62,591 nt of DNA, filler included, from Nitrospinae bacterium RIFCSPLOWO2_12_FULL_45_22 (GCA_001803565.1; 5 parts of 5 records of this genome joined end to end with filler, not necessarily neighbours in it), one strand, 5' to 3'; positions 1-62,591 are shown, counted from the whole stretch's first letter. Numbers and translations are program-made. Notes: generated by a model from the letters alone, not told the origin.

Positions 1-808
1 TCCTAACTAAAGGGCCGGCTTCTACCCCTTTAAACCCCATCTCTATTGCTAACTGCCTTAATTCCTGGAATTCTTCCGGTGGTAGATAACGGGACACGGG
101 CAATTTATCTGGCCGGGGCTGTAAGTATTGCCCCAGGGTTAGGAAATCACAACCTGCTTTTTGGAGAACCTTAATGGTTTCCAGGACTTCTAATCTGGTT
201 TCTCCCATGCCCAATATTAGGCCGGACTTGGTCAGGATGTTTTTGTCCTCTCTCTTTACTCCCGCTAGCAAGCCCAGAGAGCGATAATAGTCGGCTTGGG
301 GCCTTACTAAGGAATATAGGCGGGGGACGGTCTCCAAATTATGGTTTATTACCTCAGGTTTTTCAGCAATAACTTTTGCCAATGCCTCTTCTGAACCGCC
401 AAAATCAGGGATCAGCACCTCTATAAGGCAGTGGGGATAATACCGCCGGATTTCTTTAATTACCATACTAAAGACCGCTGCTCCACCATCTTCTAAATCA
501 TCTCTGGTTACCGAAGTTATTACTGCATAGCGGAGCCCGAGGGCCTTAATCGCCTGTGCTACTCTCTGCGGTTCTTTAGGGTCCAGGGGCTTTGGAGAGT
601 CATGCTTCACCGCACAGAAGCCACAGTTACGGGTACATATATCCCCCAGAATCATGATAGTAGCAGTACCCCGGCCAAAGCACTCACCTATATTAGGGCA
701 GCTGGCACTCTGGCATACTGTGGGCAGCCCTGCCAGATGCTTCAGTATGTGCTGATATTTATGCGGGTTAGGTAGCTTGACCCGCAGCCACTCTGGCTTG
801 CCAGCCAT
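1..808 (-). CDS. lipA: Lipoyl synthase (3' end outside the window)
   Basis: Manual translation MAGKPEWLRVKLP...TVCQSASCPNIGEC...GDICTRNCGFCAV shows both the CX4CX5C and CX3CX2C motifs. It ends in ...AGPLVR at the window edge and overlaps the lipB 3' end. Confidence 0.95.
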   Translation of the reverse strand, partial: MAGKPEWLRVKLPNPHKYQHILKHLAGLPTVCQSASCPNIGECFGRGTATIMILGDICTRNCGFCAVKHDSPKPLDPKEPQRVAQAIKALGLRYAVITSVTRDDLEDGGAAVFSMVIKEIRRYYPHCLIEVLIPDFGGSEEALAKVIAEKPEVINHNLETVPRLYSLVRPQADYYRSLGLLAGVKREDKNILTKSGLILGMGETRLEVLETIKVLQKAGCDFLTLGQYLQPRPDKLPVSRYLPPEEFQELRQLAIEMGFKGVEAGPLVR

Positions 809-1496
809 AGGCCATTAATTCCCTCAGATATTCTAATTCTATCCCCTGGCAATCCAGCTCAAAGAGTTGACTAAATACCTGGATCAAGGTCTGACTGATT
901 CGTCCTGGTATCTCTCGCTGCGTAAGCTGGCTCATTGAAGTTATCTGCTCACCATTTAAACCACAGGGGTTGATCCAGCGGAAATAATTTAGATCAATGG
1001 TAATATTCAGGGCAAAGCCATGAAAGGAGACCCATCTCTTTATTCCAACACCAATAGAGGCAATCTTTTTCCCTTCTGCCCATACCCCGGTTAAGCCTGG
1101 GACTTGATAAGCTATTATACCCCATTCTCTTAGCGTATCTATCAATAGCCTTTCTAGGTGCCGCAAATAGTAAAAGACATCCTGACCATGATCCTTCAAA
1201 TTGAGGATAGGATAGCCAACCAACTGACCAGGCCCATGAAAAGTTATGTCGCCGCCCCGATTGATCCGGAATAGCCTTATCCCTTTCTGCTCTAATTCCT
1301 CTTCCGATACTAATAGGTTTTCTTTATAACCCAGTCGGCCAGTAGTATAGGTAGGGGGGTGCTCCAGGAGCAACAGTACGTCAGGGATCAACCCTTTTAT
1401 CCTGGCCTCTACTATCTCCTCCTGGAGCCCTAAAGCGGTGGCATAATCCACCATTCCCAATTCTAATACTAAACAGGGTAGAACCCTACTCCTCAT
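768..1496 (-). CDS. lipB: Lipoyl(octanoyl) transferase
   Basis: Motifs LLLEHPPTYTTG, RGGDITFHGPGQLVGYP, KIASIG, HGFALN and INPCG. Confidence 0.95.
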   Translation of the reverse strand: MRSRVLPCLVLELGMVDYATALGLQEEIVEARIKGLIPDVLLLLEHPPTYTTGRLGYKENLLVSEEELEQKGIRLFRINRGGDITFHGPGQLVGYPILNLKDHGQDVFYYLRHLERLLIDTLREWGIIAYQVPGLTGVWAEGKKIASIGVGIKRWVSFHGFALNITIDLNYFRWINPCGLNGEQITSMSQLTQREIPGRISQTLIQVFSQLFELDCQGIELEYLRELMAYGWQARVAAGQAT

Positions 1497-1659
1497 ATAT
1501 AGCTTCTACTGGACAGGTATTAATACATTCCTTGGCCTGCTTACAGAGATTCTGATCAATAACTGCTTTATCCTCCTGCATAGAGATTGCCCCATGAGGA
1601 CAAACCTCAACACATGTCTGACATCCTATACAGGTATCAGGGTCCACTACTACTGGCAT
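1486..1659 (-). CDS. Small dicluster ferredoxin, 57 aa (not in the ORF track)
   Basis: MPVVVDPDTCIGCQTCVEVCPHGAISMQEDKAVIDQNLCKQAKECINTCPVEAIYEE with a GGAGG RBS. It has CxxCxxCxxxCP plus CxxAxxCxxxCP. Confidence 0.9.
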   Translation of the reverse strand: MPVVVDPDTCIGCQTCVEVCPHGAISMQEDKAVIDQNLCKQAKECINTCPVEAIYEE

Positions 1660-1827
1660 TTATTCCCTCCTTTCTAAATTAATCCAGAAACTTCTTCGAT
1701 GAGTTAAGTTAAACCCTTCGTAAACAATTGATGGCATAAAATATCATATAGAAAGGCTTATGTAAAGGGGTTACTGGGAACCGGCTATTTTTAGATAGAC
1801 TCATCCAGAGAAAACATTAGACAGAAC

Positions 1828-1869
1828 AATGCCCAGGGAAGGGAGGAAGGACTCCCTCCCCTGGGCATT
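1828..1869 (-). terminator. GC-rich hairpin, probable terminator of hsp20
   Basis: Inverted repeat AATGCCCAGGG...CCCTGGGCATT immediately downstream of the hsp20 stop. Confidence 0.6.
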
Positions 1870-1877
1870 AACAGGTC

Positions 1878-2339
1878 TTATTCCATAACTTCTACCTTTA
1901 TAGCCTTGCGCTTGGCCTGTTCCTTCTTGGGCACTTGAATCTCTAGCACCCCTTGGTAATACCGGGCCTTGAGACCTTCCGAATTAGCGCTTGCAGGGAG
2001 GTGGAGGATACGATGGAATTTCCCATAAAACCTCTCCCGGCTGTAATAGCCATTATTAACTCTAATATCTCCCTCTCCTCTCTCACCCTTTATGCTCAAG
2101 AGATGCCCATCAAAAGTTACCTCGATATCCTTCTCCTCTAAACCGGGCAGGTCTAACTTAACCAGCACATATTCATCGTTCTCCCAAACATCTGCTGATG
2201 GGTGCCAATACTCGTCGGCACTAAACTGCCTTTCCGGCCTGAAAAAGGGATCAGAAAAATCAAAAAACCGTTCAAATTCTGAAAAGGGACTAACGAGTCC
2301 CGTCCGCCGGGGTTCCCATTTAATGATACTCATTCTCAT
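1878..2339 (-). CDS. Hsp20/alpha-crystallin small heat-shock protein
   Basis: Motifs PSADVWE...DLPGL, ERFYGKFHR, ARYYQGVLEI.PK and a C-terminal IxV. Confidence 0.93.
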   Translation of the reverse strand: MRMSIIKWEPRRTGLVSPFSEFERFFDFSDPFFRPERQFSADEYWHPSADVWENDEYVLVKLDLPGLEEKDIEVTFDGHLLSIKGERGEGDIRVNNGYYSRERFYGKFHRILHLPASANSEGLKARYYQGVLEIQVPKKEQAKRKAIKVEVME

Positions 2340-2420
2340 TTCCTCCTTCTTTGTCTAACATGAATAAAACAGAGATTAACCAAATTATTGAGATAAAATC
2401 TCATTAATCTTTTGATCTGT

Positions 2421-2449
2421 TATATAATAGCCTCCCACATAATTGTCAA
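2421..2449 (-). promoter_or_regulatory. Putative sigma70 promoter of hsp20
   Basis: Minus strand reads TTGACA-17 nt-TATATA. Confidence 0.45.
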
Positions 2450-2476
2450 GCGCAAACCTAAATTTCTAAATTTTGG

Positions 2477-2629
2477 TTAAACTGTTCAGTTATAGCCACA
2501 AAAAGGCGCAAAAGGCATCATTATCAGAATTCAGAAGTCAGCATGAAAAAACAACTAGCACCCAACTTCTATTCTGGATTCTGAATTCTGACTTATAAAT
2601 GGTATACCTTTTCGTGGTTGAATAGCTAC
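2477..2629. mobile_element. MITE-like non-coding element (GTAAC..TTCAG TIR family)
   Basis: Ends (T)TAAACTGTTCAG and TTGAATAGCTAC, internal inverted CAGAATT-type repeats, flanked by a TTTTGGTT direct repeat. Confidence 0.5.
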
Positions 2630-2734
2630 TTTTGGTTATTACTGGAGGTCTGATGCAACGGGGGTAGTTTTGAAGTTTAGTAGGCAAGCAGGGGGCAGGG
2701 TTCATGTCTTTAAACCCTGTCCCCGAAGGTTCCT

Positions 2735-5155
2735 TTAGCAGAATCTCTGCTCGGTCCGCTCGATAATTTGGTCCTGCACCCCTTTAGGCAGATCAACAAA
2801 ATATGCGCTGTAGCCCGCTACCCGTACTACTAAGTCGGCATACCGCTCCGGGTTTTTTTTGGCCTCCAGCAGGGTAGCACGGTCTATGACATTGAATTGG
2901 ATATGGTGGTGTCCCAGATCCGCCCAGGTTCTTAGATAAGTAGCAAATAGCTCTTTGTTCTCTCCTTCCAGGTATTGGGGCAAGAATTTCTGGTTCAGGA
3001 GGTGATTGTGACTCCTCAAGGGATCAACCTTCGAAGTAGACTTTAGAACCGCGGTAGGGCCCTTCTTGTCCCGGCCAATTACAGGCGACAAAGTACCATC
3101 GTTAAACATATCGTGGTCTTTCCGGCCATCAGGTGTCGCCCCAGTCAGGCCACTATAGGCATAGTAGGCCGCACCACCGCTACCATCTTCCAGGAAGTGA
3201 TAGCCATAGAGATTCTTAAAGCGCTGGATCGCTTTAGCGGTTCTTTCCTGTACCTCCCGGGCTATTAGGTCCACATAGTCGTCATCATTACCGAATTTAG
3301 GGGCCTTATTGAGGAAGATTTGGCGTAAGTCCTCTCTCCCTTCCCAATTGCTCTTAAGGGCCTCTAGAAGCTCGGCCATAGTTACCTGTTTCTCTTCGAA
3401 GACCAGTTTTTTCATAGCAGCCAGAGAATCAGCCACAGTAATCTGGCCTATAGGCTGGACAATAGTCTTGGCAAAATAGCGCCATTTACGGCAATCCTGA
3501 CCCTTCTCTATACAACCATCCAGCAGGGCCGAGAGGAGGGGCCTGGGCAGGTGTTCTTCATACAAGGCATCGGCAATATTATATATAACCGCCAGTTTTC
3601 CCATGAAGAAGCGTACCTGGGCCAGATATGCCTCTAGCACATCTTCTATAGAAGAGAAACCGAGAGGGTCCGGGGTAGCAGGGCCGAGTTGCTCACCCGT
3701 AAACTTATCAATACCCTCATTTAGAGCCAGCTCTAAACACTTGGGCAGGACAAATATCCCCCCTACGGCCCGATAGGTAATGTTCTTTCCCGGTATGGTC
3801 CAGCGCATACATACCTCGATAGCATAATCCCGGACATCCTCAATGGGCAAACCTAGAGCGAGAAACATAGGTATCATATAGGCATCGTTATAGAAAGCCG
3901 GATAGCCCACACCAGTCCGGAGCAAATCTATTGCGCTGTATACCAGTTCTTTGGGTATCTTGCTATGGTACCGCATAGCCACCATAGGCACCTGCAAGCG
4001 GATATTTTTGGAGGCATCCAGGGCAATATAGGTCATCTCATTGGTAGCATCATCCCCTTCCCGGGTGACCCCGCCCAGGGTAATGGTTTGGGCCGCCGGT
4101 ATACCGCCAGCCTGGAAGGAGCCGGCTAAAGGTGGCCTGAGCTGACCCGACTCATTCATCTTGAGCCATAAGAATTCTACCAGCTCCTGGGCCTCTTCGC
4201 GGGTGATCCGGCCAGCATCCTGATCCATTTTATAAAAGGGATACATAATCTGGTCAAATCTTGCGCCTAAGCCATTATTCTGCAGTTCGATCTCGCGTGT
4301 TATCGAGGTAATGAACCAGAAGAATTGCAGGGCTTCATATAAGCCCCGGGGAGGGTTCTCTGGTACCCAGTCACATACATCCGCCACCCTTTGCAGCTCT
4401 TGTTTTCGCTCAAAGCTGATCTCCGTTTGGGCCAGTTCCCGGGCCTTTTGGGCATAGCGGTTGGCAAAGTTGGTGGCGGCCCTAAGGGAAATCAGGCAAG
4501 CCTCGAGAAAGTTCTTTTGTTCCAGGTATTCGCGGGCTGAGGTACCATTTACATTCAAGGTCTTCAAGCGATTTTCCGCCTCTTTTATTACCCCTTTCAG
4601 GCCGACCTGGAAGAGTTTCTCAAAATTGGCAGCGCCAGAATCAGCACCATGGAGCCACATAAAATGTCCTTTATATGACCAGTAAGGTTTTACATCCTCG
4701 GGCAAGAGATTATATTCCATCCCCTGGACGGATTTACCTTGCCAGTATTTATGTATCTGATGCAGTTCTTTCCTCTCTTCCTCGTTCAGCAGCTCCTTAT
4801 ATTCTTTATCAATAGCCTTATCCAGCCAGCGCCAGTAGAGCTCCGGATAGGTAGTCAGCGAGTCGGGTGTACTGGCAAAGTTGCCTACTATACGCTCTTC
4901 ATCGCCTATATAGATAGTCATATTCTCCAGGATACTGGCTAGGGCCTTTGCCCGCCGTAAGACCATAGGTTCCCCTTCAGTCTCTTTATAGACCTGGGTT
5001 ACCAGGCGGGCCCGTTCCAGGCAGATCTTTACCCCGGGCCGATATGGTGACCGGCCGGCTTCTTTCTCATAACCCCGGCCCAATGCCCGGAAGCTCTTTA
5101 CCTGATAATGCATCTTGTCCCTGAGTTTTTCTACTACCGTACTCACTATCCCCAC
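2735..5155 (-). CDS. Glycyl radical enzyme resembling fumarate-adding (aryl/alkylsuccinate synthase-like) enzymes
   Basis: 806 aa. Gly loop RVAGYSAYF, Cys loop EVCMR (single Cys, no following Glu), YRAVGG, ATPDGR and HIQFNV. Confidence 0.85.
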   Translation of the reverse strand: MGIVSTVVEKLRDKMHYQVKSFRALGRGYEKEAGRSPYRPGVKICLERARLVTQVYKETEGEPMVLRRAKALASILENMTIYIGDEERIVGNFASTPDSLTTYPELYWRWLDKAIDKEYKELLNEEERKELHQIHKYWQGKSVQGMEYNLLPEDVKPYWSYKGHFMWLHGADSGAANFEKLFQVGLKGVIKEAENRLKTLNVNGTSAREYLEQKNFLEACLISLRAATNFANRYAQKARELAQTEISFERKQELQRVADVCDWVPENPPRGLYEALQFFWFITSITREIELQNNGLGARFDQIMYPFYKMDQDAGRITREEAQELVEFLWLKMNESGQLRPPLAGSFQAGGIPAAQTITLGGVTREGDDATNEMTYIALDASKNIRLQVPMVAMRYHSKIPKELVYSAIDLLRTGVGYPAFYNDAYMIPMFLALGLPIEDVRDYAIEVCMRWTIPGKNITYRAVGGIFVLPKCLELALNEGIDKFTGEQLGPATPDPLGFSSIEDVLEAYLAQVRFFMGKLAVIYNIADALYEEHLPRPLLSALLDGCIEKGQDCRKWRYFAKTIVQPIGQITVADSLAAMKKLVFEEKQVTMAELLEALKSNWEGREDLRQIFLNKAPKFGNDDDYVDLIAREVQERTAKAIQRFKNLYGYHFLEDGSGGAAYYAYSGLTGATPDGRKDHDMFNDGTLSPVIGRDKKGPTAVLKSTSKVDPLRSHNHLLNQKFLPQYLEGENKELFATYLRTWADLGHHHIQFNVIDRATLLEAKKNPERYADLVVRVAGYSAYFVDLPKGVQDQIIERTEQRFC

Positions 5156-5187
5156 CCCCTTTAATCTTCTTAAGATTTCCTGCTACC

Positions 5188-6465
5188 TTATCTTTTGCGC
5201 TTGCGGCGTGCTTCTATCATCTCGAATAGGGCCTGGAGCCTAATATCTATCTGGGCCTCAGAGAAGAATTTCGGGTCAATCATATCCGCTTCTATCACTA
5301 TCCCGGGGATACCGTACTTGCGCTCGATATCATCAATTATATCCAGCTCGCCCAGGTTCCAGACCCGGCAGGTACGGGAGGCATACATGATCAGGCCATC
5401 CAGAGAGTATTGTTCGATCCATTCTGCTAAGGAATGCTGGAAGAACTCCGGGGAGCTGCCCGTAGCCATCCGATAAGAGTACCACTGTTCGATCAGGGTA
5501 TCTACCGGCCTTTCCGGGTCAATATGTTCCGGGTGAGGGAAGAATTCCCAGGGGTATCTTCCGACAATGGGATTAGCGCCGAAAGAGACCAGCTTGCGCA
5601 TAATAGTACCCAGGAAGGTCCAGGGTATCCAACCATCCCAGTATACCCGGAAGCGCTCCTCGGGTGCGATAGCCGAGATCCCCTGCCCTGCCCTCTGTTT
5701 TAATTCATCTAGCAATTGCTGATAATAGTCAATAGACCTCTGTTGACCCATCAGATAAAAAACCGGGGCAATGCTAACCGCATAATCCCATAGCGTCCAC
5801 GGTGAGGGGATCCTTTCAAAGAATTTCCAGCATTCATTCCGGATCATAGCGGCCTTTTTGAGCACGGCCAGGATCTCACTCAAGCGGTCATAATTAAACT
5901 TACGCCCGCAGAACTCTTCTAGCTGCGGGATGACTACTTCGTAGCACTGCCGTTTAGCATAGTTTTCCAGGGGCTTAAGGTCTTCTTCCTTTTGAGGTGG
6001 GGGCAGGTCCAAGGTGATAGCCGGCACTTTTAAACGCCGGAAGAGAGAATCACCGATCTGGGAATGTTCCGGACAAAGGCGTCCACAAAGAATCAAGTCC
6101 GGTATGGGCTGCAATACATCCTCTTTTATAGGGATATTCTTCTCTATGGCATCGATCATACCTAGATGGAGGCGATGATAGGAACAAGTATCAATAATTT
6201 GCCCGCCGGCTTCGGCTGCCTCAAGGATGGGTGGTACGCCTTTACGGCCACCGCAATAAGCTGCATAGCCAGCATAGAAATGGCAGGTTATCCCCATAGC
6301 ATAGGCAAACGGGAATAGGGGACCTATGCTCCAGGCAATCTTTTTTCCTTGGGCCTTGGCTACCCGGATGCTTGCCCAATGTTCATCTACCCACGGGCCC
6401 ATAAGTTTGGTGGTCTCTAACCGATTCAATTTAAACTTTCGTTCTTCAGATTTTTTCTCTTCCAT
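5188..6465 (-). CDS. 2-hydroxyacyl-CoA dehydratase / benzoyl-CoA reductase family subunit (HgdA/BzdO-like), paralog 2
   Basis: Motifs DTCSYHR, RLCPEH, RTCR and EADMID...RLQALFEM. Confidence 0.85.
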   Translation of the reverse strand: MEEKKSEERKFKLNRLETTKLMGPWVDEHWASIRVAKAQGKKIAWSIGPLFPFAYAMGITCHFYAGYAAYCGGRKGVPPILEAAEAGGQIIDTCSYHRLHLGMIDAIEKNIPIKEDVLQPIPDLILCGRLCPEHSQIGDSLFRRLKVPAITLDLPPPQKEEDLKPLENYAKRQCYEVVIPQLEEFCGRKFNYDRLSEILAVLKKAAMIRNECWKFFERIPSPWTLWDYAVSIAPVFYLMGQQRSIDYYQQLLDELKQRAGQGISAIAPEERFRVYWDGWIPWTFLGTIMRKLVSFGANPIVGRYPWEFFPHPEHIDPERPVDTLIEQWYSYRMATGSSPEFFQHSLAEWIEQYSLDGLIMYASRTCRVWNLGELDIIDDIERKYGIPGIVIEADMIDPKFFSEAQIDIRLQALFEMIEARRKRKR

Positions 6466-6510
6466 CGGAGCTCCCTCCTCTTATTCGCTTCGAAAATAGA
6501 AATAAAGAGA

Positions 6511-6942
6511 TCATAACAAATTAAATCGTTTTAGGGCCTCAGCTAATCTACTATCCTGCCGGGAAAGCTCCTTCAAGGCATCCAATAGCCTTCTTAACAT
6601 ACCTTCCTTTTCCATAAACTCAATGGCCTCTCTTCTGGCTTCCCTGATTATGGTCCTTCTGTCCCAATAGGCAAATCCTATAACTGTTACTACTAAGGAA
6701 GTAAATATCCCGGACAAGATATAAAGGAAATGGGTCATCTGGTCGAACCTCTTGTTCATATCTTGACGTAGTTCTGAAATTCTTGTATCCACCTGCTCAA
6801 ATCTCTTGTCTATCTCTCCCACTTTTACCCTTAGTTCAATAAGAAGTTCTCGGTCTTTCTGGGTGAAACCGTCTTCCGCAAATGTGGAGGCACCTGAGAG
6901 GAAAATCAAAAATAATACAGATAGCACCATTAAATGTCTCAT
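6511..6942 (-). CDS. Hypothetical membrane protein (signal peptide, coiled coil, one TM helix)
   Basis: Likely start MRHLMVLSVL at 6942 after a GAGG RBS, then an IDKRFEQVD coiled coil and a hydrophobic helix. Confidence 0.65.
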   Translation of the reverse strand: MRHLMVLSVLFLIFLSGASTFAEDGFTQKDRELLIELRVKVGEIDKRFEQVDTRISELRQDMNKRFDQMTHFLYILSGIFTSLVVTVIGFAYWDRRTIIREARREAIEFMEKEGMLRRLLDALKELSRQDSRLAEALKRFNLL

Positions 6943-7021
6943 AATTTCCTCCCCATCTGAATGACAATCATTGCACCGCAAAGCATGCTGAGGTATAAAG
7001 GGCAGCTCAGCAGGTTTATTT

Positions 7022-7798
7022 CTATTGTTCGGTAGCAATAATAGCAGCACCGAGGGCACCGATGATTTGAGGTTCTGGCGGGATCAAAAGAGTTATACCA
7101 AGTTTTTTCTCCAATGCCCGAACCATTCCCTTACCCTTAGCTACCCCACCGGTCATCACTACCGGTTCTTTCGTGCCTAATTGACCAATCATACCTGTGA
7201 TACGCCGGGCAATAGCTTCATATATCCCGGCCGCTATATCTGCCTTGTCAGAACCCTGGGCCAATAGAGATATTACCTCGGTCTCGGCAAACACGGTACA
7301 CATATTACTTACCTTGGCCTCTGTGTGGGCACGGAAAGATAATTCCCCCATTTCATCGAGGTCAACTTCTAAAGCCCCGGCCATTACCTCCAGGAAGCGT
7401 CCAGTTCCAGCCGCACATTTATCGTTCATAATAAAGTTTACTGGCCGGCCATCTTCATTAACATAGATTACTTTGCTATCCTGACCGCCTATATCAATCA
7501 CCATCCGTACCTGGGGGAAGATGGATTTTGCCCCCCGGCCATGGCAAGTAATTTCTGTAACATGGTTATGAGCAAAACTTACCCGTGCCCGTCCATAGCC
7601 TGTAGAGACAATATAATTAATATCGGCGAGGCCGAGATTAGCAGTTGCTAATACTTCATTAAAAGAGGCTTCGGCCGCCCCTTGATAAGAAGCACCACTC
7701 CTGATTATTTTATAAGCCAGGATATTTCTGTTGCCATTTAATAATACCACTTTGGTACATAAAGAACCTACATCTATGCCCCCTACAATACCCGCCAT
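7022..7798 (-). CDS. ATP-dependent activase (HgdC/BadFG/BcrAD ASKHA family)
   Basis: Motifs GIDVGS, STGYGR, TEITCH, DIGGQDSK, NDKCAAGTGRFL and CTVFAETE. Confidence 0.95.
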   Translation of the reverse strand: MAGIVGGIDVGSLCTKVVLLNGNRNILAYKIIRSGASYQGAAEASFNEVLATANLGLADINYIVSTGYGRARVSFAHNHVTEITCHGRGAKSIFPQVRMVIDIGGQDSKVIYVNEDGRPVNFIMNDKCAAGTGRFLEVMAGALEVDLDEMGELSFRAHTEAKVSNMCTVFAETEVISLLAQGSDKADIAAGIYEAIARRITGMIGQLGTKEPVVMTGGVAKGKGMVRALEKKLGITLLIPPEPQIIGALGAAIIATEQ

Positions 7799-7800
7799 AA

Positions 7801-9081
7801 TTACCTGCGCCTCATCTTCCTCCGGGCTTCTATCATCTCGAATAATGCCTGGAGCCGCATATCTATCTGTGCTTCCGAGAAGAATTTCGGGTCAAGCATA
7901 TCCGCTTCCAGAACTACCCCCGGTATGCCGTGCCTGCGCTCTATCTCATCAATGATGTCTTGCTCTCCCAGGTTCCAGAGCCTACAAGTGCGGGCGGCAT
8001 ACATGATTAAACCATCCAGCGAATATTTATCTACACACTCAGAGATAAACTCCAGGCCAAACTCGGGTGAGCTCCGGGTAGACATCATATGGGTATACCA
8101 TTGTTCGCACAGGGTATCTACTGGCCTTTCTGGGTCAATATATTCCGGGTGAGGAAAGAACTCCCAGGGATATTTACCTACGATGGGATTAGCGCCGAAA
8201 GAGAGGAGCTTCCGGCTGATAGTCCCCAGAAAAGACCAGGGGAGCCACCCATCCCAATAGACCCGGAATTTTTCCTCGGGCGATATAGCAGAGATACCTT
8301 GATCGGCCCGCTGTTGCAGCTCGGCCTTGAGCTTCTCATAATACTCTACCGTGCCGGGCTGCCCCATGAGATAGAATACCGGGGCGATACTGACTCCCCA
8401 GTCCCATAATGTCCAGGGCGAAGGGATCCTCTCAAAGAATTTCCAGCATTCATTCCGTACCAGGGCCGCTTCTTTCAAGGTAGCCAACATCTCACTCAAC
8501 CGGTCATAATTGAACTTACGGCCACAGAATTCTTCTATTTGCGGGATGACTATTTCGTAACATTGGCGTTTGACGTAGTTTTCCAGTATCTTTAAGTCCT
8601 CAGGCTTATGGGGCGGGATCATATCCATCGCAATGACCGGTACCTTTATATGCCGATAGATGGAGTCACTCTGGTGGGAATGTTCCGTACAGAGCCGGGC
8701 AGAGAGGACCAGGTCTGGTTTGGGCAGCATGACCTCTTCCTTGATCGGCAACTGCTTCTCAATAGCGAGAATCACCCCCATATGGAGCCGGTGATAAGAA
8801 CAGGTGTCAACGATTTGACCATCGGCCTCCGCAGCCTCTAACAGGGGAGGCACACCCTTGCGGCCCCCACAATAAGAGGCATAACCTGCGTGGAAATGGC
8901 AAGGCATATCCATGGCATAGGCAAACGGGAACAGGGGGCCCATACTCCAGGCCACTTTCTTACCCTGCTTTTTGGCCTCCCGTAAGCCATCCCAATGGGC
9001 ATCCACTAAAGGTCCTATTGCCTTGGTCGTCTCTAAGCGATTAAGTTTATATTTCCTCTCTTCAGATTTCTTTTCTTCCAT
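7801..9081 (-). CDS. 2-hydroxyacyl-CoA dehydratase / benzoyl-CoA reductase family subunit, paralog 1
   Basis: Same Cys motifs as 5188..6465 and colinear with it along the whole length. Confidence 0.85.
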   Translation of the reverse strand: MEEKKSEERKYKLNRLETTKAIGPLVDAHWDGLREAKKQGKKVAWSMGPLFPFAYAMDMPCHFHAGYASYCGGRKGVPPLLEAAEADGQIVDTCSYHRLHMGVILAIEKQLPIKEEVMLPKPDLVLSARLCTEHSHQSDSIYRHIKVPVIAMDMIPPHKPEDLKILENYVKRQCYEIVIPQIEEFCGRKFNYDRLSEMLATLKEAALVRNECWKFFERIPSPWTLWDWGVSIAPVFYLMGQPGTVEYYEKLKAELQQRADQGISAISPEEKFRVYWDGWLPWSFLGTISRKLLSFGANPIVGKYPWEFFPHPEYIDPERPVDTLCEQWYTHMMSTRSSPEFGLEFISECVDKYSLDGLIMYAARTCRLWNLGEQDIIDEIERRHGIPGVVLEADMLDPKFFSEAQIDMRLQALFEMIEARRKMRRR

Positions 9082-9101
9082 GAGACCTATCCTCCCCTTA
9101 A

Positions 9102-9409
9102 CTAGCGCATCTCTTCAATAAAGGCCTGGAGCCGCGTCCTGACCTGCTCTAGCGATACTATTTCGTGCTCTACTTCTACCAATATCTCCGGTATATTATT
9201 TTGGGCCAATTTCCTCTTCACATCAGGATAGTAGCAAAGGTGCGGGGGGCAGAACTTAACCAATAAGGTAATAACCCCCTGACCCTTGGCTTGCTTTACC
9301 CGGTCTATAACATAATCAGACCAATCAGTTACCCAATCCACCTTGGTAGGGCAGGGTGGTATCCGCCGCAGGTAGCGTTTAGCCAGGGCCTCTATCGGGT
9401 TACCATCTA
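9102..9409 (-). CDS. C-terminal part of an HgdB/BzdN-like subunit (cut by contig end)
   Basis: C-terminus LAKRYLRRIPPCPTK...KFCPPH...RTRLQAFIE. Confidence 0.8.
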
Positions 9410-9509
9410 NNNNNNNNNNNNNNNNNNNNNNNNNNNNNNNNNNNNNNNNNNNNTTAATTAATTAANNNNNNNNNNNNNNNNNNNNNNNNNNNNNNNNNNN
9501 NNNNNNNNN
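9410..9509. other. Artificial contig linker
   Basis: 100-bp N run containing TTAATTAATTAA (stops in all six frames). Confidence 0.98.
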
Positions 9510-9651
9510 CCTCCTAACTTTTCGTATTCTCAAAACACATGTATTCGCTTCATTCGGTGCAATTGTTCTTGGTATTTCTTTACTTGGTGTTTGATTAGGT
9601 CTCATTATAGGATTCCCAATTCAACCTGTTCTTTTAGGAAGTTTTGTTTTA

Positions 9652-10101
9652 GTGAATGTTGTGTTGTTTTATCTTTTAGCACTAATCCGGAATGGAAATT
9701 TTCATATTCAAGAACCAAAAGACTTTTTGTTTCGGTTTCAAGCCCGCCCAGAGGTTTACTTATATATTAACGGGGAGGGTAGGCATATACCCGATCCTCA
9801 TACTTTATTTCTTCTCGGTTGGTCTTTTAATGATGTAGTTATTTTAGATAAGAAAGAATTTAATGCATTTCAAATTGGAAGACCACTTGAGAGTGTTTTA
9901 AATGCACGCCTAGTTCGCCCTGATGATAGTGAGAACGAGGTCTGGATGATTTTAGAGGGTAGGAAAAGACGTATAGATCCCACGATAATTAATTCGATAA
10001 AAAACTTAAATCCTAAACGAATAATAGATGCTATTCCTCGATCACAAATTGCAGCATGGCAGGAAGACAAACCTTTGGCAGCTATTATCTTTCAGAATTA
10101 G
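9652..10101 (+). CDS. Hypothetical cassette-like gene, 5'-truncated and possibly disrupted
   Basis: Two internal repeats (VYLYINGEGRHIPDP and VWMILEGRKRRIDP). The upstream hydrophobic frame has an in-frame TGA at 9592. An attC-like site follows. Confidence 0.55.
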   Translation: MNVVLFYLLALIRNGNFHIQEPKDFLFRFQARPEVYLYINGEGRHIPDPHTLFLLGWSFNDVVILDKKEFNAFQIGRPLESVLNARLVRPDDSENEVWMILEGRKRRIDPTIINSIKNLNPKRIIDAIPRSQIAAWQEDKPLAAIIFQN

Positions 10102-10103
10102 CT

Positions 10104-10165
10104 GTTTAACAACGGCATAGAGTGCGACGGCAAAAAGCCGCCGCGCATCATGCCGAGCATTAGGC
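10104..10165 (+). mobile_element. Degenerate attC site
   Basis: GTTTAAC-AACGGCATAGAGTGCG...CGCGCATCATGCCGAGC-ATTAGGC. R' has G>A, and the site starts 3 nt after a stop codon. Confidence 0.65.
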
Positions 10166-10303
10166 ATCTGATTAGGCATAAAAACGAGATAATAAAAGGC
10201 AGTTGAGCATCATGCGCCGATAATGGTATGTTATAGCAACATGCCAAATAATAAGAGAAAAAACGGCAAAGCAATTCGATACATTGATTTATTCTGCGGC
10301 ATT

Positions 10304-10650
10304 GGCGGCCTCTTTTTCTTAAACTGAGCCTGCAACCCTATATCCGGCCGTAATAAGCTCTCGGCATCCTTGTGGTCATAAGACCTGGTATTGGCCTCTA
10401 TCCTTTTTTTCGTTAGTGCCATTATTTAACCTCTAGATTCGCTTTGCTCACTACAAGTTTTACCATCGGCTGATACCTATTCTACCCCAGACAATTGCAT
10501 ATTAACCCTTTCGTTTTCAAACCCACGGCCTTCCAGATCTGTGGATGTTCTTTACACAAGGCAATGTCAATATCATCTTTATGCCTTTTTATTGCTTCTA
10601 TGATGGTTCTAAATATCCTGATTCTAAGCTTCTCAGGATATCTCAGCTTT
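10304..10650 (-). pseudogene. Diverged relic copy of the radical SAM 3' end plus mod 5' end
   Basis: Encodes KLRYPEKLRIRIFRTIIEAIKRHKDD...CNCLG then MALTKKRIEANTRSYDHKDAESLLRPDIGLQAQFKKK, matching about 16520-16823. Confidence 0.9.
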
Positions 10651-10880
10651 TTTAATCGTTTAATCCCCAATAAGTTTGATTCTAGAATAGATTTTATGTT
10701 GGAAATCCTGAAGTATTTCTCTATGGGGATAGCAAAGCAGAAGAATAAGTCATTCAGTTATTTTCTTGAAAGACATATTTGTAAAGCCAGCAATTCTCGG
10801 TAAAAAATCTCTTTAAAGCCCTATCTGGCAGGGTTAGAAAACCCCGCTTATCGGTAGTAGGCTATCTTAGAGGAGAATAC

Positions 10881-13800
10881 TTATGTCTCGCATTTTACGG
10901 ATAAAGGAGACATGTGCGAAAGCCTCTCGGCTGATTTACGAACTGCCTCATTCAAATCCGTTGGGTGATAAATGATGGCATAATCCCAAAGCCCAAAACC
11001 ACCCTCATTATTTACTGCCCATACCCATCTTCGGGCAGCAGCTTCTTTTACCTCAGCCAGCGGATCATAACCTTTTACCTCTAAGATAAGGGTACCTACC
11101 TCTTTCCCATCCCACTTGAGGTTAATCAAAAAGTCCGGTATATAATCCCTCTTCTCACCATTATGGAAATAGGGTATAGCAAATCCTAGATTAAAATTAC
11201 GCGCAAAGGAAATCACATGATCATGCTTATCCAGATAGAATTTGGCTATCTGTTCCCATTTTTCCGTATCTGCGATAGCGTAGTTAAGATGACTCCTTTG
11301 GCACTCCACCACTTTTTTGCTAGTCCAGAAGTCTACATCCCCAGTTGAGCCCGGCCCGCGATTTATCTCATAACGGGGTAGTTCAGATGCATCACCTTCC
11401 TTTACATATGGAATTATAGCACCCATAATGGTTTCAACCGCCCAACCATAATAGGGATTGAGGAACAGGTCTCTTAAATCTGTCCCACCCATTGGTTGAA
11501 CCCGGGTTTTAATAAATTGCCTCACAATATTTAAGACCTGAGGAAAAAGCACATGGACAGGTATCTCACACCCGGAGCTACCGGACAATTTATCCGTTAA
11601 AGTGCGAGCCAGCTCAAACTCCAGTTCCTGCAACCTCTTGGTCTTTCTCCATTCTTCGAGGGAAATTTCATCAGTACGCCCAGGCCCAAAAAGGGAGAGC
11701 CGTCCAGTTTCTGTAGCGGATAACCCTTTTACCCTTACCTCGTCAGGTATATTTGCGGGGTCCAATAGCAGGGTCGGGACCCGCGACCAGTCCACCTGAA
11801 TACTGTTTCCTATCTTATAAACATACCCCTCTACCCGGGGGAAGCGGATCTCCAGATGGTCTTTCTCTGGAGAAAGGGCATGAACATGGTAGATTTTTGC
11901 TGGAGGCTGCTTATGTTCTTTAGGATTAGTTTTTAGAGGTATGAGCTCAAAAGGGACGCCATAGACCTTGGCTAATTCTTCAGCCTGAAGGTCATGGTAT
12001 TGGGAGCGTCGAAGGGCCCTTCCCACTACTTGCTCACAAAGAAGCTGTGATTGGAATGGCCGTAAGCCTACGATATGGGTCACAGTATGGGCATCCCACC
12101 CTTCAGCAAGCATGGCAACAGAAACAATGCACCGGACATCCCTGCCCGGGGGAATGGATGGGTCTATCACCCTTTCCCCCAATTCTATAACCTTTCGATT
12201 TACCTTCTCTATCAAGAGAGTATATTCCGGAGGAGGTTTTCCTCCGGGCCATACCGTTTTACCAATGGTATCTAGAATAAAACGCAGGCGGCGGTTCTCA
12301 TCGGTTTTGATGGCGCCGGTTTCCAACTCTTCAATTACTTTAGAATCAATCCTCACAGTATATTCCTGGCCATTTCTATTCAAGAATTCTTCAATAGGCG
12401 GGGCAGTTTCGCTCCCTCCTTCAGCCATCCACTCATAGATAACCCGGGCAAGTTTTGTGTCCCGGCAAACAATAACGAATACCGGCGGTACCGAGGGCCT
12501 TGAACCTTTCTCTGCCTCCTTTTGCCATTCCAGAAAGGTCTCTCGCCATAGCCCTGCCAATTGAGCAATGGGTGCCTGGGCCCATTTAAGCACTGCCTCA
12601 GGTTTTATTTGGCCCCGCCTGCCACCTTTTTCAGTCCTAGTGAGTTTTTCTTCTATAATCCATCTCCAGACATTAAAATAGGCAGGGATGGGTCTGCCGG
12701 TGGTATCTTCTATAGGCAATTGTGGGATCTTTACTAGACCGGATTCTATGGCATCAATCAATCCGAAGTCCGATACTACCCAGGGAAAAGGCCGCCCCGG
12801 TTCATTGCCGGTATTGTTCAGATAGAAAGGTGTTGCCGATAAATCAACGCAGAAGTTGATCCCCCTTATCCGGTTTATCTTGTCCAGTCCATCAATCCAG
12901 ACAGTGGCTTCTTTCCTTTCTACCTCGGAAAGCTCGTCCTCTTCTTCTATTTCGGGGGTATTGTCTAATTGCCTGATCCGGTAAGCATGATGTGCCTCAT
13001 CGTTAAAAACCAGGATGTTTCCTTTCCCTTTTACTGACCACAATACCTTTTCTACTAAGGCGGTATCTGACTCAAAGTATTTTGTCTCGATGGTCTCTAC
13101 CTTTTTCCCGTCTATATCTCGGGTAACCCGTACCTTTTTCTCTACACCCCGCTTTACTACCCGGGATGAATCCTTCCCAACGGTATTCATCTCCTGAGGT
13201 TCCAGAACATGCCAGTTGGTAATAATTACCTGACCTTTCCTTAAGTCGCTCATCAGGTGAGGAAGAACTAAATCAAAGGTTCGGTAAATACTGGTCTCAC
13301 CCTTATTGGGGTCGAGTTCCTGAAGTCTGTCCCGTATGGTTATGTTAGGGCATATAATCAGTACTGTATCAGAAAAGCGGGCATCAGAACGATTGGCTAC
13401 CTTGTTTAAGATACTCCAGGCTGCCAGCATCGCCATAACCGTAGTCTTTCCAGTCCCGGTAGCCATCTTGCAGGCATACCGCAGAAACCCAGAATACCCC
13501 TTCTCCCTGGCTTCCTTAGACGGTTCATCCCCCGGTATGGTGATCCCTTGCCGGTAATCGGCCCTAGCCTCGGTTAAAAAGATGATGGTCTCAACCGCTT
13601 CTCGCTGACAGAAAAAGAGCCGTCTTTCCCTCTCCTCTTGACCCCAGTATTTAAGTAATTCATCCGTAACCAAGGTTATCCCAGGGTATCCTGACTCTCT
13701 CCATTCTTTAAGACTTTTGCGGATTTCATTTGCCAGCTCTAAGGGGAATTTGGTCCCAATATCGTCTGCCTGGTCTTTGGTGGTCTGCCTTCCTGGAGGG

Positions 13801-13934
13801 CGGAAGTAATAAAAGGCCTCCCGCTGCCCTTCCATAAGTTTTGGTCGTTCACCCTTTTCTATAAGATAATAGTGACGAGGCTCCTCATAGGCATCATTGA
13901 TTATAGGTTTAATGACTTCATTAAACTGGCTCAT
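10881..13934 (-). CDS. res: Type III restriction enzyme Res subunit (SF2 helicase + PD-(D/E)XK nuclease)
   Basis: Motifs MATGTGKT, NDEAHH, SATP, EGWDA, EQVVGRALRR and C-terminal YIPDF...LEVKG. Confidence 0.9.
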   Translation of the reverse strand: MSQFNEVIKPIINDAYEEPRHYYLIEKGERPKLMEGQREAFYYFRPPGRQTTKDQADDIGTKFPLELANEIRKSLKEWRESGYPGITLVTDELLKYWGQEERERRLFFCQREAVETIIFLTEARADYRQGITIPGDEPSKEAREKGYSGFLRYACKMATGTGKTTVMAMLAAWSILNKVANRSDARFSDTVLIICPNITIRDRLQELDPNKGETSIYRTFDLVLPHLMSDLRKGQVIITNWHVLEPQEMNTVGKDSSRVVKRGVEKKVRVTRDIDGKKVETIETKYFESDTALVEKVLWSVKGKGNILVFNDEAHHAYRIRQLDNTPEIEEEDELSEVERKEATVWIDGLDKINRIRGINFCVDLSATPFYLNNTGNEPGRPFPWVVSDFGLIDAIESGLVKIPQLPIEDTTGRPIPAYFNVWRWIIEEKLTRTEKGGRRGQIKPEAVLKWAQAPIAQLAGLWRETFLEWQKEAEKGSRPSVPPVFVIVCRDTKLARVIYEWMAEGGSETAPPIEEFLNRNGQEYTVRIDSKVIEELETGAIKTDENRRLRFILDTIGKTVWPGGKPPPEYTLLIEKVNRKVIELGERVIDPSIPPGRDVRCIVSVAMLAEGWDAHTVTHIVGLRPFQSQLLCEQVVGRALRRSQYHDLQAEELAKVYGVPFELIPLKTNPKEHKQPPAKIYHVHALSPEKDHLEIRFPRVEGYVYKIGNSIQVDWSRVPTLLLDPANIPDEVRVKGLSATETGRLSLFGPGRTDEISLEEWRKTKRLQELEFELARTLTDKLSGSSGCEIPVHVLFPQVLNIVRQFIKTRVQPMGGTDLRDLFLNPYYGWAVETIMGAIIPYVKEGDASELPRYEINRGPGSTGDVDFWTSKKVVECQRSHLNYAIADTEKWEQIAKFYLDKHDHVISFARNFNLGFAIPYFHNGEKRDYIPDFLINLKWDGKEVGTLILEVKGYDPLAEVKEAAARRWVWAVNNEGGFGLWDYAIIYHPTDLNEAVRKSAERLSHMSPLSVKCET

Positions 13935-16642
13935 CGTTCTATCTCGGCCTCATCAAGGGACTTCACCACCATTAATTCGTTACCCCGGTCGTCAATGACC
14001 TTGACCGCTATCCGGCCATGTTCTCCAGCAACAAATGGCTCGCTTATAGTGCCCGATAAATGCTCCCAAACACTGTCTTCAAACGTACCTTTAAGGGCCT
14101 TTTGTAGACTGTCCCAGGCCCGGGTACGGGGAAAGAATGCCTGAGTTACACAAAAAGCTAGATTATTGTAGTCGCTGTCCAGGAACCAGGCCGGAACATC
14201 ATCTCCCCTGGAATGGTAAACCTCGCAAGTCACCGGATCGAAGACATCCAGGCCTAAAAGCTCCACCTGATATAACTCTGAGCCATCCTTTGCCTTTTTG
14301 TCTGTGCGTGTCAGACGGATCTCCGGGGCACCGGTGACACTGAAGACCTGACTGGAGCGGGTGGTCTTCAAGAGGTCACTCATCTGCAGGTCCATGGTAG
14401 CCTGCACATAGGTGGCCGGGATACCCACAACATCAAGGCAGGAATGAATAAACCTGGTAGCCTTATCCTGGATGGCAAAGCCGATAATATAGAGATGGGA
14501 AAAGCTCTTGGCGTAAGCCTCCCGGGCCGCGGCAAAGACCATCTGCTCCGTCACTGGTCCATGCTCCGGTCCAAAATAAAAGGCGACCGGTTTTTCTTTG
14601 TCATTGGCTACCACTGCCTCAGCATGAATATCCATAGCCCTGGCCGGACGGCGCACATTCTTGAATTCTACGGTCTGATTGCCCGGCAGTCTCAATAGCG
14701 GGGAGTGGCGGAGCACCTCTATCATCCGGTTGATATAATCACCGTATTCAGTCTCACCCTCTGCTACTTTGCCCGGTTCTTTTTCCTCTATCTGGATGGG
14801 TGTAGGTATGGTGGCTTCTACTACAAAGGGACCAGAGACCCTGGTAATGCTCGTAACCACTTCGGGCCGGTCCACCAGCACCTCCTCGTCAGGTGGTTGG
14901 TTCTGGGCGATGGATTTGAGGGTGATGTGGGGCACAATGCCGCCTACTTCCTCTCCCTTCTTATTCTGCTTGCGTTTATAGACAAAGCCACCGGAGGGCC
15001 CTTTAGCCGGGTCCCGCAGTTCATAATAAGCAAAGGTAGCGGTTAAAAGTCGCTGCCGGGCAAGGGCTAAGGGGACCCGGCTGGTATCAATCGTGATCCA
15101 GCGCCTGCCCCACTGCTCAGCCACATAAGCCGTGGTGCCTGAACCACAGGTAGGGTCAAGGATCAGGTCACCAGGGTCAGTAGTCATAAGAAGACAACGG
15201 GAGATTGGTAGCTCTGATGTCTGAACTACGTAATCCTTAATGATCTCCGGACCAGTATCATTCCAGGTAGAAGTTAATTCAACATACGGAAAATCATCAA
15301 AAAACGCTATTGACCGCAAAACGCTTTTACTTTCAGTAACTCGATTACTTTGCACTAATCTGGAAAACCCTTCATCAGAGTGCCGCCAGTGCATTCCCTC
15401 TGGAATAGACCACATTTTGTCGTTGAATTCTCTTTCTTTATTATTGCCAGTTCCTTTCGAATGCATTGGTAAAGTGGAAAAGAAGCGACTTCCCTTTTTC
15501 ACAAGTTCTGGATTTTGTTTCTCTTCATCTGTTAGTGGCCGGCGTGTTCCATTTTGATCTTCGATGTTAGAGAAGATAGATGTATCCAATTCTTGAGGAA
15601 GAAAGAGCCGCCGAAACTTTATCTTTTGCTTTTCTTTAGCATACCAGATGAGGAAATCTGTTGTTTGTGGAAGTCCGTGAGCCTTCTTGGTTCCGCCTGT
15701 AACCTTGAAAGATACCATCCCGCAGAAATTCTCTGCCCCAAATACCTCATCCAACAATTCTCTGACATGATGGACATTTTCATCGCCGATCTGGACAAAG
15801 ATTGAGCCTGAAGGATGAAGCAGTTCTCTGGCAAGCAAAAACCGGTCTCGCAGATAGGTAAGGTAGGAATGGAGTCCCAGCTCCCAGGTATCGCGATAGG
15901 CCTGTACCATCTCTGGCTCCCTGGTCATATGCTCATCATCACCATGCTTCACATCCCGCTTGCGTATGAAGGGCTGGAAATTGGAGCCAAACTTGACCCC
16001 ATAAGGCGGGTCCATATAAATCATCTGCACCTGCCCGCCCAATCCTTCATACTCTAAGAGTGAGTTCATCGCTACCAGAGAGTCACCAAGGATCATCCGA
16101 TTTACCCAGGGGATCTTGTGGACATAGGCCTTTAGGATACGGTCAGTGATGGAGAGATCATGATCAGCAAAAAGTTCCATCTGTCTAGCCTTATCTTTTT
16201 TACGATGCTTCAGGGTCTCAAGAATGGCCTGGGTGGAGAGCCGTTCATGGATAAAAAGTGGCAGGGTGGGCACGTTAAACTCCGTCCGCTCAGCCTTACC
16301 GGCCCAGTTAAGGAAATGGCGGGACATACGTTTCAGGGCATCGGCAGCAGTTTTGATTTGCAACAAAAGTCCTTCCAGTTTTGCAGGGTCATCCTTATGC
16401 CCTGCTAACTTTTCCGTTAGCTCCTCTATCTCCGCAATCAGCGCCTCTACCCTTTCCCGGTCAGCATTTATATCCCAGGAAAGTGATGGATCAATACTGG
16501 AATCATAGCGATAGGTCTTTGGCAATCTCTTTCTCTTAAACTGCGCCTGTAACCCTACATCCGGCCGTAATAAGCTCTCGGCCTCCTTGTGGTCATAAGG
16601 CCTGGTATTGGGTCCTATACTTTTTTTCTTACCCGCTGCCAT
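13931..16642 (-). CDS. mod: Type III Mod subunit, beta-class amino DNA methyltransferase
   Basis: YMDPPY (motif IV) precedes DPTCGSGTT (motif I). ATGA overlap with res. Confidence 0.92.
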   Translation of the reverse strand: MAAGKKKSIGPNTRPYDHKEAESLLRPDVGLQAQFKRKRLPKTYRYDSSIDPSLSWDINADRERVEALIAEIEELTEKLAGHKDDPAKLEGLLLQIKTAADALKRMSRHFLNWAGKAERTEFNVPTLPLFIHERLSTQAILETLKHRKKDKARQMELFADHDLSITDRILKAYVHKIPWVNRMILGDSLVAMNSLLEYEGLGGQVQMIYMDPPYGVKFGSNFQPFIRKRDVKHGDDEHMTREPEMVQAYRDTWELGLHSYLTYLRDRFLLARELLHPSGSIFVQIGDENVHHVRELLDEVFGAENFCGMVSFKVTGGTKKAHGLPQTTDFLIWYAKEKQKIKFRRLFLPQELDTSIFSNIEDQNGTRRPLTDEEKQNPELVKKGSRFFSTLPMHSKGTGNNKEREFNDKMWSIPEGMHWRHSDEGFSRLVQSNRVTESKSVLRSIAFFDDFPYVELTSTWNDTGPEIIKDYVVQTSELPISRCLLMTTDPGDLILDPTCGSGTTAYVAEQWGRRWITIDTSRVPLALARQRLLTATFAYYELRDPAKGPSGGFVYKRKQNKKGEEVGGIVPHITLKSIAQNQPPDEEVLVDRPEVVTSITRVSGPFVVEATIPTPIQIEEKEPGKVAEGETEYGDYINRMIEVLRHSPLLRLPGNQTVEFKNVRRPARAMDIHAEAVVANDKEKPVAFYFGPEHGPVTEQMVFAAAREAYAKSFSHLYIIGFAIQDKATRFIHSCLDVVGIPATYVQATMDLQMSDLLKTTRSSQVFSVTGAPEIRLTRTDKKAKDGSELYQVELLGLDVFDPVTCEVYHSRGDDVPAWFLDSDYNNLAFCVTQAFFPRTRAWDSLQKALKGTFEDSVWEHLSGTISEPFVAGEHGRIAVKVIDDRGNELMVVKSLDEAEIER

Positions 16643-16655
16643 TATTTAACCCTTT

Positions 16656-17834
16656 TTACCTCAGACAGTTACACCTTAGCCCCTTTACGTTCAAACCTAC
16701 GGCCTTCCAGATCGGTGGAGGTTCTTTACACAAGGCAATAGCAATATCATCTTTATGCCTCTTTATTGCTTCTATGATGGTTCTAAATATCTTGATCCTA
16801 AGCCTCTCAGGATATCTCAGCTTTCCTCCTTCCTTTACCAAGCTTCTGTTTATCTTCAATAGGTGAGATTTAGGAAATCGGGAATTGATATGGTTAGCAA
16901 GGCCATTGGAGGGGCGGTATTCACCTATGGTTATCCTTGTAGGCCGCACATACTCAAATATCTTATCCACCAATGTTATGTAGTCCGTTTCCCAGGTAGA
17001 ATAGAATATGACTGGGTCTATCCTGAGACGCACTTCATAACCTGCTTTCTGGGCTTTGGCCGCAGCCGCTAAGCGAGACTCAGGGGAGGGTGTCCTATGT
17101 TCTAGCTGATAAAAAACGGGATCAGTATTTATACTAAAAGAAATAATTGATAACCCTCCATGATCAAGAGAAAGGATATCATCCACGCAATCACTTTTTG
17201 TCAAAAATAACAAGCGGGTATTTGGGGCATATTTGGGCATGAAGGGGATAATCTTTTGGGCAAACCCAGTTATATAATCCACAGCTAGGGGATCACCAAG
17301 CTCACCAAGGTTTAGAACTCTAAGATATTCTGGTATATTGGATTGGTCAAATTTAATAATTTCATCAAACATCTTCTCATAGTTAACAAAATGGGTGGAA
17401 ACCGGCTGGGTTCGGAAGGTTAAATAGAGATAACAATACTCACACCAAAAATTGCAATTATTGTAGGCTGTTAGTTTATAAAATTTTGCGCACCGCCCGA
17501 TCGGGTGTTGAAACTGTTCAATAAAAGGACTCGTTCTATTACGTAATAAAATAATACTTCTCTCAACCAAAAGCTTTTCTATGCCCTGTTTCCCATTAAT
17601 TTCTGGTATTTTATCCAGCCAGATCAAAGGCAACCCAGCATGGTTGGCTATCTGGTTAGCCCTTATTTCATGAGTCATACCCCGGATCGCCCATAATTCC
17701 CTCACAAGTAGCTCTTGTAAATCATTTTGCGGGTATGCTGGGTTTTTTTTACAAATCCTTCGGCTATGCTCAGGACAGGCTTGTTTTATAATGTCTACCC
17801 CTTCTGTCCGACAACCCTTTGGAATTCCCATCAC
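16656..17834 (-). CDS. Spore photoproduct lyase-family radical SAM protein
   Basis: Motifs CNFWCEYCYL, GELGDPLA, FLTKS, SFSIN, EHRTPS..SRL.AA, RIDPVI and LCKE. Confidence 0.85.
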   Translation of the reverse strand: MMGIPKGCRTEGVDIIKQACPEHSRRICKKNPAYPQNDLQELLVRELWAIRGMTHEIRANQIANHAGLPLIWLDKIPEINGKQGIEKLLVERSIILLRNRTSPFIEQFQHPIGRCAKFYKLTAYNNCNFWCEYCYLYLTFRTQPVSTHFVNYEKMFDEIIKFDQSNIPEYLRVLNLGELGDPLAVDYITGFAQKIIPFMPKYAPNTRLLFLTKSDCVDDILSLDHGGLSIISFSINTDPVFYQLEHRTPSPESRLAAAAKAQKAGYEVRLRIDPVIFYSTWETDYITLVDKIFEYVRPTRITIGEYRPSNGLANHINSRFPKSHLLKINRSLVKEGGKLRYPERLRIKIFRTIIEAIKRHKDDIAIALCKEPPPIWKAVGLNVKGLRCNCLR

Positions 17835-18658
17835 AAATATTTCCTGTACTTATTAAAAATATCAGTGACAATCTTTTTGCCCGTTTCATTGTGGGAAGCA
17901 AAGAATAAAAAGTATAAAGGCCCCCCTTTACTATTTCTCATGAGTACTGGGTCGGAGACAAATTTAAATCCCGCAGCTCGTTCCAGCCTTTCTTCCTTGA
18001 ACCATTTTCCAAGTTTAACATTATCCCCTATCTTAATCTGGGAATCAACACCAAAGAGGCCCATTTGCCTCACATATAAAACTCTCTTCCATTCCTCAGT
18101 CCCACAAAATATGTTCATTCGTTCTATCTGATCCGGATCAGCAGAAAGGAGATCCTGATGTAATACATTGCGATTGATATCCATAAGCGGGAAGTTCAAA
18201 AAAATTTCAACCGTTTCTAGCCTGGTTGCGGAGAGGATCGTTTCCCAGTTGAGATGCAAACCGTAAGGATCTAAGATACATAAAGCCCTTTTTCTGCTTC
18301 TATATGCCAGAGATGGGAAGATATTTTTTATCAGAATTTCATTACAATCTCCTTCGTAAACTTGTATGTTGGGATGCCCACCGACTAAGGTTCTAAGAGC
18401 TTCAGTTTTTTCTCTATCAATATCAATGTAGTGATATTCCGTAAAGAGATTTTCAATCTCAAGCGCGTTCAAAGGAGAACCCGGAATAAATTCTCCTGTT
18501 TTTCGTGAAACGTTGATTCCAGCGCCAGCAAAGGCATCTATATATACATACCCTTTACACCACGCTTTCTTTTTCATTATCTTTGTATAGGCATTGGCAT
18601 ATTCCCTAATAATATCCAACTTAATTTCGGACCAAATGCCTACCTTATCCAGTTTCAT
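17831..18658 (-). CDS. tcmP: Three-Cys-motif partner protein (methyltransferase-like fold)
   Basis: Motifs WSEIKLDII..Y, YIDAFAGAG, GSPLNAL, GDCN, LDPYG, YFLFFAS and K....DIF. Confidence 0.85.
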   Translation of the reverse strand: MKLDKVGIWSEIKLDIIREYANAYTKIMKKKAWCKGYVYIDAFAGAGINVSRKTGEFIPGSPLNALEIENLFTEYHYIDIDREKTEALRTLVGGHPNIQVYEGDCNEILIKNIFPSLAYRSRKRALCILDPYGLHLNWETILSATRLETVEIFLNFPLMDINRNVLHQDLLSADPDQIERMNIFCGTEEWKRVLYVRQMGLFGVDSQIKIGDNVKLGKWFKEERLERAAGFKFVSDPVLMRNSKGGPLYFLFFASHNETGKKIVTDIFNKYRKYL

Positions 18659-18900
18659 TGTCTATTCTCTTCTGGCCAACCCGTTAAGGAATATAGGTCA
18701 CTAGACCCTGCATGGATGCAATTGATCTATATAAGGTTTATGACATTTCATCATCGCTTCTCCATGAATAGAATATACCAAAGCACGAGTAAAAATATAT
18801 TATACATTTACTCTGTCAACCTCAAAAGCAGCTTTATTTCATAACAATTCCGATGTCCACTTTCATTTGCCTAACATTTTTCCAATATAGCCTATTAGAG

Positions 18901-19000
18901 NNNNNNNNNNNNNNNNNNNNNNNNNNNNNNNNNNNNNNNNNNNNTTAATTAATTAANNNNNNNNNNNNNNNNNNNNNNNNNNNNNNNNNNNNNNNNNNNN
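18901..19000. other. Artificial contig linker
   Basis: N run with TTAATTAATTAA. Confidence 0.98.
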
Positions 19001-19654
19001 ATCCGCTAAGACTGCCAAATCCGCTAAGACTGCCAAATGTCCTTTTCGGGTTCGTTCGGTTCTCCCTATCCTCACCCGATACCCCGGATCGAGTCCGGGG
19101 CAGGCTCTTGCATCACTCTTCTTTCTTTGTGTCCCTTTCCCATGAAAGGCTTGCTTGAGAGGCTGGAGCTTCCTCTCAATGCCGGGAGTCTTTACCTCTA
19201 CGGTCGGCACTCCTAAAACCTTATACTACACAAGGAGACAGTTGGCTATCCCAAGTTCCCAGAGCCTGCCCCGGACTTGATCCGGGGTTACCCCCATGAA
19301 TACATGCCCTGATCTCAGACCCCGGTGGTGTCCTGTATACATCGCCATATCGCATCCAGAACTGCTGCCTTCCGCACCGCTGCACGGCGTCGGCTTTCAC
19401 TCTCTCCATACTCCGAGAGGCTATCCTAGTGACCACAACTATACATATTTCGGGGCTCAATACAGAGCCTGCACCCTTGATCCATCCGGCTTCGGACTCC
19501 CGTTACCGGGCTTACCCGCAGACTTCTCTACTGACCTGTTGGCTAGACTTTAGTCAGGTGGGACTTGGGCCGTACCGACCCTCACCCACTGGGTAACAAC
19601 ATCGAATTTCATGGGCTACCGCCCAATCCCTTCGACCTGGATTTAACTTGGCAC
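19001..19654 (-). mobile_element. Group II intron, 5' portion (domains I-III, IIB-like), truncated by contig end
   Basis: Begins GTGCCAAG. Contains typical motifs TTGAGCCCCGAAAT, GCCGACGCCGT..GCGGAAGGCAGCA, GGGAACTTGGGA and GGCAGTCTTAG. Inserted 12 nt after the R'' box of an attC. Confidence 0.8.
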
Positions 19655-19667
19655 GAGCAACGCCTTG

Positions 19668-20303
19668 TTAGGCCGCTCGTCCCGGTAGGCGCCGTCGGAG
19701 CACTAACAGAAGGCGGCCGAGTGGTGATCCGCGGTATCGGCGATTCGGGAACCGATACCTCTGGCTGCTACCGTCAGCCAGCACCACACGGTACTCCAGG
19801 TCGTCGCGACAAACGGCGTCGTGCAGACGCGTGACTGCTTCCCGGACCTCACGGCGCTCATAAATCTGCTTCGCACGCCACTGCCTGGTCGGGTCGTTGA
19901 TGCTCCACGGATCCGTCCAGTACCCGTCGATCTCCTTGTACTCGAAAGGTCCGATTGGCATTGGCTTTCGAAAGGCCTCATCGCATCCCGGAATCAGTTC
20001 GTCGATCACAAGGGTCAACCACTTGGAATCGTAGTAGTCGCGGTATGGGATCATCCGCAAGACGTGTCGATCGGTGGGTCGCCATTGAATGTTCAGCACT
20101 GCATGACCGACGGGACTTCTGTTGAGCAATCTGCAGCGAAACGTGTAGGCCGCATTCAATCCGTCAGGCACCCGGGAATCGGCCCACACGCTCACAAGCT
20201 CGACGCGTGGCTGGGCGCGTCTCAGCTCAAGCCAGGCGATGTACGACCCGGCGGCGGTTGCTACTCCTGCGATGAAGGCCAAGGCGATGTTGATCTGGTC
20301 CAT
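19668..20303 (-). CDS. Hypothetical integron cassette gene (N-terminal TM helix)
   Basis: The stop codon lies within R'' GCCTAAC, and the gene starts just after attC 20320-20381. GC-rich. Confidence 0.7.
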   Translation of the reverse strand: MDQINIALAFIAGVATAAGSYIAWLELRRAQPRVELVSVWADSRVPDGLNAAYTFRCRLLNRSPVGHAVLNIQWRPTDRHVLRMIPYRDYYDSKWLTLVIDELIPGCDEAFRKPMPIGPFEYKEIDGYWTDPWSINDPTRQWRAKQIYERREVREAVTRLHDAVCRDDLEYRVVLADGSSQRYRFPNRRYRGSPLGRLLLVLRRRLPGRAA

Positions 20304-20319
20304 TGCTCTTTCAAGGCGG

Positions 20320-20381
20320 CCCTAACGCCCGGGCTAAGCGGTGCGACATAAGGAGCGTCCGACTTCAGCCCATGGTTCGGC
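20320..20381 (-). mobile_element. attC site
   Basis: GCCGAAC...GTTAGGG imperfect palindrome. R'' GCCGAAC complements the cassette start GTTCGGC at 21082-21088. Confidence 0.85.
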
Positions 20382-20401
20382 GATGCTTCCTTTGTTCGAG
20401 T

Positions 20402-21061
20402 TCAGAGCACTGCTCCTATGGCCGTAACCAAGTCATATAACCGTTTCTTGAGTTTGTCACGTCCCTCCGGAATGCCCTTGTATTGTTCGACTTCATCCTG
20501 TTCCAATTTTTCAATAAAGTCTTCATATGCCATATTACTCATGTGTTCGACGTTGCACACATAATAATGAAAGTCGGTAATTTCACCAAAACTAAGGCAG
20601 AGTCTGCCAGCAGCTTCAATACATGCGTCTACAGATGTTAAGACCGAGCCAAGACTCGTACCATGCCTCGCCCTAATTTTTTCATTTATTTTCTTAGTAT
20701 GAATGGAAACGCACAGTCTCTCCAATGTCTCTTTGGAGACCTCGGTAAGCCCGACTTTCATCGTCTCTTCGTTTCTAGTACGACGCTTAGTTTCGCCGTC
20801 TAGATCGATTAGACTGTGTATAATATGGTAGGCGTGGTATTTCCTCAGTGCAATTTGATCAATCAGTTTGTTTGTCAAGTCAAGCAATACGTGACATTCT
20901 CGTGCCAGATCCTTAGCTGTTTGTGTTATTGAATCACGTTCGTCTTTTCTTCTGAAATAATGGGTGACGGCATAACTAGTTAACGCCCCGGTAGCCAAGC
21001 CAGACAAGATACTTAGGACGATCTGCCATCCGTAAGCTTCCATAAACTGCAAGAGGCACAC
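20402..21061 (-). CDS. Hypothetical integron cassette gene (N-terminal TM helix)
   Basis: ORF bounded by GTTCGGC and an attC. Confidence 0.7.
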   Translation of the reverse strand: MCLLQFMEAYGWQIVLSILSGLATGALTSYAVTHYFRRKDERDSITQTAKDLARECHVLLDLTNKLIDQIALRKYHAYHIIHSLIDLDGETKRRTRNEETMKVGLTEVSKETLERLCVSIHTKKINEKIRARHGTSLGSVLTSVDACIEAAGRLCLSFGEITDFHYYVCNVEHMSNMAYEDFIEKLEQDEVEQYKGIPEGRDKLKKRLYDLVTAIGAVL

Positions 21062-21081
21062 TTATTGACTTTCCTTATGAC

Positions 21082-21172
21082 GCCGAACAGTTAAGTATAC
21101 AGACGTCTATTATATTGACACTAGACAGACATCTACTATATTGATACTATGCAGAATCTATTTTATTGAATA
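21082..21172 (-). mobile_element. attI-like site with three ~26-bp direct repeats
   Basis: TAACT-GTTCGGC resembles TAACT-GTTCGCG next to intI (40238-40249). Repeats CAGACGTCTATTATATTGA, CAGACATCTACTATATTGA and CAGAATCTATTTTATTGA. Confidence 0.55.
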
Positions 21173-21298
21173 TCTCCACCTCCTTTATACCACATCTGTC
21201 TTTGATTTCGTACCCTCCACCTTGCAGCTGACCACTATCCCCTGCTACTAAATTGTCAAGTGTAAACTCTAAGATTGTTGCTAATTTTGCAATGAAAG

Positions 21299-23800
21299 TT
21301 ACATGACAATATTGACTAACTTTCTGGGTACTATTACCAGACGTCGGATTTGCTTATCCTGAATAAATTCTTTAATCCGTGGGTTGCCCAGGGCCTTTAG
21401 TTTTAATTCTTCCTCCGCGATCTCTGAACTCACCAGGATACGGCTCCGTACTTTACCATTTATCTGGATCACCACTTCTATCTCTTCTTCCTGGGCTATT
21501 TCTGGATCGAAGTCAGGCCAGGGATGCTTGATAATACTTGTTTGATTACCTAACCCTGCCCAGATATCTTCGGCTATATGGGGAGCAAAAGGTGATAGGA
21601 GCAAGATAATGGTCTGAAAGGCTTCTTTAAGGGCCATGAGGTAAAGTTTATTGGTGCGGCCTTCTTGGGAGGGGATATTTACCAGATAAAGAGTATTGAT
21701 CAGCTCCATTATAGCGCTGATAGCAGTATTAAAGTGGAAGCGATCCTGGATATCTTCGGTAACTTTTTTTATAGTCTGGTGGGTCTTTCGGCGTATAGCC
21801 CTTATCTCCGTCGGGCAATCCGATGGATATTTCTGCTCGATATTAATAGCTTTCAGCAGCGGGCCATAGTTTTGATAGAGCCGCCATACCCGCTTTAAGA
21901 AACGGGAACACCCTTCTACTCCCTGATCACTCCACTCCAGATCCTTTTCTGGCGGGGCAGCAAAAAGGACAAATAACCGTACAGTATCGGCCCCATATTT
22001 TTCTATTAGCTTATCCGGGTCTACCACATTCCCTTTGGATTTAGCCATCTTGGCCCCATCTTTTATCACCATGCCCTGGGTGAGGAGGTTGAGGAAGGGC
22101 TCATCCACTTGCAGCAGGCCCATATCCCGCAATACCTTAGTATAAAACCGGGCATAGAGTAAGTGTAAGATGGCGTGCTCTATCCCTCCTATATATTGGT
22201 CTACCGGCATCCAATAGTTTGCCGCTTTAGGGTCAAGGGGGCCTTCCTGGTAGCGGGGGCAGGTGTAACGGTCAAAGTACCAGGATGAGCAGATAAAGGT
22301 GTCCATAGTATCGGACTCGCGTTTAGCAGGGTTACCGCAACGAGGACAGATAGTATTCAGGAACTCTGGATAGTCCAGTAAAGGGGAACGACCTTCGAAC
22401 TTAAAGTCAATATCTATAGGCAGGATAACCGGTAAATCCTGATAAGGGACCGGGACAATGTCGCAAGTTTGGCAGTAGATCACAGGTATCGGTGTACCCC
22501 AATAACGTTGTCGGGAGATCCCCCAATCCCGTAACCGGTAGTTTATCGTCCTCTGACCTATCTTTTTTTCTTCCAAGTACTCGGTAATACGCTCTATGGC
22601 AACCTGGCTGTTTAAGCCGTCGAAGGGAGCGGAGCTTACCAGATAACCCTCGGCCTCGTAAGCCTCTACCATGGTCTCCTCATCCAATCTGTTTTCATAA
22701 GGATGAATCACGACTTTTACCGGCAGGTGATACTTGCGGGCAAAATCCAGGTCCCGCTGGTCATGAGCCGGGACCGACATAATGGCGCCAGTGCCATATT
22801 CCATTAAGACAAAGTTAGAGAGCCAGATAGGGATAGGCTGATTAGTCAGGGGATTTATGGCATAGCGCCCGGTAAAGACCCCTTTCTTCTCTCCCAGGCC
22901 CGAGGTCCTGGCAAACCGCTCTTCCCGGCTGACTTCGTCAATAAATTGCCCTGCTGATCTTTCATAATCAGTGCCCCTGGCTAATTCTATAGCCAGCGGG
23001 TGCTCTGGGGCCAGGAGCATAAAGGTAGCGCCATAAAGGGTATCGGGCCGGGTAGTATATATCCGGATGACCGTTGTAGAATCTTTTACCGGGAAATCTA
23101 CTTCTGCCCCGATACTTTTTCCTATCCAATTTTTCTGCATGATCAGCACCCGCTCAGGCCATCCCTGCGCCAACTTTTCGCAGTCCCTTAAAAGCTCCTC
23201 GGCATAAGCGGTGATCTTCAAGAACCACTGCTCCAGCTCTTTCTGGATCACTGGCTGATCGCAGCGCCAGCAGAGCCCCCCTTCTACCTGCTCATTAGCC
23301 AGCACAGTCTGGCAGGTCTGACACCAATTAACCCAGGCCTTACGCCGATAAACCAGTCTCATCTCATACATCTTGAGGAAAAACCACTGGCTCCAGCGAT
23401 AATATTCCGGGTGGCAGGAGGCTATTTCCCTATCCCAGTCATAACTCAGGCCCAGCTTCTTGAGCTGATACCGCATAAAATTGATGTTATCCCAGGTCCA
23501 TTTAGCCGGATGGATATGGCGCTCGATAGCGGCGTTTTCTGCTGGCATACCGAAGGCATCCCAGCCCATAGGATGGAGGACGTTATAACCTTGCATCAGC
23601 TTAAACCGGGCTACTACGTCACCAATGCAATAGTTCCGCACATGTCCCATATGGATCCTGCCGGAAGGGTAAGGGAACATCTCTAAGAGATAATATTTTT
23701 TTTTATTCGGGTCTTCGCTAACCTTAAAGAGTTTCTGCTCTTCCCAGATTTGTTGCCATTTAGCTTCTATCCTTTTGCTGTTGTGGTCATTATTGGCCAT
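21299..23800 (-). CDS. leuS: Leucine--tRNA ligase
   Basis: Motifs [33 protein letters not shown] and KMAKS. Confidence 0.98.
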
Positions 23801-23814
23801 CTCTCGTATCTTCT

Positions 23815-24549
23815 TTACCTCCCTAAGGCTAATCGGTCAATCAGATAAGGGGGCAGGCCCAAGGCCCGCATCTTCGCTTGAGTTTTAACTACATCATACG
23901 GTATTCTTTTCCATTGAACGCTCCCTAAGCTACTATCATAGATAGTATAGCAGGCCCGGGGGTCTCCATCCCTTGGCTGGCCTATGCTACCCACATTAAT
24001 AATATACTGACAACCGGGTTCCAATTTTAATAAAGGGCTGGGTTTAACAGCTAGCTGGCCCCTTTCATTTTTCTCAATAAATGATGGGTAATGAGAATGG
24101 CCAATAAAGCAGATCTTTTCAGCAAAGGTAGAAAAGTTTTCTTCAGCATCTTCTAGGGTGAATATATAGTGCCATTTTTCTGGCTCGCGGGGGGTAGAGT
24201 GAACAAATAACAAGCTTTCTTCGTTATCTTTTACCATAAGTTTAAGGTGGGTAAGATTCTTGCGATTACTATCAGTTAAGACTTTTCTGGTCCATAGGAT
24301 GGCTATCTTGGCATAAGGATTAAAATAAGTAATATCAGTCCAGCCCAGGGCCGCCCAATCATGATTCCCGGCCAGGTTTATATCGGCCTTTGCTAATAGC
24401 TCCTCCACCACGCTATTAGGGTCCGGGCCATATCCTACCATATCGCCCAAAAAAATTGTTTTCTCTACTCCCTCACGTTCAAGGTCTTGTAATACTTTGT
24501 GTAAGGCATCCCAGTTGCTATGGGCATCAGATATGATAGCATACCTCAA
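23815..24549 (-). CDS. Calcineurin-like metallophosphoesterase
   Basis: Motifs SDAH, GDMVGYG, GNHD, GHSH and [12 protein letters not shown]. Confidence 0.9.
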
Positions 24550-24969
24550 TTAATCCTTCCCTACCTCCTTTTTGATGCGATCCAGAATACCATTGATGAA
24601 GAGGGCTGACCTTTCGGTGCTAAATTTCTTGGCTATCTCAATAGCCTCATTAATAGTCACTTTAGGCGGAATATCTTCCATATAGCAAAGTTCGCATACG
24701 GCTAAACGTAAGATATTCCGATCTATGAAACCCATCCTCTTCAGGGACCAATTTTTGCTAAATTTCTTGATTAAATTATCAATGGTATCCTGGCACTCTG
24801 AGGTTTTAGAGACTAATCGTTGGGTGAATTCTTTAGTTTCCGCCGGGGTGTTAGGATTAGGATATTGTTCCCAGAACTCCTCGAGGGATTTGGGCGTAGT
24901 ATCCTGGCAAATATCTATTTGATAAAGGATCTTCAAGGCATCTTCCCGGGATATTCTCCGTTGCCCCAT
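24550..24969 (-). CDS. nusB: Transcription antitermination factor
   Basis: Motifs RRISRE, DRNILRLA, VTINEAIEIAK and FINGILD. Follows ribH. Confidence 0.96.
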   Translation of the reverse strand: MGQRRISREDALKILYQIDICQDTTPKSLEEFWEQYPNPNTPAETKEFTQRLVSKTSECQDTIDNLIKKFSKNWSLKRMGFIDRNILRLAVCELCYMEDIPPKVTINEAIEIAKKFSTERSALFINGILDRIKKEVGKD

Positions 24970-24974
24970 CCTCC

Positions 24975-25448
24975 TTATTCACTCCCCATCTCCCGATAGA
25001 GATTTACCATCTCTAAGGCAGCTATTGCTGCATCCCAGCCTTTATTGCCTATTTTTGTCCCGGCCCGTTCAATAGCCTGTTCGATATTCTCAGTGGTTAA
25101 TACTCCCAGAATAATAGGCACTCCGGTCTCTAAGGCAGTATTAGCAATACCTTTGGTTACCTCAGCGGCAATATATTCATAATGGGGTGTAGCGCCCCGA
25201 ATGATAGTGCCCAGGCAGATCACAGAGTCGTACCTCTTCCCTAAGGCCAGTTTTTTTGCTACATAGGGTATTTCAAAAGAACCGGGCACCTTAAAGATGT
25301 CTATATCGTCATCCCTCACACCATTCCGTTTCAAAGCGTCAAGACATCCTTCCAGTAACCGGCTAGTGATAAAGTCATTAAAGCGACTAACTATAATACC
25401 GAATTTAAACCCTTCCCCCCTTAAGAACCCCTGAAATATTCTTGGCAT
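24975..25448 (-). CDS. ribH: 6,7-dimethyl-8-ribityllumazine synthase
   Basis: Motifs [19 protein letters not shown] and GNKGWDAA. Confidence 0.97.
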
Positions 25449-25460
25449 AAGTATTCCTCC

Positions 25461-26120
25461 TTATAAAAAACCATGTTCAGCAAGGAATTCTTGATCAATT
25501 AATCCAGGCCGATCTTTAAGCTGCTGGCCCCATTGAGCATCCATAAATCGCTCTATATATTTACCTATAAGGTCAGCCTCCAGGTTTACTGCGCTACCGA
25601 TGCTTTTCTGGCCTAGAGTAGTCATTTTGGCTGTATAAGGAACTACGGATATCTGGAAGCGGTCTTCCCAACAACTGGCTATGGTCAAGCTTATTCCATC
25701 CAGGGCAATAGAACCTTTGGTCACAATATATTTCATGACTTCTGGTGGGGCTTGCGCAGTGATGGTCAAAAAATCTCCTTCCCTACCCAGGGCCACTATC
25801 CGGCCTACTCCATCAATATGGCCGGTGACCTGGTGCCCCCCCAGGCGGTCTCCGAGTTTCAAGGCCCTTTCTAAATTTACCCCTTCTCCTATCCGGAGCT
25901 TACCCAAATTAGATCGGATTAAGGTCTCAGGAGAGACTTCTACCACAAAGCTATCCTTTTCGGCCTTTACTACCGTAAGGCAAACGCCATTAACCGCAAT
26001 GCTGTCCCCTGCTTTAAGCTCACTGAGAACCTTACTGGCTTTTATCGTCAGGCTTAAGCCATTTCCCTTTCGGCCCAGCCTGACCAGCTCGCCTATCTCC
26101 TCTATTATACCAGTAAACAC
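25461..26120 (-). CDS. ribE: Riboflavin synthase alpha chain
   Basis: Motifs MFTGI, GDSIAVNGVCLT, VNLERAL and GGH.VTGHIDG. Confidence 0.96.
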   Translation of the reverse strand: MFTGIIEEIGELVRLGRKGNGLSLTIKASKVLSELKAGDSIAVNGVCLTVVKAEKDSFVVEVSPETLIRSNLGKLRIGEGVNLERALKLGDRLGGHQVTGHIDGVGRIVALGREGDFLTITAQAPPEVMKYIVTKGSIALDGISLTIASCWEDRFQISVVPYTAKMTTLGQKSIGSAVNLEADLIGKYIERFMDAQWGQQLKDRPGLIDQEFLAEHGFL

Positions 26121-26291
26121 CTATCTCCTCTTTCCCATTTTCTGACCCTGGGCCCTTCCTTGATCCCCTGGGCAATCAAATCAAAGTCAAGTTAAATATA
26201 GCTGAAAAATAGCCCCTATGCCATACTTATATGTTGAAATCGTCAAACGCAAATTTGGCTCGCTTTGGCATCGCAGTGTTTGCATGGAAAC

Positions 26292-27206
26292 TCAGGGGGA
26301 TTGTTGCGGGCCAAGATTCTCACCATTTCCTTCCCCACCTGAATAAGCGGTTTTTATGGCTTTATCGCCTATTAGTTTATAGATATGTTCCATATCATTG
26401 AAGAAGTCAGGTTTTCCGCCCCAGAAGGCAGGGGGGCCCAGGAGTTTAAGGATTGCTATAGAGACTGTTGCTGGATTAATAGAGACATTGAAGGCTTCAA
26501 ATCCTTCTCCGATATGCCAAAACTTATCCAAAGCGTCTTCTAAAGGTTCTACTTTACTAGATTCGCTGACAAATGCCCCAGACCTTCCCTCTGCTTCTGG
26601 CTTCCCTAAAGAGCGTATCTTGCGTAGTTCATCAATGATTTGTTCCTTCCTTCGCCCCCGCAGATGGAAGATCATAAAGGGGTCTCGGTCAAACTCATCG
26701 GCTAAAATGTAATAGAGCGCAGCAATATGCTTGCAGGGATTAGCCCAGTCCGGGCAAGAGCATTCGGTCTTGAGGTCTTTTGCCGAGTTGGGTAGAAGCG
26801 ATACATTTGCGGCGGCAAATGCCTCTTCAATATTCTGCGGCATCTCACCGGTAAGGAGCTTTGCGGCAAAGATAGCCTGAGACCCCATAACCGAGATTAC
26901 CTTCTCCCAATCGGCAGCGGAGATCAATTTTAACTCGATCTTTACCGAATAGGGTTTAGGTCGAGTCCCCTGTACCCGGGCAGTTACCTGACCTGGATTA
27001 ATGGCAAAATCAACTACCTGTCCGCTCCTGGCATATTTCCTGCCGCGCTGAAGCCTTGCTGACCAACCAAAAGACTCCAGGGCCGAAAGCCATTTCTTTG
27101 ACCACCAGGTAGCCCCTATTTTGTCTGACTGAAGCTTAATCCCATCGGCTACCTGCTTTGGTTTTGCTGGTTTGTATCTCGGGTAAAAATAATTCCACCT
27201 GCCCAT
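26292..27206 (-). CDS. SWIM zinc-finger protein
   Basis: Motifs RLQRGRKYAR, CSCPDWANPCKH and DPF.IF.LRG. Confidence 0.92.
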   Translation of the reverse strand: MGRWNYFYPRYKPAKPKQVADGIKLQSDKIGATWWSKKWLSALESFGWSARLQRGRKYARSGQVVDFAINPGQVTARVQGTRPKPYSVKIELKLISAADWEKVISVMGSQAIFAAKLLTGEMPQNIEEAFAAANVSLLPNSAKDLKTECSCPDWANPCKHIAALYYILADEFDRDPFMIFHLRGRRKEQIIDELRKIRSLGKPEAEGRSGAFVSESSKVEPLEDALDKFWHIGEGFEAFNVSINPATVSIAILKLLGPPAFWGGKPDFFNDMEHIYKLIGDKAIKTAYSGGEGNGENLGPQQSP

Positions 27207-27211
27207 CTTAT

Positions 27212-30200
27212 CTACCCCTCCCCTACCTGCATCGCCTCTTCAGAGCGCAAGGTGAATATATCTCGAAGCATATCGTTGGAAAGCTCTGTAAGCCATCCCT
27301 CATCGGTTCCTACTATACTTTCAGCCAGCCTCTTCTTCATCTCCAGCATACTATCAATCTTTTCCTCCAGGGTTCCCAGGCAGACAAATTTATAGGCCAT
27401 GACATTCTTTACCTGTCCTATACGGAAAGCCCGGTCGGTTGCCTGATTTTCTACCGCCGGGTTCCACCATCGGTCAAAGTGGAAGACGCGATTCGCCCGG
27501 GTAAGATTCAGCCCAAGACCCCCGGCTTTTATGGAAAGGACAAAGATGGGTGGGCCATCCCTTTCTTCCTGAAAACGGCTTATCATCATATCGCGCATCT
27601 TCGCAGGGATACTTCCATGCAAGAATAGGACTTCCCGCCCAAATCGGGACCTCAGATGCTTCTGGAGCATCTTTCCCATCTCCACATACTGGGTAAATAT
27701 AAGGGCCTTATCATCTTCAGAAAGGACTTCTTCCATCATCTCACAGAGGCGATTAAGTTTCTCTGAACGCCTGGGAGTATCACTCCCATCTTGTAAGAAT
27801 AGTGCTGGATGATCGCAGACCTGCTTCAGCTTGGTGAGGGTTGAGAGTATCAGCCCTTTTCGATTGATCCCTTTCGACTCCTCAATCTTCAGCATCATAT
27901 CGTCAACTGTGGCCTGGTAGAGGGTTACCTGTTCCCGGGATAGGGTGCAATAGACTTTTATCTCAACCTTTTCCGGCAAGTCCTTTATTATGGTCTTATC
28001 TGTCTTTAACCTGCGTAGAATAAAAGGCTGGATCAGTTTACGGAGTCTTTCAGAGGTTTCGTGGGATTTATACCGCTCGATAGGATTGGCAAATTTGGCC
28101 CTAAACGAAGTCAAGGGGCCGAGATATCCGGGATTGAGAAACTCCATGATAGACCATAGCTCTGTCAATCTGTTTTCTACCGGCGTACCAGTGAGGGCAA
28201 TGCGATAACCCCTTGCCAGGGTGCGTACAGCTTGTGCCTGTTTGGCAAAGGGATTCTTTATATTCTGGGCCTCATCCAGGATAACCCCTTCCCATGATAC
28301 TTTACTAAAGTCCTCTTTGTCCCTTAAGGTCAGGGAGTATGTGCTTATGATAAGGTCATGCCCCTTGGCCCTCTTCAAAAACTCTCTGCCTGAATAGCGC
28401 TCAGAGCCATAATGAACCAGGATCTTAATAGAAGGAGCAAAGCGTTCTATTTCCCGGCGCCAATTTCCTACCACGGATGTAGGACAGATCAAGAGCACAG
28501 GCCCAGCGGGACGTTTTCTCCTTTTATCCCCGTTTTTATGCAAAAGGAGAGCCAATGCCTGGATGGTCTTACCCAGGCCCATATCATCCGCCAGACATGC
28601 CCCCAGACCTACCTCACTCAAGAAAGCGAGCCAGGAATAACCCCGGAGCTGATAAGGTCTGAGCTCTCCCTTAAATCCCGGAGGGGTTTCCAGTTCTTTA
28701 AAGTCTATCTCCTTATAGATAACATCTTTAAGCCAACCCTTAATGTCAAATCCTACGAGATCAAGCCCTACCCCTTCTCCGGCAAGGCCCAGGTGCAATG
28801 CCTGGCCCAGGTTTAAACCCTCCTTATCAATCTTGTTCAGGAATTTCATGGCCGAGTCAATATCATTTTGGTTGATCTCAACCCATCTGCCTCGTACCTG
28901 CACCAGAGGGAGCTTTAGTTGAGCTATCTTTTCCAATTCCTCCTTGCTTAGTTTCTCATCGCCAATAGCGATCTGCCAGTCAAAATCCACCAGGCCACTT
29001 AGGGTAAAAAATCCGGTCGTTGATCCCTGGGATGGTTTAGGAGACTTTACCGTAAGCCTTATTCCCGGTTTTGCTCCTTTAGCCCACCAGGAAGGCACCA
29101 GGACATTAAATCCGCTCTCCTCCAAAAGCCATGCCCCTTCTTTTAAGAAGGTATAGGATTGTTCAGTGTTAATAGGGGCTGATGCTGGATGGGCGGTTTG
29201 CAAACTTTTTTCCAGCGGAGGGAAAAGCCTCGATGCCTTTGCTATATCCTGAAGGAATCTCTCTTGCGCAATTTCTAATTCGCCTTTCAGGAGTTTCACG
29301 GTAGATTTGGTCTTTTTCCAGAGGGTAGGGGCGGGTAGAAAGAGGCTTTTATCATCGGTAGCCTGGAGATGGAAGGAGATAGCCCATTTGTCTCCATCAG
29401 ATTCTGGCTCTTCTAATCGGAAACTGGTGCGCCAGGGGAGTTCTTTCCCTGCCACCTGCACCCCTTCTGACCATAATGGGATAGACTCCTTGAGGGTCTT
29501 TATCTGGTGGGTGGTGCCGTTTATTTCAGGATTTGTGGAACATAGGGCTTTAAGCCAGAGGGAGGCAAGGTTATCATAACCAAAGAGGCGCTCCTTTAAG
29601 CCGGGACTTAACCCCTCTGAAAGCCATTTCCGGATTCCTTCATCTATACAAAAACTCAGAAAATCGGTTATCAGTTGATAGGGGTTATGGTTGCCCTTTC
29701 CCCCCTCAGTAACAAAGGCACGGCAGACAGGTGGCATTGATTTTGCCAGGAGCGCGAATCGTTCTATATCGTTAGTATGATTGATCACCGGTCTCCATAC
29801 GGCACAGAGTCTCCCAGTTGTATCTTTTACTGAAGGCACGAATCTCTGGCGCGTAAGGAGTTCCAGGCCGAATTTTGCCGCGGCGCTCCAGAAGCGTATA
29901 TCCTGGCCAATAGAGAGTTGGGGTGAAGACCCCTCCCCCTTTTCGGGGATAAGTCCAAGCCAGATAAAGGTTTCCAGGGCTGGGAGCAGTACACAGGAAA
30001 CTTTCCAGGGTATGAGTTTCAGGTCAGTTTTTGTCTCATAATATTGTGGATCAAGGAATGGGGCAGAGGCATTAGGAATACCTTCCCCGGTGGGGAGCAG
30101 AGCTGTCATCTGTTCCCTGGATACTATAGAGGGGGTCATCTCAAGGGATTTAAGGGCACTTACTATCTCTCCTTCAGAGGCCTGAAATGGGTGATCAATC

Positions 30201-30319
30201 GCTTTTTGCTTACGAGTTCTCTTTGGGCGCTTAATTTCACCTTCTGATGATTCTCCCCAGAAACAAAATTTCCTTGTATTATCCTTTCTAAGACACCATG
30301 TTCCATGTAAAACTATCAT
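27212..30319 (-). CDS. SNF2-family helicase/ATPase (SWIM-associated type)
   Basis: Motifs LADDMGLGKT, DEAQNIKN, LTGTPVEN and DRWWNPAVENQATDRAFRIGQ. Confidence 0.95.
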   Translation of the reverse strand: MIVLHGTWCLRKDNTRKFCFWGESSEGEIKRPKRTRKQKAIDHPFQASEGEIVSALKSLEMTPSIVSREQMTALLPTGEGIPNASAPFLDPQYYETKTDLKLIPWKVSCVLLPALETFIWLGLIPEKGEGSSPQLSIGQDIRFWSAAAKFGLELLTRQRFVPSVKDTTGRLCAVWRPVINHTNDIERFALLAKSMPPVCRAFVTEGGKGNHNPYQLITDFLSFCIDEGIRKWLSEGLSPGLKERLFGYDNLASLWLKALCSTNPEINGTTHQIKTLKESIPLWSEGVQVAGKELPWRTSFRLEEPESDGDKWAISFHLQATDDKSLFLPAPTLWKKTKSTVKLLKGELEIAQERFLQDIAKASRLFPPLEKSLQTAHPASAPINTEQSYTFLKEGAWLLEESGFNVLVPSWWAKGAKPGIRLTVKSPKPSQGSTTGFFTLSGLVDFDWQIAIGDEKLSKEELEKIAQLKLPLVQVRGRWVEINQNDIDSAMKFLNKIDKEGLNLGQALHLGLAGEGVGLDLVGFDIKGWLKDVIYKEIDFKELETPPGFKGELRPYQLRGYSWLAFLSEVGLGACLADDMGLGKTIQALALLLHKNGDKRRKRPAGPVLLICPTSVVGNWRREIERFAPSIKILVHYGSERYSGREFLKRAKGHDLIISTYSLTLRDKEDFSKVSWEGVILDEAQNIKNPFAKQAQAVRTLARGYRIALTGTPVENRLTELWSIMEFLNPGYLGPLTSFRAKFANPIERYKSHETSERLRKLIQPFILRRLKTDKTIIKDLPEKVEIKVYCTLSREQVTLYQATVDDMMLKIEESKGINRKGLILSTLTKLKQVCDHPALFLQDGSDTPRRSEKLNRLCEMMEEVLSEDDKALIFTQYVEMGKMLQKHLRSRFGREVLFLHGSIPAKMRDMMISRFQEERDGPPIFVLSIKAGGLGLNLTRANRVFHFDRWWNPAVENQATDRAFRIGQVKNVMAYKFVCLGTLEEKIDSMLEMKKRLAESIVGTDEGWLTELSNDMLRDIFTLRSEEAMQVGEG

Positions 30320-30354
30320 AAGAATATACCAGTGTTAAAGATTAATATTTAACC

Positions 30355-30638
30355 CTAACTTTTGTACAAATACTCCAGGAAATCTCAAAAAAATGAAACA
30401 AAGAAAATAAATATCGTAACCGTTCAGGGAGGTATCTACCGCAGAGACGCGGAGAATGGAACTAAACCAGTTTTAGGCTAGCGGCTAAGGGCAATAGGCA
30501 ATACGCCTTCCCATGGCCCATTGCCCCTGGCCTAATTAGAGTAGTCTTCTCTGCGTCTTTGCGCCTCTGCGGTGAACGGATACGAAAAATAATATTTCAA
30601 ATTTTTGAGGTTTTGCCCACTATTTGTACAAAAGTTAC
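30355..30638. mobile_element. Non-coding element with 17-bp perfect TIR, containing a nested second element (30416-30583)
   Basis: TAACTTTTGTACAAATA (30356-30372) and TATTTGTACAAAAGTTA (30621-30637). Inner element GTAACCGTTCAG...GTGAACGGATAC. Confidence 0.65.
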
Positions 30639-30719
30639 GTTAACGTAACATTAATTGTAATCCAAGGTCAAGAATTTTATGAGTCAGGGATTTTGTTTGA
30701 GCAAAATATAGAGACAAAT

Positions 30720-30778
30720 ATAGAACGCTCGAGATCAGCGGGGCGTATTAACGCATCCGCTGGATTGAGTTGTTAGGC
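30720..30778 (-). mobile_element. attC site (distal)
   Basis: GCCTAAC...CAGCGGATGCG..CGCCCCGCTG...GTTCTAT. Confidence 0.8.
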
Positions 30779-30880
30779 AATGTTATCTTTCATTTGCAAC
30801 TCAATACTCAAGTCTGACCCCAAACTTCCATTCCCTCATCTCTCGTGTAACTTCGTGGCGCAGGCGCAACGGAATAGCGG

Positions 30881-31066
30881 TCAGGTGGAGCGCCTTGTTA
30901 GCTCTCCTTCTTTTTCTTTTTTTAATTCTGATTCTGACTTTATAGTTGTCTTAGGTTTCTGTGACAACAGATAATCAATGTATCTATCCGGATCATTGGC
31001 AAATTTTTCAGAAATAGAACTGCGAACCCTGCGGGTATCCTTTACTATTGGAGCATCTTCAATCAT
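30881..31066 (-). CDS. Small putative antitoxin-like partner of the PIN protein
   Basis: Overlaps the PIN gene stop. Motif D.PIV..TRRVR..IS. Confidence 0.6.
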   Translation of the reverse strand: MIEDAPIVKDTRRVRSSISEKFANDPDRYIDYLLSQKPKTTIKSESELKKEKEGELTRRST

Positions 31067-31517
31067 AGTAATCTCCTATTAACTGATTCGGGGTTACTAA
31101 ATTCGGTATATACAAGCGAATTTGCCGGAACTTATTCGGATTGGCAATGTGCTTACAGTTCCATGTAAGCAAATAATCACATTTGTGATATGATGCCAAT
31201 GCAAGATGTAAGGCATCCCCCAAAGGATTTTTGGGTATCACTTGATTTTGAATATATATCTTAACAATCTGTCTTATCTCATCCTCAATTGGGACTTCAG
31301 GTATATTCTCTATAAGTTCGAGGGCTTGTTGGGAATGAGGAAAATCAGGATGTTTTAATTCATCAACTACAACCCGGCTTACAACAACTTCATATCTATT
31401 TCTTAACTCATCCCACCATATACGTGTCCAATATTTTTGGGCGACTGACACAATATCGGCTCTCTCATCAAAGTATGCACCGATCACAGATGTCTCTACA
31501 TAAACTTTTTCAATCAT
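31059..31517 (-). CDS. PIN-domain (VapC-like) protein, cassette
   Basis: Motifs VYVETSVI, DALHLA and LLTWNCKHIAN. Confidence 0.85.
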   Translation of the reverse strand: MIEKVYVETSVIGAYFDERADIVSVAQKYWTRIWWDELRNRYEVVVSRVVVDELKHPDFPHSQQALELIENIPEVPIEDEIRQIVKIYIQNQVIPKNPLGDALHLALASYHKCDYLLTWNCKHIANPNKFRQIRLYIPNLVTPNQLIGDYYD

Positions 31518-31535
31518 GTACTATCCCAATATGAG

Positions 31536-31607
31536 GGCTAACGTCAAAGCTCACCTGGCGCTATGGAGCGCAGCGGAATAGCGGTCAGGTGCAGCGCCAT
31601 GTTGGGC
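31536..31607 (-). mobile_element. attC site
   Basis: GCCCAAC...GCTGCACCTGACCGCTA...GCGCCAGGTGAGC...GTTAGCC. Confidence 0.88.
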
Positions 31608-31619
31608 GAAATGGAATAT

Positions 31620-31850
31620 CTAGATTGCTATTCTTAGTGCTTCTTGCGCCTCGCGGGGTAACTGTACAAGAATGAAATAAGACTGGGGATAAAGATAATC
31701 TTCACCTGATTCATCGATTACTCTGAGGTATCCCTCTTTTTCTGCTTCCTCATCCGGCAGAACCTGGTAGATCTTACGCTTTTCTAAATCCTCACAGTCC
31801 TTGTTCTCTATACAAAGCGCAAATATCTGTCCTTTTTTTTCTTTTTCCAT
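31620..31850 (-). CDS. Small conserved cassette protein (putative TA pair member)
   Basis: Motifs LEKRKIYQVLPD and LRVIDESGEDYLYP. Tightly linked to 31855..32088. Confidence 0.7.
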   Translation of the reverse strand: MEKEKKGQIFALCIENKDCEDLEKRKIYQVLPDEEAEKEGYLRVIDESGEDYLYPQSYFILVQLPREAQEALRIAI

Positions 31851-31854
31851 AGCT

Positions 31855-32088
31855 TTAATCCAGTATCCTTTTGATTTTCATCTTCTTTCTACCAATGCCG
31901 TGGGCCTCGTACCAGTGGACCTCTGCTTTACATATCCTGCCACTCTGAAGACGGACATTCGCCACGCCTTTGAGTTTGCGCCATCGGCCAGGCCCATACT
32001 GTTTCCGAATCCGCATTATATCTTGAATTCTTCCTCCCACGGCAATGGTTTGAATTTTCTCTATTTCTCCAATTATATCTAAATACAT
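31855..32088 (-). CDS. Small basic cassette protein (putative TA pair member)
   Basis: Motifs GRWRKLKG and AEVHWYEAHGIG. Confidence 0.7.
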   Translation of the reverse strand: MYLDIIGEIEKIQTIAVGGRIQDIMRIRKQYGPGRWRKLKGVANVRLQSGRICKAEVHWYEAHGIGRKKMKIKRILD

Positions 32089-32123
32089 GGCTTATTGCAC
32101 CACAAGATATTGAATCATCATAA

Positions 32124-32210
32124 GCCCAACGACAAAAATGAGCCGCCGCGAAACGACGCTGTCTAAATCAAAGCACGCTGTATGCGGTCGGCTCCAGTGA
32201 ATTGTTGGGT
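32124..32210 (-). mobile_element. attC site
   Basis: ACCCAAC...GGAGCCGACCGC...GCGGCGGCTC...GTTGGGC. Confidence 0.82.
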
Positions 32211-32213
32211 ATA

Positions 32214-32256
32214 GTAGAGATTGGAGTCAAAGCAAAGAGTCAACTCCAATCTCTAC
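32214..32256 (-). terminator. Hairpin inside a cassette, between gene and attC
   Basis: GTAGAGATTGGAGT...ACTCCAATCTCTAC 14-bp stem. Confidence 0.55.
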
Positions 32257-32283
32257 CCCTATTAACCTTGTTAATGTGTGTCG

Positions 32284-32829
32284 CTATGGGAGATCAACAA
32301 GGACTCGAAGATCAATAAAACTTTCACCACCGAGATCTGTTGCAACCACCTTCAATACATTTGGCCCTACTAATAACAGAGGGTCTGGAGAGATAATTAA
32401 AAACTCATCCACTAGTGGACAAAAACCGTGGGTTACTACTCCTATTGACGTGCCGTTAATAAAAATCTCAGCATCGTTATCTATCGATAATTGCACCCTC
32501 AAATTATGTGCACCTGGTGGCAAAGTAAACCCTTTTTTGAGTGTTATCACAGTACTTACAGGCCAAAAACTCTTTACTGTCGACTGTAATGGGCAACCAT
32601 CACCACTGCCAAACGGCGCCTTGTGAGTGCCTGGGACTCCCACCACTTTGTATTTTGCATGATTTGGTATAACCACTATCGTTTTGTCTGTTATTCCAGG
32701 ATCAGGAGTTGGCACTGGATCTGCCACCGCAACCGATTGGAAACCCGCGGTGAGCGTAACAAACATGCCAACTACAAAAAAACACAGTGTTCTTGAGACT
32801 AATCTTTCTAATCGCTTTCTCATTTTCAT
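32284..32829 (-). CDS. Secreted beta-sandwich-like cassette protein
   Basis: Signal peptide and an IDNDAEIFING motif reminiscent of jelly-roll sugar-binding domains. Confidence 0.65.
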   Translation of the reverse strand: MKMRKRLERLVSRTLCFFVVGMFVTLTAGFQSVAVADPVPTPDPGITDKTIVVIPNHAKYKVVGVPGTHKAPFGSGDGCPLQSTVKSFWPVSTVITLKKGFTLPPGAHNLRVQLSIDNDAEIFINGTSIGVVTHGFCPLVDEFLIISPDPLLLVGPNVLKVVATDLGGESFIDLRVLVDLP

Positions 32830-32912
32830 CTCCTTGTGTGGTTAATTATACCCCCTGTGAAGGGGGGGGTTAATTTTTACAGGCTGACAATGGTCTCCCA
32901 CCATACTGTCCC

Positions 32913-32971
32913 GCCCAACTTTCGGTTCAGCGGCGGCGCTTTGCGCCGTCTGCTGGAACCGGTTGTTAGCT
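32913..32971 (-). mobile_element. attC site closing the catalase-SOD-cupin cassette
   Basis: AGCTAAC-AACCGGTTCCAGCAGACGGCGC..GCGCCGCCGCTGAACCGAAA-GTTGGGC. Confidence 0.88.
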
Positions 32972-33119
32972 GACAGTTTTGTCTATTTCTGAACTTCGCT
33001 TAGAGGGATGCCTAGTGCCATGGCCACTCCTTCGCCATAAGCCGGGTCGGCTTTCAGGCAGTTGCCGATGTGGTAATCCACCATCATTCCAGCACCGAAC
33101 AACTCCTTCGATGAAGGTC

Positions 33120-33509
33120 TCAGTGATGTTCTGCGGCCTCCGCTGCATCTGCTTCGGCTTTCGTCTTATGCACTGTGCCGTCAGGATGATTGGGCGGGGT
33201 ATAAATCGTGTAGAGCCTGACCGGTTTAGTCGAAGACGTATTGATCACATTGTGGAATATGCCGGCAGGCACCACAACCGCGTCACCGTCACCGACAAGG
33301 TGTTCCTCCTTGTCATTGAAGACGAATTTGGCATTGCCTTCTTCGATGCGGAAGAACTGGTCGACGTTTGCATGCACCTCGTTGCCGATCTCCTCATTCG
33401 GCTGCAGACACATCACCACGAGCTGGCTGTATTTGCCGGTGAATAACACCTGACGGAAGAAGCTGTTATTTAATGTTGCTTTCTCAATAGGTCCAACATA
33501 GCCTGTCAT
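33120..33509 (-). CDS. Cupin-domain protein
   Basis: Motifs EIGNEVH...DQFFRIEEG, VPAG..HNVIN and YTIYTPPNH. Confidence 0.9.
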   Translation of the reverse strand: MTGYVGPIEKATLNNSFFRQVLFTGKYSQLVVMCLQPNEEIGNEVHANVDQFFRIEEGNAKFVFNDKEEHLVGDGDAVVVPAGIFHNVINTSSTKPVRLYTIYTPPNHPDGTVHKTKAEADAAEAAEHH

Positions 33510-33591
33510 TGTCTTTACCTCCTTTTTGCAGAACAGGATTTTAGGTGCTCCCTCCCCGATTAAGGAAGGGAGTCCCTTGGATTAATAGTTC

Positions 33592-34149
33592 TTACTTAAC
33601 TACGCCACATGCTGCCCGGACACCACCGCCGCCAAGCGGGGCCGGTGTGTCGGCATAATTGTCGCCTCCAACATGAATCATAAGCGATCTTCCTTTGATG
33701 TCAGCTGCCTTCAGGCGCGGGGCAAGGACAGGAAGTGTTGCCTTCCCATCAGCAGACACGTAGAGGGCGGGCAGGTCCCCGAGATGGCCGTTGCCATAAG
33801 GTCCTTCGTGTTTGCCCGCGTTTGCAGGGTCGTAATGGCCGCCAGCAGCAAGCGCCGGGACTGCTTTCCCGTCTCCCTTCATGGCATGGGAGCAATCCGG
33901 TTTGTCATGCACATGGAACCCATGCAGACCGGGTGCAAGGTCGGTCAACTGCGGCGTCAGGATAAGTCCATATTTGCTGTCGGATGCCGTGATGGTGCCG
34001 ATTTCATTACCTATACCTTGTTCGGTCACCAGCGAGACCTTGACAATGACATCCTCGGCAAAGACATAACCGGCAAACAACAGAATGAAGGATAAAACAA
34101 GTAAAGCTTTCAACATAGCGTTCTCCTCCTTAAATTTAATGATTTGCAT
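33592..34149 (-). CDS. sodC: Cu/Zn superoxide dismutase, exported (start probably MLKALL, ~34116)
   Basis: Motifs HGFHVH, GGHYDP, HLGDLP, MIHVGGDNY and R.ACGV, plus a signal peptide. Confidence 0.96.
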   Translation of the reverse strand: MQIIKFKEENAMLKALLVLSFILLFAGYVFAEDVIVKVSLVTEQGIGNEIGTITASDSKYGLILTPQLTDLAPGLHGFHVHDKPDCSHAMKGDGKAVPALAAGGHYDPANAGKHEGPYGNGHLGDLPALYVSADGKATLPVLAPRLKAADIKGRSLMIHVGGDNYADTPAPLGGGGVRAACGVVK

Positions 34150-34158
34150 TCACTGCAA

Positions 34159-35622
34159 CTATTTGGGTATTTCACTTAACGGTATGCCAAGCGCGTCAGC
34201 TACCCCCTTGCCGTAATCAGGGTCAGCCTTAAGGCAATTGCCGATGTGACGGATATGTATCTCCCGCGGCGCGTCCTTGATAGCTCGGGCGGTGTTCGCG
34301 AAGAGGAGCGCCTGCTTTTCGGGGCCTATCAGGCGGAAGAGCAGGCCGGGCTGAGTGTAGTAATCATCATCGTCTTCGCGGAAATTCCAGTGGTCTGCAG
34401 CCCCCTCCAGCGCCAGGGGCGGTTCGGCGAATTCCGGCTGCTGCTGCCATTCCCCGTAACTGTTGGGCTCATAGCCCAGCGTGCTGCCATAATTGTCGTC
34501 AACCCGCATGGCTCCGTCGCGGTGATAGCTGTGGTAAGGGCAGCGGGGCGCATTGACCGGAATTTGGTGGTGGTTCACGCCGAGCCGGTAGCGCTGAGCG
34601 TCGCCGTATGAAAAGAGCCGTCCCTGCAGCATCTTGTCGGGTGAAAAGCCGATGCCGGGCACGATGTTGGCCGGGTTGAAGGCCGACTGCTCGACCTCGG
34701 CGAAGTAGTTCTCAGGGTTGCGGTTCAGTTCGAAGACACCCACCTCTATAAGAGGGTAATCCTTCTTGAGCCAGACCTTGGTGAGATCGAAGGGATGGAA
34801 GCGGTATTTTGCCGCGTCCTTTTCCGGCATTACCTGTATGAACATGGTCCAGAGGGGAAAGTCTTTCTTCTCGATGCTCTCATACAGGTCGCGCTGGTGG
34901 CTTTCCCGGTCTTTGCCGATAATCGCCTCTGCCTCTTCATCGGTGAGGTTCTTGCTCCCCTGCTGAGTCTTGAAGTGAAACTTGACCCAGTACCGTTCAT
35001 TCTTTGCATTAATGAAGCTGAAGGTGTGGCTGCCGAAACCGTGCATGTGGCGGTAGGAAGCGGGAATGCCCCGGTCGCTCATGACGATGGTGACCTGGTG
35101 CAGCGCCTCGGGCAGTGATGTCCAGAAATCCCAGTTGTTCTTGGCGCTGCGCATATTGGTGCGTGGATCGCGTTTCACGGCGTGGTTGAGGTCGGGGAAT
35201 TTCAGCGGATCACGCATGAAGAATACCGGCGTGTTGTTGCCCACCAGGTCCCAGTTGCCTTCCTCAGTGTAGAACTTCATGGCAAAGCCCCGGATGTCGC
35301 GCTCCGCATCCGCCGCACCTCGTTCCCCGGCCACAGTGGAGAAGCGGACGAAGAGATCGGTCTTCTTGCCGATTTTGGAAAAAATCTTCGCTTTGGTGTA
35401 ACGGGTGATGTCGTGGGTAACAGTGAAGGTGCCGTAAGCACCAGAACCCTTGGCGTGCATTCTCCGCTCGGGGATGACCTCCCGGTCGAAGTGGGCGAGC
35501 TTTTCCAAGAACCAGACATCCTGCAGCAGCATCGGGCCGCGCGGCCCGGCTGTCATGACATTCTGATTGTCTGGGACAGGTGCCCCGGCGTTGGTGGTCA
35601 ATTTCTTCTTCTCGTCTTTCAT
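34159..35622 (-). CDS. katA: Monofunctional small-subunit haem catalase
   Basis: Motifs [25 protein letters not shown] and [14 protein letters not shown]. Confidence 0.97.
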
Positions 35623-35659
35623 GGTCTTTCTCCTTTCGGGTTTTGATTTGGTTCAGCTA

Positions 35660-36516
35660 ATCGGGATAGGGGGGAGCCTCACGACCCCCCTCCTCCCACA
35701 CCACCACTGCATTCGGATCACGAACAGGGCGGTTCGGTAGATTACTCTGGTCCTATGGACCAGCCGGGTGTTCAGTCAGAATGGCGCAACGACCAATTCG
35801 CTTGCCCTCTTCGGACAGGCCACCACACATATAGTGCCGGTGTAATNNNNNNNNACACATATAGTGCCGGTGTAATGAACGTTATCCAAACCACCTACTG
35901 ACCCTCTCATACCGTTCGGGCCCTCAGAGGCGGCATAACAACAGACTCAACCCGTTTAGGCCGAGAGTTTCCGTCACCTACTCTTTCGATATGCAGGGCG
36001 GGTTCCTAGTTCGTCCATGCAAGCCTTGCCTGCTGTCTGTGTCTCTTCTCCTAATATGCCCTCTGCTGACTCCTGCACAGCGATCAGACACGATTGCTCG
36101 TGCCTCAGTCTATTCCTGTGGCTCCAGGCTGAACTTTGTCTTCTCTGTTTGCCGCCTGGTTTCCCGGCGGTGCCACAATATCTCAGCCATACCTTCTGTT
36201 AAGACACTGTACAGGCCTCCCGGGGTAAGACACAGAGCTTTCAGCGCGTAAACGCCGGATTTATAAAGCACACCCACCTCACGGATGGAGGACTTCCTGG
36301 TCACGTGCCCACTCGTCCCGGGTGTACCACACCTCATATCCGGTTCCTGTTCGTCGCCCCGCACTTTTGGATTGGACTTCCTCCAGACCCCACCTCACGA
36401 TGACGCCCTTGTCCTTCTTCCTTCGCTTAGGCTCAGGACAAGCTCTAACCTTCGGCTCCGATAATACCTGGTACGAGGACTTTCACCTCGCCAGTCCTGT
36501 GCCATGCCCGGCACAC
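35660..36516 (-). mobile_element. Group IIC intron, apparently ORF-less, inserted in the attC R' box
   Basis: 5' end GTGTGCCGGGCATGG. Domain V GAACCGCC...GGTGGTGT with a CGC triad, and domain VI ending CTATCCCGAT. Exons rejoin to CCGT|TAGCT. Confidence 0.9.
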
Positions 36517-36569
36517 ACGGTTGAGGTCAGCGGTGGCTGTAAGCCATCCGCTGGAGTGATTTGTTGGGG
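36517..36569 (-). mobile_element. attC site (5' part; remainder at 35655-35659)
   Basis: CCCCAAC-AAATCACTCCAGCGGATGGC..GCCACCGCTGACCTCAACC-GT|TAGCT. Confidence 0.85.
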
Positions 36570-36570
36570 T

Positions 36571-37314
36571 TCATAGATTCTTCTCGATAATCTCCTTGAT
36601 GTACTTCGGGATATCTTTCTGAAGTTCCATCGTTCTTCTTTTGAGGCGATCGTAAACTGAGACTTCATCACCAGACCACATAATGTCCACGCGGCGCGCT
36701 TGTCGCATGGCGACGTGGTCGTAGTCTTCTGGATAGGCCCAGTAACATCTCCGGCATATCTCCGGCTTCTTCATCTCTTGCCAGTTGACACAGTGCTCGC
36801 ATGACCAAGACTTCGCACGGTTGGCCGACCCACAGAGAAGCATGTACGAGTTCGCATCCTCCATTTTCGTTTCATCATCACCGGCGACTTCGAATGGTAT
36901 TCGATGGTCGATCTGGAGAAGCCGTTCTTCGAACTCTTCCAGATAGATGGCGCAACGACTCCCATGGAGGTCGATCAATTTCGCTTTAAGCTGCTTGGCG
37001 AAGGCGGTCCGGCCTCTGAGCTTTGAGAATCTTGCTTTCTTGGGATCGCCAAAGCGGTAAGCCCCGATCTTACGGCCATCACTCCCGGTAACGCGGAACA
37101 TCTCCAATGGAATGCCTTGTTCCTTGACATCCCGAGCTGCCCTCGGGGGATGGTTGTATCCGTACTTTTCCTTCAACTCTTCAGTTGTGATCTGTCCATG
37201 CTTCAGGATATGGTCGATTACTGTGCGGGGCCGCTTAGCCGTGACTGCCTTGCACTTCTTCACGAATTCGCGGGGCAGATCCTTCGCTTTCATTTGCGGC
37301 CCTCCATAAGGCAA
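36571..37314 (-). CDS. HNH type II restriction endonuclease, SphI-like (start probably 37293)
   Basis: GYNHPPRAARDV, QIDHRIPF, LCGSANRAKSWSCEHC and C..CYWA.PE recall R.SphI (from memory). Confidence 0.8.
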   Translation of the reverse strand: MPYGGPQMKAKDLPREFVKKCKAVTAKRPRTVIDHILKHGQITTEELKEKYGYNHPPRAARDVKEQGIPLEMFRVTGSDGRKIGAYRFGDPKKARFSKLRGRTAFAKQLKAKLIDLHGSRCAIYLEEFEERLLQIDHRIPFEVAGDDETKMEDANSYMLLCGSANRAKSWSCEHCVNWQEMKKPEICRRCYWAYPEDYDHVAMRQARRVDIMWSGDEVSVYDRLKRRTMELQKDIPKYIKEIIEKNL

Positions 37315-38237
37315 AGTTGCTCTCCCCGTGTGTAGCGATATACCGTCGGGACATGCGCCAGTTCGTCGGCAAGGCTTGGGGACAGGTACAGCGACTCAAT
37401 GGTGACATCGACTCTGCCCAACAGTGTTGCTTGGGTAGACCGGCCTGCATAAAGTTCAATCAGTGTCAGATTAAGTTCCTCCGGGAGGAGTTTACCGAAG
37501 GTCTTAACCCCGGTACGTCCATCGTAGCTGACCAAATAGCGAATGCCTTTCTGGTTTAAACTATCGAGTGCTTCGACGAATTCGCAGAACTGCACGCTTT
37601 GTAGGTACCGCGTGTCTCTGTTGCCACAAACCCCTTGGTATGGAGGATCCATATAGACAAGGTCGGCTGGTGTAACCCTTTCAAGAACGTCACGATAGTT
37701 CACCGACGTGACAGTTGTCTTCCCCTTCAAATAATACGAAGCGCCAAGAATCTGCAGGCGCATTGTTTCCGGTCGCATTCCCTGTCGCCTGTTGTCTGGA
37801 CTCTGGTTGAATTCGCCTTGTGAGTTGTATCGAACAGAGCCTTTAACACAACGAGCCAGCAGGTATAGGAAAAGGTCGGAACGGCCGGTACGATTGAAGT
37901 CATTCCGTACTTTGTCATAGAAAGACCGTGGGTCATCTAGTTGCTTTCTCCAGAGTGCTTCATACTGGGTGGCAATTTTTTCTGGTGTTTCGATGATGGC
38001 ACGCCATAGGTCCATAAGGGGCTTGTTTAGATCATTGATATGGTAGCGATGGCCAAGTTTATTCACTGCAGCGGCTATGGTAATGGCAGCCGAACCAGCA
38101 AATGGCTCGTACAGCGTCCCCACCTTTTGCGAGAAATACCGTAGGATATCCGCAGCAAGATTTCTCTTGCTGCCTTGGTATGGGATAGGATGTGGGACTG
38201 TCTTCGTCTTCATGTCACCTTTTTTTCTATACCCCAA
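37290..38237 (-). CDS. Dam-like (alpha-class) adenine methyltransferase (start probably 38213)
   Basis: Motifs PYQGSK, EPFAGSAA and YMDPPY. Overlaps the HNH gene. Confidence 0.92.
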   Translation of the reverse strand: MGYRKKGDMKTKTVPHPIPYQGSKRNLAADILRYFSQKVGTLYEPFAGSAAITIAAAVNKLGHRYHINDLNKPLMDLWRAIIETPEKIATQYEALWRKQLDDPRSFYDKVRNDFNRTGRSDLFLYLLARCVKGSVRYNSQGEFNQSPDNRRQGMRPETMRLQILGASYYLKGKTTVTSVNYRDVLERVTPADLVYMDPPYQGVCGNRDTRYLQSVQFCEFVEALDSLNQKGIRYLVSYDGRTGVKTFGKLLPEELNLTLIELYAGRSTQATLLGRVDVTIESLYLSPSLADELAHVPTVYRYTRGEQLCLMEGRK

Positions 38238-38303
38238 CGCCGGGCATCACCTGGACCAAAAGCCGCTAGGCTTTTGGGATCAGAGTGAATGCCCTTGTTC
38301 GCC
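38232..38303 (-). mobile_element. attC site
   Basis: GGCGAAC-AAGGGCATTCAC...CCAAAAGCC..GGCTTTTGG...GTGATGCCCGGC-GTTGGGG. Confidence 0.88.
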
Positions 38304-38320
38304 TCGCTGTCTTGTCTTGA

Positions 38321-39277
38321 CTATATCATGAACTTTCCGCCGGCTTCTCTTTCGAGAGCCGCAGTAATAAATGAGCACGCTACAAAGACGTACTGAAGCC
38401 CCGTAGACTGTTGGATTTCCCAGATATTGCCGACCTCTGGGTCAACATCAACACCATGATCAGCAGCGTTTCTAACTTGTCCCAAATACTTAGCCGCTTC
38501 AACCACTTTCTTAGGCAAGTGGTTTCCCGGGCGAAACTTGTCCAGCTTCTGGTTGATGCCATTGGCACCGGCAAGGTTAACGGTGAGCCTGTCCGCCAAA
38601 CGTGCCAGGAATGACTCGACTGCTCTCGCGCCGTCGGCTACGGCACCGTTCGTTCTTGAGGCAGTGGCGTTTAGGAGGGCGTTCGCCAGAGGAACGATTA
38701 CCTCTGTTCGATCGAGTTGGTCAACTCTTGATCCTATCTGCTGGCGTATGATGGCCTCCGCAGCAGCCAGATCATTTGCGGAAGCGGCTAAACCCCAGAG
38801 TTGATTGTTAAGCTCATGGTCTGCTGCGGTATAACGCCCCCCGCCTTTACTGGAAAGTGCACTTGTATAAGTCCCAAGACTGATGAGAGTATCCTTGACT
38901 TCCTCTCTGTGGGCATCGATATCAAGCTTAGCCTTAGTCTGCTGAGCTGCAGTGTCTGCAGAATTTGTGGCGGTCAGCCTATTCCGAAAGACAATGAAGG
39001 GCTCGTATGACTCGAGTACTACGCGGAGTAAAGCGGCCTTCCGGCTTTCGTCTGGAGTTGCAACGAACGATACTATCGGATTCGCTGACGTGTATTTCCC
39101 GGCATTGAGATGAAGTAACCCTAAATCTGCAGATAGCTGAAGCGCATTGTCTGCCTGAGTCGCAGACAGGTCACAAAAGTTCTGCACAAACGTTGAATCC
39201 GCCTCGCCATTAGCCTGAACGGCCTCGGTTACCTGCATTACGAGCTCTGCTGTACTTTGTGCAAATGGTCTTGGCAT
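38321..39277 (-). CDS. Hypothetical protein with a C-terminal HEPN-like RxxxxH motif
   Basis: Helical C-terminal domain containing RNAADH, and a wHTH-like N-terminal part. Confidence 0.6.
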   Translation of the reverse strand: MPRPFAQSTAELVMQVTEAVQANGEADSTFVQNFCDLSATQADNALQLSADLGLLHLNAGKYTSANPIVSFVATPDESRKAALLRVVLESYEPFIVFRNRLTATNSADTAAQQTKAKLDIDAHREEVKDTLISLGTYTSALSSKGGGRYTAADHELNNQLWGLAASANDLAAAEAIIRQQIGSRVDQLDRTEVIVPLANALLNATASRTNGAVADGARAVESFLARLADRLTVNLAGANGINQKLDKFRPGNHLPKKVVEAAKYLGQVRNAADHGVDVDPEVGNIWEIQQSTGLQYVFVACSFITAALEREAGGKFMI

Positions 39278-39279
39278 GT

Positions 39280-40017
39280 TTACTCGTCTCCGTCTGCGTC
39301 ACTGGCCTCGTTACCAGCGATTTCTTGGATCAATGCTTTAACTTGAGTACCAAGCCCTTGAATATCATCGGGAGTGCAGTTGATGTTGATCTGTATGTTG
39401 ATTTGGACGCGCTGGCTTGTATCTACAGGAAGAGCTATGGGGGATCGTGGTGGTTGAGAAATCATTTGCGATTCCCGCAGAGTCTCGTTCTGTGCGGGAG
39501 AGTCTGCATGTGCTCTCGGGACTTCGCCTGGATCTTTGAGCAGATACTTTCCGTCAACTTCCACAATGAGTTCTGCTGCTTTCAGAATATCGATCACCGT
39601 TCGTGCTCCTGTCATGAACTGACGCTTTTTTGGTTGTCCGGCAGAGTAAGCGATGTGGGCTTCGAGTGTCTGAGAATCCATACCGTTTCTAATGCGAACA
39701 GCGGTCAGGAGCTTAGTGAGAAACTCATCTTCTTCTACTATGTGCCGCCATGATTTGCGGATTTCATCAGGCATATCGTGCTCCAATGCGTGACCCAATT
39801 GCTGGCCGGCCAGGGTTGGCATTTTCTTTTTGCCACCTTCAAGAATACCTGTTGCTACAAAGAAGCCGACATTTTTGCTGATGTTTGGAACGCCGACACC
39901 TGTAAGCCTGCTGATCTCACCTAGCTCTGTGGGTTTTGTGACATGGCTATACGCTTTGATGAACTTAACCAATTCATCATATGAGGATAGGGGGAGTTTG
40001 AATTTGTCATCTGGCAT
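39280..40017 (-). CDS. DUF5343-like winged-helix protein
   Basis: LP..SY.EL.K.IKAY start, PT..G..L, and a C-terminal QINIQININ segment. Confidence 0.55.
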   Translation of the reverse strand: MPDDKFKLPLSSYDELVKFIKAYSHVTKPTELGEISRLTGVGVPNISKNVGFFVATGILEGGKKKMPTLAGQQLGHALEHDMPDEIRKSWRHIVEEDEFLTKLLTAVRIRNGMDSQTLEAHIAYSAGQPKKRQFMTGARTVIDILKAAELIVEVDGKYLLKDPGEVPRAHADSPAQNETLRESQMISQPPRSPIALPVDTSQRVQINIQININCTPDDIQGLGTQVKALIQEIAGNEASDADGDE

Positions 40018-40049
40018 GTACTTATTATCTCCTTTCCTTTTTATTAATA

Positions 40050-40173
40050 GGCGAACGGCCAGCGGGATGAGCCGCCGTCGGTTGGGGGCGGAAATTGCTT
40101 ATGCAATTTTCCGTGCCAACCGACCGAGCGGAGCGAAGTCCGAAGGAGGTCGGCTCAATTCCTATTGTTCGAG
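40050..40173 (-). mobile_element. Long attC site (first in the array)
   Basis: CTCGAAC...TGAGCCG...GTCGGTTGG..GGAAAATTGC..GCAATTTCC..CCAACCGAC..CGGCTCA...GTTCGCC. Confidence 0.75.
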
Positions 40174-40371
40174 CCGCTGCGCGGCGAGTACAAATAGGAA
40201 TCGATCATCCCGCTGGCCGTTCGCGCCGCGCACGCGGCGCGAACAGTTAGAATAAATGGAAAATTTTCCATTTATAGCGACTATAAAAGTCAAAAAATTC
40301 CCTCTATTTTTATATTATAGGCTAAAAATGGAAAATTAGCCTTTGAATTTGGTTTATATATTATATTACTT

Positions 40372-40795
40372 ATGGAAGACAAGAGAAAATTCAGACCAGA
40401 TGCCAATTTAAAACTAATGGATCAAGTCCGGCAGGTGCTACGATATCATCATTATGCCTATCGAACTGAGCAAGCATATTGTGACTGGATCGTTCAATAC
40501 CTAAAGTTTTATAAATACAAAAACATCCCCGGGAAATGGGGAAGACCGAAATTGATGTATTTTTAAGCTATCTGGCAACAGATAGAAAGGTTTCAGCATC
40601 AACTCAACGGCAGGCATTGAATGCTATTATATTTCTCTATTAACATGTTCTTGATATACCGGTCTCCGGTGATATCGAGCCGGTTAGGGCAAAGAAAAAT
40701 ATCCGTCCTCCGGTTGTTATGAGCAAAAATGAAGTGCAGCGTGTTTTGGCGCAGGAAGATATGCACGCTCATGTTGTAAAAGTAAGGCAAATTTA
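40372..40795 (+). pseudogene. intI: Integron integrase, frameshifted with a nonsense codon, cut by contig end
   Basis: LMDQVRQVLRYHHYAYRTEQAYCDWI, then a 1-nt deletion in the A-run near 40520, then HPREMG.TEI..FLSYLA..RKVSASTQRQALNA, followed by an in-frame TAA. Confidence 0.92.
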
Positions 40796-40895
40796 NNNNN
40801 NNNNNNNNNNNNNNNNNNNNNNNNNNNNNNNNNNNNNNNTTAATTAATTAANNNNNNNNNNNNNNNNNNNNNNNNNNNNNNNNNNNNNNNNNNNN
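40796..40895. other. Artificial contig linker
   Basis: N run with TTAATTAATTAA. Confidence 0.98.
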
Positions 40896-41155
40896 AGAGA
40901 AATGATTGACCAGACTTCTGTTTGTATTGCATCTTTGGAAGGCTCTTTAGGATCGGAGGGTAGCAAACTTGAATGAAGATTGAAATTATCAGAAAAATTT
41001 CAAAAAGTTTGAATCAGCTTTTCATCAAAGAGTAGCAATATATAAAGATATGAAAACGTGGTCAGAAGGATTAAAAAGAAAAGAGTCATTTGTGATTAAA
41101 TTTTAGTAAATTTTAAAGGAGAGTAATATGACTACTGTAAAGGAGAAAAACTTAG

Positions 41156-42133
41156 ATGTCACTAATTAGCGAGGCTGAAGCGCGGAAGCTCTGGCAGGAT
41201 GCTCTCGAAAAAAAGTGTTGGCACGAACGGAAGATTCGTTTCGTAATGTTTGATTGGCGTCCGGAGATGGGCAAGATTAGTTACCGTCCTGCTCCTGCCT
41301 GGCCGACGGTCGCAAACGGTGAGAACAAAGCAGACCGCGCAACCTTTCTCAACTTGGTCGAGCGAATCCTAAGGCAAGGTGACCGGTTTAGCTCCTTGGG
41401 TAGTGTTCCACGAGTTGGTATTCGACCCGAAATTGAGTTGGCTCCCCACCCAATCGATGAACAGACAATTCGGCAGGCCATCCTTGAAACGATGAATGCG
41501 ATACAACCCGGAGCCGTCAACCAAGAGCAGATTTTGCGGTCGGCGCTCGTCTCACACTTACCCACCCAGTTTCGTGAGGCCATTGGAACACGTTTCTCCG
41601 CATTTCATCCTGAGTTACCAACTCCTTCAGACACATACACACGAACCGGAGATCGCCAGATGCGAGCCCGATACGACATTGGTTTTGGACATCCGCGACA
41701 AGCTGCGGCTATTGTTGGTGTGATGGAGCTAAAAGCAATCAAGGGATCCGTGGCCGCGTTGATACGGTCAGACAGAGTGGACGAATCAAGTGAGAACGGA
41801 GATGTGGAGCCGGTTGACCGGGACTTCTTGCGCGACGATCTTGAAAAGTTACTAGATCCTAGGCTCCCCGGTTCCGCGATGAGGGTTTCTTGGGTTGTGG
41901 CAGGGACAAGAAGTCGGCTGACAACGAGCAAAATTATCGAATCTGTTCAGCGAACACTTGTGCGTTTAGTTCGCGCTGAAGCCCGTCAAGAACTTGATCA
42001 CCAGACAGGCTGGTTGAAATGGGCTTGGGCCAATCCCGATATCGTGTTGCACCTAGCCTGGTATCATCCGCATGCGGCGGAGTCAGACGCGTTCGAGTCG
42101 GTTTGGTCCGACCTGAATACATGCCACCTATGA
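41156..42133 (+). CDS. Hypothetical protein, possible PD-(D/E)XK nuclease fold
   Basis: RYDIGF...VMELKA spacing, and DDLEKL. Confidence 0.5.
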   Translation: MSLISEAEARKLWQDALEKKCWHERKIRFVMFDWRPEMGKISYRPAPAWPTVANGENKADRATFLNLVERILRQGDRFSSLGSVPRVGIRPEIELAPHPIDEQTIRQAILETMNAIQPGAVNQEQILRSALVSHLPTQFREAIGTRFSAFHPELPTPSDTYTRTGDRQMRARYDIGFGHPRQAAAIVGVMELKAIKGSVAALIRSDRVDESSENGDVEPVDRDFLRDDLEKLLDPRLPGSAMRVSWVVAGTRSRLTTSKIIESVQRTLVRLVRAEARQELDHQTGWLKWAWANPDIVLHLAWYHPHAAESDAFESVWSDLNTCHL

Positions 42134-42384
42134 TAGTTCGTTGCGGGGCCGACCAAAGAATGATGAAAGGGCCTCGGTCCGGAGCCGAGGCCCTCGAAGC
42201 AGGAGAGTTCAAAAAGGCACTTCTTCCGGCTGAGAATCAGCCGGAGTGTTATCACGTGTTTGCTCTTTATGCGCGGCTGAGCTTGCGGATGGAATCCGCC
42301 TCCACCTGCCCCACTCCATAAATGAATTCTGGGGACACCATATTTAATTATTGATTTTGTTTTTAAAATAGTTAAGATGCGGCC

Positions 42385-42510
42385 ATGTCCAGGATTACTC
42401 GTATGGTAGTTCCAGAAGTAACGCATCATATAACTCAGCAAGGGAATCGGCGTTTGCAGACATTCTTCTGCGATGAAGATTATGAGGTATACATAGACTT
42501 GATGTGTCCC
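42385..42510 (+). pseudogene. REP-associated tyrosine transposase (RAYT/Y1) 5' fragment
   Basis: MSRITRMVVPEVTHHITQQGNRRLQTFFCDEDYEVY, then unrelated Cys-rich sequence. Confidence 0.8.
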
Positions 42511-42774
42511 TATGTGGAAGTTGTCACCTGCTGGTGCGAGGACGTAAAGGTCGAGAACGAGCATAAGAACGGGACGAACCACTACTGCGAGGTCTGCCAC
42601 GTGATGGTGTACCTCTGCCAGCGGTGCGGAGCGTAGCTTTGTGGCAATTGTATTGAGATACACAACTGCTCGGAAGATGAGGAGGAGGAAGAGGAGTGAG
42701 GGATTGTTTAAACAGGTGAAGAAAAATTATATATCTAAGGTTAAGACCGTGGAGAATTAAAAGCTAGGAGGCGA

Positions 42775-43638
42775 ATGATCTTGTCCGAAAAATGCATTCT
42801 TTGTAATTCAGAAGTATCTGACCACCAGACGTATATGAACAATAAGAAGAGATTTGTCCGAACCACCCGATACCAAGGGATAATCGATGTGTTGCTTGAT
42901 ACGAAGATGTTCTCAAGTGTCCATTTCGATCATGATACGGAATTGTCCAATCCCTATAGGGAAATTGCTTATCATTTGCGAAGCGCTCTGCAAAAGGAAT
43001 CTGGAAAAGGACGCGGTAAGCATTGTAAATGGCCCGATATTGTCGGAATAAAAGGTGATATTTGCGATATTATCATCGAAGAAGAGCGGCATCCAAATGG
43101 ATTGAAGATCAGAAAAAATCTCGACATCATTACACAATGTAACTATCTTTGGACTAATGGTCGAACATATAATCTGAATAACCCGACATTATTCATATTG
43201 ATCGATGATACTACCGAAGATCCCACTTCGGTCAAGGAAAAGATTGGATACTTTTCAAAGGCAATCGTGTGCATGAAAAATGATTTTCCGGAAATGTTTG
43301 AGAGATACTATATACGAAATGAAGGAACGATTACTATGAATAAGATAGACGAAACAACCAAAGCTGGTGGGAAATCGCAGATGGATGAAGACGCCGAAGA
43401 TGTCCTAAATTTTGTTGGAACGAAGATTCCGGGGGAAATTGTTCGTGAAGCAAGACGTCTCGGGTGTAATGACACCAGATTCATCTATAAGAATAATGAG
43501 TATGGTCCTAAAGGAATGCCTTGTGCAAGCATCGGTGCGAAGCCAACACCATTTAGAAATGAACGGAACATGGAACAGTCGAAAGTCCGGTTAAGTGATG
43601 GTTACGTCGTGTTTCGATCACCTTCGTCTAAGGATTAA
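42775..43638 (+). CDS. Hypothetical protein
   Basis: 287-aa ORF with a GGAGG RBS. WPDIVG...IIIEEE may be a nuclease-like motif. Confidence 0.55.
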   Translation: MILSEKCILCNSEVSDHQTYMNNKKRFVRTTRYQGIIDVLLDTKMFSSVHFDHDTELSNPYREIAYHLRSALQKESGKGRGKHCKWPDIVGIKGDICDIIIEEERHPNGLKIRKNLDIITQCNYLWTNGRTYNLNNPTLFILIDDTTEDPTSVKEKIGYFSKAIVCMKNDFPEMFERYYIRNEGTITMNKIDETTKAGGKSQMDEDAEDVLNFVGTKIPGEIVREARRLGCNDTRFIYKNNEYGPKGMPCASIGAKPTPFRNERNMEQSKVRLSDGYVVFRSPSSKD

Positions 43639-43742
43639 TAGAAGTAACGATTTGAATAATACGGCCTTAATTTGAGTCGTGTAAATAATTTGTTTAACTC
43701 GCATTTCTTTTCAGCATCTCTAAAAGGTTATAAATCTTAACA

Positions 43743-46700
43743 ATGAGCGGAACTGTTTTACCTCAAAACATTTTAATCTCAGAATTATCTAAGATTAATC
43801 AGGCATACCCTCGTATCGAGAAAGTACTTATTGTTCCAGATTATCAAACTGGCCACCAAATACTGGAGTATGTTGTCCGTTCCGGTGTCTCGTGGATAAA
43901 TTTCACGATTGCTACGCCTACTTCGTTAGCGATTGATCTCGTTGAAGATGAAATAATTTCCAATAATCTTGAGTTGCTGTCTGCTGATATAAACCTGATT
44001 GTTGTGGATACTATATTTAATTCTTTATCTTCTTCACGGGTACTTACCTATTTCGAAAAACATCCTGTTAACAAAGGCATGATCGAAGCGTTAGTACGTT
44101 CGATCAGTGAGTTGCGTATATGCGGTATTTCTTCCAAAAACATACAACAGCATAGTTTTGTTTCCCCTAAAAAGGCGAATGATTTGGTCTTGTTGCTCGC
44201 TGAATACGAAAAGGCACTCAAAAAACAGAAATTTATTGATACCGCAGAATTATTAAGCATGGCGTTAGGGCGCGTGAGCGCTGTGACTGACAAAGAAAAG
44301 AAATTTGTCGTGCCTCATAGATTTTATCTGCGCGGAGTAGTGCGCATGTTTGTTGAAAAGATTGCAGCCGAAAATTTGATCGTTGTGGCAGAGGATTCCT
44401 CAATTGGACTCGCTGTGCCTTCTGATGCGTGGCCGGTAAAAGAGAAAACAGAAAATCTAAAAGCAAATTCAGATAGCCAGAGGCTGAAGTGGCTTTTCGA
44501 TCATGATAATCCTCCAAAAGCCTTTCATGATTCTAGCATTGAAATATTCAGTGCAGTTGGCGAGCGGAATGAAATAAGAGAGGTATTCAGGCGCATTGCA
44601 AGAGAGAAGATAAAGGTAGACGAAACAGAACTTATTTATACTGATTCAGGAAAGTATTTAGATTTGATTTACTTTCTATGCGAAAAATTAGGTATTCCGG
44701 TAACTTTTTCCAATGGAATATCGTTCAACATAACCCGTGCCGGCAGGGCGCTTATGAACTTTCTTTTTTGGATAAAAGAAGATTTCCGCGAGATACATTT
44801 AAGACGAATTCTTGACTCAGGAACGCTCAAGATAAAAAGCGAAGACGAAGATAACTCTGAAAGTGTTTTTGCATTAGGACATCTGTTAAGGATCTCAGGT
44901 GTTGGATGGGGAAGGGAAAGACACAGCCAAATTCTGTCACAGAAAATTGAGGAGTCAAAAAAATACAGACATGAAGCAGATGATGATGAACTAAAGGGAG
45001 GGAATTACTACACGCGGGAGAGAAAGATAAAAAGCTATGAGCGTTTATTAAATATTTGCACCTCTTTGCTGACCCTGATACCTAATAATGACGAAGAAGG
45101 AAAAATTAATTTCTCTAAATTATGTGCTGGTTTATTAGAATTTCTTAATAAGTATGTAAAAATACTCGATGAATATGATGCTTTTTTCGTAGCACGTGCA
45201 AAAGAAATATTCTCTCAGTTAGGCACGTATTTACAAGAAGATATGGCTTTTGAAGAGGCGCTAGGAAAACTAATTACTATAATTTCGAATATAAGAATTA
45301 AACCTTCCGTACCGAAGCCCGGCTGTTTGCATGTAGCACACTATAAAAGCGGCGCCCGCTCAGGCAGAACACATACTTTCATAGTAGGACTAGATGAAGG
45401 CAAATTCCCGGAAAGAGTAATGCAGGATCCGGTGCTTTTGGATGAAGAGAGGAAAAACCTTCATTCAGAACTCGAACTTTCTCAAGAAAAGCTTCACAAA
45501 AATGTCTATGAGATGGCCGCCCTTATTGCAAGTTTGCGGGGAAAAGTAAGATTTAGTTATTCGACATATGATGCCAGAGAGGAGAGAAAAACATTTCCGT
45601 CATCGTTACTGCTCCAGGTGTTTCGTATAAAAGAAGGCAACCCCAATGCTGATTATAATGAAATGCAGTTGGCTCTGAGCCAGCCCGTTGCCTTTAGTGG
45701 AACAGGAGTAAACCTTGATCAGACTGATTGGTGGCTTAACAAGTTGGTTGATGGTGTGTCTTTAAAGGATGGTATGGGAATTGTGAAAGAGTATTTTCCC
45801 GGTTTGAAAGAAGGGTTATTTGCTGCAGAAAGGAGGGCATCGGATGATTTCAGCGAGTACGACGGCAAGGTTACAGTTAAAGGATCAGATGTTGACCCAA
45901 GGGAAAATAAAAATTTAGTTATGTCCTGTTCGATGATTGAAATGATTGCCAGGTGTCCCTTTGCATATTTTTTAAAGCACCTTTTGTTGATTTATAAGCC
46001 AGAAGAAGTGGAAAAAGACATGACTCTTTGGCTCAGTCCGGCACAAAGAGGCACGTTACTACACGAAGTATTCAAACTTTATGCCGAACAGATGTGCAAG
46101 GAAAGCAAATCAATAGGTTTCGATAAACAAAAGAAGGTTGTTTTAGACATTTTGGATAAGACTGTTCAGGAATTTAAGGAAGAAATCCCTCCCCCTAGCG
46201 ATGTTGTATTTCAGAGTGAATTTACACAGCTAAAACGCGATGCAGAGGTTTTTCTGAAAATAAACGAGAGATTGGAAACAAGCCCGGTGATGTGGGAAGT
46301 TTCGTTTGGTGATAATGATGAAACGAGAGCGAGCATTTCCCTGGGAGATGGCACTAAAATATCTTTGCGCGGAAGGATTGACAGGATCGACAAGGCCAGG
46401 GAATCAGAATACCACGTGTGGGACTATAAAACGGGCAGTTCTTTTGGGTTTGACGAAAAGCATTACATTAATGGCGGCACTCAGATTCAGCACATTTTAT
46501 ATGCAGAAGCAGCCGTGAAAATCCTGCAATCAGTTGATAAGAATGCAAAGGTAACCCGGTCGGGGTACATTCTACCAACGGAACGTGGAACAAAAGACGG
46601 AAAAGGTGGTATTCTTCAAAAGGACGTTGCTTTGAAAGTAAAAGGGCAAGAAGCCCTTCGAATCATATTTGATATTGTTAAAAGCGGTACATTTATGCGC

Positions 46701-46844
46701 AATGTCAAAAATGAGGGTTGCAACCTTTGTGATTATAGTGAAATTTGTGATGGTGAAAGCAGCCAAAATCAAATAAAGCAAAAACTGGGTAATGAGAAAA
46801 ATACAAAACTGCAGCTTTGGATAAGGCTTAAAGAATATGAATAA
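43743..46844 (+). CDS. addB: AddB-like inactive helicase / PD-(D/E)XK nuclease with Fe-S cysteines
   Basis: Motifs CPFAYF, RGTLLHEV, LRGRIDRID, WDYKTG and CNLCDYSEIC. Confidence 0.85.
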   Translation: MSGTVLPQNILISELSKINQAYPRIEKVLIVPDYQTGHQILEYVVRSGVSWINFTIATPTSLAIDLVEDEIISNNLELLSADINLIVVDTIFNSLSSSRVLTYFEKHPVNKGMIEALVRSISELRICGISSKNIQQHSFVSPKKANDLVLLLAEYEKALKKQKFIDTAELLSMALGRVSAVTDKEKKFVVPHRFYLRGVVRMFVEKIAAENLIVVAEDSSIGLAVPSDAWPVKEKTENLKANSDSQRLKWLFDHDNPPKAFHDSSIEIFSAVGERNEIREVFRRIAREKIKVDETELIYTDSGKYLDLIYFLCEKLGIPVTFSNGISFNITRAGRALMNFLFWIKEDFREIHLRRILDSGTLKIKSEDEDNSESVFALGHLLRISGVGWGRERHSQILSQKIEESKKYRHEADDDELKGGNYYTRERKIKSYERLLNICTSLLTLIPNNDEEGKINFSKLCAGLLEFLNKYVKILDEYDAFFVARAKEIFSQLGTYLQEDMAFEEALGKLITIISNIRIKPSVPKPGCLHVAHYKSGARSGRTHTFIVGLDEGKFPERVMQDPVLLDEERKNLHSELELSQEKLHKNVYEMAALIASLRGKVRFSYSTYDAREERKTFPSSLLLQVFRIKEGNPNADYNEMQLALSQPVAFSGTGVNLDQTDWWLNKLVDGVSLKDGMGIVKEYFPGLKEGLFAAERRASDDFSEYDGKVTVKGSDVDPRENKNLVMSCSMIEMIARCPFAYFLKHLLLIYKPEEVEKDMTLWLSPAQRGTLLHEVFKLYAEQMCKESKSIGFDKQKKVVLDILDKTVQEFKEEIPPPSDVVFQSEFTQLKRDAEVFLKINERLETSPVMWEVSFGDNDETRASISLGDGTKISLRGRIDRIDKARESEYHVWDYKTGSSFGFDEKHYINGGTQIQHILYAEAAVKILQSVDKNAKVTRSGYILPTERGTKDGKGGILQKDVALKVKGQEALRIIFDIVKSGTFMRNVKNEGCNLCDYSEICDGESSQNQIKQKLGNEKNTKLQLWIRLKEYE

Positions 46845-49800
46845 ACCCATCCCTGACCAAAAACAAAGAGATTTGATTGCTCATGAACTCGAAACAAGCT
46901 TTTTTGTAGAAGCTGGGGCAGGTTCGGGCAAGACCCATAGTTTGGTGGATAGAATGGTAGGTATTATACGTCGCGGTTACGCTGGAATTGAGAATGTTAT
47001 AGCAGTCACTTTTACCCGTAAAGCAGCAGCGGAATTACGCGAGCGATTTCAGATCAGGCTAGAAGAATTGCTGAAGAGTCATGATACAACCGATGCTGAA
47101 AAGAAATATATAAATCAAGCATTGCTGCGCTTTGAATCTGCTTCAATAAGTACAATGCATACATTTTGCGCAAAAATTCTCAAAGAAAGACCGGTAGAGG
47201 CTGGAATTGACCCTGATTTTGAAGAAATTGAAGAGACCGAGGATTTCATGTTTGCTGAACAGGTATGGTGCCAGTATATCGAGAATCAGGGGCTCGAAGG
47301 GAATCAGGCAATAGGCTGGCTTCAGGATCATGGTATAGACTACAAGTCACTCAAAGATATATACGTGAAATTGGTGTGCTATCCGGACATCCGGGTATTT
47401 ACCCAATCTGTGCCTCGGCCTGATTTCCAGTTAGCAAAAAAAAGAATAAAAGAGTTTCTTGTATTGCTAGGAAAGGACATACCCAAAGTTATGCCTAATG
47501 GAGGTTGGGATGATTTGCAGAGTATTGTTAGAAGTGGATTAAAGCTAATTGATTTAGGTTATTTGGAAGAAGAAAGGCTTTTTGTCAATCTTTTGACCCT
47601 CTTAACTAAAAAAATCAAAGTAACGCAAAAGAAATGGCGGGATACAAATCTGGCGAAAACATGTGAAGCCGAGGCGCAGCAATTCCAAAGCGAGACAGTT
47701 GTGCCTGCACTACGGCAATGGCGGGAATACCTGCATAAGCCCCTGGTTGATTTTGCTCTTGATGGGGTCAAATATTATGAAGAATGGAGAAAGGAAAGGT
47801 CTGTTCTTAACTTTCAGGATTTATTAATGAAAAGTGCAACTCTTCTGCGTAATAATGCGGAGGTAAGGGCTTATTATAAGAAAAATATCAAATTTCTTTT
47901 GGTTGATGAATTTCAAGATACAGACCCTATTCAAGCCGAAATTGTTATGCTTCTTACAGGAGAAGATAATTCGATTGATGATTGGCACAAGGTAAGACCT
48001 AAACCTGGCACTCTTTTTTTGGTAGGCGATCCTAAACAAAGCATCTACAGATTCCGCAGGGCAGATATTGATATTTATAATAAGGTAAAGAGCATTTTCA
48101 AAGACGGGGCTGGAAAGGTTATTGAACTAACCTCAAATTTTCGGTCGCTTGAGCACATTACCGGTTTAACAAATACAGTCTTCAAAAATATTTTCCCCGA
48201 AAAGGATTCACAATATCAAGCGAAGTTTACCCCGCTGGTAAACATACGGGGGCTTTCAGCAAAACATTCTCATGGAATATACAAAATTCTTCTCCCTGAA
48301 GTAGAGAGAAACCGCAGGGAACCGCTCGTTCGGGAAGAGGCGCGCAGTATCTCATCATGGATTTATAATGCTATCAATGGAAACCTTAAGCTTGAAAGAA
48401 CAGAAAAAGAGGTGCGGGCTGGAGAAACAGAAGATGCAAAGCCGGGCGATTTTATGATTATCACAAAGAAAAAGGATATGCTTTCATGGTATGCCCGCGC
48501 TTTAGAAGAATTGGGTATTCCGTACGAAATGTCCGGAGGAGATAGTTTTGCAAATTCCGCAGAGTTAAATGAAATATATAAAGTGCTTAAGGCTGTTGCA
48601 GACCCAAAAGACCCTGTAGTGTTAGTAGCTGCTTTAAGAGGATTATTTTTTGGAATTAGCGACAACGATCTTTATCAGTTTGTTAAACAAGGTGGAAGAA
48701 TTTATGTCTATAGCAAAGTAGAAAATGGTCCTGCTAATATTAAAAATGCCTTTGAAAGGATAAAAAAATATTGCGATATAGTTGCTCGCAACTCACCGGT
48801 AACGGCTCTCGAAATAATTATTGAGCACTTGGGTATTATTCCTCTTGCCATTTCAGGAAAAATGGGGTCTAGTAGAGCAGGAAATATACTGAAGGCGCTA
48901 GAACTCTTAAGGGAATTACGGTCGGATATGACGGGAACTTTTCCTGAAATAGTTGAATACTTGAAAGAATTGTTGGTTACCGAAGGAATTGAGGAAATGG
49001 GCCTTTTCCCTGGCACAGGTAAGTCAGTGAGAATAATGAATTTACACAAAGCAAAAGGTCTTGAAGCACCGGTAATTATTTTAGCCGATCCGTTGGGTGT
49101 GGCAAAAGATCATGAACCACAGCTTCATGTAAAACGTACTTCAGAAAGTTCTGTTGGATACTTCTTGGTTACGAAGTCAAAAGGCGAATATAGTTATGAG
49201 GTTGTTGCAGAACCAAAAGAGTGGGAACGATATGGGGGTGACGAAACACTGTATGATAAAGAGGAGGCAAACAGACTGGATTACGTAGCTGTAACTCGTG
49301 CAAAGAATATTCTCGTAATAAGCGTTTATGAAGAAGGTGAGAAGAAAAAGGCCTGGGAATCGCTTTATCCCTATTTACAAGATAAACCCGAATTAAAAAT
49401 TGATTCTTTCCCTACTCCAAAGCCAAGAGAGATTTTTACTATATCCAAAAAAAGATTGACCAAAGAACAGACAAATATCACAGATACTATTTCTCTGATG
49501 AATGAACCCACATATCAAGTAGCTACAGTAACTGAGTTAATAGACAAAAAAGATATTTTTAAGGGTGATGCTGCTCAGGGGGCAAGCTGGGGGAGGATTA
49601 TCCACAAAGCCCTCGAAGCTTGTGGCAGAGGCAAGAGAGACAAACTTGAAATACTCGCAAAGAATTGGCTCATTGATGAAGGAAGGCCGTCCGATGACCT
49701 GCACAAAATAATTTCGCTGGTTGATGGCATTATAAAAAGCGAAATGTGGCAAAGAGTATTACGAGCTGAAGAGAAATATTTTGAAATACCATTCTCCAGC

Positions 49801-50034
49801 CCAAGTGACAACGGAATTGTCTATGGTATCATAGATTTGATATTCAAAGAACCTGATGGTTGGGTAATTGTTGATTATAAAACAGACAATTTTGAAACTA
49901 ACGTAGCAAAGAAAGAGGCTTACGAAAGGCAACTGGAAATGTATGCCGGGTACTGGGGAAAGATCACCCAGGGTAAAGTGAAAGAAAAGAAACTTTGCAG
50001 GGTTGCTGGCGTATTTGAACCTCCTGCCTCCTGA
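46837..50034 (+). CDS. addA: AddA-like UvrD helicase-nuclease
   Basis: Motifs EAGAGSGKT, VDEFQDTD, VGDPKQSIYRFRRAD, HKAKGLE, YVAVTRAK and GIIDL...VDYKT. Confidence 0.9.
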   Translation: MNKPIPDQKQRDLIAHELETSFFVEAGAGSGKTHSLVDRMVGIIRRGYAGIENVIAVTFTRKAAAELRERFQIRLEELLKSHDTTDAEKKYINQALLRFESASISTMHTFCAKILKERPVEAGIDPDFEEIEETEDFMFAEQVWCQYIENQGLEGNQAIGWLQDHGIDYKSLKDIYVKLVCYPDIRVFTQSVPRPDFQLAKKRIKEFLVLLGKDIPKVMPNGGWDDLQSIVRSGLKLIDLGYLEEERLFVNLLTLLTKKIKVTQKKWRDTNLAKTCEAEAQQFQSETVVPALRQWREYLHKPLVDFALDGVKYYEEWRKERSVLNFQDLLMKSATLLRNNAEVRAYYKKNIKFLLVDEFQDTDPIQAEIVMLLTGEDNSIDDWHKVRPKPGTLFLVGDPKQSIYRFRRADIDIYNKVKSIFKDGAGKVIELTSNFRSLEHITGLTNTVFKNIFPEKDSQYQAKFTPLVNIRGLSAKHSHGIYKILLPEVERNRREPLVREEARSISSWIYNAINGNLKLERTEKEVRAGETEDAKPGDFMIITKKKDMLSWYARALEELGIPYEMSGGDSFANSAELNEIYKVLKAVADPKDPVVLVAALRGLFFGISDNDLYQFVKQGGRIYVYSKVENGPANIKNAFERIKKYCDIVARNSPVTALEIIIEHLGIIPLAISGKMGSSRAGNILKALELLRELRSDMTGTFPEIVEYLKELLVTEGIEEMGLFPGTGKSVRIMNLHKAKGLEAPVIILADPLGVAKDHEPQLHVKRTSESSVGYFLVTKSKGEYSYEVVAEPKEWERYGGDETLYDKEEANRLDYVAVTRAKNILVISVYEEGEKKKAWESLYPYLQDKPELKIDSFPTPKPREIFTISKKRLTKEQTNITDTISLMNEPTYQVATVTELIDKKDIFKGDAAQGASWGRIIHKALEACGRGKRDKLEILAKNWLIDEGRPSDDLHKIISLVDGIIKSEMWQRVLRAEEKYFEIPFSSPSDNGIVYGIIDLIFKEPDGWVIVDYKTDNFETNVAKKEAYERQLEMYAGYWGKITQGKVKEKKLCRVAGVFEPPAS

Positions 50035-50094
50035 GTGTAAGCCGAGATTATCTGCTGTATTCATAGTTTGATCTATCCTGGAGGATAATAAACA

Positions 50095-50239
50095 ATGTTG
50101 GTAACTATAAATAATTTAATTGAGAAGTATAATGCTCTGTTTGAGTTGTTGCTTGAACGAAAAGAACAAGTTATAAAATTCAAGGAATTTATAGAAAAGG
50201 AGACTTGTTGGTTAACGGCTCCGGCTTCTACCAGATTTC
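50095..50239 (+). CDS. N-terminus of a probable HD-domain protein (cut by contig end)
   Basis: W.TAPASTRF motif, which typically precedes the H...GGL..HS segment of HD hydrolases. Confidence 0.5.
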
Positions 50240-50339
50240 NNNNNNNNNNNNNNNNNNNNNNNNNNNNNNNNNNNNNNNNNNNNTTAATTAATTAANNNNN
50301 NNNNNNNNNNNNNNNNNNNNNNNNNNNNNNNNNNNNNNN
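50240..50339. other. Artificial contig linker
   Basis: N run with TTAATTAATTAA. Confidence 0.98.
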
Positions 50340-50388
50340 TACACTCTCTAGAAGGGCAAACTATTAGTCCTGTCGTAATCCTTCAGGG

Positions 50389-50439
50389 GTAGCCACAACC
50401 TTCAGCTTGCGCTATTCGCAGCCTAAAACCTGCGCCTAC
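50389..50439. repeat. REP-like inverted doublet with GTAG/CTAC ends
   Basis: GTAGCCACAACCTTCAGCTTGCG-CTATT-CGCAGCCTAAAACCTGCGCCTAC. A related half copy lies near 60664-60687. Confidence 0.55.
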
Positions 50440-50530
50440 TCCCTGAAACTGAGATATTCCGTCCGATCATTCTTTTTGATTAAGTATAAAAGATATAAGA
50501 TTACCAGCCAAAAGGGAGCGAGGTAGACCT

Positions 50531-50959
50531 ATGGAGACAGTCCGTATCCGAATGATGACCAAAGACGATCTAGCCCAGATTATAGAGATAGATAAGAAGA
50601 TTACTGGCAGAGAGCGCACATCCACCTGGCCCCAAAAGGTTAGTAGCCACTTCGAGACCTATGATCTGGCTCTCTGTTTTGTGGCAGAGGTTGAGGGTAG
50701 GGTCCGGGGCTTTATATTAGGTAATATCCGGGGTGCCGAGTATGGCCTTCCCCTGGGGGGATGGATAGATATTATGGGGATTGACCCAGAATATCAAGGT
50801 AGAGGGATAGGGCGTATGCTGGCCGATGCCTTTACTGAGGAGTGTCGTTTCAGGGGAATAAAGGCCCGGGTAATGACCCGAGCAAGTGATGAACGGCTGC
50901 AGAAATTCATGTTGCGTCTGGGTTTTAAACGGGGCGAACTAATCAATTTTGACAAATGA
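50531..50959 (+). CDS. GNAT-family N-acetyltransferase
   Basis: IDPEYQGRGIG acetyl-CoA-binding motif. Confidence 0.88.
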   Translation: METVRIRMMTKDDLAQIIEIDKKITGRERTSTWPQKVSSHFETYDLALCFVAEVEGRVRGFILGNIRGAEYGLPLGGWIDIMGIDPEYQGRGIGRMLADAFTEECRFRGIKARVMTRASDERLQKFMLRLGFKRGELINFDK

Positions 50960-51737
50960 ATTCCTTGAAAAAACCCGAGAAGGTATGATAGCCAGAACTA
51001 CCGTAGCCATAAACCATCCTACCCCGATAAGGAGAGTAATCCCTCTGGGATAATTCCCATAAGGTTTAATAATCTCCTGGTAGAGGGTTATTCCCAGGAT
51101 GGCACTCAGGATCAATGGGGTAAAGAAGCGGATAGCAATATCCCACCAAATGCCGAGGCCGATGCTGGAGCGGTGATTGATATGTCCCCTTAGCTCCTTA
51201 GGGGTCAAGGCCCATCCTATAACAAGGCATTCAACCAGTCCCACCGTCATCAGTCCGTATTGGCTAATGAAGTGATCTACAATATCAATCCAGAAAAGCT
51301 CACCCCGGGTAGTGAAGACTATACCCCCGAGAAGTCCTAAAATACAACTAAAGGTTACTGCTTGCTCCCGACTAACACCGAACTTGTCCTTCAAGCTACA
51401 GGAAAAGGCATCAATAATGGAAATAGAAGATGATACCCCAGCGAGGATCAAGGCCAGGAAAAAGATTATACCGAAGAGATTGTTTAAGAAAGGTAGCTGG
51501 TTTATCGCATTGGGATAAGCTACAAAGGCCAGGCCTATCCCTTGAGTAATAACCTTTTCAAAGGGTTGGCCGCTGACCTGGGCCATATAACCCAAAATAA
51601 GGGATTAAGTAGGCACCACCGCCGTCTGTGTAGCACAAATAGCTAAAGCGCCAGATATTACCCAGCCCTACTGCAGAACCGATAGCTGCCAATAGGAAGC
51701 CGGTCCTGGTTTCCCATTGCTCTCGTCTATTTTCCAC
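50939..51737 (-). pseudogene. Sodium:neurotransmitter symporter (NSS) pseudogene with a large internal deletion
   Basis: N-terminus [29 protein letters not shown]...GGGAYLIP joins out of frame near 51600 to the C-terminal half (LGYMA...GLAFVAYP). Confidence 0.85.
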
Positions 51738-51744
51738 TGTTTTC

Positions 51745-52001
51745 GTAATTGTCTAGCCAAAAAAAGATTTTAGCTACGGATGGACACCGATATCCTTTCT
51801 AACCCTTCCTTGCCACGAAGGCACAAAGGCACCAAGGCCAATGGGAAGGTAGAGGCAAAGGGCTTTCTCTCTACCTTTGCCTATTCCTTTTGCTGCTCCT
51901 TAGTGGCTTAGTGCCTTTGTGGCTTGATCTATGCCTATCGGTGTCCATCGGTGTGTCTCTGTGGCACATATTTATAAGGCTTTATTTGGCTAAACTGTTA
52001 C
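51745..52001. mobile_element. MITE-like non-coding element
   Basis: Ends GTAATTGTCTAGCCAAA and TTTGGCTAAACTGTTAC, with nested inverted repeats inside. Confidence 0.55.
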
Positions 52002-52139
52002 TTATTTTTTTTCTTTCTCAAAAGTAAGGCCACTAGTCCATACTTTATAGAAGGAGTAGAGAGTAAGCAATATAATTCCAGACCAGGAGAGAATTAAGAA
52101 TAACCAACCACCTAGATTTAGGCCACTATTATCCAGCAT
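52002..52139 (-). CDS. 45-aa single-TM protein, possible NSS transporter small subunit (not in the ORF track)
   Basis: MLDNSGLNLGGWLFLILSWSGIILLTLYSFYKVWTSGLTFEKEKK, overlapping the NSS stop. Confidence 0.55.
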   Translation of the reverse strand: MLDNSGLNLGGWLFLILSWSGIILLTLYSFYKVWTSGLTFEKEKK

Positions 52140-53724
52140 ATTTTTTCTTCCAGGCAATCCTGACCAGCCATACAAATCCCAGGAATAAAGCCAGGATCAT
52201 GGCCCGGGCCAGCCAGAGATAGGGTCGAGCATCTGGCTCAATCCCCACCATTAAGACCTTACTTGGCACATCCTGGATTACCCAAAAAAGGAGTATACCA
52301 AGGAGAAAAACCGGGGTTACATACTTCAAGATATAGTAAAAAATCTGGGGAATAGAAATCAATGCCCCCCGTCCTATCTCCTTCCTAACTTTGTCTATGC
52401 CAAAAATCCAGACATAAACGATCACCTCCAGGACGGCAAAGAGTACTAAAGCTAGAGTGCCTACCCAAAAGTCTATCTCATCCAGAAACCCTTTATCAAT
52501 GAATAGGATAACTGGCTGTGCCAGGGTAAAGGTAATGATCCCTAAAATCCAGGTAGCCTTTGTTCGCGAGATGTTCAACTCGTCTTGTAAAAAGGCCATG
52601 ACCGATTGTCCTAGAGCAACTGCCGAGGTCAGACCGGCTATAAAAAGCAGAAAAAACCAGAGGGTACCAAAGAACTTTCCCCAGAATATTCTTTGAAAGA
52701 TTATGGGCATGGCCTGAAAACCCAGGTCAAAAGCCCCTCCATTAGCAATGTTTTGGCTCTCGGCTAGCCCAAAAAAGGTCACGGCTGCCGGGATAGCAAT
52801 GGTGCTACCCAAGACTACTTCAGCTAACTCATTGGTAGAGGCCGTTGCCAGCCCGGTAAGGGCTACATCATCCCTTTCTTGTAAGTAGCTGGTATAGGTA
52901 TGGATAATGCCCCAGCCTACACTAAGGGTAAAAAATATCTGCCCGGCCGCAGCCAGCCAGATAGAAGAGCTGGTTAAGGCCTTAAAATTGGGATTCCAGA
53001 CATAGGCCAACCCTTGTCCTGGATTCCAATCGGGATGGGTAGGGTCGGGCGTGCCAAAAGTTAGGACCCTGATAGCCAGGACTATTCCCACCAGAAATAA
53101 TAATGGTATGCCTATACTACATAAGATCTCAATACCCCGCGCTACACCCCTTGATAAGATAAACATGGTTATCCCCAGGGTTATTATAAAGAAGGCATAA
53201 GCAGATAACAGATTGGTGAAATATTGGTTGGCTTGTTTCCCCTGGAACCCGGCTAAAAACGCCCCCATCGCCTCCCGGCTCTGGGCTCCGAAATATTGGC
53301 CAGTAGCAGAAAAGAAGCTAAAGGCCAGGGTCCAGGAGGTTATATAAGAATAGTAGATCAGGATGGTAAAGGGGATAAAGATTCCGAGCACACCCATATA
53401 TTTAGATATTTTATGGGACCAGATACTATCGAGCATCCCGGGGGTAGTGTGATAGCCTCGCTGTCCACCCAGCCTGCCCAGGCTGCACTCCATCCACATC
53501 AGAGGGATACCCAGGAGGATGAGGGAGATAAAATAGGGGATCATAAAGGCCCCCCCACCATTTTTTACTGCCTGTACCGGGAACCGCAGGAAGTTCCCCA
53601 GTCCAATAGCATTCCCTGCTAAGGCCATGATCAGCCCTATTCGAGTACCCCACCGCTCTGGCATTGTCACCTTCCTTGCAAGAGATTTATGAAAAAGCCG
53701 GGCAACTTTATATCCGATCACCAT
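52129..53724 (-). CDS. NSS (LeuT-like) sodium-dependent transporter (start probably ~53664)
   Basis: Motifs AGNAIGLGNFLRFP, GGGAFMIPY, AAGQIFFTLS and AGLTS. Confidence 0.93.
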   Translation of the reverse strand: MVIGYKVARLFHKSLARKVTMPERWGTRIGLIMALAGNAIGLGNFLRFPVQAVKNGGGAFMIPYFISLILLGIPLMWMECSLGRLGGQRGYHTTPGMLDSIWSHKISKYMGVLGIFIPFTILIYYSYITSWTLAFSFFSATGQYFGAQSREAMGAFLAGFQGKQANQYFTNLLSAYAFFIITLGITMFILSRGVARGIEILCSIGIPLLFLVGIVLAIRVLTFGTPDPTHPDWNPGQGLAYVWNPNFKALTSSSIWLAAAGQIFFTLSVGWGIIHTYTSYLQERDDVALTGLATASTNELAEVVLGSTIAIPAAVTFFGLAESQNIANGGAFDLGFQAMPIIFQRIFWGKFFGTLWFFLLFIAGLTSAVALGQSVMAFLQDELNISRTKATWILGIITFTLAQPVILFIDKGFLDEIDFWVGTLALVLFAVLEVIVYVWIFGIDKVRKEIGRGALISIPQIFYYILKYVTPVFLLGILLFWVIQDVPSKVLMVGIEPDARPYLWLARAMILALFLGFVWLVRIAWKKKYAG

Positions 53725-53957
53725 GCTAAAGTCAAGGAAAAATTGATTACAGGGAAAATTGATTAAATCAGCAATTCTCGGTCAAAATTCTCGTGAGATT
53801 GCTTCGTAGCTAACACTCCTGGCAGTCAAAGCTGGATTTTTATGGTAACGAAGTTTTTAAGGCGATTGCAAATATTTGTTCATAATCCTTGACATTACTG
53901 GCATAGAATGATAAATAAATAACCGTAATTTTTTCAGTTTCAGGAGGATGATGAAGG

Positions 53958-54494
53958 GTGGCTACTTCCCTTTATTTCAACAAAGAACAGTATAATTGGA
54001 CTATAGAGGCCGTTGAATACGCTGAGGATTTGGTTAAGTATTTCTACCAGATGGCATATAGGGATTGGCAAGGTCTCTACTATGATGTTAAAACGTTAGC
54101 TGATTTGCAAATCCATGAGATTACTGATCAGGCCTTTGCCCAATTGGCTCGGTATGAAATGACTATGCCTGGGGGATCAAGGAGGACCGAGACTACTGAG
54201 TTTTATAGGATCTGTATCCAGGATCACAAGATTTTAGATGCGATAGAGAATAGAGAAGACGGTATTAGCTTTCGCCCTTTAGTCCTCTATATTGTTACCC
54301 ATGAGTTAATCCATATTATTAGGTTTGGTAAGCTTCTTAAGTGGTACGAAATACCTTCGGGCAGCGAAGCGGAAGAGGCCCGGGTTCATAAGGTTACCGG
54401 TCAGATTTTAAAAAATATTAATATGCCAGGGCTAGAGAAAGTCCTTGATAGCTATCAGGTTTATAGTATAGCTCGAAATGATCTGAGCAACTGA
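53958..54494 (+). CDS. Hypothetical protein with an HEXXH zinc-metallopeptidase-like motif
   Basis: YIVTHELIHIIRF...EE. A TTGACA promoter-like sequence lies near 53889. Confidence 0.65.
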   Translation: MATSLYFNKEQYNWTIEAVEYAEDLVKYFYQMAYRDWQGLYYDVKTLADLQIHEITDQAFAQLARYEMTMPGGSRRTETTEFYRICIQDHKILDAIENREDGISFRPLVLYIVTHELIHIIRFGKLLKWYEIPSGSEAEEARVHKVTGQILKNINMPGLEKVLDSYQVYSIARNDLSN

Positions 54495-54502
54495 GGAGGT
54501 GG

Positions 54503-54754
54503 TTGATCTTGCCGATATATGAGTATCGCTGCAATGAGTGTGGCTGTGAGTTTGAGGTAATGCAAAAATTTTCTGATAGCCCGATCCAGACCTGCTCGCA
54601 ATGTACTGGTCGGGTAACTAAACTTATCTCCCAATCTACCTTTCACCTGAAAGGGACAGGCTGGTATGCTACTGACTACGTCAAAAAATCCGGGGGCGAA
54701 GATGCCAAGGATAAAGAGGCAGACAGCAAGGTCAAGGAAGATAAGAAAGACTGA
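54503..54754 (+). CDS. FmdB-family zinc-ribbon protein
   Basis: Motifs PIYEYRC..C, C..C and FHLKGTGWYATDY. Confidence 0.9.
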   Translation: MILPIYEYRCNECGCEFEVMQKFSDSPIQTCSQCTGRVTKLISQSTFHLKGTGWYATDYVKKSGGEDAKDKEADSKVKEDKKD

Positions 54755-54758
54755 AATT

Positions 54759-56090
54759 TCAGATAGATTCGCTGCGCTCACTACCGGCTTGCCCCTTCCG
54801 GGATAAATAATCGTCCACCAGCTCCAGGGCCTCTTGTCTGTTAGATATTTTTTCTTCTAACTGGGCATCTTCTATCAAGGTCAGCACTTCAGAGAAAAGG
54901 GGGCCGGGCTTATAGCCCATAGCAATAAGGTCATGGCCTGTTATTAAGCGGGGCGGGCGCAGGGCTTGTGGACTCAACTCTTTTAACTTTGCCTGACAAA
55001 ATTCCCAATTGCTTAAGTTTCTATGACTGGCCAGGCAATCCAGCCGGTGCAATTCTAAATGATCAGAAAAATCCTCCATCTGCAAAAAGCGCTTCAGCTT
55101 ATTAAGCCGCATCTCCTGGACATGGATGAATTTCAGGTGATGTCTGACCAGGGATACGATCTTATCCGTCTCTTTGCGGGAGAAGCGCAGCCGCAGACAA
55201 ATATCTTCTGTCAGCTTAGAGCCTACCCGGGCATGGTTCTTAAAGGTTATCCGGTCAGTTAGATTCACTTCGCTCACTACATGCTTTTCATAAGTAAGGG
55301 GTTTGCCAATATCATGCAATAATACCGCTACTGCTAATTCGGGTGATGATGTTTCCATATGCTTTAGCATCAATAAAGTATGGGTCAGGACATCGCCTTC
55401 GGGATGATATTCCGGGGGTTGCTCTATCCCGGCCATAGCAGCTACCTCAGGCAGGATATGTTGCATTATACCGGTGTCGAGGAGTAATTTCGCACCAGCA
55501 TACGCATTTTTGTCACTAAGGATCTTTATTAGCTCATCCCTGATCCGCTCAGGGCTTACCAGAACAATCTCTGAAGCCAGGTCTTTTAAGGCGATCAAAG
55601 TATTTTTTTCGATCTGAAATTGATACCGGCTAGCTAGTCGGATAGCCCGCATGAGCCGTAGCCGGTCTTCCCGAAACCGGGCAACCGGATCACCAATTGC
55701 CCGGGTAATCTTTCCCTCAATATCTTTCCTGCCACCAACATAATCCAACACCTTATCCTCTAAAGGGTCATAGAGCAGGCCATTGATAGTAAAATCCCGG
55801 AGTTGGGTATCACCTTCCTCAGACCAGGGCTCCCTACCACGGAAAGAGGTGAGCTGGAACTGGTGCTGGTTTAACAGAATCATTACTACGGGGAATTGGG
55901 TCCCCAGGATAAAGGTCTTATCGAAGAGCTTTTTGATCTGTTCGGGAGAAGCATCGGTAGCTATATCATAGTCCTGGGGCTCCAGGCCCATGAGTGTATC
56001 TCTTACACAGCCACCGGCCAGGTATGCCTTAAAGTGATGTTTTCTGAGCCGTTCGATAATTTTTAGCGCCTCTTCTCTCATGCCGGTCAT
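54759..56090 (-). CDS. cca: CCA tRNA nucleotidyltransferase with HD domain
   Basis: Motifs GGCVRD, DYDIAT, RDFTIN, EDRLRLMRAIR, ERIRDE, HPEGDV and LLHDIGK. Confidence 0.92.
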   Translation of the reverse strand: MTGMREEALKIIERLRKHHFKAYLAGGCVRDTLMGLEPQDYDIATDASPEQIKKLFDKTFILGTQFPVVMILLNQHQFQLTSFRGREPWSEEGDTQLRDFTINGLLYDPLEDKVLDYVGGRKDIEGKITRAIGDPVARFREDRLRLMRAIRLASRYQFQIEKNTLIALKDLASEIVLVSPERIRDELIKILSDKNAYAGAKLLLDTGIMQHILPEVAAMAGIEQPPEYHPEGDVLTHTLLMLKHMETSSPELAVAVLLHDIGKPLTYEKHVVSEVNLTDRITFKNHARVGSKLTEDICLRLRFSRKETDKIVSLVRHHLKFIHVQEMRLNKLKRFLQMEDFSDHLELHRLDCLASHRNLSNWEFCQAKLKELSPQALRPPRLITGHDLIAMGYKPGPLFSEVLTLIEDAQLEEKISNRQEALELVDDYLSRKGQAGSERSESI

Positions 56091-57148
56091 GCTAAAACGT
56101 TAATCTTCCCCTCTTTATCCTCTATAATCCGGCCAATAATAGCCGCGGCTGGGGTCTTCTTTTTTTTAAGCAATGCCAGGAGCTGGTCTGCTTTATTTGC
56201 TGGCACTGATATCAGGAGCCCCCCGGAGGTTTGGGCATCACACAGGACTAATTCCTCTTCCAGGGTTATTTTGCGGTGCCAATTAACACTATCAGCTAAG
56301 AAATTACGGTTGGCATGGGTACCACCCGGGGCGATCCCTTTCTTAACTAAATCCCAGGTCTCTTCTATGACTGGCACTTTATCTAGATAAATCTCTGCTC
56401 CTACACCACTACCAACGGTCATTTCATGCAAGTGTCCCAGTAGCCCAAAACCGGTTATATCAGTACAGGCATTTACTCCTATTTGGAGCATGGCTTCCGA
56501 AGCCGCCCGGTTTAAAGAGGTCATTACGTATACTGCCTTGTCTACTACCTCTCCTGCTACCTCATCTTTTTTAATGGCGGTAGTAATTATCCCGATACCC
56601 AGGGGCTTGGTAAGGATCAGTAGATCACCTACTTTTGCCCCGGCATTAGTTACTACCTCTTTGGGATTAATTAGCCCAGTAACCGCTAGACCATATTTAG
56701 GCTCAGGATCGTTAATAGTATGGCCGCCCACAATAGTTACCTGGGCTTCTTTGGCCTTCTCTGCCCCACCTTTTAATATCTGTGTCAGTATAGCCAAAGG
56801 CAGGGTGTTGTTAGGGAACCCGACAATATTCAGGGCAATCAGGGGTTTTCCCCCCATGGCATATATGTCACTTATAGAATTAGCCACCGCTATTGCCCCG
56901 AAGCTATAAGGGTCGTCTACTACTGGCGTAATGTAGTCCACAGTCTGGACCAGGGCCAGATCATCCGTTATTTGATAGACGGCGGCATCATCCGCGGTAT
57001 TAGTTCCTACCAGGAGGTTGGGGTCTTCTATTTGTGGTAGTTCACGCAGCACCTGCGCTAAGTCCTGAGGACTGAGCTTGCAGGCTCAACCACCACCATG
57101 ACTGAAGGCCGTTAGACGGGTCTTAGGGTCTTTTTCCGGTTGTGCCAT
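56087..57148 (-). CDS. selD: Selenide, water dikinase containing selenocysteine (UGA at 57086-57088)
   Basis: The frame extends upstream through TGA: MAQPEKDPKTRLTAFSHGGG-U-ACKLSP. Also DDAAVY, GGHT, DITGFGLLGH and DAQTSGGLL. Confidence 0.95.
57052..57084 (-). promoter_or_regulatory. Bacterial SECIS-like hairpin directly after the UGA
   Basis: CCTGC-AA-GCT-C-AGTCC-TCA-GGACT-T-AGC-GCAGG. Confidence 0.75.
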
Positions 57149-57171
57149 TATCTATTTCTCCTTTCTAATTT

Positions 57172-59097
57172 TTATATTTCTTTAGCTACATTGTAACCTT
57201 CATGTATAGCCTCTAAGAGGGAACGAGGCCCTTTTCGATCGCCAATAAAATAGACGGGCAGGCCTTTGTTATTCAAATTCGAAAAATCCTCCCTGGCAGC
57301 TAACCCAATCGCAATTACCACACTATCCACCGGTATTTTTGTCTTTTCGTTTGCCCGTCTCACCCAAATAGCGTTTTCAGCTAAGGCTTCAAAAACGGTG
57401 TTAGTCAGTACAGTAATCTTCTTTTGCTCCAACCGTTGCTTTTGGAACATACGGGCGATGGGGCCAAGCTCAGTAGCAACTTTGTCTAACATCTCTATAA
57501 TTATGACCTCTTTGCCTTGGTCGGCTAAGAATTCCGCAGTTTCAACCCCTACTAATCCGCCACCAATAACGGCCACTTTTTGCCCGGTGGGCCTTCCTTC
57601 TAATACATCTCTATATGAGAGGATTTTTCCCCTGTCAATTCTTATCCCGGGAGGGGCTACTGGTGTTGCGCCAGTGGCAACGATAATTATATCAGGGGCA
57701 AGGGCTGCAATATCTTCTGGTTTTATTTCCTTCCCCAGATGGACTTCTACTCCCAGTTTCCTTAGCTGAGTCTTAAAGTATTGTAATACACTATCCAGCC
57801 CCTCTTTATGGGGAGGTATTTTAGCTATGCATAATTGTCCACCCAATTCCGGTTCTTTTTCAAATAAGATCGCTTCATATCCCTTTAATGCTGCTACCCG
57901 GGCTGCTTCCATCCCTCCCGGCCCCCCGCCGATAATAATTACTCGTTTACGCTCCTGGGCCCGGGTTATCGGGGGCTCTTGTTCCCTACCAGCCTGGGCA
58001 TTAAGGGTACAGGCAATGGGTCGGTTACTATATGCCCGGTCTACACATCCTTTATTACATGCAATACACTTTCTGATGTCTTCTAAGCGGCCTTCCAGGG
58101 TCTTTTTTAGTATCTCTGGATCAGCAATTAGGGGCCGGCCCAGGGCGATCAAGTCCGCTTTCCCTTCCTGAAGAATGCTTTCAGCTAGTAAAGGGTCGTT
58201 TATCCTGCCAAAAGTAATAACCGGCTTTTTAGTAACTCTCTTTACCCTTTCAGCCAGGGGTACTAAGCTCCCGGGTGGAAAGCACATGGGAATAACATTT
58301 ACCAGGTTCCGGGATACTACTACCGAGACATTGAAGATATCGGCCCCAGCCTCTTCTAACATATTGACCAATTGGATTATTTCTTTTTCGCTATACCTCC
58401 CTGCGGGATATTCGCTGGCTGGTATGCGGCAGGAAATGGGGAAATCATCCCCTACAGCATCTCTTACAGAAGATACTATCTGGCAAAGGAAACGGGCTCG
58501 ATTCTCAAAACTGCCCCCGTATTCGTCAGTTCTGGTGTTAGAATCAGCCATCAAGAATTGTTCTGGCAGAGTACGGTGTCCCAAAAGAACCTCCAGGGCA
58601 TCCAATCCCGCTTCTTTTGCCCTACTGGCTGCCTGGGCATAGCATTCCAAAGTTCGTTTAATATCATCCAGGGTCATTTCTCTGGGCCTCTCGCCCAAAG
58701 ACAGGTCTGCCAAACGTGACATAGCAGGCGGAACAGATGAGGCCGAAATGGGTTGAGTACCGATAATAGCAGGAGTACATTCTCTGCCCCCATGCATAAA
58801 CTGGACTGATACCCTGGCGCCATATTTATGTAAAGTATCTGCCAGGAGTTTAAATCCAGGGATATGACTATCATCAAATAAAGAAAGGTTATGGTCCATT
58901 ATCCTGCCTATTGTCTCTACTACAGTAGCTTCTATGGTTATCAGTCCTACCTCACCCTTTGCCCTTTGTTCATAATAGGCAATCATCCTGGGGGTTACAT
59001 TACCTTGAACATCTGCTAAATTAGTCCCCATAGGTGGCATTACTACCCGGTTCTTTAACCTCATCCCTTTGATCTGGATCGGTTCAAACAGTTTCAT
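57172..59097 (-). CDS. OYE-family FMN/FAD/4Fe-4S oxidoreductase (2,4-dienoyl-CoA reductase/BaiH-like)
   Basis: Motifs LKNRVVMPPM, RTDEYGGSFENRAR, CIACNKGC...C, GGGPGG and GGGLVG. Confidence 0.9.
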   Translation of the reverse strand: MKLFEPIQIKGMRLKNRVVMPPMGTNLADVQGNVTPRMIAYYEQRAKGEVGLITIEATVVETIGRIMDHNLSLFDDSHIPGFKLLADTLHKYGARVSVQFMHGGRECTPAIIGTQPISASSVPPAMSRLADLSLGERPREMTLDDIKRTLECYAQAASRAKEAGLDALEVLLGHRTLPEQFLMADSNTRTDEYGGSFENRARFLCQIVSSVRDAVGDDFPISCRIPASEYPAGRYSEKEIIQLVNMLEEAGADIFNVSVVVSRNLVNVIPMCFPPGSLVPLAERVKRVTKKPVITFGRINDPLLAESILQEGKADLIALGRPLIADPEILKKTLEGRLEDIRKCIACNKGCVDRAYSNRPIACTLNAQAGREQEPPITRAQERKRVIIIGGGPGGMEAARVAALKGYEAILFEKEPELGGQLCIAKIPPHKEGLDSVLQYFKTQLRKLGVEVHLGKEIKPEDIAALAPDIIIVATGATPVAPPGIRIDRGKILSYRDVLEGRPTGQKVAVIGGGLVGVETAEFLADQGKEVIIIEMLDKVATELGPIARMFQKQRLEQKKITVLTNTVFEALAENAIWVRRANEKTKIPVDSVVIAIGLAAREDFSNLNNKGLPVYFIGDRKGPRSLLEAIHEGYNVAKEI

Positions 59098-59141
59098 ATT
59101 ATCCTCTCCTATGCTCGCTCCTCAATTGATATTTATTTTTT

Positions 59142-59288
59142 GTAAGCGTTCAGCTATCAGCCTTCAGTTTTCAGTAAAACTAAGAATATCCAAGAAATAA
59201 CCCTCTACTCCTAAGATAAGTGCTCATGGATAAGTTATTATTTTCCCTTGGTTTGCTGACCGCTGACAACTGACGGCTGAACGCTTAC
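59142..59288. mobile_element. MITE-like element with perfect 12-bp TIR and 8-bp target duplication
   Basis: GTAAGCGTTCAG...CTGAACGCTTAC flanked by TATTTTTT on both sides. Confidence 0.7.
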
Positions 59289-59428
59289 TATTTTTTTTCT
59301 CTAGAATTTATTATCATAAGTTATTATACTTGAAAATATTGCCAGACTTTAGCCAATTTTTTTAGAATATTGCGCCGTTTTGCAGATACTCGGCCCAGAC
59401 TCTAAGAAAGATAGGGGGTGAGGAATAG

Positions 59429-60631
59429 ATGGAGTTCAGTAGAGGGAAAAATTCTAGGAAGCAAATGAAGACCTCACGGCAAATATGGCCTCTAACAAAG
59501 CGGTATTACAGCAAAATCAGACAGGCAAAGAACAATGGCCAACTAATAGCCTGGGCCTTTGCTTTTCCCCCACCTGAGATTCTACATGCCATGGATATTC
59601 CCTTTATCATGCCAGAACACTATTCTTCAGTCCTGGCGGCAAAACAGCAAGTGACCCCATATCTCGAAATATCTGACCAGTGTGGATATCCCATGGAGGC
59701 GTGCTCCTATCATCGGGCCTTGCTAGGGGTTTGCCTTTCTGGTGAAGAGATGATCTTCCCTCCGCCGGATTTTATTTTTGCCACCAATTTTTGTGATCCT
59801 TCTTATAAGGCCTTGCTCCAAATTGTAGAACAGTATAAAGTCCCATATTATCTGATGGATATTCCTTTCTGTGAGAGTGAGGAGGCGCCAGAAGAGGCCG
59901 TGGAATATTGCCGTAGTCAACTCGAGGAATTCATTGATCTTGCCAGTAAAGTTACAGGCAAGAGCTATGATGCCCAAAGGCTTTATAGTACTTGCGAATG
60001 GGCAAATGGGTGTTATAACCTTTGGGTCGAGATTAATGAGCTGCGGAAGAGAATCCCCTGTCCTATGGGAGTAGTAGATGAGATGGGAGATATTTTTCCT
60101 ATGATGCAATTGGCCGGAACAAAAGAAGCGGTTGCTATATATGAGATGCTGTTGGCAGAGGTAAAAGAGCGTGTTGCTCAAGGAGAAGGCATTGTCGAAG
60201 AAGAGAAGCATCGCCTGATCTGGGTTGGTTCAAATCCTATTTACGATAATGGCATATTGGATTGTTTTGAGGAATACGGGGCGGCTTTAGTCAAATCCGA
60301 TATGGATTGCACTTATACAATGAAAATTGATCTGGAAGACCCTTTGAAAAGTCTGGCACAAAAAATGATCTCCAATTACTGGACCGGGAGTATTAAAAAA
60401 CGGATCAAAATAATAAAGGATTTAATCCGGGACTATCAGGCCCAGGGCTTAGTAATGTTCTCTCAGCGAAACTGTCGCTCTTTTTCTGTGGGGCATAAAG
60501 CGGTTAAGGACGCCATTCAGGATGAATTCGGTATCCCGGTGCTTAACCTGGAAGGAGACATGATAGACCTGAGGGGTTATAATGCCCAGGAATTAAGAAG
60601 TAAAATCGAAGAGTTTATCGAAATCCTTTAA
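59429..60631 (+). CDS. 2-hydroxyacyl-CoA dehydratase family subunit
   Basis: Motifs EACSYHR, NFCD, RNCRS and LEGDMID. Confidence 0.85.
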   Translation: MEFSRGKNSRKQMKTSRQIWPLTKRYYSKIRQAKNNGQLIAWAFAFPPPEILHAMDIPFIMPEHYSSVLAAKQQVTPYLEISDQCGYPMEACSYHRALLGVCLSGEEMIFPPPDFIFATNFCDPSYKALLQIVEQYKVPYYLMDIPFCESEEAPEEAVEYCRSQLEEFIDLASKVTGKSYDAQRLYSTCEWANGCYNLWVEINELRKRIPCPMGVVDEMGDIFPMMQLAGTKEAVAIYEMLLAEVKERVAQGEGIVEEEKHRLIWVGSNPIYDNGILDCFEEYGAALVKSDMDCTYTMKIDLEDPLKSLAQKMISNYWTGSIKKRIKIIKDLIRDYQAQGLVMFSQRNCRSFSVGHKAVKDAIQDEFGIPVLNLEGDMIDLRGYNAQELRSKIEEFIEIL

Positions 60632-60776
60632 CCTCTCACAGCAAAACACGCAGATAAAGGTTTCGCAGGGCAAAGCCCTGCGGCTACTGAGGATTATCCC
60701 TTGGCTTTTCACTTCGCATTTTTAGTCTCCTTTTGTATATCAGCTCAGCGTGTTCTGTGTTCCTGGAGATGAGTAA

Positions 60777-61553
60777 TTAGAGGGTATTTATGATTGTGGC
60801 GACCGGGTGAGACGACCTGGCATTCCCTAATATTATCTGCTTTATCCTGGGGTGGTGGCTAGCAAGGACCTTTTCTGCTAAGGATTTTGCCTGATTAAGG
60901 TCACTTAGCAATTCAACTTTATTGAAAAAAGGGATAATCCGAGCACCTGCTGGGCTACCTTTAATAATACCGAACGGATGGGTAAGGAGAGAAGCAATAT
61001 GCTCCTGGGTGATGATCTCTCCTAGTGGGATTTTCAGGAGATTAGCAACTAGTTCCGCACGAAAGACATGCCCCTCCATAAGCTCTTTGCCTAACACATC
61101 TAGACCTACTACTGGTATCATTAAACTGGTTGTTTCAGGAATCACTGGCTCCCAATCAGCCGGGGCCTTTAAGGATTTTTGCGCCGCACCATCCGCTTCA
61201 ATTATAATGGGCACATCGGGCAGTAGCTGTCTTAATTCATTTATTGTTTCAGGTTTTAGCCCTTTCAATTTGCCACCTGGCAACGAGTTAGCGGCTAAAG
61301 TAATATGTCTATAGTTTTCCAGGGCCTTTGATAAGCTAGAGGGTATTCTTTCTTCCGGAGAAAGTAAGAGAACATGGGGGCTTTCTGTGGAGTTAGGACG
61401 CCTGATTTTAGTAGTAGTAGTAGTAATAACGTAGCTATGTTGCCGGGTAAGTTCCTTAGCCAGATTATACATCAAGGTAGTCTTACCCCCTGCACCTACC
61501 AGGCTTATAATCTCACCTGCCGCAATTCCAAACGCTTCTACAAGGTCTAACAT
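60777..61553 (-). CDS. yqeC: Selenium-dependent hydroxylase accessory protein
   Basis: Motifs VGAGGKTT, TTTTKI and EADGA..KSLKAP..WEPVIP. Confidence 0.9.
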   Translation of the reverse strand: MLDLVEAFGIAAGEIISLVGAGGKTTLMYNLAKELTRQHSYVITTTTTKIRRPNSTESPHVLLLSPEERIPSSLSKALENYRHITLAANSLPGGKLKGLKPETINELRQLLPDVPIIIEADGAAQKSLKAPADWEPVIPETTSLMIPVVGLDVLGKELMEGHVFRAELVANLLKIPLGEIITQEHIASLLTHPFGIIKGSPAGARIIPFFNKVELLSDLNQAKSLAEKVLASHHPRIKQIILGNARSSHPVATIINTL

Positions 61554-61616
61554 TACCTTATTTGGTTTCCTTCTAATCGCCGAGCAGGATGTCGCTTAAC
61601 ATACGTATAGGTCCCC

Positions 61617-62591
61617 CTAAGATTGCCGGCTTAGTTCTTCATATACCGCCTTCACATACTCTAATACTGGTGGCAAATTACTATACTTAGCTGCAACAAG
61701 AGCTTGTTCTAAGTGTTGATCACATTTTTTAGCATTACCAAGCGCGTGCCATATTCGAGCAAGTTCAGAACATGTGTAGGCCAATCCCATATTATCATGT
61801 TCAGCAATGTAGAGCTCTTTTGCACGGTTGTATAGCTCTTTAGCCCTTGTAAATTCCCGATGATGTCGCCATAAATCTCCTTGTGACTGAAAAACATTGG
61901 CAAGGCCAAGATTATCCCTCTCCTGACGGTAGAGTTCGATGGCTTCTTTGTAATGAGCCTCTGCCTCATCAATCTTGCCTAANNNNNNNNNNNNNNNNNC
62001 CAGGTAGTTCAAGCTATGAGCGGTAGGAATATTCAGATCAGCTCTCTTTTGCAATAGAAGAAGTCGCCCTAAGATTTCCATCCCTGCAAAAGCGTGGAAT
62101 TGATAGAAATTGCTTAACGTGAAACTGATCGCAGTCAGTTTCTNNNNNNNNNNNNNNNNNNNNNNNNNNNNNNNNNNNNNNNNNNNNNNNNNNNNNNNNN
62201 NNNNNNNNNNCAATCAAAGTATCTAGATCAAAGCCATCTTCTTTTGATAATGCCTTTCCTTCTGCAAATCTTTGCAGAGGTGGCAGCATAAGGAGATTCC
62301 CATAACTGTAATTCACGAGATTAAGCCTTATAAGCAGGTTAAGACACTCAGAGCCAATTTTTGTTCTTTTTCGGAAGAACCGCCAGGCTTCTCCCGTCAT
62401 TCCCTCTGGGAAAAATACCATGAGCCCCCAGAGAAGGATAGCTCCATCCTTCTCTCGCTGTAATTTCACACTACTAAGGGATAGTGAGATAGAAATATCA
62501 AGGTTGCTTAAACGATCTTCTTTTCCACGAAAGAGACGGGCAAGGCACATACCTCTTTCTCTCCAGGCATCACGAATAGATTCTAAGGCTG
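61617..62591 (-). CDS. C-terminal part of a large TPR-containing protein (gapped; start outside the window)
   Basis: Repeats AEAHYKEAIELY..ERDNLGLAN and AKELYNRAKELY..EHDNMGLAY. Two N gaps interrupt it. Confidence 0.7.

Follow-up and report, generated by a model that had tools for sequence, protein, structure and literature searches.

A coupled tcmP and spore photoproduct lyase-like radical SAM gene pair, a candidate mobile defence or DNA-modification module, at a type III-like restriction-modification operon

Closest described systems and layout of the locus

TcmP proteins (TIGR04474) are presumably defined, going by the family name, by their pairing with a three-Cys-motif partner (DUF5131, PF07505), an arrangement represented in PADLOC by the phage-defence candidates PDC-M41 and PDC-M30. 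Spore photoproduct lyase (SPL, or SplB) is a DNA-directed radical SAM enzyme in which Cys140/141 is the H-atom donor. In type III restriction-modification (R-M) systems of the EcoP15I/EcoP1I type, mod is followed by res with an overlapping stop and start, Mod carries its DPPY motif ahead of the SAM motif, and Res joins an N-terminal helicase to a C-terminal PD-(D/E)xK-like nuclease. Finally, defence systems may be embedded in others, as PrrC is in EcoprrI; in such cases a foreign module, co-oriented with the R-M operon, lies within it or at its border, and relatives carry different cargo in the same slot. This principle has been named 'guilt-by-embedding' (Payne et al., bioRxiv 10.1101/2024.01.29.577857) in a study of Hma, BREX, DISARM and type I R-M, and not of the type III-like family considered below.

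In the window, the whole stretch of 62,591 nucleotides that was analysed, four co-oriented genes lie on the minus strand: tcmP (17831-18658, 275 aa), an SPL-like radical SAM gene (16656-17834, 392 aa counted from GTG 17834), a type III-like mod (13931-16642, 903 aa) and res (10881-13934, 1017 aa), just as a sequence-only reading of this DNA had placed them. The 13-nt gap that it gave from the end of the radical SAM gene to the beginning of mod is also correct (16643-16655, minus strand, including AAGGG). It had further described ATGA overlaps at two junctions, and that of mod and res is present, whereas the tcmP/radical SAM junction (TTGTGATGG) shows a GTGA overlap if the GTG start is used, or a 1-nt TGATG overlap from ATG 17831. 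Radical SAM homologues begin, in the alignment, where ATG 17831 sits, and the database twin of the enzyme (P0005) has 391 aa; a protein of 391 aa from ATG 17831 is thus more likely than one of 392 aa from GTG 17834.

The window is a concatenation of draft-genome contigs, in which the linker N...TTAATTAATTAA...N occurs 4 times, and the operon takes up a contig of its own (G000:C16; window 9510-18900, 9391 bp) that was assigned to its source genome by binning. The contig is bounded by an artificial joint at 18901-19000 (unstranded, an N run with TTAATTAATTAA) and by a second, matching one at 9410-9509, so that just 242 bp remain upstream of tcmP. A promoter-like site, TTGACA-16-TATTTT (18792-18819, minus strand), precedes the start of tcmP by about 135 nt and agrees with 10 of 12 consensus positions; the contig holds 18 such sites against a shuffled mean of 16.8, not above shuffles, and the site is therefore weak evidence. 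Scans of the operon contig for terminators gave site counts no higher than in shuffles, and an Rfam scan of it returned zero matches.

Folds, motifs and pairing of the two upstream proteins

The TcmP protein passes the curated TIGR04474 cut-off in a profile search (202.4 bits against 53) and matches the PADLOC models PDC-M41A (1.9e-55) and PDC-M30A (8.1e-8). Both motifs first read in it, DAFAGAG and LDPYG, are there, and its SAM-binding and DP[YFW]G motifs are intact; all of 40 TcmPs share D41, G45 and D130, while each of G47, P131 and G133 occurs in at least 90% of them. The predicted model (pLDDT 95) has the fold of an RlmJ-like class I methyltransferase, its top Foldseek matches being chains of E. 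coli RlmJ, the 23S rRNA m6A2030 methyltransferase (E about 2e-7, TM about 0.5), and its structural kin also including the DUF519 relatives of RlmJ. This kinship would suit an RNA-directed pair, with TcmP acting on rRNA or tRNA as RlmJ does and the radical SAM enzyme modifying host or phage RNA. Such a pair is very improbable, given a TM of only about 0.5, an identity of 13-16% to the RlmJ chains, a partner with the fold of a DNA enzyme, and the ParB-like and S-subunit-like domains, which bind DNA, fused in relatives of that partner.

The radical SAM enzyme matches PF20903 (SPL) at 103 bits against a cut-off of 27 and is not a match to PF07505 (DUF5131) in the profile search; PF04055 scores 24.7 on it, under its cut-off of 29.5. 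The whole spore photoproduct lyase fold is retained in its predicted model (pLDDT 88.9), which Foldseek aligns with SPL 4fhc over 350 columns (E 8e-23, TM 0.72/0.82); no other family comes near SPL in fold (E about 1e-22, against 2.6e-5 for the second-best family). The enzyme shares with SplB (PDB 4fhc and its mutants) the architecture of a DNA-directed enzyme and the CX3CX2C-Y motif, with a Tyr before and a Tyr after the third Cys, and the CX3CX2C itself (C127/C131/C134) is invariant among 48 relatives. On the other hand, the two proteins are 22% identical, and the context of the window enzyme is one of defence and not of sporulation or repair. The sequence-only reading had taken the GELGD segment to lack the SplB H-donor cysteine, and this is borne out: in a phmmer alignment with solved SPL, Glu178 stands in the column occupied by Ser in 4fhg and Ala in 4fhe, which are, by their Foldseek titles, the C140S and C140A mutants of SPL. 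Glu178 is part of a kept GE..D motif (G177 and D181 invariant and E178 in at least 90% of 48 sequences), and the description of the enzyme as an SPL minus its catalytic Cys was accordingly rejected. The family has invariant residues of its own as well, namely C369-x-E371, in which Cys369 differs from the SPL H-donor Cys, together with K213, E245, R254 and Y285.

The SPL-type enzyme comprises 1842 clusters at 50% identity. Among 22 long relatives, 4 are full TcmP-SPL fusions (P0280, P0297, P0353, P0373), 9 carry a ParB/Noc-like fusion and 1 a MAD5 (type I S-subunit-like) domain. Coupling or fusion to a protein with a methyltransferase fold is a further difference from SplB. Since SPL is the best fold match and relatives are fused to ParB-like and specificity-subunit-like domains suggestive of DNA targeting, the substrate is likely to be DNA. 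That substrate might be a lesion: the enzyme would then reverse a photoproduct-like, alkyl or cross-link damage that TcmP helps to find, and the defence islands would be a mere mobile ride. The full-length SPL fold and the two retained cluster-adjacent Tyr residues fit such a role, and SplB-like radical SAM genes occur in SOS and repair neighbourhoods, according to Aravind et al. (PMC3765255). We regard damage reversal as improbable, as the enzyme reaches 129.9 bits on the SPL equivalog TIGR04070 (cut-off 400), the genes around it belong mostly to defence, toxin-antitoxin and mobile functions and not to repair, and the fused domains suggest targeting of sites and not of lesions.

By HMM, TcmP lies directly upstream of the radical SAM gene in 30 of the 53 loci of the SPL-like family. 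Of the 50 loci that have at least 900 bp upstream, 28 show a gap between the two genes of no more than 10 nt. The remaining 23 of 53 have the radical SAM gene without any TcmP, so 'pair' fails to describe the entire family; TcmP alone, for its part, gave 6827 matches among 7370 candidates. DUF5131 is indeed the commoner partner of TcmP, being found in 17 of 20 extended TcmP loci, and in the window an SPL-family radical SAM enzyme stands in its place, both as had been proposed. The adjacent protein being PF20903 SPL, the locus departs from the three-Cys-motif partnership of TIGR04474, and PADLOC scores the A component of PDC-M41/M30 as present and the B component as absent; against the radical SAM enzyme (P0002), PADLOC gives no PDC model and a sole match to RTasDUF1848 (E 1.3e-3). 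The DUF5131 pairs have the same TcmP component, equally tight gene coupling and the same mobile defence-island habit, and they too stand occasionally directly before a type III-like mod (L090, L091, L093, L102); they differ in a partner of 240-265 aa with Cx6Cx2C, compared with the 391-aa, CX3CX2C enzyme of PF20903 SPL type in the window. A profile-profile comparison of the SPL-like family with DUF5131 returned a probability of 2.7% (E 0.017), and their kinship therefore rests on RadicalSAM.org, where DUF5131 is entered as a radical-SAM subgroup and shares a megacluster with SPL.

The architecture had at first not been recognised as a described one. SPL-like partners nevertheless account for 8 of 30 TcmP loci in the sample of one phylum, fusions exist, and PADLOC already catalogues the pair through its PDC-M41A and PDC-M30A models. 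The window pair can be described as an SPL-type variant of the PDC-M41/M30 kind, with a swap of partner that is not exotic. Literature searches by name found no publication on PDC-M41, and searches by family names found no published function for the TcmP/radical-SAM pair.

Linkage of the pair to mod and res

Mod matches PF01555 N6_N4_Mtase (103.7 bits) and the PADLOC model MTase_III (3.6e-149), and its translation shows IYMDPPYG followed by LDPTCGSGTT, with DPPY preceding the SAM-binding motif as in type III enzymes. Res matches the NF046055 BPTD_3080 restriction endonuclease at 1033.7 bits (cut-off 800), scores 30.1 with ResIII (cut-off 22.5), carries ATGTGKT, DEAH and EVK and has a C-terminal TnsA-like nuclease region, while the PADLOC REase_III models barely match it (3.2e-6). 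Judged from these translations, mod and res form a predicted complete, self-sufficient type III-like R-M system. Its BPTD_3080 subfamily, for which a literature search by name found no published description, differs from EcoP15I/EcoP1I in occurring with both gene orders and with frequent foreign genes.

Does the pair belong to this R-M system as a fixed component? The surveys included one of a phylum, that of the genome holding locus L008, in place of the window's own. Neighbourhood checks found the pair linked to this mod/res family in the window, L002, L013 and L014, and with DUF5131 partners in L090-L093 and L102; the linkage thus recurs, and a lack of recurrence, named beforehand as counting against a joint system, is not what was found. 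It is, however, facultative. Where enough downstream DNA was available, mod followed the radical SAM gene in 4 of 37 loci, leaving 33 without it, and res did so in 2 of 26. Across 401 genomes there are about 50 places with an NF046055 Res and about 60 with a TcmP over the cut-off, and 4 pairs of the two within 5 kb, so that some 46 of the roughly 50 R-M loci lack the pair. On a Res tree of 44 rows the 6 linked R-M systems are scattered, needing 6 changes against a shuffled mean of 5.7, although several of the 'unlinked' R-M loci are short contigs and independent gains may hence be overcounted. The fixed four-gene system that had been suggested does not hold against these figures, and a single ancient four-gene system was rejected on the polyphyly of the linked systems.

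The slot next to mod is variable too. The closest relative of Mod and Res, in L147, is 76% and 86% identical, respectively, by BLASTP (Res 87% over 842 columns), and carries, upstream of mod, a DUF4276 gene in the place that the TcmP/radical SAM pair takes in the window. In 18 of 35 loci of the window's R-M family, genes lie between mod and res, this cargo including Fic, SLFN, AAA_21+DUF4276, PIN, DUF559, TIR and MNT-HepT. No single type of cargo in the R-M sample outnumbers the TcmP pairs (4 of 44), a point that speaks against treating the modules as separable. Conversely, the commonest frame of the radical SAM gene (22 of 53 loci) is formed by a different pair, an Eco57I-like methylase and a PLD-SNF2 protein, accompanied by a changing set of further defence genes, and in some loci, e.g., L004, the pair stands among housekeeping genes. 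Compared with PrrC-like embedding, the pair lies upstream of mod and not between the R-M genes in 4 of 6 linked systems.

In all intact linked systems (the window, L002, L090, L091, L093 and L102) the pair is directly before mod, with res on either side. This order is not predicted by random insertion and counts against a reading of the modules as separable.

A second, diverged junction of a radical SAM 3' end with a mod 5' end was detected by tblastn as a relic directly downstream of res (10290-10664, minus strand). Positions 10488-10664 match radical SAM residues 333-391 (80% identity) and positions 10303-10410 match Mod residues 6-41 (78%), and the relic was also found by a sequence search of genomes; in a DNA alignment with the live junction the mean column identity is 82%, the relic spacer being 46 nt longer. 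The radical SAM gene has therefore had at least two mod alleles downstream of it, and there could be selection on this adjacency.

An integrated system of four components, in which TcmP and the radical SAM enzyme would introduce or alter a second DNA mark, without need of oxygen, for joint action with Mod methylation and recognition by Res, draws on several of these observations: the tight operon with its overlaps of 1-4 nt and spacer of 13 nt, the tcmP-partner-mod order shared by 6 intact systems that between them use two kinds of radical-SAM partner, the relic of an older junction, and the 4 adjacencies against about 0.02 expected at random by our own estimate (about 60 TcmP places, genomes of about 3.5 Mb). 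This expectation is too low, since defence genes tend to cluster in any case. Together with the many radical SAM loci without mod and R-M loci without the pair, the polyphyly on the Res tree and the other cargo in the slot of the closest Mod/Res, this makes the integrated system unlikely, if still worth weighing. In the sequence-only reading TcmP would first methylate a base, which the radical SAM enzyme would then alter further, in concert with Mod and Res; such a two-step pathway is hypothetical, and the results are compatible with it.

Proposed mechanism and significance

The reading that we consider probable is that the locus consists of two separable modules in one operon, the pair being a mobile defence or DNA-modification candidate nested at an R-M operon. 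Module 1 would be the translationally coupled tcmP and SPL-like radical SAM gene of a widespread mobile family, and module 2 the self-sufficient mod and res. The pair would occupy a slot where the R-M family repeatedly gathers unrelated defence cargo, a placement by which the modules would be co-transcribed, co-transferred and biochemically independent of each other. Within the pair, the radical SAM enzyme may bind DNA as SPL does and flip out its target; SAM would be cleaved reductively at the CX3CX2C [4Fe-4S] cluster, and the 5'-deoxyadenosyl radical would take an H atom from a base, for which a pyrimidine or a base that already carries a modification is the most plausible candidate. E178, K213, E245, R254, Y285, C369 and E371 would then finish a reaction different from photoproduct repair. 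TcmP, with an RlmJ-like N6-adenine-methyltransferase fold, may serve in nucleic-acid binding or base flipping, and perhaps in methyl transfer. A bolder extension, which we think quite unlikely, is that the pair makes a new oxygen-independent base modification, forms a three-enzyme modification arm when placed before mod, and has in the radical SAM-3'/mod-5' junction a crossover site for swapping mod-res specificities.

The genomic context makes the pair a candidate for a role in defence, and the survey shows the type III-like R-M family of the window to be a frequent host of nested defence genes. The locus is a compact test bed, with four genes on one strand, where the neighbouring R-M system provides an internal control. 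The TcmP/radical-SAM family is large. Should the pair prove to write or erase a DNA mark through radical chemistry, it would represent a new type of DNA modification, one that works in the absence of oxygen.

Layout of the operon and its contig

The four-gene architecture announced by the sequence-only reading is real. The tcmP gene (17831-18658; TIGR04474, 202 bits against a cut-off of 53; PADLOC PDC-M41A, 1.9e-55), the SPL-family radical SAM (rSAM) gene (16656-17834; PF20903, 103 bits), a type III-like mod (13931-16642; PF01555; PADLOC MTase_III, 3.6e-149) and a res of the BPTD_3080 family (10881-13934; NF046055, 1034 bits against a cut-off of 800) are co-oriented open reading frames, all on the minus strand, and the 13-nt spacer between the rSAM gene and mod is present. 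The ATGA overlap proposed for mod and res stands, but the one proposed for tcmP and the rSAM gene does not, as that junction reads TTGTGATGG, giving GTGA with a GTG start or TGATG with the ATG at 17831. Because the alignment of the rSAM homologues begins at the position of this ATG, and the database twin of the protein (P0005) has 391 residues, the ATG at 17831 is more likely than the GTG to be the start codon.

The window is made of separate draft-genome contigs strung together by four N...TTAATTAATTAA...N linkers (9410-9509, 18901-19000, about 40840 and about 50284), and genes lying across a linker from each other are therefore not neighbours. The operon contig (G000:C16; 9391 bp, window 9510-18900), which is filled by the operon, was assigned by binning to its source draft genome (321 contigs, 85% complete). 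Its DNA upstream of tcmP amounts to only 242 bp, an end resembling the contig ends seen at rSAM genes elsewhere: 10 of the 52 fetched contigs stop inside the rSAM gene or at most about 50 bp past it (loci L011, L026, L029, L040, L042, L044, L046, L048, L049 and L050). This suggests that assemblies break at a conserved, strain-variable rSAM element. The start of the next contig (19001-19300) carries a short tandem repeat, …ggcagtcttagcggatt…, in two copies, and a long imperfect inverted repeat (about 19075-19110 with 19260-19295). On another separate contig, a minus-strand set (2735-9081) places a PFL-like glycyl-radical enzyme of 806 aa next to a BcrAD/BadFG-type ATPase and two genes of the HGD-D dehydratase type. 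These are genes of anaerobe metabolism and fit an oxygen-free lifestyle of a host using radical SAM enzymes.

Linkage of the pair to restriction-modification genes

The linkage of the pair to mod and res was counted from three sides. Downstream of the rSAM gene, the mod family is found at 4 of the 37 loci where the downstream DNA reaches 1.5 kb or more (the window, L002, L013 and L014, the last two with one or two genes between rSAM and mod) and res at 2 of the 26 with at least 6 kb, while some rSAM loci are flanked by housekeeping genes. Among 20 extended TcmP loci, TcmP with a DUF5131 partner lies beside intact Mod and Res of the same family at four, in the order res-tcmP-DUF5131-mod (L090, L093) or tcmP-DUF5131-mod-...-res (L091, L102); a fifth, L092, is degraded. 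From the side of Res, 46 of 401 genomes have NF046055 hits above the cut-off, about 50 places in all, four of which have TcmP within 5 kb. Recurrence of a tcmP pair with mod/res in other genomes, for which a gene-neighbourhood survey had been proposed, is seen at L002, L013, L014, L090-L093 and L102, but the rSAM and Res counts speak against the pair being a constant part of the mod/res system.

A FastTree phylogeny of 44 Res proteins (leaving out L140 for its split Res and L148 for lack of a Res) requires six changes for the six pair-linked systems, against a mean of 5.7 after shuffling, with several of the unlinked loci lying on short contigs. In this tree, the closest Res relatives of each pair-linked system are without the pair. 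The nearest Mod and Res to those of the window are found at L147 (Mod 76% and Res 86% identical by BLASTP; Res 87% over 842 columns), where the contig starts with a DUF4276 gene (L147:145-690, G319:C186; DUF4276 is the PARIS AriB family) directly upstream of mod. The link of the pair to mod/res recurs, but it is optional and has arisen many times.

Such frames host other cargo as well. A further 40 restriction-modification (R-M) loci were fetched, and of the 35 loci with both Mod and Res, 18 carry genes in between, including Fic, SLFN, DUF4062, AAA_21 with DUF4276, PIN, DUF559, a TIR effector and MNT-HepT. The commonest rSAM frame, present at 22 of 53 loci (L017, L019, L022-L027, L031-L033, L036, L047, L051 and others), pairs an Eco57I-like methylase (about 1160 aa) with a PLD-SNF2 protein (about 1110 aa), a helicase-nuclease matching PADLOC 'C3a139 HKD+Snf2' (1.2e-80). 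Enclosed between the two is a variable set of defence genes: reverse transcriptase, OLD-type ATPases, nSTAND3, Shedu, NACHT, SLFN or the TcmP/rSAM pair. It looks like a second R-M-like frame that gathers cargo. At a further locus (L034:1176-9412), the genes ahead of an rSAM relative without TcmP encode a NERD/UvrD-like protein, a DEAD helicase of 1136 aa and an MZB (DUF1998-type) protein, a layout that we take to be DISARM DrmA/DrmB-like. The distribution of the pair follows the pattern of defence genes nesting inside defence operons (Payne et al., bioRxiv 10.1101/2024.01.29.577857). The BPTD_3080-type R-M family falls outside the coverage of that study, and neither TcmP nor radical SAM figures in its main text.

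Two features hint at more than nesting and favor a true functional coupling of the pair with mod/res, which we nevertheless consider unlikely. The pair lies directly before mod in all six intact linked systems. In addition, a relic of a second junction between the rSAM 3′ end and the mod 5′ end, about 350 bp long, is located directly after res (10290-10664, minus strand); it contains rSAM residues 333-391 (80% identical) and Mod residues 6-41 (78% identical), and matches the live junction at 82% mean column identity in DNA, with a spacer 46 nt longer. Diverged direct repeats of the junction therefore enclose the mod-res genes, as an exchange of the cassette might have left them, and the rSAM gene has been followed by two or more mod alleles. 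Compared with L002, the pair of the window is 74-76% identical, Mod 49% and Res 40%, values that fit an R-M cassette exchanged behind a stable pair.

The two proteins of the pair

The fold of TcmP is predicted with high confidence (pLDDT 95), and the solved structures closest to it are the E. coli methyltransferase RlmJ, which acts on 23S rRNA (m6A2030), and a DUF519 protein (E about 2e-7, TM about 0.5). Across 40 aligned TcmPs, D41, G45 and D130 are invariant, and at least 90% of the sequences share G47, the triplet G60-S61-P62, P131 and G133; this conservation places the SAM-binding DAFAGAG and the DP[YFW]G motifs under selection. Cluster c4, a variant of 375-394 aa, likewise belongs to the TcmP family (105 bits against 53).

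The rSAM enzyme, whose fold is also well predicted (pLDDT 88.9, residues 1-30 disordered), matches solved spore photoproduct lyase (SPL) over the full chain in Foldseek (E about 1e-22, TM 0.72/0.82), the next-best fold family being lipoyl synthase (E 2.6e-5). Despite this shared whole-chain fold it differs from SPL: with 130 bits against an equivalog cut-off of 400, an SPL orthologue is ruled out. In the phmmer alignment, Glu178 of the GELGD segment shares a column with Ser in 4fhg and Ala in 4fhe, SPL structures that Foldseek titles describe as the C140S and C140A mutants, so the SPL Cys is absent there, as had been suspected. Among 48 rSAM relatives, C127/C131/C134, G177, D181, K213, E245, R254, Y285, G304, C369 and E371 are invariant. 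At least 90% of them have E178, which makes Glu178 a family trait and leads us to reject a loss of the SPL Cys. The family has an invariant Cys of its own, C369, inside an LCKE motif.

The pair as a unit and its substrate

Relatives of the rSAM enzyme occupy 52 loci in genome contigs, mostly at 59-82% identity (one at 49%), in hosts recorded by title as Thermodesulfobacteriota, Nitrospirota, Planctomycetota, Verrucomicrobia, Chloroflexota and others; this wide range fits horizontal spread, to which errors in MAG binning could contribute. HMM searches place a TcmP gene directly upstream at 30 of 53 loci, the window included, and the two genes are coupled, no more than 10 nt apart, in 28 of the 50 with at least 900 bp upstream. 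At the other 23 loci no TcmP is found in the surrounding DNA available, and the enzyme therefore also occurs alone.

An exhaustive search yielded 1842 clusters of relatives at E ≤ 0.001, 151 of them at 1e-30 or better. Of 22 long relatives, four are full TcmP-SPL fusions (P0280, P0297, P0353 and P0373) and one carries a C-terminal piece of TcmP (P0316). Such natural fusions speak for joint action of TcmP and rSAM, and the pair is a real unit. A ParB/Noc-like domain is fused at either end in nine, while a MAD5 domain resembling a type I specificity subunit, a nucleosidase-like domain and an intein occur in one each (together P0271, P0285, P0286, P0295, P0313, P0314, P0333, P0363, P0366, P0371, P0372 and P0393); five have no added family. 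Because of the fusions to DNA-targeting domains, DNA is the likely target of the pair.

TcmP was said to be usually partnered by DUF5131, and this agrees with 17 of the 20 extended TcmP loci, at one of which the partner is SPL-like. The SPL-type partner is not the unusual replacement it was thought to be, as it is present at 8 of the best 30 TcmP loci (401-genome sample, one phylum). RadicalSAM.org places DUF5131 in Megacluster-5-2 and SPL in Megacluster-5-3 (PMC9477430). In IMG/VR viral contigs, SPL-like relatives at 25-36% identity occur at 24 loci (including L150 and L152-L154); three have two tandem rSAM genes facing TcmP, one is ordered rSAM-TcmP, and at 20 TcmP does not adjoin the SPL-like gene. 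What is novel is the SPL-type partner and the position of the pair as the leading genes of a type III-like operon, the kind of pair itself being already catalogued as a candidate. The evidence points to DNA as the substrate of a radical reaction in which the methyltransferase-fold partner acts as guide, and it is this chemistry that makes the interesting question of the locus.
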